Shown piece by piece: positions 1 to 32,000 of a stretch of DNA of 32,000 nt. A program made the position numbers and the translations under genes. Source of the stretch: Geotalea daltonii FRC-32 (lineage in GTDB: Bacteria > Desulfobacterota > Desulfuromonadia > Geobacterales > Geobacteraceae). How positions within the stretch are numbered: position 1 is the stretch's first letter; every line of letters begins with the position of its first letter. The notes beneath the pieces are model-generated. The model was not told where the DNA came from. It did no database searches and was given only the letters and a program-made list of their open reading frames with translations. The DNA lies in contig NC_011979.1 of NCBI RefSeq assembly GCF_000022265.1, positions 840,001 to 872,000 on the forward strand, in the 5' to 3' direction.

Positions 1-1
1 C

Positions 2-1417
2 GGTTATCTGGTGACTGAGCGTGACGCCCTTGGCAGGGAGGTCTATAGCAAGGGGACCGTGGTTAAAAATCCAGCCAAGGGACAGAATGTTACCCTGACC
101 CTGGACAAGAATATCCAGTATATAGCTGAAAAAGAACTGATCAAGGCGGTGGAGACAAATGGGGCAAAGGCGGGGATTGCACTGGTTATGGAACCTGCAA
201 CAGGTCGCATATTGGCTATGGCCAACTACCCCAATTTCAACCCCAATACCTTCTCCAAGTATGCACAGCAGGCGCTGCGCAACAGGTCCATAGCCGACAG
301 TTTCGAGCCGGGTTCGACCTTCAAGATATTTCTGGCTGCAACAGCATTGGAGCAAAAGGCGATCAGGCCCGGCGACGGGTTCAACTGCGAAAACGGCAGC
401 TACAGCATCGGCGGCAGGACCATCCATGATACCCACAAGTACGGGTATCTGAGTATTGCGCAGATTCTCAAGTACTCTAGCAATATCGGAGCGGCCAAGA
501 TTGGCGCAAGACTGGGCAATGATAAACTCTATGCCGGCCTCACCGGCTTCGGTTTCGGCGAAAAGACCGGCGTCGATCTGCCTGGCGAATCGAGCGGCAC
601 CCTGCGCAACAAGAGCCAATGGTTCGGCGTCGATCTGGCCACAATTTCCTTCGGTCAAGGAGTTACCGCAACTCCTCTCCAGATTGCTACCGGAGTTTCG
701 GCGGTAGCCAACGGGGGCCTGCTGATGAAGCCATACCTGGTGGAAAAGATCAGCGACGATAATGGCAACGTGGTGCGGAGCTTTGCGCCGGAGGTGAAAC
801 GCCGGGTCATCTCCGAAGAAACGGCGAAAACTGTGGCCCGCATGCTGGAAGGAGTGGTTGCCGAAGGGGGAACGGGGGTCAATGCCGCTGTGGATGGTTA
901 TCGTTCGGCCGGCAAAACCGGTACTGCCCAAAAGGTGGACCACCTGACGCGAGGATACTCGGCTGACAAGAGAACAGCTTCCTATGTCGGTTTCGTGCCG
1001 TTGGAAAAGCCGAGGCTGACAATCCTGGTAGTGGTTGATGAACCTAAGACAAGCTCTTATGGCGGAATTGTAGCCGCACCGGCCTTCAGCGCCATTGCCG
1101 AACAGTCCCTGTGCTATCTGAAGGTGCCAACCGATCATGCGTTGAAGAAAAAAGCAGAGCAGGTAGAGGTAAAATCAGCTCCTTCGGTCGAAACGGTTGA
1201 CGCCGTTGTGGACGGAGGCGTTGTCGCAGGGGCGGCAGGAGCCATAATGCCTAATTTCCGAGGCCTCAGCATGCGACAGGCACTGAAGGTAATGCAGCAA
1301 CGTGGCCTTAACGTGACGCTCAAGGGGAGCGGTCGCGCCGTAGAGCAGAATCCGATGCCGGGCAGTATTATCAGCGGAAACGATCGGGTCTGGGTCAGAT
1401 TTGTTCCCTCAGCCTGA
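2..1417 (+). CDS. ftsI: Peptidoglycan D,D-transpeptidase FtsI (class B PBP3), 5'-truncated by the window edge, with a C-terminal PASTA-like domain
   Basis: The frame is open from base 2, so the GTG at 11 is internal. Transpeptidase motifs are present: STFK (SxxK), SSN (SxN) and KTGT (KTG). It lies directly upstream of murE, as in dcw clusters. The last ~55 aa (NFRGLSMRQALKVMQQRGLNVTLKGSGRAVEQNPMPGSII..VWVRF) fit the PASTA pattern. Confidence 0.9.
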   Translation, partial: GYLVTERDALGREVYSKGTVVKNPAKGQNVTLTLDKNIQYIAEKELIKAVETNGAKAGIALVMEPATGRILAMANYPNFNPNTFSKYAQQALRNRSIADSFEPGSTFKIFLAATALEQKAIRPGDGFNCENGSYSIGGRTIHDTHKYGYLSIAQILKYSSNIGAAKIGARLGNDKLYAGLTGFGFGEKTGVDLPGESSGTLRNKSQWFGVDLATISFGQGVTATPLQIATGVSAVANGGLLMKPYLVEKISDDNGNVVRSFAPEVKRRVISEETAKTVARMLEGVVAEGGTGVNAAVDGYRSAGKTGTAQKVDHLTRGYSADKRTASYVGFVPLEKPRLTILVVVDEPKTSSYGGIVAAPAFSAIAEQSLCYLKVPTDHALKKKAEQVEVKSAPSVETVDAVVDGGVVAGAAGAIMPNFRGLSMRQALKVMQQRGLNVTLKGSGRAVEQNPMPGSIISGNDRVWVRFVPSA

Positions 1418-1438
1418 GTAAAAAACAACGGGTATCCC

Positions 1439-2965
1439 ATGCGACTTTCACAACTTGTTAAATCTGTCGCGGTTCTTGACATGGTCGGCGATGTCGACCC
1501 TGATATAACCGGACTGTTTTACGATTCCCGAAAGGTTCAGCCAGGCGGCTTGTTCTTCGCCCTGAAAGGGGTGGCAAGCGACGGCTATGCCTTTATTGAG
1601 GTAGCGGTAAAGGCCGGGGCAGTAGCAGTGGTCATCGAAGATGACCGGACTCCTGCCGATATTGCCTGGGTGAGGGTAGCTGACGGGCGGTTGGCGATGT
1701 CGCTGATGGCTGCCGCTTTTTATGCCAACCCCGCGGCAGGTTTGCCTGTTGTCGGTATTACCGGCACCAACGGCAAAACGACAACCACCTTTCTGCTGGA
1801 ATCCATCTTCGAAAAAGGCGGTTTGCCGGCTGCCGTGCTTGGTACCGTCAATTATCGCTTTGGAGATCTGTCCATCCCGGCCCCAAACACGACTCCGGAG
1901 TCGGTGGACCTGCAGCAGACCCTGAGAAAGCTGGTCGATGCAGGCGCAAAAGGGATCGTCATGGAGGTTTCCTCCCATGCCTTGCAGCAGCGTCGAATCG
2001 ACGGTTGCTCTTTCAATGTGGGGGTCTTCACCAACCTGACCAGGGATCACCTGGACTATCACCTGGACATGGAATCCTATCTGCAGAGCAAAACACGTCT
2101 TTTTTCCGAGCTCCTGGTCCCGGATGAGAAAAAGCCCGAGCGGCATGCGGTGATTAACACCGATGACGAATACGGCCGGCGCATAGCCCAGGCGGCCGCA
2201 TGCCCTGTGGTGACCTACGGCATTGAGAAAAGCGCGGACATCAATGCCGAGAATGTGGAGTTTTCCGTCAGCGGCATCAGCTGCACTCTGGCTACCCCAA
2301 AAGGTCGGATCGAGCTTCGGTCAATGCTTGTCGGCCGCTTCAATTTGTATAATATCATGGCTGCGGCGGGTGCGGGTGTTGCTCTGGGATTGCCGCTCGA
2401 ATCCATCAAGGAAGGGCTTGAGCATCATGGTCAGGTTCCGGGCAGACTGGAGAGGGTGGAGAATGCTCTGGGGGTGACGGTACTTGTGGATTATGCCCAT
2501 ACCGGCGATGCCCTAGAAAATGTTTTGCTGACCATGACGGAGTTGAAGAAGGGCAGAATCATCACCCTCTTTGGCTGTGGTGGCGACCGTGACAAGGGCA
2601 AACGGCCGATCATGGGCGAGATTGCCGGACGCTACAGCGATCTGAGCATCATTACCTCGGACAATCCTCGCACGGAAAATCCAGCGGAGATCATGGCCCA
2701 GGTTCGGGAAGGGATTGTCCGTCTCGGTATCTGCGAATATTCATCCTATGAGGCAGCCATCTTCCAGGAGAAGGGTTTTGTCAGCATAGAACAGCGACAG
2801 GATGCCATCAGGCTGGCGGTCAAGGCGGCGCGGCCGGGAGACATAGTACTGCTGGCGGGCAAGGGACATGAGGACTATCAGATCATCGGCAAAGAAAAAT
2901 TCCATTTCGACGATCGGGAAGTGGCTGCTCAGGCCTGCCGGGAAAAAGCCGGCCAAAACCAGTAG
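1439..2965 (+). CDS. murE: UDP-N-acetylmuramoyl-L-alanyl-D-glutamate--2,6-diaminopimelate ligase (MurE)
   Basis: 508-aa ORF with the Mur-ligase P-loop [11 protein letters not shown]. The DNPR motif (SDNPRTE) is typical of meso-DAP-adding MurE. It sits between ftsI and murF. Confidence 0.95.
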   Translation: MRLSQLVKSVAVLDMVGDVDPDITGLFYDSRKVQPGGLFFALKGVASDGYAFIEVAVKAGAVAVVIEDDRTPADIAWVRVADGRLAMSLMAAAFYANPAAGLPVVGITGTNGKTTTTFLLESIFEKGGLPAAVLGTVNYRFGDLSIPAPNTTPESVDLQQTLRKLVDAGAKGIVMEVSSHALQQRRIDGCSFNVGVFTNLTRDHLDYHLDMESYLQSKTRLFSELLVPDEKKPERHAVINTDDEYGRRIAQAAACPVVTYGIEKSADINAENVEFSVSGISCTLATPKGRIELRSMLVGRFNLYNIMAAAGAGVALGLPLESIKEGLEHHGQVPGRLERVENALGVTVLVDYAHTGDALENVLLTMTELKKGRIITLFGCGGDRDKGKRPIMGEIAGRYSDLSIITSDNPRTENPAEIMAQVREGIVRLGICEYSSYEAAIFQEKGFVSIEQRQDAIRLAVKAARPGDIVLLAGKGHEDYQIIGKEKFHFDDREVAAQACREKAGQNQ

Positions 2966-2979
2966 CAGGAAAGGCGCAA

Positions 2980-4386
2980 ATGCTCTCCATTGACGAAATA
3001 ATCCAGGCTACTGGCGGGACACTGATCGGCAGTGGCGGCAAGATGGTGTCCGGTGTGTCGACGGACTCACGCAGTGTGGTTGCCGGGCAACTCTTCGTAG
3101 CCTTGAAGGGGGATCGCTTCGATGGCCATGAGTTCATTGAGACCGCTCTGGCGAAGGGGGTCAGGACATTTCTTGTGGCTGCGGATTCGCTCGCTGCAAG
3201 AGCTCCCGCCGAAAATGCCTCCTACATTGCAGTTACCGAAACTCTCAGGGCGCTTGGTGATCTTGCTGCCGGCTACCGGAGGAAATTCAGCATTCCCCTG
3301 ATTGGTATAACCGGCAGCAACGGCAAGACGACCACCAAGGAAATGCTGGCCACTATTCTCGGCCAGACTGGTCCGGGCCTGAAAACCAGCGGCAATCTCA
3401 ACAACCTGATCGGGCTGCCGCTCATGCTCCTGCGTATGACTGGCCGCGACCGCTGGGCGGTGCTTGAAATGGGGATGAGTGAACCGGGGGAGATCGACCG
3501 TCTGGCGGAGATAGCAGAACCCGGGGTTGGCATAATCACCAACGCCTTTACTGCCCACCTGGCAAGCATGGGCAGTGTGGAGGCTGTGGCAAAGGCCAAG
3601 GGGGAACTGTTTCAGAGGCTGAAAACGGGAGGCGTAGCTGTATATAACGCCGATGACCCCCTGATCTCGCGTTTGCCCACTGCTGCAGGTGTTAGCAGGC
3701 TTTCCTTCGGTCTTCGCGGGGCGGAGGTTAGTTCGGAAGGGATCAAAACGCTTGGCCTGGAAGGGGTCCGTTTTACCCTTCGCCTGCCCGACGGCGAGAT
3801 ACCCGTGAAGATGAGGGCCTTCGGTCAGCACAATATCTATAATGCACTGGCTGCAGCAGCTGCTGCCCATGCCATCGGGCTGGATCATCAGACCATACGC
3901 GCCGGGCTGGAGGAATTCACCCCATATGACAAGCGCTTTCACGTGGAGCAGGTGGGTGACATCGTGCTTATTGATGACAGTTATAATGCCAATCCTGCAT
4001 CCATCGCGGCTGCGTTGGTGACCTTGAAGGACATCCGCCAGCAGAACAGGGCCATAGCTGTGCTTGGCGACATGCTGGAACTGGGTAGCGGAGCGCCCGC
4101 TGCCCACCGGGAAGTGGGGCTTCTTGCTGCAACATGCGTGGAGCGGTTGTATGTGATGGGAGAATACGCAGAGACGGTTGCCGCCGGTGCTGTTGATGGC
4201 GGCATGGGCGCAGATCATATCTATGTTGCCGGAAGTCATGGGGAGATTGTCGAGGACCTGCGCCGGAAGGTGACGAAAGGCGATAATATCCTGGTCAAGG
4301 GCTCACGAGGTATGCATATGGACAAAGTCGCCGAGGCGATCCGCAACGGTTTTTCCCTTGCCGATGAAAAGAAAGGAGTAGCCTGA
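2980..4386 (+). CDS. murF: UDP-N-acetylmuramoyl-tripeptide--D-alanyl-D-alanine ligase (MurF)
   Basis: 468-aa ORF with P-loop [14 protein letters not shown] and Mur ligase middle and C-terminal domains. It follows murE. Its stop overlaps the mraY start by 1 nt (TGATG at 4384-4388). Confidence 0.95.
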
Positions 4387-5462
4387 TGCTTTATCATCTG
4401 CTCTATCCCTTGGCCTCCGATTACAGACTATTCAATGTCTTCAAATATCTGACCTTCAGAACCATCTATGCCATGATTACGGCGCTGGTGGTGGCGTTTA
4501 TCCTGGGACCATGGCTGATACGAAAGCTGGAGAAGCTGCAGGCCCGCCAGGTAATCCGCACCGACGGTCCCGAATCCCACCTGAAAAAACAGGGAACCCC
4601 CACCATGGGGGGGGTGTTGATATTGGCGGCCATCATCATACCGACCCTTCTTTGGGCGGATCTGACCAATGCCTTCGTCTGGCTGACCCTGTTCATCATC
4701 GGTGGCTACGGTGTGATCGGTTTCTTCGACGACTATAAGAAGGTGGTGGAGAAGAACCCGAAAGGGCTTTCTCCGCGGCAGAAAATGTTCTGGCAGATTC
4801 TTCTGGCCACTGGAGTGGGGATATTTCTCTTCGTCATGCCCGGCTTTTCCAAGGAACTTTTCTTCCCATTCTTTAAAAGGCTTCACCCTGACCTGGGAAT
4901 ATTGTTCATCCCGTTCATCACTCTGGTGATCGTCGGTGCCAGTAATGCCGTGAACCTGACTGACGGCCTGGATGGCTTGGCCATCGGTCCGGTTTCCATC
5001 AATGCGGCTACTTATCTGCTGTTTACCTATATTGCCGGTAACGCCAGGCTGTCTGGTTATCTGCAGATCCCATACGTGCCGGGGTCGGGAGAACTTGCCG
5101 TGCTTTGCGGCGCCATGGTCGGGGCTGGTCTGGGTTTCCTCTGGTACAACTCATATCCGGCAGAGGTCTTCATGGGGGATGTGGGGTCCCTTTCCCTTGG
5201 GGGAGGGCTGGGAACGTTGGCGGTCATCACCAAGCAGGAGATCCTGCTGGTAATTGTCGGTGGCGTTTTTGTCACCGAAGCACTATCTGTAATATTTCAG
5301 GTAGGCTCCTATAAGTACCGCGGCAAGAGGATTTTCCGCATGGCCCCTATTCATCACCACTTTGAGCTGAAGGGGGTTGCAGAGCCCAAGATAATAGTGC
5401 GTTTCTGGATTATCACCTTTATTCTGGCGCTGGTGGCAATTTCAACTTTGAAGATGCGCTGA
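4386..5462 (+). CDS. mraY: Phospho-N-acetylmuramoyl-pentapeptide transferase (MraY)
   Basis: 358-aa polytopic membrane protein with conserved MraY blocks [24 protein letters not shown] and PIHHHFE. The dcw position is canonical. Confidence 0.96.
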
Positions 5463-5501
5463 CAGATTTCTGCGCCAGTAATGGCGGCAGGGGAACAGGT
5501 T

Positions 5502-6863
5502 ATGGAAATCAAAGGTAAGAAAATACTGGTGGTTGGTCTGGCCAGAACCGGCGTGGCAGTGGCAAGATTCCTGGCCTCCCGCGGAGCAAAGGTCACCGTT
5601 ACCGATATGAAGGAAGAGTCGGAGCTTGCTGATTATCTCTTGCAGTTGGAGGATCTTGACCTGAACCTTGAGCTGGGCCGTCATGACAAGCATACATTCC
5701 TCATGTCCGATCTCATCGTCGTCAGTCCGGGTGTCCCCATGGACATTTCTCCGCTGCTTATGGCGAAGGCACAGCGGAGGGTCGTGATCAGCGAAATAGA
5801 GCTGGCCGCTGCATTCATCAAGGCTCCCATGGTTGCCATTACTGGCACCAACGGCAAGACGACGACAACAACCCTGGCAGGGGAGATATTCAAGGCTTGC
5901 GGCGTTGAGACCTTTGTCGGCGGCAATATAGGCAATCCCCTGATTGAGTTGGTCACGTCTGGCAATGATGTGGCGCAGGTGGTAGTAGAACTGAGCTCAT
6001 TTCAGTTGGAAGGAATTCAACGCTTCAGGCCCAAGGTAGCAGTGCTGCTAAATATCACTGAGGACCACCTGGACCGGTATGCCAGCTACCAGGATTACAT
6101 CGATGCGAAACTCCGCATCTTTGAAAACCAGACAGTCGATGATTTCGCTGTTCTTAATGTGGATGATCCATTGGTGGCAGCCTGTGCCGCGACTGTTAAA
6201 TCAAGGGTTTTCCCTTTCAGCCAGCGGAAGGAGTTGGCAGAAGGCATTTTCTGCAGCAAAGGCATTATCGTATACCGATGGCAAGGGAGCGAGCTGCGCT
6301 TTGATACGGCCGCCTTCAAACTGAAAGGGGTTCACAATATAGAGAATATCATGGCGGCACTGGCCAGCACCCTTTTGTCCGGGGCCGACCCGATCAAAGC
6401 TGGGCGCGCGGTAGAGTCCTTTAAAGGTCTGCGTCACCGGATGGAATTTATACGTGAAGTAGGCGGAGTTGCCTACTATGAGGACAGCAAAGGAACCAAC
6501 GTGGGGAGCGTAGTCAAGTCCCTTGAGAGCTTCGACAAAGGTATTACCCTTATCGCCGGCGGAAAGGACAAAGGGGGATCATATGCGCCCCTGGCAGATC
6601 TGGTGCGGGAGAGGGTAAAGCACCTTATCCTCATTGGTGAGGCCAAGGAAAGGATCGAAGCAGAGCTGGGAAACCTTACCGATACACACAAGGCAGCCAC
6701 CCTGGAAGATGCAGTGGCAATAGCACATAGGTTGGCCAAGGCTGGGGAGGTTGTTCTTTTTTCTCCGGCCTGTTCCAGCTTCGACATGTTCAAAGATTAT
6801 GCAGAGCGCGCTGAGCGGTTCAATGCTGCGGTGCGGGCCCTTGCCGGTGGAGATTGCCGATGA
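5502..6863 (+). CDS. murD: UDP-N-acetylmuramoylalanine--D-glutamate ligase (MurD)
   Basis: N-terminal Rossmann segment [19 protein letters not shown] and P-loop [12 protein letters not shown]. The ORF track starts at ATG 5481. I prefer ATG 5502, which has GGGGAA about 8 nt upstream and gives [12 protein letters not shown]. The start is uncertain by 21 nt. Confidence 0.93.
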
Positions 6864-7963
6864 AGAGGCTTGAGGGATACGACATGATCATTTTGCTGCT
6901 GGTGGTAATGCTCACCTGCTTCGGAATCGTCATGGTCTATTCCGCTTCCTCGGTGATGGCGGCAAAGAAATACAGCGATGGTTTTTACTTTTTGAAGCGG
7001 CAGGGGCTCTATGCCATCCTGGGGTTCGGCGCCATGGCCTTTGCCATGCAGGTCGACTACCATCATTGGCGTCGCTTTGCCGTACCTCTGCTGCTGGCCT
7101 GCCTGGGGCTGCTCATTCTGGTATTCATCCCTGGTATCGGCGGTACGGCAAAGGGTGCATCAAGATGGATCCGCTTGCCGGGCTTCAACTTTCAGCCTTC
7201 CGAAATGGCCAAGGTGGCGCTGATAATTTACATGGCTTATTCTCTGGACAAAAAGCAGGAGAAGCTGAAGGAGTTCATGGCCGGCTTTCTGCCGTACATG
7301 GTCATTCTGGCCGTCCTGCTGGCGATACTCTTGAAGCAGCATGACATGGGAGCTGCACTGACCATGGGTGCCGTTGCCCTCGCCATGCTGTTTGCAGCCG
7401 GGACACGACCCCGGTATATATTCGGCATGGGAGTGCTGGCGGCTCCCTTTGCCTGTTATCTGGTGGTGACCGAAGCATACCGGATGCGGCGCATCACCGC
7501 CTTTCTCGATCCCTGGCAGGACCCCACCAACTCCGGCTTCCAGATAATACAGTCCTGGATCGCTTTCGGCACGGGGGGAATTTTGGGGCAGGGACTTGGC
7601 GAAGGAAAGCAGAAGCTGTTCTATCTGCCCGAGGCCCACACCGACTTTATTCTTTCAGTGGTTGGTGAGGAACTCGGTTTTATCGGCGTCATGGTCATTG
7701 CGGCCATGTTTCTGGTTCTGCTTCAGCGTAGCATCAGGGTAGCAATCGGCGCAGAAGACAGCTTCGGGCGGTACCTCGCATTCGGCATCGCTGTGCTGGT
7801 AGGCCTTGAAGCATTCATCAACATGGGGGTGGTGACCGGCCTGCTGCCGACAAAGGGGCTGGCGTTGCCATTCATCAGTTACGGGGGTAGTTCGTTGATT
7901 ATCAGCCTTTTTGCCGTTGGCCTGTTGCTCAATGTCTCGTCTAAGGCAAGGGGGCTGTCATGA
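6860..7963 (+). CDS. ftsW: Peptidoglycan glycosyltransferase FtsW (SEDS family)
   Basis: Multi-TM protein with the SEDS signature [19 protein letters not shown], located between murD and murG. The track ORF starts at TTG 6854. ATG 6860 forms an ATGA overlap with the murD stop and has GGTGGAG 7 nt upstream, so I prefer it. Confidence 0.92.
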
Positions 7964-9060
7964 GACTGATCGTTGCCGGGGGCGGGACGGGGGGGCATCT
8001 TTTCCCCGGTATTGCCGTTGCCGAAGAATTCCTGGCGAGAAACAGCGCCAACGAGGTGCTCTTCATCGGCACCGAAAGGGGAATTGAAGCAAGGCTGCTG
8101 CCAAAGCTGGGCTACCGGCTGGAGTGCATTTCCGCCAGCGGAATCAAGGGGCAAAGCCCCCTTACCAAGGTGAAGAGTGCAGCACTGCTCCTTTACGGTT
8201 ACTCCCAGTCGCGAAAGATCCTCAAGGAGTTCCGGCCGGATGTGGTGCTCGGCGTAGGTGGTTATGCATCGGCCCCGGTGGTGCTTTCTGCCCGCGGCTT
8301 GCAGATCAGGCGCTTCATCCACGAACAGAATGCCATACCAGGCCTAACCAACAAGGTGCTGGCACGGATCGCCGACAAGGTCTTCATCTCCATCGAGGAA
8401 TCAAGGAAATTTTTTCCGGAAGACAGGACGATGCTGACGGGAAACCCGCTACGTAAAGAAATTTTGTGGAATGTGCAACAGGGGAAAACAGAGCCGAAGG
8501 GTGGCAGCCTGAGACTGCTGGTTTTTGGCGGCAGCGCCGGCGCGCACCGGATCAACACCGCCATGGTCGAAGCCTTGCCCCACCTGGCAAAGGTAAAGGA
8601 GCATCTCCTCATAACCCATCAGACCGGGGAGAAGGACCATGGGGAAATGAAAAAAGCTTATGGGGCGGCAGGCTTCAATGCAGAGGTTACTCCTTTCATC
8701 GACAACATGGCTGCGGCGTACGCAGCTGCTGATTTTATCGTCTGCCGGGCCGGCGCAACGACCCTTGCCGAAGTGGCGGTGAGCGGCAAGGCCTGTATTT
8801 TTATCCCCTATCCCTATGCGGCCGATGATCACCAGCGGCGGAATGCAGAGGCCCTGCTCAAAGAGGATGCAGGCTTCATGATTCTTGAGCGTGAGCTGAC
8901 GGGGGACACCCTGGCCGGGCAGATTATCAGGCTGATGCAGGAGCCGGAACTTGTTGAAAAAACGGCGGCAAACATCCGTAAATTCGGTCAACTTGACGCC
9001 GCCCAAGTGATAGTGGACGAGATGACCGGAAAACAGGAGCCCTTGTGTACGGAAAAATAG
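7960..9060 (+). CDS. murG: UDP-N-acetylglucosamine--N-acetylmuramyl-(pentapeptide) pyrophosphoryl-undecaprenol GlcNAc transferase (MurG)
   Basis: 366 aa. N-terminal [11 protein letters not shown] is the typical MurG G-loop. ATGA overlap with the ftsW stop. Canonical position. Confidence 0.95.
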
Positions 9061-10421
9061 AGAGAATCCATTTTGTCGGTATCGGCGGCATCGGCATGAG
9101 CGGCATCGCCGAGGTGCTGCTCAACCTGGGATACAAGGTGTCCGGTTCCGACCTGAGAAAGTCGGAGATCACGGAACGCCTGGAGCAGCTGGGGGGGGAA
9201 ATCCACCTGGGTCACACCGGCAGTAATGTTGAGCGTGCCGATGTCGTGGTCATTTCCAGCGCCGTCCACGACGATAATCCAGAGGTGATCGAGGCTAGAG
9301 AGCGGCTGATCCCGGTGATACCACGAGCAGAAATGCTTGCCGAACTGATGCGAATGAAGTACGGCATTGCCATTGCCGGCACCCACGGCAAAACGACCAC
9401 TACCTCAATGGTGGCAACCATTCTGGCAACAGGTGGAATCGATCCGACCATTGTCATCGGCGGCAGGCTGAATTCCATCGGCACCAACGCCCGTCTTGGC
9501 CAAGGGAAATTCCTTGTAGCCGAAGCCGACGAATCTGACGGCTCCTTTCTCAAGCTTTCCCCGACCATAGCCGTAGTAACCAATATCGATGCGGACCATC
9601 TGGATTTTTACAGCGGTATCGAGGAGATCAAGGATACCTTCGTTGAGTTTATCAACAAGATTCCCTTCTATGGCCTTGCCGTGCTCTGCCTGGATAACGG
9701 CAACGTTGCCGACATTATTCCCCTGGTGAAGAAGCGGTTCACCACCTATGGGTTGACGGCCCAGGCAGATTTTCGCGCCACCGAGATCCGTCATGAAGGC
9801 TTCACCACCTCCTTCGTCGCCCATTATAAGGGACAGAAGCTGGGGGAAATAAGTTTCAACATGCCCGGTGCCCACAACGTACTTAACGCCTTGGCGACCA
9901 TTGCCGTTGCCACTGAGCTGGATATGCGCTTCGAAGATATTCAGGCCGGCTTCAAAAGCTTCGGCGGAGTGGGACGCCGCTTTCAGGTCAAGGGGGAAGT
10001 GAACGGCATCATGGTTGTGGATGATTACGGACACCATCCCACTGAGATCAAGGCAACCCTGGCGGCTGCAAAGGGGGGCTGGGACCGGCGCCTGGTGGTG
10101 GTGTTCCAGCCACACCGTTACACACGCACCAAGGAGCTGTTCGAAGAATTCGTCAAGGCTTTTTACGATGCCGACATTCTGATTCTGACCGATATCTATC
10201 CTGCCGGAGAACAACCCATCGAAGGGGTTACGGCGGAAGCACTGTCTGCAAGGATCAAACGCCATGGTCAGCGAGAGGTGACCTTCGTTGCCGATCGTAA
10301 CAAGGTCTGCGACCATCTTTTAAGCATCGTCAAGGAAGGGGATATAGTCCTCACCCTCGGTGCAGGCAACATTCTCCAGGCCGGCGAACAGCTGGTGGAA
10401 AAGCTCAGGGAAGCTCCTTGA
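9045..10421 (+). CDS. murC: UDP-N-acetylmuramate--L-alanine ligase (MurC)
   Basis: GTG start, 16-nt overlap with murG. N-terminal [28 protein letters not shown] and P-loop [11 protein letters not shown] are classic MurC. Confidence 0.95.
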
Positions 10422-11329
10422 CAGTGGATACGCTTGCACGTCTCTGTACCGCCGTACGGGGCAAGGTGCTGGTGAATGAGCCCCTGGCGGGGCACACCTC
10501 ATTGAAGGTGGGGGGGCCGGCCGACTACTTTGCCATTCCGGCCGATCTGGCCGATCTGGAAGAACTTATCAAGGTTGTGCGGAGCTTGTCTCTGCCATAT
10601 TTCATCATCGGCGGTGGTTTCAACGTGCTGGTCGGTGACGGGGGCTTCAGGGGGGTCGCTATATCCCTCAAGGAACTGAACGGCATGGAGAGTCCCTCCC
10701 GTGGCCGGATCCGTGCAGAGGCAGGGGCTACCAATCAGCAGCTGGTGAATTACGCCACGGGCAAGGAGCTTACCGGCTTGGAATTTCTCAGCTGCATTCC
10801 GGGAACCATAGGCGGTGCGCTCAGCGTAAATGCCGGAGCCCACGGCCAGTCGACGATGGAGCAGGTTGAGACCCTGATAACTATGAGGGATGGCCGGATC
10901 TTTGAAAATGAAGGCAGGAAAAGGAACTTCGGCTACAGGTACCTTGAGCTGGAGCCGGGAGAGATTGTTGTGGCAGCTGTTTTCAGCCTGAGCGAAGGGA
11001 AGGCGGAGGCTATTGGGGAAAAGCTGGAAAGCTATCGCCGCCATCGCCTGGAAAGTCAGAAGATAGGTTATCCCAATGCCGGTTCATTTTTCAAAAACCC
11101 GGAAGGCCAACAGGCATGGCGTTTGATAGACGAGGCAGGTTTCAGAGGCTTCCAGGTGGGAGGAGCCCAGGTTTCCGAGATCCACACCAACTTTCTCGTC
11201 AACAGGGGTGGGGCGAGTGCTGCAGATTTCATCACCCTGGCTGGAATGATCAAACAAAAGGTCCTTGAACGGAGCGGGATTTTGCTCCAGGAGGAAGTGC
11301 GCATCCTGGATGAATATGAGCAGAAATAA
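10418..11329 (+). CDS. murB: UDP-N-acetylenolpyruvoylglucosamine reductase (MurB)
   Basis: 303 aa. FAD-binding PCMH-type N-terminus ([13 protein letters not shown]) and the catalytic-region block [12 protein letters not shown] start overlaps the murC stop (TTGA). GTG at 10424 is an alternative start. Confidence 0.92.
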
Positions 11330-11342
11330 GTCGTGAGGATAG

Positions 11343-12275
11343 GTGGCCATGACCAGTTCAGATAACAAAAAAATCGGCGTATTGATGGGAGGATTTTCGG
11401 CAGAGCGCGAGGTTTCCCTGAAGAGCGGCGCAGCCGTGTTGAAAGCGCTTGTCGGGCTCGGCTACAATGCAGTAGGCATTGACGTTGACCGCAACGTGGC
11501 AACTAAGATCGTAGCGGAAGGCATTAATGCCGCCTTTATCGCGCTCCATGGCCGATATGGTGAAGATGGCGCTATACAGGGCCTGCTGGAATTGATGGCC
11601 ATCCCCTATACCGGCTCCGGTGTTTTGGCCAGTGCTCTGGCCATGAACAAGATATTTGCCAAACAGGCCTTCCAGGCAGCAGGGCTGACCGTTGCCCCTT
11701 ACCGGGTGGTTTGCCGGGGCGAAGTATTCGATGCCAAAACCTTTACCTTCCCGTTCCCGGTGGTGGTAAAGCCATCCCAGGAGGGTTCTTCGGTCGGCGT
11801 CAGCATTGTCAGGCAGGAATCGGAACTTGAGGCTGCAATGCAGGATGCCTTCAAATACGACCGGGAAATACTCATCGAGCAGTTCATCAAGGGAGCCGAA
11901 GTCCAGGTGGGAATATTGGAAGACAAGGCCCTGGGTGCCATTGAGATTGTGCCGAAAAAGGAATTTTACGACTTTGAAGCAAAATACTCACCGGGTATGG
12001 CCGAGCATATCCTGCCGGCAAGACTTCCTGCCGATTTATATGAAAAGGTACTGCGCGCGGGGGAAGAAGGTCACCGTGCCCTGGGCTGCAGCGGATACAG
12101 CAGGGTGGACTTCCTGGTAACAACCGAGGGGCTTTGTTACATCCTTGAGGTCAACACATTGCCCGGCATGACCGACCTCAGCCTGCTGCCGGAGATAGCC
12201 CGCGGTTCGGGAATAGAGTTCGGGGAGCTGGTGGAGAGGCTGATTTCTGCCGCCACATTAAAAATAGCACAATAA
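11343..12275 (+). CDS. ddl: D-alanine--D-alanine ligase (Ddl)
   Basis: 310-aa ATP-grasp enzyme with blocks [33 protein letters not shown] and EVNTLPGMT. The start is GTG 11343 or ATG 11349. Confidence 0.94.
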
Positions 12276-12294
12276 ATATAAACCATCGACTGAC

Positions 12295-13128
12295 GTGACC
12301 ATGCGCGATCTTCATAAAAAAAAACCACGGCCGGTTACGCAAAACCGGCTGAAAAAGCCGCCCAAGACGTGCAAGCCGATTAACTATCGAGGCATCCTTA
12401 AAAAAACAGCCAAGGTAGTGGGGGGAGCAGCACTGATTTCCGCGGTTGGATGTGCAGGATATGGCATCTACCGGATCATTGCCGGCACGACCTTTTTCAA
12501 GCTGGAGCGGATCGAGGTTAGCGAGCTGAAGACCCTCAAGCGCCAGGAAATCATCGACCTGGCTGGGGTAAGGGAGGGGGACGGGATGTTCGGCCTCAGG
12601 CTGCGCAGCATCGGCGAACAGATCGGAAAAAACCCCTGGGTTTCACGGGTAGAGGTCAGGCGCTACCTGCCCAATACCCTCTCCATGCAGATAGCGGAGC
12701 GCCAGCCGGTGGCGGTGATCAACATGGGGTACCTCTATTATCTGGATGCCAATGGTGATGTTTTCAAGCCGCTTACCGAGGGGGACCAGCTGGATTACCC
12801 GGTCATTACCGGTATCAGTGAAGAAGACATTGCCAGGGATCCGGCCGGATCGAAAGGGGCGCTCAAGGAGGTACTGGAGTTGATTGCACATCTCAAGTCC
12901 CGCGCCGACTTCAAACTGGATGAAGTTTCAGAGATTCATTACGATAAGGGATACGGCGTTACATTGTTCACCGCAGCGGCAGGTGTGCCTGTAAAACTGG
13001 GGAGTGGCGATTACAGCCGGAAACTGGATCGTCTTGCCAGGATATATAAGGAACTGCAAACCCAGATATCTGTTCTGGAATATATTGATCTCGATTACAG
13101 CGATAAGATCATAGTGAAAAAGGTTTAA
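12295..13128 (+). CDS. ftsQ: Cell division protein FtsQ (POTRA domain)
   Basis: 277 aa. It has a basic cytoplasmic tail, a single TM segment (VVGGAALISAVGCAGYGIY) and a POTRA-like segment (FKLERIEVSELKTLKRQEIIDLAGV). It lies between ddl and ftsA. The start is GTG 12295 or ATG 12301. Confidence 0.88.
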   Translation: MTMRDLHKKKPRPVTQNRLKKPPKTCKPINYRGILKKTAKVVGGAALISAVGCAGYGIYRIIAGTTFFKLERIEVSELKTLKRQEIIDLAGVREGDGMFGLRLRSIGEQIGKNPWVSRVEVRRYLPNTLSMQIAERQPVAVINMGYLYYLDANGDVFKPLTEGDQLDYPVITGISEEDIARDPAGSKGALKEVLELIAHLKSRADFKLDEVSEIHYDKGYGVTLFTAAAGVPVKLGSGDYSRKLDRLARIYKELQTQISVLEYIDLDYSDKIIVKKV

Positions 13129-13139
13129 AGGGGGGGTGT

Positions 13140-14375
13140 ATGTCGGCAAGAAGGGATAATCTCATTGTAGGGCTGGATATCGGCACCACCAAGATCTGTG
13201 CCATTGTCGGCAACCTTACCGAAGAGGGGATAGACATCGTCGGCATTGGTACCAGTCCCTCGCGGGGTCTGCGAAAGGGTGTCGTGATCAATATCGAGAG
13301 CACGGTGGCTTCCATCAGGAAAGCGGTGGAGGAAGCCGAGCTCATGGCCGGCTGTGAGATAAAATCTGTCTATGCCGGTATTGCCGGCGGGCACATCAAG
13401 GGGTTCAACTCCCAGGGTGTGATTGCCATCAAGAATCGCGAGGTTTGCGCCGAAGATGTAAAAAGGGTCATCGACGCGGCTAAGGCCATTGCCATCCCCA
13501 TGGACCGGGAAGTGATCCACATTCTCCCTCAGGAGTTCATTATCGACGACCAGGACGGCATTCGCGAGCCGCTGGGCATGAGTGGCGTCAGGCTGGAGGC
13601 CAAGGTCCATATCGTCACCGGGGCCGTCGCCAGCGCCCAGAACATCATCAAATCCTGCAATCGTGCCGGCTTGGACGTGGCGGATATTGTGCTGGAGCAG
13701 CTTGCCTCTTCAGAGGCGGTTCTTTCGGCCGATGAAAAAGAATTGGGAGTAGCTCTCATCGATGTGGGGGGGGGAACAACAGACATTGCCATTTTTGTCG
13801 ACGGCGCCATCAAGCATACCTCCGTACTTTCCCTTGGCGGCAACCACCTGACCAACGATATCGCCGTGGGCCTGAGAACCCCAATGGCAGAGGCGGAAAA
13901 GATCAAGCAGAAGTACGGTTGTTGTCTGGCCTCCCTGGTGGGCAAGGATGAAACCATCGAGGTGCCGAGCGTCGGCGGCAGGAAACCAAGGGTGCTTTCC
14001 CGTCAGCTTTTGGCTGAAATTCTGGAGCCTCGTGTGGAGGAAATCTTCACCCTGGTCAACCGGGAGATCGTCAAGTCAGGTTATGAGGACATGATTGCCT
14101 CCGGGGTGGTGATAACCGGTGGAAGCACCATACTGGAAGGGATGCCGGAGCTTGCCGAGCAGGTTTTCAACCTGCCGGTGAGAAGGGGCCTGCCTCAGCG
14201 GATCGGCGGTCTGGTGGATGTGGTAAATTCGCCGGCCTACGCCACAGGCGTTGGACTCGTGGTATACGGCAGCAAAAATGTGGGGGTCCACGAATTTCCG
14301 TCGGCCCAGAGCGAAGAAAGCATCTTCCGCAAAGTGAGCGGCAGGATGAAGGAATGGTTCAGCGAGTTTTTCTGA
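13140..14375 (+). CDS. ftsA: Cell division protein FtsA (actin-like ATPase)
   Basis: 411 aa with phosphate-binding motifs [14 protein letters not shown] and [14 protein letters not shown]-rich SD (GGGGGGG) precedes the ATG. Confidence 0.96.
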
Positions 14376-14430
14376 TGAATATAGTTCATGTGCAGGTCTA
14401 AACATACAACACAGCAAAAAGGGGGGGGAG

Positions 14431-15582
14431 ATGTTCGAATTTGACGAGAGTATTGACCAGACGGCGAAAATCAAGGTGATCGGGGTAGGGGGAAGCGGCG
14501 GCAACGCCGTAAATACCATGATCAACAGCAACGTGGGGGGCGTTGACTTCATTGTTGCCAACACCGATGCCCAAGCATTGCGTAACTCGAAGGCACCGCT
14601 GAAAATCCAGATCGGTGGCCAGCTGACCAAAGGGCTCGGGGCCGGAGCCAACCCCACCGTAGGGAGGGAAGCTGCCCTGGAGGATCGGGAAAAGCTGCTG
14701 GAATCCCTGAAGGGCGCAGACATGATCTTCATTGCCGCCGGCATGGGGGGCGGTACCGGTACCGGTGCAGCGCCTGTCATTGCCGAAGTGGCAAGGGAGG
14801 TGGGGGCGCTTACAGTCGGAGTCGTCACCAAGCCTTTCAGTCGCGAAGGGCGCCAGCGTCTAGCCAAAGGGGAAGACGGGATCAAAGAGCTGAAGAAGCA
14901 TGTGGACTCCCTGATCGTCATTCCCAACGACCGTTTGCTGGGACTGGCCGGTAAATCAATGTCCATCCTCGACGCCTTCAAGCCTTCCGACGACGTGCTG
15001 CGCCAGGCTGTGCAGGGCATTTCAGACCTGATCACTACCTCTGGTCTGATCAACGTCGACTTTGCCGATGTAAAGGCGATCATGAGCGAGCGCGGTATGG
15101 CCATGATGGGGATCGGTATGGGCTCCGGTGAAAATCGCGCCGTTGACGCTGCTACCCGGGCCATTTCCAGCCCGCTGCTGGAAGATATCGACATTTCCGG
15201 GGCCAAAGGGGTGCTGGTGAACATTTCCGGCTCCAGTGCCATGACCATGGACGAGTTCGATGCAGCAAGCCGTATCATCCACGAGAAGGTGCATGAGGAT
15301 GCCAATATTATCGTCGGTCTGGTAATCGATGAGAACCTGGGCGATGTGATCAAGGTAACGGCTATCGCCACCGGGTTCGGTGACCGCTTCGACGTGGAAA
15401 AGACCCGCCAGGAGCTGAAAAGCGTGGCACCCGTGGTACGAAACGAGATAAACCGGGAAATCCCGACCTTTATCAGGGAAAAACAGCAGCAGCGTGAGAC
15501 CTTTTCCCGGCAGCGGAGCTTCATGATGGATGATGAGGAGCAGTATGACATCCCCACCTTCCTCCGCAAATCGGTCGACTAA
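14431..15582 (+). CDS. ftsZ: Cell division GTPase FtsZ
   Basis: 383 aa with the tubulin signature [13 protein letters not shown] and the conserved C-terminal peptide [10 protein letters not shown]8 SD tract lies upstream. Confidence 0.98.
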
Positions 15583-15810
15583 GCAGCGCCACTTTTCCGC
15601 CTGCTGCGTAAGTCTTCAGGAGCACTTGTGCGGCGTGGCGCTGCCACGCCTCCGCGCGCTCCTTCGACAGCCTTGCAGAGACGAAAAATTGTCGCTGCTG
15701 AAATTGCGGTAGATGGTTGCGACTGTAACCCAACTTCTGCATATTCAGTGTGATGATTTCATGTCAACCGCTGGTGGTGGCCCCCCCGCCACCGGCAGGG
15801 AGTTTAGTTC

Positions 15811-15853
15811 CCCGGCCCCATTACTTCCCCCTCCATGGGGGCCGGGTCTTTTT
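15811..15853 (+). terminator. Candidate rho-independent terminator closing the dcw/ftsZ transcript
   Basis: A 9-bp GC stem pairs CCCGGCCCC (15811-15819) with GGGGCCGGG (15838-15846). The loop is large, but two more pairs are possible with one bulge. TCTTTTT follows. It lies ~230 nt after the ftsZ stop. Confidence 0.55.
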
Positions 15854-15891
15854 CCCTTTCAAACTGTCCCTCGAAGTGCTAACTTTTTGGC

Positions 15892-17559
15892 ATGTCCTGG
15901 AAGATCATCGAGAAACACCGTAAAATCCTTGCCTGCGAGGATGGGATACCAATAAAGAAGTCGGTGGCCGGCCTCAGGTTCTGCCTGGTTTATCCCAACC
16001 GCTACCATGCCGCCATGAGCAATCTGGGCTTTCAGGCGGTCCATTCCATTCTCAATGGTTACCCTGATGTCCTCTGCGAACGGGCCTTTCTTCCGGACCG
16101 GGAGGATCTGGACGAGTATGCGAAATCGGGTACCCGCCTCCTTTCCCTGGAATCCCAGCGGCCGGTAGCCGAGTTCGATATCATTGCATTCTCTGTCTCC
16201 TTCGAAAGCGATTACCTGAACCTGCCCGTCATTTTCAAGCTTGCAGGCCTGCCTTCCTGTGCCGCGGAGCGTGATTCCTCCATGCCTCTAGTCATGGCCG
16301 GCGGTGCGGCTCTTTTTCTCAATCCTGAGCCAGTTGCGGATTTTATGGATTTCATTTGCGTCGGTGAGGCTGAAACCCTTCTGCCTGCCCTGCTACGGGT
16401 CCTGACCGTGGACGAGCAGATCGTCCGACGGGAACTTTTGGCGCGTTGTGCCGTGGTGCCGGGAGTCTATGTCCCCTCCTTTTACCAGATCACCTATGCC
16501 GGTGCAGGCATCGCTTCGCGCATTAATCTTGATCCCGCCCCGCCGGCGGTCCAACGGCTTTGGGACGGGGACCGTAATGGGGCACCTACTGTCTCGACTA
16601 TCCTCACCGAAAATACGGAATTTTCCGATATGTACCTGGTTGAGGTCGCCCGCGGCTGCCCGCGTGGCTGCCGGTTCTGCGCCGCCGGCTTCATCTATCT
16701 TCCCTATCGCCAGAGGAACATGGAATCGGTTATGGAAGAGGTGAGGAAAGGGCTGCAGAAAAAGAAAAAAATAGGGCTGGTGGGCGCGGCCGTTTCCGAC
16801 TTCAAGGGGGTCGGCGAGCTGTCACGATTCATCGTCCAACAGGGCGGGAAAGTATCTGTTGCTTCCCTGCGTATCGACTGTCTTGACGAACAGCTGGTGG
16901 ATTCCCTAAAGGAGAGCGGCCACAAGACGGTGGCGCTGGCCCCGGAAGGGGGATCACAGCGCCTGCGGGACCTGATCAAAAAGAATATCGACGAAGAGCA
17001 GATATTGACTGCCTGCGACCTGCTCATCGGCAAGGACCTGCTCAACCTGAAACTGTACTTCATCATCGGCCTTCCCACGGAAACCATGGTCGATCTGGAT
17101 GAGATGATCGCCCTTGTGACCAAGGTGCGTGACAGGGTCATTGACGCGGCACGTAAAAACAAAAGGCTGGGTGAGGTGCTGCTTTCGGTTAATCCATTCA
17201 TCCCGAAACCCTTTACCCCCTTCCAGTGGTGCGGCATGGAAGACCTGAAGAGCCTTGAGAAAAAGGCCAGATACCTGCAAAAGGGCCTCTCTGGTCTGTC
17301 AAACGTGAGGATGCAGATGGAGGGATTGAAGGATGCCTATCTGCAGGCACTGCTGTCCCGGGGAGACCGCCGTCTGGCGCCACTCATCCTGCTGGCCGGC
17401 GAAAAAGGCTGGAAAAAGGCCGCCCGTGAATTGAATGTTGACACCGATTCCTGGGTCAGGCGAGACATTTCCCTCGACGAGGTCTTACCCTGGGATTTCA
17501 TTGACAGTGGCGACAGGGAAAAGTTGGTGAGTGAATACCGGAAGGCGTTTTCTGCTTGA
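15892..17559 (+). CDS. Radical SAM protein with N-terminal B12-binding-like domain (TIGR03960-like uncharacterised family)
   Basis: 555 aa with the CxxxCxxC cluster motif in EVARGCPRGCRFCAAGFIYLPYRQR. The N-terminal block RFCLVYPNRYHAAMSNLGFQAV resembles that family. An in-frame TAA sits 4 codons upstream, so ATG 15892 is the first possible start. No obvious SD. Confidence 0.8.
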   Translation: MSWKIIEKHRKILACEDGIPIKKSVAGLRFCLVYPNRYHAAMSNLGFQAVHSILNGYPDVLCERAFLPDREDLDEYAKSGTRLLSLESQRPVAEFDIIAFSVSFESDYLNLPVIFKLAGLPSCAAERDSSMPLVMAGGAALFLNPEPVADFMDFICVGEAETLLPALLRVLTVDEQIVRRELLARCAVVPGVYVPSFYQITYAGAGIASRINLDPAPPAVQRLWDGDRNGAPTVSTILTENTEFSDMYLVEVARGCPRGCRFCAAGFIYLPYRQRNMESVMEEVRKGLQKKKKIGLVGAAVSDFKGVGELSRFIVQQGGKVSVASLRIDCLDEQLVDSLKESGHKTVALAPEGGSQRLRDLIKKNIDEEQILTACDLLIGKDLLNLKLYFIIGLPTETMVDLDEMIALVTKVRDRVIDAARKNKRLGEVLLSVNPFIPKPFTPFQWCGMEDLKSLEKKARYLQKGLSGLSNVRMQMEGLKDAYLQALLSRGDRRLAPLILLAGEKGWKKAARELNVDTDSWVRRDISLDEVLPWDFIDSGDREKLVSEYRKAFSA

Positions 17560-17565
17560 ATGAAA

Positions 17566-17592
17566 CCACGGCAGCTGTTGAGGCTGCCGTGG
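17566..17592. terminator. Hairpin between convergent genes (possible bidirectional terminator)
   Basis: A perfect 10-bp stem pairs CCACGGCAGC with GCTGCCGTGG around a 7-nt loop. It lies between the radical SAM stop (17559) and the OMP stop (17608). The U-tract is weak and present only on the minus-strand side (TTTCATTCA). Confidence 0.5.
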
Positions 17593-17607
17593 TCGAGTGT
17601 GAGGCAA

Positions 17608-18207
17608 TCAGTTGAAGAACAGGCGCAAACCGACAGTGGTGGAGATATTGGAAGGATCGTAGTCCCCCACCTTGGTTCCCAACCGGTTTACATCAGCGTC
17701 AAAGGCGCCGAGTCCTTTCAATTCGGCGGTAAAGGCGAGATTCCTGCTGACGAAGAAATCGACACCGGCGGTCAGATGTAACCCCAGCACCGTATCCACC
17801 TGCAGGTCGTCAAGGTCCGGAATCAAGACGTCCAACCCTCCCCCCAGGTATGGAACCACATCATTTCTGTCGTTGAAACGGTACTGGGCACCCATGGAAA
17901 CATCATTCATGCTGGCCCGGCGGCTCTTGTCCGACCAGCCCTTGGTGTGGAACAGGGAATGGTCCACATTCAGCTCCAGTGCCACATGGTCGTCAACACC
18001 GTAGAACAGCCCGCCGCCCCCCACGAAGCCGGGATCAGTCTCGACGACCAGCTTTCCATCCTGATGGTTCCTCTCGCTCTCTGCCGGGAAAATGGCCCCC
18101 AATCTCCCGGTAATACCGAACTTTCCGCGCAGGTTTTCCGCCATGGCGTTGCTGCCTGTCAGCATGGCCACCAGTGCAATGGCCGTGATCAACAAACTCT
18201 TTCTCAT
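17608..18207 (-). CDS. Small outer-membrane beta-barrel protein (OmpW/OmpX-like, OMP_b-brl type)
   Basis: 199 aa with a Sec signal peptide MRKSLLITAIALVAMLTGSNAMA. Alternating hydrophobic beta-strand pattern rich in Gly and aromatics, aromatic-rich C-terminus (GLRLFFN), and AGGAGGG SD. Confidence 0.75.
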   Translation of the reverse strand: MRKSLLITAIALVAMLTGSNAMAENLRGKFGITGRLGAIFPAESERNHQDGKLVVETDPGFVGGGGLFYGVDDHVALELNVDHSLFHTKGWSDKSRRASMNDVSMGAQYRFNDRNDVVPYLGGGLDVLIPDLDDLQVDTVLGLHLTAGVDFFVSRNLAFTAELKGLGAFDADVNRLGTKVGDYDPSNISTTVGLRLFFN

Positions 18208-18293
18208 TGTTTTTCCCTCCTGAAAAAATAAGTAGCGGCATGTTAATGGAAAATTAAAAAGCCAGCAAGGAGAAAGTGCGGTTGTGCAGAAAT

Positions 18294-18317
18294 GAAAAAA
18301 GGGACCGAAGCGGTCCC
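18294..18317 (-). terminator. Rho-independent terminator downstream of elbB
   Basis: On the minus strand, stem GGGACCG/CGGTCCC with a 3-nt loop is followed directly by a T6 run (plus-strand A-run 18295-18300). Confidence 0.7.
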
Positions 18318-18356
18318 TTGGCGAGATGAGTTCACAGGAAGATTGTGTCAGTCCTT

Positions 18357-19013
18357 TTATATGAGGTCGATTACAGCCTTTACAGCCTTTTCAATGCCCG
18401 TTGCCGTGTCGGAGATGTTGCCGGCCAGCATGTAGGCGGGTGTGGAGACGATCTTATTCTTCCTGTCGATGACAAACTCGGTTACGGGGCAGTCCACGTG
18501 CCGGCTACCGGTCTGGTTGATGGCAGAAGCGGTGCCGGCATCATTGCCGATGGTCAGCTCCGGAGCGTATTCCTTGCCGAGAGTGGCGGCGATCAGGGCA
18601 GGTGCGATGCAGATGGCAAGAATGGGTTTCTTTGCTGCCGCCATTTCCTTGAGCAGCCTGGCCACGTCGGGCTGGATGGTGGCAGCAGCCCCTTTTTCGG
18701 CGAAATTGCACAGGTTCTTGGCAGCACCGTATCCGCCGGGAAAGACGAGGGCATCAATTTCGGCAGCTTTCACTTCTTTTATGTCCCTGATGTTGCCGCG
18801 GGCGATGCGAGCGGCTTCCACAAGGGCATTCCGCTTGCCGCCGGTTTCCTGCATGGTCAGATGGTTTGTCTCGGGATAATCTTCATTGGGCGCCATGCAG
18901 ATGGCTTCCCCGTTGTTCCGGTCGATGGCCAGCAGGGCCAGAACTGCCTCGTGGATTTCGCTGCCATCTCGCACCCCGCATCCTGAAAGTACCACGCCTA
19001 TTTTCTTTTTCAT
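18357..19013 (-). CDS. elbB: Isoprenoid biosynthesis glyoxalase ElbB (DJ-1/PfpI superfamily)
   Basis: 218 aa. It looks near-collinear with my recollection of E. coli ElbB: MKKKIGVVLSGCGVRDGSEIHEAVLALLAI.., FPGGYGAAKNLCNFA, ICIAPA and KIVSTPAYML. Confidence 0.88.
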   Translation of the reverse strand: MKKKIGVVLSGCGVRDGSEIHEAVLALLAIDRNNGEAICMAPNEDYPETNHLTMQETGGKRNALVEAARIARGNIRDIKEVKAAEIDALVFPGGYGAAKNLCNFAEKGAAATIQPDVARLLKEMAAAKKPILAICIAPALIAATLGKEYAPELTIGNDAGTASAINQTGSRHVDCPVTEFVIDRKNKIVSTPAYMLAGNISDTATGIEKAVKAVIDLI

Positions 19014-19055
19014 TTATTGTCCCCCCGCAACAGTTATTTCAATTTGTAGAACATT

Positions 19056-19083
19056 ATTTTAGCGAAATTTGCTGCTTTGACAA
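19056..19083 (-). promoter_or_regulatory. Candidate sigma70-type promoter for elbB
   Basis: The minus strand reads TTGTCA-16 nt-TAAAAT in the 88-nt clpB-elbB spacer. This is a hexamer match only. Confidence 0.4.
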
Positions 19084-19101
19084 TCTCTTTTTACGCCAGA
19101 T

Positions 19102-21702
19102 TCATGGCTCTCGCTTCTTGATTACCAGACTGTCCCCGTCCATGGCCACATCGACGACGACGGTGTCGCCTTCCTGGAATTTGCCCTGTAACAGCATGAG
19201 CGCCAACGGGTCCTGCACCTTTTTCTGCAGGGTTCGTTTCAGCGGTCGTGCGCCATATGCAGGATCGTAACCTTCCTTGGCAAGGTACTCGCTTGCCCTG
19301 CCCGTTATTTCCAGTCCCAGATTGCGCTCGGCCAGGCGCTTTTGCAGCCCCTTGATCTGGAGAGACACGATGTGTTTGATCTGCTCCAGCGGCAGGGAGT
19401 GGTAAATGATTATCTCGTCGATGCGGTTTAGAAACTCCGGTTTGAAGTTTTCCCGCAGGGTTCCCATGACCATTGTGCGCATTTTTGCGTAGTCGCCGCT
19501 GGCGTACTGCTGTATGAACTGGGAACCCAGGTTGCTGGTCATGATGATTACCGTATTGCGGAAATCGACGGTGCGACCCTGGCCGTCGGTGAGACGGCCG
19601 TCATCCAGCACCTGCAGCAGGATATTGAACACATCCGAGTGGGCCTTCTCGATCTCGTCGAACAGGACAATGCTGTAAGGACGGCGGCGGATGGCCTCGG
19701 TCAGCTGTCCCCCCTCTTCATAGCCCACATAACCGGGAGGTGCACCGATAAGTCTAGCTACCGTATGCCTTTCCTGATACTCACTCATGTCGATGCGAAC
19801 GATGGCCTGGTCATCGTCAAAGAGAAATTCTGCCAATGCCCGGGCGGTTTCGGTTTTGCCGACGCCAGTGGGTCCAAGGAAGATAAAGGAGCCTATGGGC
19901 CGGTTCGGGTCGGAAAGTCCGGACCTGGAACGCCGCACCGCATTGGCCACCAGTTCCAGGGCTTCATCCTGGCCAACGACCCTCCCTTTGAGGCGCTCTT
20001 CCATTCTGACCAGTTTTTCCGATTCGGTCTCCAGCATGCGGTTCACCGGGATGCCGGTCCACTTGGCGACAATCTCCGCCACCATGTCCCCGTCCACCTC
20101 TTCGGGAAGCATCTTCCCTTCTTTCTGTTTCTGCAGCAGTTCATTGCTCTTATCGGCAATATCCTTCTCGATGGCCGGTATCTCCCCATAGCGGAGCTTG
20201 GCGGTTAATGCCAGATCCCCTTCACGCTCACTCTTCTTCGCCTGTTCCTTTTTCTCTTCCAACTGCTTTTTCAGATCGCTGATGCTTGTCAGCAGGGATT
20301 TTTCCTGCTGCCATTGGCTCTTCAGCGTAGCCGAACTGCTGCGCAGTTCTTCAAGTTCGTCCGATATTTTCCTCAGTCGCTCTTTAGCATGGGGGTCCTG
20401 TTCTCGGAGCAGAGCCTGTTTTTCGATCTCCAGCTGGATGACCTTACGTTCCACCTCGTCGATTTCGGTGGGCATGGAGTCGATCTCGATGCGCAGGCGC
20501 GAGGCCGCCTCATCGATGAGGTCGATGGCCTTGTCCGGCAGAAAACGGTCGGTGATATATCTGTCGGAGAGGGTGGCCGCGGCGATGATGGCGCTGTCCT
20601 TGATGCGGACGCTGTGATAGTTCTCGTATCGCTCCTTGAGGCCGCGCAGAATGGCAATGGTGTCTTCGACACTGGGCTCTCCTGCGTAGACCTGCTGAAA
20701 CCGGCGTTCCAACGCCGCATCCTTTTCAATGTGCTTCCGGTATTCATTGAGGGTTGTGGCGCCGATGCAGTGCAGCTCGCCGCGGGCCAAGGCCGGCTTG
20801 AGCATGTTTGAGGCATCCATGGCCCCTTCGGCTGCCCCTGCCCCCACCAGGGTATGCAACTCGTCGATGAAGAGGATGATCTTGCCTTCGGCTTTCTCCA
20901 CTTCCTTGATCACTGCCTTGAGCCGGTCTTCAAATTCCCCACGGTACTTGGCACCGGCAATCAGCGCTCCCATGTCCAATGCCACCAGCTTCTTGTCCCG
21001 CAGGGTTTCCGGCACATCGCCGGAGATGATGCGCTGGGCCAGCCCTTCGACGATGGCGGTTTTTCCCACCCCGGGCTCGCCAATCAGGACCGGGTTATTC
21101 TTGGTTCGCCGCGACAGGACCTGGATAACCCTGCGTATCTCGTCGTCTCTGCCGATTACCGGGTCAAGTTTGCCTCGCCGAGCCAGATCGGTAAGGTCTC
21201 TGGCATATTTGGTCAGTGCCTGATACTTGTCTTCGGCGGCTTGATCGGTAATCTTTTCATCGCCCCTGATATCCTTCAAAGCGGCGAGAATTCCCTCGCG
21301 GGTAACACCGCTTTCTCTGAGAATCCCGGCAATAATACTTCCCTTTTCTCCTACCAGTGCCAAGAGCAAGTGCTCGGTGGAGACAAAGGCATCCTTCATG
21401 GTATCGGCTTCCTTCTGGGCTGCATCCAACACATGATTCAGTGTCGGGGAGAGGAATACCTGCATGGTGGCCCCGCTCGCCCGGGGCAGTTTGCGCAGGG
21501 CCTCGGCCAGCCGTTCGTTAACCAAGTTAGGGGTGACCCCCATCTTTTGCAGGATCGAGCCCGTCAGCCCCCCTTCCTGCCCCAGCATGGCCGAAAGCAG
21601 GTGCTCCGGCTCTATTGCGCTGTTGCCGCGTTGTGCTGCTGCTTCCTGGGCCTGAGACAAGGCTTCCTGGGTCTTTATCGTCATTTTTTCCGGCCTGATC
21701 AT
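19102..21702 (-). CDS. clpB: ATP-dependent chaperone/disaggregase ClpB
   Basis: 866 aa with N-terminal Clp_N repeats, two AAA+ modules (Walker A GEPGVGKT and GPTGVGKT) and a long coiled-coil middle domain between them. GAAGGAG SD. Confidence 0.97.
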
Positions 21703-21732
21703 GGATAGCTCCTTCTAAAATTTCATAATGAA

Positions 21733-21761
21733 ATGATAAGTACGCACCTATCCCCTGTCAA
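21733..21761 (-). promoter_or_regulatory. Candidate clpB promoter (sigma70-like hexamers; also fits a sigma32-type CTTG-N18-CTTATCA pattern)
   Basis: The minus strand reads CCTTGACA-17 nt-TATCAT, ending ~30 nt upstream of the clpB ATG. TTGACA corresponds to plus 21756-21761 and TATCAT to plus 21733-21738. Confidence 0.5.
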
Positions 21762-21885
21762 GGTAACCACCGCTGTTCATCTTTTGCCTAGCTGTTCAAA
21801 AATTGAAACGGCCCTGTAGGCAGGAGTACACAGGGATTGAACGTTTTTCTGTTCAGGGAGAGGGCACCTCTTCCTAGTATGTAGG

Positions 21886-21894
21886 TGCTATAAT
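21886..21894 (+). promoter_or_regulatory. Candidate extended -10 promoter (TGcTATAAT) for the lipoprotein gene
   Basis: TGCTATAAT sits ~90 nt upstream of ATG 21984. The -35 element (ACCTCT) is poor. Motif match only. Confidence 0.35.
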
Positions 21895-21983
21895 TGTTGT
21901 AATTCCAGCGGGTTAATTTAGTCTTGGGCTTGGCATGCATCTGGTAAAGACAAGGTAAGAGGAAAAACTTCTGGAGGTGCATC

Positions 21984-22235
21984 ATGAACCGCTTAATTTT
22001 CCTGGCTGTGGCGATAGGTTGTCTGACTGGTTGCAGTGAATTGAGAATTATCGGCGCAGCGGCAATGAACGAGCTTCGCTCTGATGGCATAAATACGGAG
22101 ATGGCCGCCTACCGGCAGCCGGATTTGAAGAGTGAAGAAGCAAAGGCCGAAGAAAAACCGGTGGTGGTGGCGAAGGTTGTAACTCCATTGCCTAAGGTGA
22201 AAAATTACAGGAAAGGGGCCTGGGAACATTTCTGA
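21984..22235 (+). CDS. Small hypothetical lipoprotein
   Basis: 83 aa with a signal peptide and lipobox MNRLIFLAVAIGCLTG|C. GGAGG SD 7 nt upstream. The mature part is Lys/Glu/Ala-rich. I recognise no family. Confidence 0.7.
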   Translation: MNRLIFLAVAIGCLTGCSELRIIGAAAMNELRSDGINTEMAAYRQPDLKSEEAKAEEKPVVVAKVVTPLPKVKNYRKGAWEHF

Positions 22236-22267
22236 TAATTCTGTCCCGATTGCCCGAATTCATATTC

Positions 22268-22465
22268 CTAGACGGAATGGGAAATGGCACTTACCGGGCA
22301 GACGGCACAGGCTTGGCAGGATCTGCATCGGTTTTGATGGTATCGCACGGCGTGTTTTCTGTATCCTTCGACCTCCAGTGTTATGAGGTGGTGGGGACAG
22401 GCTGAAACACAGCGACCACAGCCGGTGCATCTTGTTTTTTCGATTGGTGGAGGGGAATATTTCAC
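22268..22465 (-). CDS. Small 2x[4Fe-4S]-type ferredoxin
   Basis: 65 aa with two cluster motifs, CTGCGRCVSACP and CRSCQACAVCP. The GTG start overlaps the stop of the upstream 53-aa ORF (GTGA). Confidence 0.75.
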   Translation of the reverse strand: MKYSPPPIEKTRCTGCGRCVSACPHHLITLEVEGYRKHAVRYHQNRCRSCQACAVCPVSAISHSV

Positions 22466-22623
22466 TTCGGTTCAAGTGTCAGTTCAAGCTGCTTCCAGGT
22501 GCAGCGCTTGATTTTGGGGCCTGCATAATAGCGGGGGCAGGCAGCAATGAGGACGGCTACCGGTTGTTTGCATGTGCGGCGGCAGGAAAGGCAGAGGGTA
22601 TTGGCTTGAGCTTGTTCTTTCAT
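22462..22623 (-). CDS. Untracked 53-aa Cys-rich ORF (MKEQAQANTLCLSCRRTCKQPVAVLIAACPRYYAGPKIKRCTWKQLELTLEPK), translationally coupled to the ferredoxin
   Basis: I translated this by hand from the minus strand. ATG at 22623 is preceded by AGGTGG 4 nt upstream. It has five Cys, including CxxCxxxC. Its TGA overlaps the ferredoxin GTG. It is below the 60-aa cutoff of the ORF track. Confidence 0.45.
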   Translation of the reverse strand: MKEQAQANTLCLSCRRTCKQPVAVLIAACPRYYAGPKIKRCTWKQLELTLEPK

Positions 22624-22698
22624 GGTCCCACCTGCGGGGAAATCCCGCAGCCTTCTCGGGCCGCGGGATTAGATAATACTACTGCTTAATGCAATCTA

Positions 22699-23769
22699 TT
22701 AAATTTTCTGGATCCAGCCGAAGCTGTCAGCAATTTTGCCCGTCTGGATGCCGGACAGGGTGTCGTACAGTTTCTGCGTCAGTTTGCCCACCTTGCCGTC
22801 ATCGACGGTCAGGCATTCATCCCTGTAACAGATGGCGCCAACGGGGGTTACCACCGCTGCCGTGCCGCTGCCGAAGGCTTCCTTAACCTTGCCGGAACGG
22901 ATGTCGTTCATCAGTTCCACCACGTCGATCTTGCGCTCTTCAATTTTGATCCCCAGTGATTTAGCCAGGGTGAGCACCGAGTCACGGGTGATGCCGTGGA
23001 GGATTGAGCCGTCCAGCGGGGCGGTGACGATACGGTCTTCATAGGCGAAGAGCATGTTCATGGCGCCAACTTCCTCGATATAGCGCTTGTTAACGCCGTC
23101 CAGCCACAGCACCTGGTCGTAGCCCTTTTTCTTTGCTTCCAGTCCCGCTTTCAGGGAGCTGGCATAGTTGCCGCCGGTCTTTGCCTCACCGGTTCCACCC
23201 GGCGTTGCCCGGACATAGCGGTCTTCCACCAGCAGTTTTATGGGGTTGAAGCCTGAGGCATAATAGGCGCCCACCGGCGAGAGAATGACAAAGAAATAGT
23301 AGTGATCGGAGGGATGGACGCCAAGCACCGGTTCTACGGCGATCATGGCCGGTCTGATGTAGAGGGATGTCCCATCGGCGGAAGGCACCCAGTCCTTTTC
23401 CAGCTGTACCAGTTCCTTGATCCCCTGCAGGAAGAGCTCTTCCGGGACCTGGGGCATGCAGAGCCGGTCAGCAGAGACATTGAAACGCCGGGCATTCATT
23501 TCCGGCCGGAACAGGGCGATGCTGCCGTCGGACCAGCGGTAGGCCTTCAATCCTTCGAAAATCTCCTGCGCATAATGAAACACCAGGCAAGACGGGTCGA
23601 GGACAAAAGGGGCATAGGGTTCAATCCGGGCATCGACCCAGCCCTTGCCGCCTTTCCATTCCACCATCAGCATGCGGTCGGTAAAAATCTTGCCAAAACC
23701 GAGCTGCGACTCATCTGCTATCTTTGTCTTTCTTTTCTCTTCGGGAAGAGAAACCTTCTTGATTTCCAT
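22699..23769 (-). CDS. ilvE: Branched-chain-amino-acid aminotransferase (class IV PLP, long form)
   Basis: Blocks FEGLKAYR, PGGTGEAKTGGNYASSL and GYDQVLWLD. The track ORF starts at 23799. I prefer ATG 23769 (MEIKKVSLPEE.., 356 aa), which has GGAGG 9 nt upstream. Confidence 0.92.
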   Translation of the reverse strand: MEIKKVSLPEEKRKTKIADESQLGFGKIFTDRMLMVEWKGGKGWVDARIEPYAPFVLDPSCLVFHYAQEIFEGLKAYRWSDGSIALFRPEMNARRFNVSADRLCMPQVPEELFLQGIKELVQLEKDWVPSADGTSLYIRPAMIAVEPVLGVHPSDHYYFFVILSPVGAYYASGFNPIKLLVEDRYVRATPGGTGEAKTGGNYASSLKAGLEAKKKGYDQVLWLDGVNKRYIEEVGAMNMLFAYEDRIVTAPLDGSILHGITRDSVLTLAKSLGIKIEERKIDVVELMNDIRSGKVKEAFGSGTAAVVTPVGAICYRDECLTVDDGKVGKLTQKLYDTLSGIQTGKIADSFGWIQKI

Positions 23770-23914
23770 CTGCTTGAACCTCCGGTTTACCGGCGCCATG
23801 CGTCGTTATTAATGTCCTAATCATGTATCATATATGTCATTGCCCGGCAAGGTTTTTAGAACCATTTGCCCACCTGTAATGCTTGCTGCGTACTTCTTTT
23901 AAATCTTTTGCCTA

Positions 23915-23943
23915 TTGATTTTTCTTCCGGCTGTTGTTAAATT
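23915..23943 (+). promoter_or_regulatory. Candidate sigma70-type promoter of rpoH
   Basis: TTGATT (23915-23920), 17 nt, TAAATT (23938-23943). This places the start site inside or at the edge of the CIRCE element. Confidence 0.5.
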
Positions 23944-23944
23944 A

Positions 23945-23971
23945 TTAGCACTCGATTCTGAAGAGTGCTAA
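23945..23971 (+). promoter_or_regulatory. CIRCE operator (HrcA binding site), perfect consensus
   Basis: TTAGCACTC-GATTCTGAA-GAGTGCTAA is an exact match to the CIRCE consensus TTAGCACTC-N9-GAGTGCTAA. It lies 32 nt upstream of the rpoH ATG. Confidence 0.9.
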
Positions 23972-24002
23972 AGATGCTGGCCCTGCATTCAGGAGGATTC
24001 AA

Positions 24003-24854
24003 ATGAACTATTCAATGCCTGTCGTAGTCGATAATCTGAGTCTCTACCTTGCTGAAATCAAGCGTTTTCCGGTCCTTTCTCCTGAGGAGGAGCATGAATG
24101 CGCAGTCAGGTTCTATGAAAAGAAGGACCTGGAAGCGGCGCACAAACTGATCACCTCAAATCTCCGCTTTGTGGTGAAGATTGCCGGCGAATATCGCGCC
24201 TACGGCATGAAGATGCTGGACCTGATCCAGGAAGGCAATGTGGGGCTGATGATGGCTGTGCGCAAGTTCAATCCGCACAAGGGCTTTCGACTCATTTCCT
24301 ACGCCGTCTGGTGGATCCGCGCTTATATCCAGAATCACATCATCTCTGCCTGGAGCCTTTTGAAGATCGGCACCACCCAAGCGCAAAGGAAGCTGTTTTT
24401 TAAGCTGAACCAGGCTAAAAGTGCCATCAGGAATATGACTGGTGGCGGCGAAGATTTTCAGGCGACAGCCGAAGCCCTCGATGTGAAGGAAACGGAAGTG
24501 GCGGAAATGGACCAGCGGATGCGGGGAGATTTTTTTCTCGACGCCCAGGTGATTACCGGAGAAGGGTTGACCATGCTGGAGAGCCTCCCCGACGAGCGGC
24601 GCAATCAGGAGGAGCTTCTGGCTGAAGCACAGGAGAGCGCTCTCCTGGAGAAGCAGGTCGCCTCAGCCTTGACCTGCCTCAATGAGAAGGAGCGCTATGT
24701 CATCGAACAGAGGGTTTCTGCCGAGAGTCCCCTGACGCTCCAGGAGATTGCCGATCATTTTTCCATCTCCCGGGAAAGGGTAAGGCAGATCGAGGAAGGA
24801 GCCCTGAAAAAAATGAAGCAGGCACTGCTGCCCTTGGTAACGCAGACGGTTTAG
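24003..24854 (+). CDS. rpoH: RNA polymerase heat-shock sigma factor RpoH (sigma-32)
   Basis: 283-aa sigma70-family protein with regions 2-4. It carries the RpoH box QRKLFFKL that is diagnostic for sigma-32. AGGAGG SD. Confidence 0.93.
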   Translation: MNYSMPVVVDNLSLYLAEIKRFPVLSPEEEHECAVRFYEKKDLEAAHKLITSNLRFVVKIAGEYRAYGMKMLDLIQEGNVGLMMAVRKFNPHKGFRLISYAVWWIRAYIQNHIISAWSLLKIGTTQAQRKLFFKLNQAKSAIRNMTGGGEDFQATAEALDVKETEVAEMDQRMRGDFFLDAQVITGEGLTMLESLPDERRNQEELLAEAQESALLEKQVASALTCLNEKERYVIEQRVSAESPLTLQEIADHFSISRERVRQIEEGALKKMKQALLPLVTQTV

Positions 24855-24876
24855 AATTAAATCCGGTTGCAGTTAT

Positions 24877-24907
24877 AAAAGGCGATCTCTTAGGGGTCGC
24901 CTTTTTT
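24877..24907 (+). terminator. Rho-independent terminator of rpoH
   Basis: AAAAGGCGATCT-loop-GGGGTCGCC followed by TTTTTT. The stem is ~8 bp including G-U pairs. It lies 23 nt after the rpoH stop. Confidence 0.8.
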
Positions 24908-24993
24908 AATGGCTGAATTAATGTTGACTAAATGAATGTAAAAAGGGATTTTTATTTAATAGTAAAAAAGTGCAGTAATACGCAAAAATTAAC

Positions 24994-25022
24994 TTTACAA
25001 TTTAGTTAAAGTACCATAGAGT
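24994..25022 (+). promoter_or_regulatory. Candidate promoter driving the SAM riboswitch/metY operon
   Basis: TTTACA-17 nt-TAGAGT in an AT-rich spacer, ending ~20 nt upstream of the riboswitch P1 strand. Confidence 0.45.
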
Positions 25023-25040
25023 CATATCAAAATTTCAACC

Positions 25041-25209
25041 TTCTTTATCGAGAGTGGTGGAGGGAAAGGCCCTGCGAAACCACAGCAACCTGTGCATTTT
25101 TTATTGCAACGGGTGCTAATTCCTGCCGATAAGTAACCGGCGAAGATGAGGTGGGTGCTTGGCGAAAATCTCGCACGAAGCCCCTGCTAACCCAAAGGGG
25201 CTTTTTTTG
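25041..25209 (+). promoter_or_regulatory. SAM-I (S-box) riboswitch with intrinsic terminator expression platform
   Basis: Aptamer (~25041-25153): cTTTATCGAGAGTGGTGGAGGGAAAGGCCCTGCGAAACCACAGCAACC...GGTGCTAATTCCTGCCG...GAAGATGAGG. It matches the conserved S-box blocks (TTATC.AGAG.GG.GGAGGGA..GGCCC..GAA.CC..GCAACC / GGTGCTAA..CC / AGATGAG). P1 pairs CTTTATC with GATGAGG. Terminator: AGCCCCT (25179-85) / AGGGGCT (25196-202) plus T7, 13 nt before the metY ATG. Confidence 0.9.
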
Positions 25210-25221
25210 TAAGGGGAGAGT

Positions 25222-26475
25222 ATGACAGACAAGGCCAGAACATACGGATTTGAAACATTGCTGATCCATGGAGGTCTGGAGCCGGGACCGGCCGGAGCAA
25301 CCACCGTGCCTATCGTTCAGTCCTCTTCCTTTGCCCATGCCACGGCTGAGGACCTGGAGGATATCTTTCGCGGCCGAAAGATCGGCCAGGTATATACCCG
25401 GGTCGGCAATCCGACGACGGAAAGCCTGGAGAAGCGACTGGCGGTCCTGGAAGGGGGGCAATCGGCAGTCGCCACTGCTTCGGGCATGGCTGCCATTACC
25501 ACAGCGGTCATGGCCATCGTCCGGGCAGGTGATGAAATCCTTTCCTCCTCATCACTCTTTGGCGGCACTTTTTCCCTGTTCCGCGATACCCTGTCTGCCT
25601 ACGGCATCACCACCCGCTTTGTGGATCCCACTGATTTAGAGGCAGTAAAAGCGGGTATAAACGAAAAAACCCGCCTCATTTTTCTGGAAACGATCGGCAA
25701 TCCAAAAATGGATGTGCCAGATATCCCAGCAGTTGCCCAACTTGCCAGGGAAGCAGGTATCCCGCTCATGGTGGATGCAACGGTGACTACTCCCTATCTG
25801 GCCACGGGAAAGGATCTGGGAGCGGATATCGTTGTTCATTCGACGAGCAAGTTCATCAACGGCACCGGCAGTGCCATCGGTGGCGCCATTATCGATGTCG
25901 GCCGGTTCAACTGGCAGAGCGCTAAATTTCCACACTTTGAGCTGTTCTTCAAAAAATATCGCGGCTTTGCCTTTACCGCCAGGGTAAGAAAGTTGATCCA
26001 TAAGGATTTTGGCGCCTGTGCTGCTCCCATGAACTCATTCCTCTTGTCGGAAGGAATCGAGACCCTGGCCTTGCGCATGGAGCGTCACTGCAGCAACGCC
26101 CTGAAGCTGGCCCAATTCCTCCAGTTACAGCCAAAGGTTGCCTGGGTGAATTATCCGGGCCTTGCCGACAACCCTTACCACCAAGCGGCGAAAAAGTTAT
26201 ATGGGGACAGATTCGGTGGAGTTCTGACCTTCGGTCTGGCCGACAAGGTGGCTGCTTTCAGTTTTATCAACGGGGTAAGGCTGGCGCGGAATCTGGCCAA
26301 TATAGGCGACGCAAAGACACTGGTCATCCATCCCGCGAGCACCATCTGTGCCGACTTCGGCCCGGAGGAAAAGGGGCTGATGGGGGTGGGTGAAGAGATG
26401 GTGCGGGTGTCGACGGGCATTGAAAACATAAATGACATTATCGAGGATTTTCGGTTATCCTTGGACCAATTGTAA
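25222..26475 (+). CDS. metY: O-acetylhomoserine sulfhydrylase (PLP-dependent Cys/Met metabolism family)
   Basis: 417 aa. N-terminal FETLLIHGG, the PLP-lysine block HSTSKFINGTGSAIGG, and typical OAH sulfhydrylase length and blocks. AAGGGGAG SD. Confidence 0.9.
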   Translation: MTDKARTYGFETLLIHGGLEPGPAGATTVPIVQSSSFAHATAEDLEDIFRGRKIGQVYTRVGNPTTESLEKRLAVLEGGQSAVATASGMAAITTAVMAIVRAGDEILSSSSLFGGTFSLFRDTLSAYGITTRFVDPTDLEAVKAGINEKTRLIFLETIGNPKMDVPDIPAVAQLAREAGIPLMVDATVTTPYLATGKDLGADIVVHSTSKFINGTGSAIGGAIIDVGRFNWQSAKFPHFELFFKKYRGFAFTARVRKLIHKDFGACAAPMNSFLLSEGIETLALRMERHCSNALKLAQFLQLQPKVAWVNYPGLADNPYHQAAKKLYGDRFGGVLTFGLADKVAAFSFINGVRLARNLANIGDAKTLVIHPASTICADFGPEEKGLMGVGEEMVRVSTGIENINDIIEDFRLSLDQL

Positions 26476-26490
26476 AGAAGGAGATGAGAG

Positions 26491-26706
26491 ATGAATCTGA
26501 CGGTAAACGGCAAAGCGGCAACAATAGCGGGCAAGGATAATCTGGACGTCAATGCTCTGTTGGTGGAACTGAAGGTGGAGCAGCCCGACTACGTGACGGT
26601 GGAGCTGAATGGCGACATCCTGGAGCGTGACAATTTCGGCCAGACCATGGTCAAGGACGGCGACACGGTGGAATTCCTCTATTTCATGGGTGGAGGGAAC
26701 CTCTAA
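26491..26706 (+). CDS. ThiS/MoaD-family sulfur-carrier protein (HcyS/CysO-like) with C-terminal extension ...MGGGNL
   Basis: 71 aa, beta-grasp-like in size and pattern (MNLTVNGK...VELNGDIL...DGDTVEFLYFMGGGNL). The Gly-Gly is not terminal. Strong SD (AAGGAGA). Its stop overlaps the start of the E1 gene (TAATG). Confidence 0.8.
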   Translation: MNLTVNGKAATIAGKDNLDVNALLVELKVEQPDYVTVELNGDILERDNFGQTMVKDGDTVEFLYFMGGGNL

Positions 26707-27515
26707 TGCTGACAGAAGACCAGATAGCCCGCTATTCCCGCCACATCATCCTCAAGGAAGTTGGCGGCAAGGGGCAGAAAAAATTGTTTGACGGCAAGGT
26801 GATGATCATCGGCGCCGGTGGCCTAGGCTCCCCCATTGCCCTCTATCTGGCGGCGGCCGGGGTCGGCACCATCGGCATTGCCGATGCCGATGTGGTCGAT
26901 CTTTCCAACCTGCAGCGCCAGGTGATACACCAGACCAAGGATGTGGGGATCGCCAAGGTGCTATCCGCCAAGGAAAAGATGCAGGCCATCAATCCCGAAC
27001 TCACGGTCAACACTTACGAGGAATGGATCAGCGCCGCCAATATCACCGACATCATCAAGGACTATGATTTCGTCATCGACGGCACCGACAACTTCGCTGC
27101 CAAGTTTCTTATCAATGATGCCTGTGTGCTGGCCGGTAAGCCCTATTCCCACGGCGGCATTCTCCAGTTCGACGGCCAGACCATCACTATCGAGCCGGGT
27201 AAGTCGGCCTGCTACCGTTGCATCTTTCCTACGCCGCCGCCCAAAGACGCCATTCCCACCTGTTCCACGGCGGGGGTTATCGGGGTGCTGCCGGGGGTGA
27301 TCGGCACCATTCAGGCTACCGAGGCAATTAAGTTCCTGCTGGGCAAGGGAGAGCTTTTGACCGGGCGACTACTTACCTACAGTGCTCTGCGGATGAGATT
27401 CCGCGAGGTGCCCATCAAGAAGAATGGCAAATGTCCCATCTGCGGTGACAACCCCACCATTACCCAGGTGGTGGACGAACTTGACGCACTGAATGTGTGC
27501 GACCTGGAAAAATGA
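26706..27515 (+). CDS. ThiF/MoeB/HesA-family adenylyltransferase (E1-like, HcyF-like), no rhodanese domain
   Basis: 269 aa with RYSRHIILKEVG, the ATP loop GAGGLGSP and two CxxC pairs (CYRC, CPIC) for structural Zn. The protein ends right after the second CxxC, so no C-terminal rhodanese domain is present. Confidence 0.88.
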   Translation: MLTEDQIARYSRHIILKEVGGKGQKKLFDGKVMIIGAGGLGSPIALYLAAAGVGTIGIADADVVDLSNLQRQVIHQTKDVGIAKVLSAKEKMQAINPELTVNTYEEWISAANITDIIKDYDFVIDGTDNFAAKFLINDACVLAGKPYSHGGILQFDGQTITIEPGKSACYRCIFPTPPPKDAIPTCSTAGVIGVLPGVIGTIQATEAIKFLLGKGELLTGRLLTYSALRMRFREVPIKKNGKCPICGDNPTITQVVDELDALNVCDLEK

Positions 27516-27590
27516 GCAGCTTCCGCACCTGCACAATATTGCCGAATTGATATGTGAAATCTGCCGATAATGTTTTTTGAAAGGTCATTC

Positions 27591-27989
27591 ATGCTTAAAA
27601 TCCCCAAAGTAATCCATGACGATATCATCGCCCATGCCAGGGCGGGGTTTCCCCTTGAAGTATGCGGCATCCTCGGTGGCACTGCAGGGACGGTTTCCGT
27701 TATCTACCGGATGACCAACACCGATCAGAGCAATGAACACTTCATGATGAACCCCAAGGAGCAGTTCGCCGTCATCAAGGAGCTGCGCGCCAATGGGTTG
27801 GAGATGCTGGCCATTTACCACTCCCATCCCGAAACGCCCGCTCGCCCGTCGGAGGAAGATATTCGCTTGGCACTGACCCCGAATGTTTCCTATGTCATTG
27901 CCTCATTGGCTGAACAGGAAAAGCCGGCGGTCAATTCCTTCAGTATCAGCGGCGGAACTGTCACGCCAGAACCTATTGAGGTAATCTGA
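27591..27989 (+). CDS. JAMM/MPN+ metalloprotease (Mec+/HcyD-like sulfur-carrier C-terminal hydrolase)
   Basis: Catalytic Glu in FPLEVCGIL and the JAMM motif HSHPETPARPSEED (HxHx7Sx2D). The track ORF starts at 27570. I prefer ATG 27591 (GAAAGG 7 nt upstream; MLKIPKV.., 132 aa). Confidence 0.85.
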   Translation: MLKIPKVIHDDIIAHARAGFPLEVCGILGGTAGTVSVIYRMTNTDQSNEHFMMNPKEQFAVIKELRANGLEMLAIYHSHPETPARPSEEDIRLALTPNVSYVIASLAEQEKPAVNSFSISGGTVTPEPIEVI

Positions 27990-28032
27990 ACTTTCTTTAC
28001 GGTATTGGTGTAGTATCTCCTTATGTTTTTTC

Positions 28033-28062
28033 TTGACTATTTTACTGATAATCTTGTAGGAT
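28033..28062 (+). promoter_or_regulatory. Possible internal promoter ahead of the sulfite reductase gene
   Basis: TTGACT-18 nt-TAGGAT within the 109-nt AT-rich gap between the JAMM and sulfite reductase genes. Hexamer match only. Confidence 0.3.
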
Positions 28063-28098
28063 GCTTTTACCTGAACTTGAGCAATGGAGTGGATAAAT

Positions 28099-29046
28099 AT
28101 GGCAAACGACAGCGGCAAGACCAGCATCGATCTGGGCAACCTCAAGGCAGGGGGCTTTATCAAGGAGAGGGGCAAGGACCTCTTCACCGTCAGGCTGAGG
28201 GTTCCCGGCGGGAGAATGACCGTCCCCCGACTGAAGAAAATAGCCCAAGTGGCCGAAAAATTCGGTGGGGAATTTGTCCATCTTTCCGTGCGGCAATCCA
28301 TCGAACTGATCAATATCAATTTCAAAGATTTTGATGCCGTTGTTGCCGAGCTGGGTGAAGGCGAGCAGAAGGTCGCCTCCTGCGGTGCCCGGGTAAGGGT
28401 GCCTACCGCTTGCGGCGGCTGCGAATACAACCCCAACGGCCTGGTGGACACCCAGCGTTCGGCCCTGGAGGTTGATGAAAAACTTTTCGGTACTCCCACC
28501 GGCCACCACAAATTCAAGGTCGGCTTTGCCGGCTGCCCCTTTGACTGCCCTAAATCGGCAACCAACGATGTGGGCTTCCAGGGTGCTATCTGGCCTGAGC
28601 TGCACGCTGACGAGTGCATCAGCTGCGGCCTCTGCGCCAAGTCCTGCACGGAGGGGGCCATTGCCATGGGAGCGGACGGCAAACCTGAATTCAACGCTGC
28701 TGCCTGCATCTACTGTGGCGATTGCGTCAAGGTCTGTCCAACCGAAGCTTGGAAGGTAGCAAAAAAAGGCTATACGGTGCGGATTGGCGGCAAATGGGGT
28801 CGTCATCCGTTAGTGGGTACACTTTTCGCCACCTTCCTCCCAGAAGACCGGGTGGTGGATTTTATCGGCGAGGTCCTGGCCTGGTACAAGGAGAAGGCCG
28901 ATGGCACCGGCCGCATCAGGATTGGCGACATCATTATCAGGGAAGGGGCTGATTCGCTTTTAACTCGCCTGAGGGCCAGGTTTCCTGACTTTGTTGCCGA
29001 AAAAACCATCGCCCCGCAGGTGATAGAAACTCAGGTGGGGAAATAA
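28099..29046 (+). CDS. Small siroheme-type sulfite/nitrite reductase family protein with inserted 2x[4Fe-4S] ferredoxin domain (AsrC/DsrA-like)
   Basis: N-terminal NIR/SIR ferredoxin-like half domain (FTVRLRVPGGRMTVPRLKKIAQVAEKFGGEFVHLSVRQSIEL). Cys groups CGARVRVPTACGGC and CPFDC are consistent with a siroheme-coupled cluster. Ferredoxin motifs CISCGLCAKSC and CIYCGDCVKVCP are also present. I prefer ATG 28099 (GGAG 8 nt upstream) over track start 28084. Confidence 0.8.
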   Translation: MANDSGKTSIDLGNLKAGGFIKERGKDLFTVRLRVPGGRMTVPRLKKIAQVAEKFGGEFVHLSVRQSIELININFKDFDAVVAELGEGEQKVASCGARVRVPTACGGCEYNPNGLVDTQRSALEVDEKLFGTPTGHHKFKVGFAGCPFDCPKSATNDVGFQGAIWPELHADECISCGLCAKSCTEGAIAMGADGKPEFNAAACIYCGDCVKVCPTEAWKVAKKGYTVRIGGKWGRHPLVGTLFATFLPEDRVVDFIGEVLAWYKEKADGTGRIRIGDIIIREGADSLLTRLRARFPDFVAEKTIAPQVIETQVGK

Positions 29047-29077
29047 TAGTTCGAGGTTCGAAGTAAGGGAGAAATAT

Positions 29078-29302
29078 ATGCAAACAGTTGATTTACGTGG
29101 TGTCTCCTGCCCGACCAATTTTGTCAAGGCCAAGCTGGCGCTGGAAATGCTGGACGAGGGGGAAACGGTGGAGTTCCTTCTGGATGACGGCGAACCGGTC
29201 AAAAATGTCCCCCGCAGCCTGAAGGGGGAAGGGCATAAACTTCTGGGGCTGAAGCAGGTGGAGAGCCATTACGTCCTGACCCTGGAAAAGGTCGGGGAAT
29301 AA
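29078..29302 (+). CDS. TusA/SirA-family sulfur-transfer protein (variant CPTN motif)
   Basis: 74 aa. VDLRGVSCPTNFVKAKLALEML..GETVEFLLDDGEPVKNVPRSL matches the TusA pattern (D.RG..CP.....K.AL..L..GE.L....DD). AAGGGAG SD. Confidence 0.8.
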   Translation: MQTVDLRGVSCPTNFVKAKLALEMLDEGETVEFLLDDGEPVKNVPRSLKGEGHKLLGLKQVESHYVLTLEKVGE

Positions 29303-29343
29303 ACAGGGCTGACAAGGCCCCAGCTTCTGCTTATAGGCTATAA

Positions 29344-30150
29344 ATGACAGTGGACCAGCAAAAACTGCGAGATATGATCAGCCAACCGAAGACCACCTTC
29401 GTGGCTGGGGCGCTGCGACGCGAGGGGAACGTATTCTTCATCGACGGGGAGCTGCCTGCAAAGTCGAGCCTGGAAGCACTTTTCGATAGTCACTGCCAGT
29501 CTCCGGCTGAGCTGTTCTGCATTGCCTTTCGCAACGTGAGTGACTTCCATTGCGGAGAGGATCTGGCCAGACTGGTTAAAAAAAATTTCAGCGCTCACCT
29601 GCTCGGACGATTCCGGTTTCCCCCTTCCTTGCCCCTGATGGAAAGGGCTTATGCCGCAGGTATCGATATCATCGACATACCACTGGGTGTATTTGATCCG
29701 GACATAGCCCGTGAGCGGGCGCTTAATCGTGAGGCGCTCCTGATATCTTTATCAAATGCGCTTACAGTCTTTCCCCGCTGGTCGGTGGTTTCCACACTGG
29801 ATGCCGGTGAAGAGCCGGCATCATCCACCCGGGCAGGCATAGGCCATTTGCTTGCCGCCGATATTTTACCACTGGTGGAGCTGGTGGCGCCGCTTGCAGA
29901 CAGATCTGCCTCAGAGATCGGCAATCTGTTCGAACAACTGGCAGGAAGCTGGCGCAGCCGGAAGGCAACGATCAAGCCCCTCCAGCCATTGATCGATGTT
30001 ACGACTCCTCTTGCTCCGCTCAAATCAAAAGGCGTGCTAAAGGGGCTCTTTGACAAGGTATATGAGCAGAAGTTGCTGGCGGCCTCTGATTTACGCCGTA
30101 GTCTCAGGGTGCGACAGGTTGAACAGTCATTCGAATCGGCGGGGCTGTAA
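29344..30150 (+). CDS. Hypothetical protein, no family recognised (possible degenerate radical-SAM-like/TIM-barrel fold lacking CxxxCxxC)
   Basis: 268-aa ORF with an in-frame TAA directly upstream and a weak SD. Codon usage resembles its neighbours. Its stop overlaps the DASS permease start (TAATG), which argues that it is expressed as part of the operon. Cys residues occur only in HCQSPAELFCIAFRNVSDFHC. Confidence 0.65.
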   Translation: MTVDQQKLRDMISQPKTTFVAGALRREGNVFFIDGELPAKSSLEALFDSHCQSPAELFCIAFRNVSDFHCGEDLARLVKKNFSAHLLGRFRFPPSLPLMERAYAAGIDIIDIPLGVFDPDIARERALNREALLISLSNALTVFPRWSVVSTLDAGEEPASSTRAGIGHLLAADILPLVELVAPLADRSASEIGNLFEQLAGSWRSRKATIKPLQPLIDVTTPLAPLKSKGVLKGLFDKVYEQKLLAASDLRRSLRVRQVEQSFESAGL

Positions 30151-31592
30151 TGGAGCAGATTGAAAAGCCTCTAAAGATCGACCGCCGCCCCATGTGGCTG
30201 ATTTTGGCCGACCGCACCTTGCACTACCAGGTCTTTGCCGGACTGATCATCCTCTGTACGGTGCTGTTTCAGCTGAAGCCTCCTCAGGGGCTTTCAGTGG
30301 AAGGCTACCACGCCATGATCCTTTTCGGCGCCACCATCTTCCTTTGGGTTTCCAGTTTGCTGCCCCTGGCGGTGACCTCCCTGCTGGCCATGGCCATGAT
30401 ACCGCTGCTCGGCATCATGGAAGCGAAAAAGACCTATGCCTTGTTCGGCAACGAGGCAGTCTTCTTCATTCTGGGAGCCTTCATCATGGCCGCCGCCATG
30501 AGCGGCACAGGTCTTTCGTCCCGCTTGGCACGGGCAATGCTGGCTCGCTTCGGCAGCACCCCAAAAAAGCTGGGCCTGACCGTCTACCTTCTCAGCGCCT
30601 TTCTCTCCTTCTGTATGAGCGAACATGCGGTGGCCGCCATGATGTTCCCCATCGTGGTGGAAATAAGCGGCAGTCTGGGGCTGCAGAGCGAAAAGAACAG
30701 CTACGGCAAATTGCTTTTCATGAGCATCGGCTGGGGCTGTGTCATCGGTGGCATCGCCACCTTTCTCGGCGGAGCCCGTGCGCCGTTGGCGGTAGGAATG
30801 CTTCGGGAGAGTACTGGCCTGGATTTCTCCTTCTTCGAATGGACCATGGCAGCCATCATGATTGTCCTTCCGCTGCTGGTGATCGGCTACCTTCTGCTGC
30901 TCTGGCTATTTCCCCAGGACATTGACAGTGTTGACGAAGGGCTCAGGTTTCTCAACCGTAAGCGATTGGAAGTGGGCCGAATGAGTTATGACGAGATAAT
31001 TGTCGCTGTGGTGACGGTCATCACCATTCTTGCCTGGGTATTTCTCGGTAAACAGCTGGGGCTTGCAAGCATTGCCACCCTGGCGGTGGTCGCTCTTTTT
31101 GCCTGTCGGGTGGTGTCATGGCAGAGCATCGAGGAGTATGTGAACTGGGGCGTGATCCTCATGTACGGCGGGGCCATTGCCATTGCTTCAGCCCTGGAAA
31201 AGACCGGCGCTGCACAATGGCTGGCCGGCCAAGCCCTGGCAGGTCTTAATGACTCTCCCTTTCTGGTCATCACCGTCATGTCGCTGATCTCACTGCTGCT
31301 TACCGAATGTATAAGCAATGCGGCGGTGATCGCCATCCTCCTGCCCATCGGCATCAGCCTGTCCAAATCCATGGGAATGGATCCGCGGGTGATGACCCTG
31401 GCAGTGGCCCTTCCCGCTGGCCTTGCTTATTGTCTGCCCATGGGGACCCCGGCTAACGCCATCGTTTTTTCTTCAGGCTTCCTCAAAAGCAGGGAGATGA
31501 TCCTGCCGGGAATGCTGATCATGGCCATATCGTGGCTGCTGTTTCTCGCTTCGGCCTGGCTGGTCTGGCCGCTGATCGGCTTCAGGATATGA
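30150..31592 (+). CDS. DASS/SLC13-family anion:cation symporter (putative sulfate or other sulfur oxyanion uptake)
   Basis: 480 aa with ~12-14 hydrophobic segments. The two re-entrant hairpin motif positions read FCMSEHAVAAMMFPI (variant of SNT) and TECISNAAVIAILLPIG. Substrate is inferred from context only. Confidence 0.8.
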   Translation: MEQIEKPLKIDRRPMWLILADRTLHYQVFAGLIILCTVLFQLKPPQGLSVEGYHAMILFGATIFLWVSSLLPLAVTSLLAMAMIPLLGIMEAKKTYALFGNEAVFFILGAFIMAAAMSGTGLSSRLARAMLARFGSTPKKLGLTVYLLSAFLSFCMSEHAVAAMMFPIVVEISGSLGLQSEKNSYGKLLFMSIGWGCVIGGIATFLGGARAPLAVGMLRESTGLDFSFFEWTMAAIMIVLPLLVIGYLLLLWLFPQDIDSVDEGLRFLNRKRLEVGRMSYDEIIVAVVTVITILAWVFLGKQLGLASIATLAVVALFACRVVSWQSIEEYVNWGVILMYGGAIAIASALEKTGAAQWLAGQALAGLNDSPFLVITVMSLISLLLTECISNAAVIAILLPIGISLSKSMGMDPRVMTLAVALPAGLAYCLPMGTPANAIVFSSGFLKSREMILPGMLIMAISWLLFLASAWLVWPLIGFRI

Positions 31593-31597
31593 CGATT

Positions 31598-31667
31598 GTA
31601 GGGGCGCTGTTTGCCGCGCCCGGTTTTTCACCAGCAATAATGGGCGCGGCAAGCAGCGCCCTTACGA
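31598..31667. repeat. REP-like nested palindrome (two inverted copies of a GGGCGC-N8-GCGCCC hairpin unit)
   Basis: Arm 1 is GGGCGCTGTTTGCCGCGCCC (31602-31621). Arm 2 is GGGCGCGGCAAGCAGCGCCC (31642-31661). They are reverse complements with one G-U position, separated by 20 nt and flanked by GTAG.../...CTTAC. Each arm is itself a 6-bp hairpin. Confidence 0.6.
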
Positions 31668-31676
31668 GGATGCACC

Positions 31677-32000
31677 ATGACACAGATCCCTGTACTATCA
31701 GACGCCACTCCGGAGGAAATACTCAAGGCCGGCTATGGAGCCACCGGAGGCAACATCGCCCTGGCCTGCTCCTTTTCCGTGGAAGATGTGGTCATCATCG
31801 ACATGGCCCAGGCCCTATCCTTGCCCCTGCGCGTGTTCGCCCTGGATACGGGACGTCTCCACGAGGAGACCTACGAGGTTGCCGATGCCCTCACTGAGCG
31901 CTACCGGATCAAGATCGACTGGTATTATCCCCGCCATGAAGCGGTTGAGCAGCTTTTGCGGGAAAAAGGTACCTTCTCCTTCCGCGAATCCCTTGAGAAC
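31677..32000 (+). CDS. cysH: Phosphoadenylyl-sulfate/adenylyl-sulfate reductase (thioredoxin-dependent CysH family), 3'-truncated by the window edge
   Basis: Hand translation gives MTQIPVLSDATPEEILKAGYGATGGNIALACSFSVEDVVIIDMAQALSLPLRVFALDTGRLHEETYEV...EKGTFSFRESLEN. The SFS.EDVV.IDM and LDTGRLH.ETY blocks are CysH hallmarks. GAGGA SD 6 nt upstream. It is absent from the track because no stop lies within the window. Confidence 0.85.
   Translation, partial: MTQIPVLSDATPEEILKAGYGATGGNIALACSFSVEDVVIIDMAQALSLPLRVFALDTGRLHEETYEVADALTERYRIKIDWYYPRHEAVEQLLREKGTFSFRESLEN

Follow-up and report, generated by a model that had tools for sequence, protein, structure and literature searches.

A probable sulfur-assimilation operon of Geotalea daltonii in which a radical-SAM-fold protein is paired with a DASS-family permease

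The window analysed here, a 32,000-nt stretch of the Geotalea daltonii FRC-32 genome (contig NC_011979.1, positions 840,001 to 872,000, forward strand), ends in a gene set that probably makes up the first three-quarters, counted from the 5′ end, of an operon for sulfur assimilation in a Geotalea-like Geobacteraceae member, using the known protein-thiocarboxylate route to homocysteine. This kind of operon has already been described, and the claim of an earlier note that several of its components lie outside the described systems is mostly wrong. One part is apparently undescribed: a 268-aa protein, encoded directly upstream of the permease gene, whose family is strictly paired with, and occasionally fused to, DASS permeases.

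Gene content, control and synteny

The features of the locus are as follows.

24994..25022, + strand: TTTACA-17-TAGAGT, a promoter-like site ahead of the riboswitch, from a consensus scan only and not evidence of function
25042..25152, + strand: SAM-I (S-box) riboswitch aptamer (Rfam RF00162)
25177..25208, + strand: intrinsic terminator of the riboswitch (expression platform), from sequence and RNA fold
25222..26475, + strand: metY, O-acetylhomoserine sulfhydrylase (PLP enzyme), 417 aa (PF01053, E = 7e-119)
26491..26706, + strand: ThiS-family sulfur carrier (HcyS-like), 71 aa, ending in FMGGGNL (GGG-NL; PF02597)
26706..27515, + strand: ThiF/MoeB-type E1 adenylyltransferase (HcyF-like), 269 aa (PF00899, E = 2e-87)
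27570..27989, + strand: JAMM/MPN+ metalloprotease (HcyD/Mec-like), 139 aa (PF14464, E = 1.5e-28)
28084..29046, + strand: siroheme sulfite reductase of a single subunit, into which a 2x[4Fe-4S] ferredoxin domain is inserted (PF01077, PF03460, Fer4)
29078..29302, + strand: TusA/SirA-family sulfur-relay protein, 74 aa, with its Cys in a GVSCP motif (PF01206, E = 4e-20)
29344..30150, + strand: ORF of the 268-aa protein, a candidate variant radical-SAM family member, N-terminally truncated and without the cysteine motif
30150..31592, + strand: DASS-family anion symporter, 480 aa, putative sulfate permease (TIGR00785, PF00939)
31602..31631, + strand: terminator-like hairpin rich in G+C, with GGTTTTT after it, in the 84-nt DASS/cysH gap, from a pattern scan and the sequence
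31677..32000, + strand: cysH, N-terminal 108 codons, running off the window (PRK02090 and APS_reductase models on the partial protein)

According to the ORF listing, the nine genes from metY through cysH are co-directional on the plus strand, with intergenic gaps of 15, -1, 54, 94, 31, 41, -1 and 84 nt; both 1-nt overlaps, between the carrier and E1 genes and between the 268-aa gene and the DASS gene, read TAATG, the start codon overlapping the preceding stop codon. The overlaps that were first noticed are present, as are the carrier's GGGNL end, the SAM-I riboswitch and the JAMM motif, and every domain assignment proposed at that stage was confirmed by Pfam and NCBIfam models. Because a terminator-like hairpin (31602-31621) lies between the DASS gene and cysH, the nine genes may form two transcription units.

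The complete nine-gene order recurs in seven related genomes or MAGs (L001, L002, L008, L009, L010, L012 and L016) and is partial in three others (L005, L006 and L011), so the arrangement has not arisen by chance, and the synteny in relatives on which the earlier note's reading depends is borne out. The best-matching locus, from Geotalea toluenoxydans, has 89-100% amino acid identity. Downstream of cysH, where sulfate activation genes had been suspected, relatives carry cysD and cysN.

The riboswitch match covers the full model (positions 1-108) with 79.1 bits (gathering score 44.4; E = 3e-17), and its terminator consists of a 9-bp G+C-rich stem and a U-run just ahead of the RBS and the metY start codon (ATG, 25222). 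The riboswitch proposed in the earlier note is therefore real, but it precedes metY in only 3 of the 7 relatives with the full operon (L001, L002 and L009).

A candidate route from sulfate to homocysteine

In the route that we infer for this operon, low SAM would allow the SAM-I riboswitch to permit read-through of the terminator, and sulfate, the presumed DASS substrate, would be imported by a permease made together with its cytoplasmic 268-aa partner through translational coupling. CysDN, encoded just past the window, would form APS, which an APS-reductase-type CysH would convert to sulfite; the stand-alone, Fsr-C-like siroheme sulfite reductase would then bring sulfite to the sulfide level with electrons from a ferredoxin-type donor, none being encoded in the operon. 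In parallel, the JAMM protease would remove the 1-3 residues after the carrier GGG and the rhodanese-less E1 would adenylate the carrier C-terminus. Sulfide, either free or relayed as a TusA persulfide, would turn this adenylate into a thiocarboxylate, which MetY would join to O-acetylhomoserine; the product would undergo an S-to-N acyl shift before homocysteine is freed by the JAMM protease.

The composition and order of the first four genes both match the MetY-HcyS-HcyF-HcyD route, as had been proposed. The carrier scores 62.8 bits against TIGR01683 (NCBIfam cut-off 37.45), and its C-terminus in nine loci comprises an invariant FLYF[MR]GGG followed by a variable tail of 1-3 residues, which implies by analogy with HcyS-Ala that the tail would be trimmed by the JAMM protease. 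The protease carries the motif HSHPETPARPSEED (HxHx7Sx2D), visible in the JAB translation, and scores 88.9 bits against the NCBIfam desampylase model, below its cut-off of 130. The best NCBIfam models for the E1 are MoeB and the SAMP-activating E1, and a rhodanese domain was not found in it with Pfam or NCBIfam. MetY lies slightly below the NCBIfam cut-off of TIGR01326 (479.9 versus 495.1 bits), and its PDB matches are 8sf5 (401 bits), Thermotoga maritima MetY (7kb0, 370 bits) and Wolinella succinogenes MetY (3ri6, 322 bits). Among these, the W. succinogenes enzyme, which uses a thiocarboxylate, is not specifically the nearest, so it is gene context that suggests use of the carrier by the window MetY.

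The sulfite reductase is classified by its sequence as an Fsr-C-like, group III Dsr-LP enzyme. Among PDB structures it matches the C-terminal half of Fsr best (7np8, E = 6.7e-37). In that alignment, R37, R105, K143 and K145 fall opposite the sulfite-binding residues Arg355, Arg423, Lys460 and Lys462, and C110, C151, C155 and all eight ferredoxin cysteines are also aligned; the first siroheme-cluster Cys pair is CX2C in the window enzyme versus CX5C in Fsr. It thus resembles the Fsr C-terminal half and group III Dsr-like proteins (7NP8; PMC10229431, PMC3448663) in its siroheme-[4Fe-4S] core, its inserted two-cluster ferredoxin domain and the retention of all four sulfite-binding Arg/Lys residues, but it is free-standing, without the F420H2-oxidase half or AsrA/AsrB. 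An AsrC equivalog assignment was rejected at 136.8 bits (NCBIfam cut-off 324). In all 10 loci with this type of reductase, tusA follows directly. By its sequence, cysH appears to encode the thioredoxin-dependent APS-reductase type; in L009 the orthologue is complete, shares 87% identity with the part inside the window, passes TIGR02055 (266.6 bits, cut-off 235.3) and carries a CC...CxxC motif.

The four Hcy-type proteins were reportedly reconstituted as the W. succinogenes homocysteine pathway by Krishnamoorthy and Begley (JACS, 2011), and the Begley work on Wolinella is said to have already used Sir and noted sulfate-reduction genes. The Wolinella MetY-HcyS-HcyF-HcyD-Sir cluster (MetY structure 3RI6) reportedly shares with the window a ThiS-fold carrier that requires removal of C-terminal residues, a rhodanese-less E1, a JAMM protease, MetY, the clustering of genes for sulfite reductase and sulfate reduction, and the same predicted chemistry. 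In contrast, the Wolinella HcyS tail is reportedly a single Ala after GGG, compared with 1-3 variable residues in window-type carriers, and the window differs from that cluster in its SAM-I riboswitch and in uptake by DASS with a radical-SAM-derived partner. The existence of the pathway (Krishnamoorthy and Begley 2011) is confirmed in PMC8191291.

Further, in M. tuberculosis CysO-CysM-MoeZ-Mec+ and Streptomyces MetO-MetM, a Ubl carrier, an E1 and a JAMM protease likewise feed a PLP enzyme; in the window, however, the acceptor enzyme would be MetY, with O-acetylhomoserine as its substrate, the E1 lacks rhodanese, and the sulfur would come from the operon-encoded sulfite reductase and TusA. For G. 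metallireducens and W. succinogenes, Iyer, Burroughs and Aravind (2006; PMC1779556, Table 1, row 4e) tabulate neighbourhoods of the type ThiS/MoaD-JAB-E1 that include SirA, O-acetylhomoserine sulfhydrylase, sulfate transporters and the enzymes of sulfate activation and reduction (ATP sulfurylase, APS kinase, PAPS reductase, sulfite reductase). In their account SirA is always part of such neighbourhoods, and the E1 of type 4e is without rhodanese. A G. sulfurreducens counterpart is annotated in PMC3495685. TusA (SirA) and the sulfite reductase, which the earlier note had placed outside described systems, were therefore both catalogued in 2006, and the group III Dsr-LP type of reductase was noted in Geobacter in 2012 (PMC3448663). 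For type 4e, PMC1779556 names ABC sulfate/sulfite transporters, whereas the window uses DASS, and no DASS permease is among the components given there; the term 'radical SAM' is absent from its text.

The 268-aa protein and its permease

The 268-aa protein has no Pfam match and scores 20.1 bits against the variant radical-SAM family NF045502 (NCBIfam cut-off 125). Its AF2 model (pLDDT 85.9) is a (beta/alpha)6 partial TIM barrel like those of the NF045502 family, LipA, BioB and ThiH, and the best Foldseek matches are BioB, PylB, HemN and LipA. Relatives of a long form, about 400 aa in length, have a CX8CX2C motif and are closest in fold to the sulfur-inserting enzymes LipA and BioB, and to ThiH. 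The window protein is without their CX8CX2C and N-terminal domain of about 120 aa, and no Cys is invariant among its 174 homologues; a C-terminal tail, LRRxLRV..SF.S..L, is common to both forms. The window protein thus keeps a predicted radical-SAM fold, whereas both the N-terminal domain and the cysteine motif of its long-form relatives have been lost.

The short form precedes a DASS gene in 43 of 43 Geobacterales loci, with or without thiocarboxylate genes, and family members adjoin DASS in both Binataceae loci; in 6 of 8 further long-form loci, a DASS gene follows whose product is 43-50% identical to that of the window. Overall, four types of operon contain the pair, and in Binatia the long forms are placed between ThiF/JAB/ThiS genes and DASS. 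The earlier note had correctly flagged the coupling of this protein to DASS, but the protein, with its 174 homologues, is not an orphan, and its partner is probably the permease rather than the carrier quartet. Moreover, natural rSAM::DASS fusions exist (P0251 and P0231). For example, P0251 is an uninterrupted ORF, N-terminally rSAM and C-terminally DASS, flanked by a TusA-domain gene and cysD-cysN, and in the fusions the LRRxLRV... tail links the rSAM part to the DASS part. We infer that the 268-aa protein serves the permease as a subunit without catalytic activity, in a structural or regulatory role, and would dock via its conserved basic C-terminal tail.

The permease itself scores 273 bits against TIGR00785 (NCBIfam cut-off 198.6), and DASS neighbours across two phyla include cysH/cysDN or ATP sulfurylase. 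It had been taken as a novelty, but characterised DASS sulfate permeases from Rhodobacter capsulatus and others are reviewed in PMC5840216. The window permease shares their family membership and probably their role in assimilatory sulfate uptake; it differs from them in that its type is always paired, and in some lineages fused, with a radical-SAM-fold protein. An accessory cytoplasmic subunit is not mentioned in the passages of the review that were consulted, and 'radical SAM' does not occur in PMC5840216.

Alternative readings

The adjacency to DASS might instead reflect operon packing, with the 268-aa protein and its long relatives acting primarily with E1, carrier and JAMM, for example in sulfur loading or relay or as an E1 target. 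The long forms always lie beside ThiF, JAB or ThiS genes and two loci have no DASS after the long form, so such a primary tie retains some plausibility. In particular, ThiF, JAB, ThiS or TusA genes are directly upstream in 8 of the 8 further long-form loci, a JAB::rSAM fusion (P0163) adjoins a ThiS gene in L050, PHP or PP-loop protein genes replace DASS downstream in L050 and L053, an E1 gene immediately precedes the short form in L003, L004, L019, L021 and L025, and the closest long-form folds are the sulfur-inserting enzymes and ThiH named above. However, about 20 Geobacterales loci have the 268-aa/DASS pair without a carrier, E1 or JAB gene nearby, in L034, L036 and L039 it belongs to an operon of the Rrf2-cysK-DUF2292-NirA-type-SiR kind with no carrier system, and the fusions to DASS are covalent. 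The short form has neither the family cysteine motif nor an invariant cysteine and so is unlikely to carry out radical chemistry or persulfide relay. This reading as a whole is unlikely.

Slightly less likely still is that DASS imports thiosulfate, sulfite, an organosulfonate or a dicarboxylate, on which the long-form radical-SAM partner acts. The DASS family carries dicarboxylates as well as inorganic anions, the window permease matches a family-level model only, and sulfate uptake by itself would not readily account for a catalytically competent-looking partner in other phyla; but the immediate neighbours in several lineages are sulfate-specific (cysH-cysDN, ATP sulfurylase, APS kinase, and cysD-cysN after the fusion), these operons hold no other sulfate transporter, and the Geobacterales partner is without the family Fe-S cluster motif. 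It is very unlikely that carrier, E1 and JAMM serve thiamin or molybdopterin sulfur transfer, or ubiquitin-like conjugation, while MetY uses free sulfide from the sulfite reductase. In NCBIfam the carrier falls within the thiamin ThiS equivalog, while the E1 clears the cut-off of a MoeB subfamily model (PRK05690), both of which count against the homocysteine-route reading; the desampylase model is the nearest for the JAMM protein, and MetY scores higher with 8sf5 and 7kb0 than with the W. succinogenes enzyme. In contrast, the operon contains no thiG, thiH, thiE, moaE or other acceptor enzyme gene, the metY-carrier-E1-JAB order is kept under the control of a methionine-specific SAM riboswitch, removal of the variable residues after GGG needs a dedicated protease, and the same gene combination is reported as the homocysteine pathway reconstituted from W. 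succinogenes.

Beyond the homocysteine route preferred for the window, the Binatia long-form operons combine ThiF genes and one ThiS gene with two PALP genes, one the size of a threonine synthase gene and the other the size of a cysteine synthase gene; read from size and context only, the two PALP genes would be MetM-like and CysM-like.

Gene order, regulation and relatives of the operon

Nine co-directional genes occupy 25222-32000 on the plus strand. The ORF listing agrees exactly with the earlier note, including its short gaps and two 1-nt overlaps; the distances between successive genes are 15, -1, 54, 94, 31, 41, -1 and 84 nt, with TAATG at both overlaps. HMM searches (Pfam/NCBIfam) confirm each of the domains proposed from the sequence, and the SAM-I riboswitch placed upstream of the genes is real, scoring above the Rfam gathering threshold and followed by an expression platform. 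It is the sole Rfam element found across the whole window.

Features of the operon and its leader, in window coordinates
25042-25152: SAM-I riboswitch (RF00162, 79.1 bits against a gathering threshold of 44.4)
25177-25208: riboswitch terminator, a 9-bp G+C stem and U-run directly before the RBS and ATG of metY
First gene, plus strand: metY, Cys_Met_Meta_PP/OAH sulfhydrylase (PF01053 match)
Second gene, plus strand: HcyS-like carrier of the ThiS family (PF02597 and TIGR01683 matches)
Third gene, plus strand: HcyF-like E1 of the ThiF/MoeB type (PF00899 match), without a rhodanese domain
Fourth gene, plus strand: HcyD-like JAMM protease (Prok-JAB domain)
28084-29046, plus strand: sulfite reductase, NIR_SIR and NIR_SIR_ferr domains with inserted Fer4 motifs
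Sixth gene, plus strand: TusA-like protein (TusA domain)
29344-30150, plus strand: 268-aa protein
30150-31592, plus strand: DASS permease (TC 2.A.47; TIGR00785 273 bits against a cut-off of 198.6, and PF00939)
31602-31631: hairpin rich in G+C (with 6 G-C pairs), then GGTTTTT, in the 84-nt DASS-cysH gap; a hairpin can be read on the minus strand too
From 31677, plus strand: cysH, PAPS_reduct type, with only 108 codons inside the window

The stem and U-run ahead of metY are predicted to be a classical termination-type platform. The Geobacter S-boxes catalogued in 2004 sat upstream of metIC and metX, and the window riboswitch is not among them (PMC545781). In only 3 of the 7 relatives with the full operon was a SAM riboswitch found. 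It does not define the module and is an ordinary regulatory variant. Further downstream, the hairpin between DASS and cysH, placed at 31602-31621 by a pattern scan, may attenuate or end the riboswitch-controlled transcript ahead of the sulfate-reduction genes, whose transcription may thus be partly independent of the riboswitch. The upstream neighbours (a dcw cell-division cluster, ClpB, a class IV aminotransferase and an RpoH-like sigma factor) are unrelated to the operon. The dcw/ftsZ cluster is directly followed by an unrelated radical-SAM protein of 555 aa (15892-17559), which has a Radical_SAM_N2 domain, and ClpB (19102-21702, minus strand) and the RpoH-like sigma factor (24003-24854) stand between it and the operon.

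Relatives were sampled with a profile of the 268-aa protein, taking one genome per species, which gave 45 loci. The best locus is that of Geotalea toluenoxydans, with 96% identity for the 268-aa protein and 89-100% for the other eight. The gene set is syntenic: the order metY, carrier, E1, JAMM protease, sulfite reductase, TusA, 268-aa protein, DASS and cysH is kept in seven genomes or MAGs from several genera, and partially in three more. Inspection of what follows cysH, as the earlier note had advised, finds cysD and then cysN in Geotalea sp. SG265. The full-length CysH of that genome scores 266.6 bits on TIGR02055 (cut-off 235.3) and carries a CC...CxxC cluster motif (ECCH...CAPC); judged on this orthologue, the CysH is predicted to be of the thioredoxin-dependent APS-reductase type. 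APS kinase is absent from the SG265 operon and none is needed, so that, with cysD and cysN following cysH, the complete unit would span sulfate uptake to homocysteine.

The putative thiocarboxylate quartet and the sulfite reductase

The operon encodes a ThiS-fold carrier with a C-terminal Gly-Gly, as in the HcyS/HcyF/HcyD/MetY pathway, together with E1 and MetY in an order kept in 7 loci. The carrier ends in FMGGGNL; across 9 loci, ...FLYF[MR]GGG is invariant near its C-terminus and the residues after it vary (NL, SR, N, ANR, AA or KNR). Such a pattern, a conserved Gly-Gly(-Gly) ahead of residues that are not conserved, would be expected if the neighbouring JAMM protease, which contains HSHPETPARPSEED (HxHx7Sx2D), trims a precursor; at the level of sequence, a likely precursor carrier and a JAMM gene occur together. 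The E1 has a GxGxxG loop and two CxxC pairs. In Wolinella, HcyS-Ala is reportedly likewise a C-terminally trimmed precursor, the reconstitution is said to have used Sir-derived bisulfide as its sulfur source, and the cluster reportedly encodes sulfate-to-sulfide enzymes.

In NCBIfam the carrier falls with thiamin ThiS and the E1 with models of the MoeB type, which counts against a specific assignment, and MetY matches structure 8sf5 (401 bits) and T. maritima MetY 7kb0 (370 bits) ahead of the W. succinogenes enzyme 3ri6 (322 bits, eighth in rank). The assignment to homocysteine synthesis therefore rests on the conserved context, the methionine-specific riboswitch and the operon's lack of any thiamin or molybdopterin acceptor gene.

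Among solved structures, the reductase comes nearest to the C-terminal half of Fsr, the F420-dependent sulfite reductase (7NP8, E 6.7e-37). The sulfite-binding residues of Fsr are Arg355, Arg423, Lys460 and Lys462 (PMC10229431), and window residues R37, R105, K143 and K145 align with them. All eight ferredoxin cysteines also align with Fsr, giving the two ferredoxin-type [4Fe-4S] motifs of group III Dsr-like proteins, as do three of the four siroheme-cluster cysteines (C110, C151 and C155). In Fsr the cluster motif is CX5C...CX3C, whereas the first pair in the window protein is CX2C; N116 stands opposite Cys434 of Fsr, with the cysteine at C113 instead. By these alignments the enzyme is classified as a group III Dsr-like protein (Fsr-C type), a group recorded in Geobacter by Susanti and Mukhopadhyay (PMC3448663). 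AsrC was rejected as its identity, with TIGR02912 at 136.8 bits against a cut-off of 324.1 and no asrA or asrB in the operon. In line with the earlier description of a reductase without an evident electron-donor subunit, neither AsrA/AsrB nor any other donor is encoded nearby.

The module is already described in type. In 2006, Iyer, Burroughs and Aravind defined type 4e neighbourhoods in which the E1 is always without rhodanese and SirA is always present, and predicted the carrier to be an endpoint of assimilated sulfur (PMC1779556). The window operon has the same content: a rhodanese-less E1, SirA/TusA, a sulfite reductase, a PAPS/APS reductase and sulfate activation genes. The TusA-like protein and the sulfite reductase, which had been taken as additions to the described system, are not new to it, since type 4e neighbourhoods contain both (PMC1779556). 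The Wolinella reconstitution is cited in PMC8191291, PMC6225789 and PMC5764234; according to the last of these, neither KEGG nor MetaCyc included the protein-thiocarboxylate route as of 2017. The operon is a riboswitch-controlled Geobacteraceae example of a known, still poorly annotated pathway.

The 268-aa protein paired with the DASS permease

The 268-aa protein had been called an orphan translationally coupled to the permease. The coupling holds (TAATG overlap) and the orphan status does not: Pfam gives no match, and a search returns 174 homologues of about 268 aa, every named source of which is Geobacteraceae. Among 33 sequences of the family, 37 columns are invariant and no cysteine is. 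The number of homologues and the invariant columns also argue against a spurious or decaying gene.

An AlphaFold (AF2) model predicts with confidence (pLDDT 85.9) a partial barrel of the (beta/alpha)6 kind, whose C-terminal helix alone is of low confidence, and its nearest solved folds by Foldseek are the radical-SAM enzymes BioB, PylB, HemN and LipA (E about 1e-4, TM about 0.5). When 1.8 billion representatives were searched with a profile, many longer proteins (360-430 aa) appeared besides the short forms, aligning with the 268-aa protein from roughly residue 40-75 up to residue 268. These long forms score up to 219 bits on the NCBIfam variant radical-SAM model NF045502, and have an additional N-terminal domain and a nearly invariant CX8CX2C; a model of one is closest to LipA, LIAS, ThiH and BioB (E 1e-7 to 1e-6). 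A nearly invariant basic tail, (D)LRRxLRV+xVxxSFxSxxL, is common to short and long forms. The 268-aa protein thus has the radical SAM fold and homology; the segment bearing the [4Fe-4S] cysteine triad is absent, and neither CX3CX2C nor the CX8CX2C of the subfamily is found in it. Its sequence identifies it as a truncated derivative without the triad, and not as a radical-SAM enzyme.

A DASS gene directly follows the short form in 43 of 43 loci, and likewise in both Binataceae loci (2/2). Four operon types are distinguished.

Operon types containing the 268-aa protein and DASS
(a) the nine-gene type of the window
(b) E1, 268-aa protein, DASS, cysH, cysDN
(c) Rrf2, cysK, DUF2292, NirA-type sulfite reductase, 268-aa protein, DASS, cysH, cysDN; no carrier system
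(d) 268-aa protein, DASS and Rrf2 alone, in Geomonas and others (about 20 loci)

Since the protein accompanies DASS in all four, the reading that it is specific to the thiocarboxylate quartet was rejected. A small ORF upstream of E1 in one locus (L004) was considered as a carrier and rejected. Type (c), whose sulfite reductase is of the NirA/CysI kind, is found in Geobacteraceae at L034:6831-9948, and also at L036 and L039. Just upstream, on the opposite strand, are two genes with weak similarity to metY (32-35% identity), which we read as metI/metC-like; L034 also has a SAM-I riboswitch. In Geomonas, a gene for an Rrf2-family regulator follows the stand-alone pair (L015:12314-12775 and L054:10314-10775), which suggests sulfur- or Fe-S-responsive transcription control replacing the riboswitch. 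Rfam searches of 7 loci, five of them with the stand-alone pair, find no riboswitch adjoining it.

In Binatia, operons with the long forms (rSAM) have the order ThiF, PALP (~420 aa), ThiS, PALP (~325 aa), NIL, degenerate ThiF, rSAM, DASS and ATP sulfurylase, and no sulfite or APS reductase is found within them. From size and context, the PALP genes are read as MetM-like and CysM-like, and the whole looks like a combined thiocarboxylate route to homocysteine and cysteine. The individual loci are L046:3662-12421, L047:3782-11918 and L049:3799-10704, with PALP sizes of 417-422 and 313-333 aa and an optional Usp gene after DASS; the L049 operon stops at DASS, with no ATP sulfurylase called. Further metagenomic loci have ThiF-rSAM-DASS or PALP-JAB-ThiF-rSAM-DASS. 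Two loci have a PHP or PP-loop gene instead of DASS after the rSAM gene, with ThiS/ThiF/JAB present; one of these is a JAB::rSAM fusion (P0163, L050:719-2446) that adjoins a ThiS gene. Moreover, two proteins are rSAM::DASS fusions (P0251 and P0231). P0251 (881 aa, L055:498-3143) is an uninterrupted ORF with a TusA-domain gene before it and cysD-cysN after it, and in the fusion the LRRxLR tail serves as the linker that leads into transmembrane region one.

Taken together, the position beside DASS in different phyla, the translational coupling and the fusions favour a physical partnership between the protein and the permease; given the recurrent ThiF, JAB and TusA neighbours, the family may also have a functional link to the carrier system. 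The literature searched (radical SAM with DASS, sulfate transporter or sulfur carrier) contains no description of a pair of DASS and radical-SAM-fold proteins, and no accessory subunit for DASS transporters came up in these sources.

Proposed scheme and accessory observations

The observed gene content, motifs and synteny are most likely read as a four-step scheme. Transcription would be under SAM control, and sulfate would enter through DASS with its 268-aa partner, the substrate of the permease being read from genomic context. CysDN, CysH and the Dsr-like reductase would then take sulfate to the level of sulfide. Finally, the JAMM protease would trim the carrier, E1 would adenylate it and the thiocarboxylate would form, with TusA as a possible persulfide relay, in line with the 2006 prediction; condensation by MetY would follow, and the JAMM protease would then free homocysteine.

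The useful new lead is that putative sulfate permeases of the DASS family are strictly paired, and at times fused, with a radical-SAM-derived protein; this is so in at least two phyla, beside ThiS/E1/JAMM genes. Tentatively, and with a good deal of doubt, the two proteins could be read as an unrecognised two-component, sometimes fused, sulfate-uptake unit, whose cytoplasmic subunit links uptake to the ubiquitin-like sulfur-carrier machinery; the ancestral long form would be an active Fe-S/SAM enzyme or a SAM sensor, and the Geobacterales form without the Fe-S motif would gate or scaffold the permease. If so, a radical-SAM-derived domain would regulate or channel sulfate import. Independently of this reading, the Geobacterales form without the Fe-S motif provides a natural separation-of-function variant. 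The pairing yields a testable hypothesis on the way in which anaerobes may link sulfate import to amino-acid synthesis based on sulfur carriers.

The CysN of these operons is 558 aa long, with about 110 unannotated residues after the CysN core, where CysNC fusions have APS kinase. This extension (L009:15436-15792 in SG265, just past the equivalent of the window end, and L001:15536-15886 in G. toluenoxydans) is conserved at 17 loci, and neither Pfam nor NCBIfam gives a match to it. The C-terminus of most copies reads GG[LI] (GGGL, for instance), which recalls the GGG-xx tail of the window carrier, and the extension could be a second carrier-like domain. In the draft genome of G. toluenoxydans JCM 15764, the genes for E1, the 268-aa protein, DASS and CysN are each broken into several frames (for example 7364-8169, 10001-12243 and 14214-15889 of L001); identity of the split genes to the intact ones in the window is nevertheless 88-99%, and the breaks are likely sequencing frameshifts, not pseudogenes.

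Follow-up and report, generated by a model that had tools for sequence, protein, structure and literature searches.

We report that a 268-aa protein encoded in a sulfur-metabolism gene string of Geotalea daltonii FRC-32, here called T, corresponds to the barrel half of a ~410-aa 'variant' radical-SAM family (NF045502, with a CX8-9CX2C motif), an assignment based on profile-profile comparison and on an AlphaFold/Foldseek model. Because T is devoid of conserved cysteines, is shortened, always lies upstream of a DASS permease gene, and has counterparts fused to such a permease elsewhere, it is best read as a non-catalytic transporter partner. Specifically, we suggest, with a confidence slightly above even, that T serves as a non-catalytic, cytoplasmic accessory subunit of a sulfate-importing DASS permease. 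All coordinates (Table 1) refer to the window, which is the whole 32,000-nucleotide stretch that was analyzed (positions 840,001 to 872,000 of NC_011979.1).

Table 1. Features of T and of the neighboring genes in the window
Feature	Position	Strand	Basis
Gene T, 268-aa cluster-less radical-SAM-like protein	29344..30150	+	ATG...TAA ORF, stop codon included
T residues 1-34, remnant of the full-length family's N-terminal domain	29344..29445	+	alignment A2
Deletion junction in T, ~72 residues absent vs full-length relatives	29443..29451	+	A2 columns ~96-172
T residues 36-205, partial (beta/alpha) barrel core	29449..29958	+	AF2 secondary structure, Foldseek, conserved columns
T cysteines C51, C59, C70, unconserved	29494..29553	+	sequence and family alignment
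T residues 244-268, strongly conserved C-terminal tail LLAASDLRRSLRVRQVEQSFESAGL	30073..30147	+	alignments, AF2
TAATG, T stop and DASS start share one base	30148..30152	+	'ctgTAATGgag'
SAM riboswitch (S-box), before the MetY...T-DASS string	25042..25152	+	Rfam RF00162, 79.1 bits, E 3e-17
MetY-like sulfhydrylase	25222-26475	+	Pfam
ThiS	26491-26706	+	Pfam
ThiF	26706-27515	+	Pfam
JAB protease	27570-27989	+	Pfam
Sulfite reductase (SiR)	28084-29046	+	Pfam
TusA	29078-29302	+	Pfam
DASS-family (Na_sulph_symp) permease, 480 aa, probable sulfate importer	30150..31592	+	Pfam, TIGR00785
Terminator-like GC hairpin plus T-run, 3' of permease	31602..31629	+	consensus scan only
PAPS/APS reductase (CysH) start, runs off window	31677..32000	+	Pfam PAPS_reduct 2.5e-11

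Conservation of T and its descent from a radical-SAM family

The first-pass annotation had described T as an orphan belonging to no recognizable family. Its account of the open reading frame (ATG to TAA, 268 aa) holds, and the peptide stretches that it quoted are found in the translation, but the label of orphan was wrong. T has 174 homologues at E<=1e-3, and these more than 170 proteins, none of them annotated, all come from Geobacterales (Geotalea, Geobacter, Geomonas, Citrifermentans, Desulfuromonas, Geoalkalibacter), such that the family extends throughout this order and well beyond a single strain. Among 39 T-family sequences, each 47-67% identical to T of the window, 34 alignment columns are invariant, and protein length is kept at about 257-268 aa across genera. 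T is also under purifying selection, with dN/dS ratios of 0.11-0.25 in every one of the 11 species pairs tested. Given the homologues, the invariant columns and these ratios, T is a real gene, far beyond a chance open reading frame.

These data bear on the idea that T is a decaying relic, a truncated gene that is nearing loss and has no function of its own. Such a gene might be expected to have shed its catalytic loop, conserved Cys and N-terminal domain, to evolve faster than its neighbors, and to carry single-base indels of the kind present in the T-DASS region of a G. toluenoxydans draft assembly, all of which apply to T. However, the uniformly low dN/dS ratios had already disfavored this explanation, and both the constant length and the invariant columns speak against it. 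Furthermore, the T frame is intact in all 41 loci except two draft assemblies, and the G. toluenoxydans indels fit sequencing error because four of the five fall in the permease gene too. We therefore give the relic explanation hardly any weight.

T evolves two to three times faster than the permease encoded next to it, and when locus L008 is compared with the window, the permeases are 87% identical and the T proteins only 57%. This divergence is loose for an obligate complex, and it counts against a reading of T as a partner. In Geotalea sp. SG265, by comparison with the window, the flanking genes are 85-97% identical whereas T is 54% and DASS 67% identical; the T-DASS pair was swapped as one unit, in keeping with a link of T to the permease.

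The ancestry of T is detectable only by way of an intermediate, full-length protein family. Searches with T itself, whether against Pfam, against PDB sequences or with the single sequence, yielded nothing usable (BON_like, E 0.11; HDA1, E 0.66); a profile search of the PDB returned only ThiH at E 0.19, and the Pfam Radical_SAM model (PF04055) had no match to T even at E<=1. In contrast, when the T family was aligned by hhalign with full-length variant radical-SAM proteins, the two matched with a probability of 99.9% (E 9e-33) over 233 columns, pairing T residues 36-268 with full-length residues 149-407. The full-length relatives score 128-219 bits against NF045502 (e.g. 219, 211), match Pfam Radical_SAM as well, and show weak matches to the LipS2 and LipA profiles. 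T itself matches NF045502 weakly (20.1 bits, E 2.5e-4, model positions 231-322 only), which is below the curated cutoff of 125 bits for this 357-position model.

Structural modeling points the same way. The AF2 model of T (pLDDT 85.6, pTM 0.82) is that of a soluble alpha/beta protein, as had been supposed, and the highest 19-residue hydropathy value, which is borderline (1.67 at residue 166), falls on a buried barrel strand plus helix. Five beta/alpha repeats form a partial (beta/alpha)6 TIM barrel. The top PDB matches found with Foldseek are the radical SAM proteins biotin synthase BioB, AprD4, PylB, LipA, NifB and HydE (best match 8vcw, E 1.3e-4, rmsd 3.4 Å over 186 columns; then 8vdw, 3t7v, 5exi and 7o1t), whereas matches outside the radical SAM group are weak (TM<=0.4). 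BioB, LipA, PylB and HydE are the best structural matches, yet identities are 10-14% and TM-scores ~0.45-0.53 and, unlike these enzymes, T lacks the cysteines for both the radical-SAM cluster and the auxiliary clusters. Taken together, the hhalign alignment, the weak NF045502 match and the Foldseek results indicate that the radical-SAM/BioB-like barrel pattern noticed in the first-pass annotation reflects true homology.

As judged by alignment, T thus shares descent with NF045502 variant_rSAM (~400-420 aa; related to the TIGR04043 MSMEG_0568-family radical SAM), whose members are homologous to T along residues 36-268, a span that takes in both barrel and C-terminal tail. The barrel-core motifs KKNF, ERAYAAGxD, FPRWxVxSTLxAGEEP and GIDxLL..PL are found family-wide, and the tail, LRRxLRVxxVxDSxxSxxL, is present in 116 of 120 T-family and 115 of 118 full-length proteins as well as in other Cys-less relatives; the AF2 model renders it as a long helix with low confidence. 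At the positions of the SAM-binding motifs of radical SAM proteins (GGE after beta2, ribose motif at beta4, GxIxGxxE at beta5), the beta5 'G-x-E' is kept in the T alignment (AGEEP vs VGLEP). The beta2 'IGY/F' position reads FRN in T of the window and FG(D/G) in most T-family members, and the 'Y-H/N-L-D/E' that follows YAxGxD is replaced by 'D-I-P-L' in T. The pattern 'YAxGxD..Y-H-L-D' may bear a resemblance to the BioB 'YNHNLD' SAM/ribose motif. At the N-terminal end, the T segment LRREGNVFF pairs in alignment A2 with the 'SPYxL...FFL' strand of full-length relatives, and the model has a beta-hairpin at residues 24-34. In a neighbor-joining tree, which is rough given its long-branched Cys-less forms, the T sequences form one clade nested among Cys-less members of the variant family, next to the long forms without the Cys motif, with P0215 as the sister of the T family in 68 of 100 bootstraps.

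Loss of the iron-sulfur site

Two deletions distinguish T from its full-length relatives. The larger one, of ~72 residues, covers the CX8CX2C [4Fe-4S]-binding loop, and a separate 6-residue deletion takes out the invariant Cys of 'ICPG'. Whereas 116 of 118 full-length homologues carry the three-Cys motif, none of 120 T-family proteins does. Unlike NF045502 members, T has neither the CX8-9CX2C loop nor the fourth invariant Cys, and ~130 N-terminal residues are missing; its score against the family model is 20 bits, where the cutoff is 125. Because these three elements are gone, T is expected to be unable to bind a radical-SAM cluster in the manner of the family.

We considered whether the cysteines that T does have might form a novel Fe-S site. 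As first described, C51, C59 and C70 are the only ones, are spaced C-x7-C-x10-C, and are not accompanied by a canonical CxxxCxxC motif. However, C51 is Y or F in Geomonas, C59 and C70 also vary, and the T family has no conserved cysteines, including any corresponding to ligands of the sulfur-donating auxiliary Fe-S clusters in sulfur-inserting enzymes of the BioB/LipA type. We rejected this candidate site, and the suggestion that T is a non-canonical Fe-S enzyme fails with it, since its cysteines are unconserved and the loop that held the cluster in its ancestors has been lost. Long forms with degenerate cysteines are still linked to DASS genes, as P0166 is in the order Sat-X-DASS-JAB and P0215 in JAB-X-DASS.

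T might still be an enzyme of another kind. In this rather unlikely alternative, the partial TIM barrel would have given up radical chemistry and would act, independently of a cluster, on the imported anion or on an intermediate of sulfur assimilation, with the conserved H50, D108, E157, H198 and several invariant Arg and Lys residues as a putative active or anion-binding site. Such a function would be consistent with the purifying selection on T and with the strong conservation of motifs (ERAYAAGxD, STLxAGEEP, GIDxLL) in which the barrel strands terminate on their C-terminal side and which are common to the full-length enzymes, and the presence of Cys-less relatives beside a Mur-ligase-type enzyme suggests a self-standing biochemical function more than an adaptor made for a transporter. 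However, no obvious pathway gap awaits such an enzyme, as SiR, ThiS, ThiF, JAB, TusA, MetY and CysH are all in the window. The same applies to a missing step of sulfate activation, another early suggestion, because CysH adjoins the pair and CysH-CysD-CysN follow the permease gene in sibling loci. Moreover, the sole invariant genomic partner of T is a permease and not an enzyme, and our searches found no residue-level match to a characterized non-radical barrel enzyme.

Linkage of T to a DASS permease

The protein encoded immediately downstream of T matches Pfam Na_sulph_symp (2e-64) and TIGR00785 'dass' (273 bits), and its N-terminus bears KIDRRPMW, its version of a subfamily motif, (I/V)DxRP(L/M)W, that is found N-terminally in 69 of 72 rSAM-linked DASS proteins. 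In all 41 Geobacterales loci, a DASS gene directly follows T on the same strand at a distance of -1 to 90 nt, and full-length rSAM genes are followed by DASS in 66 of 70 loci. Furthermore, the two proteins are covalently joined in Mariprofundus, Ghiorsea and other Zetaproteobacteria, where rSAM-DASS fusions of ~875 aa make up at least 119 protein clusters. Co-occurrence, co-orientation and fusion in some lineages are what would be sought in the genomic record of a transporter subunit, and T and its rSAM relatives show them. Because the downstream DASS gene is the sole invariant neighbor and is fused in Zetaproteobacteria, an accessory role of T for the permease, as had been proposed among other roles, gains strong genomic support. 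An AF2 model of one natural fusion (P0457) has confident domains (pLDDT 86), but the orientation of rSAM relative to DASS is not fixed by it because the pTM is only 0.60.

The overlap of the T stop codon (30148-30150) with the permease ATG at 30150 exists as reported, although it does not support stoichiometric co-expression as a general property: only 12 of ~38 loci, about a third, have this -1 overlap, and the remainder have gaps of 2-90 nt. Sulfur-carrier genes lie upstream of T in only about one third of loci, unlike the permease gene, which accompanies T in all; in Geomonas, T-DASS(-Rrf2) stands alone.

This distribution is relevant to a further alternative, in which T and the full-length radical-SAM family serve the ThiF/ThiS machinery, for example as an E1 adaptor or chaperone or in thiocarboxylate formation, and the adjacency to DASS merely reflects operon packing. 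ThiF is encoded immediately upstream of full-length rSAM in 60 of 73 loci and directly upstream of T in ~8 Geobacterales loci, and JAB-rSAM fusions occur directly after ThiS where DASS is missing (P0162; L042, L114, L122). Nevertheless, we judge this to be quite improbable: ~20 T-DASS loci of Geomonas, Citrifermentans and Desulfuromonas have no ThiF, ThiS or JAB within 10 kb, JAB, SiR and TusA stand between ThiF and T in the window, and the class-wide fusion joins rSAM to the permease.

In M. ferrinatatus, the order is ThiS-NIL-PALP-ThiF-[SiR-TusA]-[rSAM-DASS]-CysH-CysD-CysN, and the Mariprofundus segment from SiR to CysN matches the order in the window. A SAM riboswitch precedes not only the string in the window but also ThiF-T-DASS in locus L006, and the hairpin downstream of the permease gene is likely the end of the transcription unit. 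In sibling loci, the permease gene is followed by CysH-CysD-CysN or, alternatively, by ATP sulfurylase, which is why we consider sulfate to be the probable substrate of this DASS protein. This substrate also agrees with the existence of sulfate transporters among bacterial DASS proteins (PMC5840216) and with the ABC sulfate transporter gene that accompanies the corresponding genes of G. sulfurreducens (see below).

The C-terminal helix was considered as a permease-docking element. This candidate is weakened because the tail is common to paralogues linked to Mur ligases and not to a permease: a Cys-less branch of ~370 aa with the same tail adjoins a Mur-ligase-family gene and has no DASS. In the fusions, only the first half of the tail (LRRxLR) is kept (61 of 119). 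Given this tail-bearing branch, the T scaffold can work with partners other than the permease, or it may have enzymatic activity of its own.

Proposed role of T and its relation to known systems

The HcyS/HcyF/HcyD/MetY pathway of Wolinella is the biochemical model for thiocarboxylate-based Cys/Met clusters. The set MetY-ThiS-ThiF-JAB-SiR-TusA in the window, together with a sulfate transporter and CysH, fits class 4e of Iyer, Burroughs and Aravind (2006), a ThiS/CysO-type Cys/Met biosynthesis neighborhood (PMC1779556). In G. sulfurreducens, the counterparts of the sulfite reductase, carrier and E1 genes have an ABC sulfate transporter beside them (PMC3495685). Both descriptions feature ABC transporters and make no mention of a radical-SAM or T-like gene or of a DASS permease, and the T/rSAM-DASS pair fills the transporter position of sulfur-carrier clusters in these lineages. 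T and NF045502 members alike occupy the slot directly upstream of DASS in such clusters.

We therefore return to T as an accessory subunit of the permease. T is a catalytically disarmed descendant of NF045502, a parent family whose genes appear between those for a ThiF-type E1 and a DASS permease in ThiS/CysO-type sulfur-carrier sulfate-assimilation clusters. In the Geobacterales lineage, it has shed most of its N-terminal domain, together with a fourth invariant Cys and the [4Fe-4S]/SAM-binding loop, whereas the (beta/alpha) barrel core and a conserved basic C-terminal helix were retained. Sulfate is the most likely cargo of the permease, which would thereby supply the CysH/CysDN/sulfite-reductase/ThiS-thiocarboxylate/MetY route, and T would dock on the permease to adjust uptake or to link it with the steps that follow.

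A more speculative version, which we hold only tentatively, treats rSAM-DASS as a transporter module of a kind not recognized before, in which the radical-SAM-fold domain, joined to the permease in Zetaproteobacteria and a separate protein elsewhere, would sit on the cytoplasmic face of the sulfate permease and gate uptake according to sulfur and redox status, perhaps with SAM, the pathway's end product, as the bound signal, or by means of its Fe-S cluster. T might then have dispensed with the cluster while its gating still depends on a ligand or a partner. Alternatively within such a module, the radical chemistry of the full-length domain could be physically coupled to anion import.

A comparable arrangement is offered by YeeE and YeeD (TsuA/TsuB), which are fused in some species and resemble the proposed T-DASS pair in combining a sulfur-anion importer with an adjacent cytoplasmic partner. 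This thiosulfate importer needs the small cytoplasmic partner encoded alongside it (PMC11073785). The likeness has limits: the families are unrelated, YeeE falls outside the DASS group, and YeeD has a TusA fold and a catalytic Cys, to which T, lacking any conserved Cys, has no equivalent. Experiments have also demonstrated the partnership of YeeD, whereas that of T is deduced only from synteny and fusion.

Our literature searches for radical SAM proteins in connection with a sulfate transporter, DASS, ThiF or CX8CX2C found the pairing nowhere described, and RadicalSAM.org lists CX8CX2C megaclusters and nothing further. If our interpretation is correct, a widespread set of Geobacterales 'hypothetical proteins' would gain an evolutionary identity as cluster-less radical-SAM derivatives, and ThiF - variant radical SAM - DASS permease would constitute a conserved and apparently undescribed module. 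Its hosts live in soil, groundwater and sediment and are represented by Binatia, Acidobacteria-like and 'Deltaproteobacteria' MAGs; the Zetaproteobacteria fusions are now annotated just as 'DASS family symporter'. That the Cys motif was lost more than once while the link to the permease persisted would set a testable constraint, namely that this module does part of its job without radical chemistry. It would then become possible to test what a radical-SAM fold contributes to a secondary transporter of sulfate, and by what means anaerobes couple the entry of sulfate to Cys/Met synthesis that depends on protein thiocarboxylates.

Descent and constraint of the 268-aa protein

The gene that the first-pass annotation placed directly before a DASS permease gene encodes a 268-aa protein (hereafter T). 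The reading frame is present as that annotation described it. Its TAA overlaps the ATG of the permease gene by one base, the sole cysteines of T are C51, C59 and C70, and CxxxCxxC is absent. The label 'orphan' must be withdrawn, as a search of 5.8 billion proteins returned 174 homologues, of which nearly all have 257-268 aa and every one is unnamed or annotated 'hypothetical'. Among species-representative genomes, the family is limited to Geobacterales/Desulfuromonadales, with members in Geotalea, Geobacter, Geomonas, Citrifermentans, Geomesophilobacter, Desulfuromonas and Geoalkalibacter.

An alignment of 39 members contains 34 invariant columns and no conserved cysteine, and dN/dS in 11 species pairs is 0.11-0.25. 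These columns and ratios argue that the gene is real, translated and constrained, and the ratios contradict the proposal that T is a relic without function, which we consider highly improbable. The adjoining permease gives 0.04-0.13, and T evolves faster than its neighbouring genes. The draft genome of Geotalea toluenoxydans JCM 15764 (~97% nucleotide identity to the window) carries five single-base indels across T and DASS (L003 ~10000-12350), one of them in an A8 run, that disrupt both reading frames. These are probably homopolymer sequencing errors and not signs of pseudogenes.

Within NCBIfam, T has a single weak match, to NF045502 'variant_rSAM', at 20 bits (cutoff 125) over model positions 231-322 only, and it lacks the Cys motif of that model. 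Searching 1.8 billion representatives with a profile reached proteins of ~360-430 aa that align with T residues 40/70-268 up to their own C-termini. These full-length relatives exceed the NF045502 cutoff (e.g. 219 and 211 bits), match Pfam Radical_SAM, score more weakly against TIGR04043 (MSMEG_0568-family radical SAM) and LipS2, and carry a C-x8-C-x2-C cluster motif (e.g. CDFFPKEESCRFC). Profile-profile comparison of the two families aligned T 36-268 with residues 149-407 (99.9% probability, E 9e-33). AF2 models T (pLDDT 85.6, pTM 0.82) as a (beta/alpha) partial barrel that leads into a long C-terminal helix of low confidence; in the PDB this model most resembles biotin synthase, AprD4, PylB, lipoyl synthase, NifB and HydE. 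The earlier impression of a BioB-like barrel was therefore correct, and it reflects descent. NF045502 variant radical-SAM proteins are nearest by descent; on the model, BioB, LipA and PylB are nearest by structure.

Joint alignment with the full-length family reveals that T residues 1-34 are a vestige of the N-terminal domain, whose first ~60 residues are absent, as is a ~72-residue block holding the CX8CX2C loop. An additional 6-residue deletion takes out a fourth cysteine that is invariant elsewhere (the 'ICPG' Cys, C243 in family protein P0161). The three-Cys cluster motif that defines radical-SAM proteins occurs in 116 of 118 full-length homologues but in none of 120 T-family proteins. T has the radical-SAM fold and no cluster site; it is a cluster-less derivative that is not to be classed as a radical-SAM enzyme. 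Common to T and the full-length proteins are the motifs KKNF, (E/D)RxYAxGxD, FPxGxVxSxLxxGxEP and GIxxL...P, and a striking C-terminal tail, LRRxLRV(K/R)xVxxS(F/Y)xSxGL. With these elements kept and the cluster site gone, T could be a cluster-independent enzyme, a reading that we regard as unlikely.

Association with DASS permeases

When 40 Geobacterales loci were compared with the window by tblastn, DASS directly followed T on the same strand in 41 of 41, at a spacing of -1 to 90 nt. Sulfur-carrier genes lie upstream of T in only about one-third of the Geobacterales loci; another group has ThiF-T-DASS-CysH-CysD-CysN and nothing more of the cluster, and the string in Geomonas and Citrifermentans is just T-DASS(-Rrf2). 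T goes inseparably with one DASS subfamily. Because Geotalea sp. SG265 (L011 10001-12289 versus window 29344-31592) retains 85-97% protein identity in flanking genes but 54% in T and 67% in DASS, the pair seems to behave in Geotalea as an exchangeable unit, swapped as one cassette among closely related strains.

The full-length relatives have DASS as the next gene in 66 of the 70 metagenomic loci with room downstream, and ThiF as the preceding gene in 60 of 73. Typical strings are ThiF-PALP-ThiS-PALP-NIL-ThiF-rSAM-DASS-Usp-ATP sulfurylase and PALP-SiR-TusA-ThiS-NIL-PALP-JAB-ThiF-rSAM-DASS. ThiF before most full-length genes speaks for a role of T as adaptor of the ThiF/ThiS system, the carrier genes being in a minority of T loci speaks against it, and this role strikes us as distinctly unlikely. 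Long forms with degenerate cysteines keep the DASS link (P0166 in Sat-X-DASS-JAB; P0215 in JAB-X-DASS), and in the NJ tree P0215 groups as sister to the T family (68/100 resamplings).

The strongest evidence for the permease partnership is fusion. Zetaproteobacteria, including the isolates Mariprofundus ferrooxydans, M. ferrinatatus and Ghiorsea bivora, have a conserved ~875-aa protein (at least 119 clusters at 90% identity) in which an rSAM domain with intact CX9CX2C is N-terminal to the DASS permease. The ancestral domain is covalently joined to the permease throughout a class. Gene order in M. ferrinatatus, PALP-ThiS-NIL-PALP-ThiF-[SiR-TusA fusion]-[rSAM-DASS fusion]-CysH-CysD-CysN, is that of the window with T in the rSAM slot.

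The two adjacent M. ferrinatatus fusions (CP018800.1; L130 6626-11622), sulfite reductase-TusA of 781 aa and radical SAM-DASS of 873 aa, mirror four separate window genes, SiR, TusA, T and DASS; in public annotation the latter goes by no more than 'anion transporter' or 'DASS family symporter'. Permeases that accompany T or full-length rSAM (window 30150-30200; L043-L124) have in common a cytoplasmic N-terminal motif, (I/V)DxRP(L/I/M)W, found in 69 of 72 rSAM-linked loci and reading KIDRRPMW in the window. The fusions have an 'RPxH' motif ~15-25 residues C-terminal of the LRRxLR helix. These motifs are a candidate contact site.

Gene neighbourhood and substrate

Features of the window
Feature	Position	Strand	Remarks
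dcw cell-wall/division cluster	1-15600		Mur ligases, MraY, MurG, FtsA, FtsZ
Radical-SAM protein	15892-17559		canonical, Radical_SAM_N2 domain; unrelated to T
ClpB	19102-21702	-
65-aa ORF	22268-22465	-	two CxxCxxCxxxCP motifs
SAM riboswitch RF00162	25042-25152	+	79 bits; 5' of MetY-ThiS-ThiF-JAB-SiR-TusA-T-DASS
MetY-like sulfhydrylase, ThiS, ThiF, JAB protease, small sulfite reductase, TusA	upstream of T		Pfam
T	29344-30150	+	268 aa
A8 run	29570-29577		within T
DASS permease	30150-31592	+	480 aa; Pfam Na_sulph_symp 2e-64; TIGR00785 273 bits
GC-rich terminator-like hairpin	31602-31621, T-run to 31629	+	GGGCGCTGTTTGCCGCGCCC GGTTTTTC; directly 3' of permease stop, before CysH
CysH	start 31677		downstream of permease

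The same SAM riboswitch lies ahead of ThiF-T-DASS in another Geobacteraceae genome (L006 8742-8850). Because it precedes T-DASS strings in both, the sulfate uptake genes may be under SAM control. The hairpin could be a terminator or attenuator dividing two transcription units. The 65-aa ORF reads like a 2x[4Fe-4S] ferredoxin, and its counterpart in a sibling locus (L002, 6264-6464) has Fer4 Pfam matches. Outside the sulfur genes the content of the window, from the dcw cluster to this ORF, is unremarkable.

Sulfate is the likely substrate of the T-linked permease, since CysH-CysD-CysN or ATP sulfurylase follows it, an ABC sulfate transporter in G. sulfurreducens adjoins the counterparts of the sulfite reductase, carrier and E1 genes (PMC3495685), a ThiS/JAB/E1/SirA/SiR/sulfate-transporter neighbourhood is known from Iyer et al. 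(PMC1779556), and DASS sulfate transporters are documented in bacteria (PMC5840216).

Candidate role of T and its wider family

We lean toward a role in which T would dock on the permease from the cytoplasmic side and, non-catalytically, regulate uptake or couple uptake to assimilation. Its nearest parallels by proposed mode of action are importers paired with a cytosolic partner, such as YeeE/YeeD (PMC11073785). Three observations weaken this reading: the model of the natural fusion has confident domains but a pTM of only 0.60; T diverges faster than the permease (57% versus 87% identity in locus L008); and the same tail (...DSYESAGL) occurs in a Cys-less ~370-aa branch (P0158, P0172; L125 137-2664, L126 7579-10122) encoded immediately after a Mur-ligase-family gene, with no DASS permease near either gene. 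Because of this last branch, the scaffold or its tail is not transporter-specific.

JAB(JAMM)-radical SAM fusions (575 aa, P0162; L042 719-2446, L114, L122) directly follow ThiF and ThiS in loci without DASS, and a PHP-domain gene is next in L042. A more distant relative, P0256 (949 aa), is an ATP-grasp-radical SAM fusion. Taken with the ThiF and Mur ligase genes lying upstream, this fusion hints at a leaning of the wider family toward ATP-dependent ligase or adenylating partners.

The fold and superfamily of T are already known. We found no paper in which DASS permeases have a radical-SAM or T-like partner, and the permease-tied form without a cluster, like the rSAM-DASS module, is apparently undescribed. 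There is a small chance that the module would be a transporter-attached sensor or enzyme of a new type.
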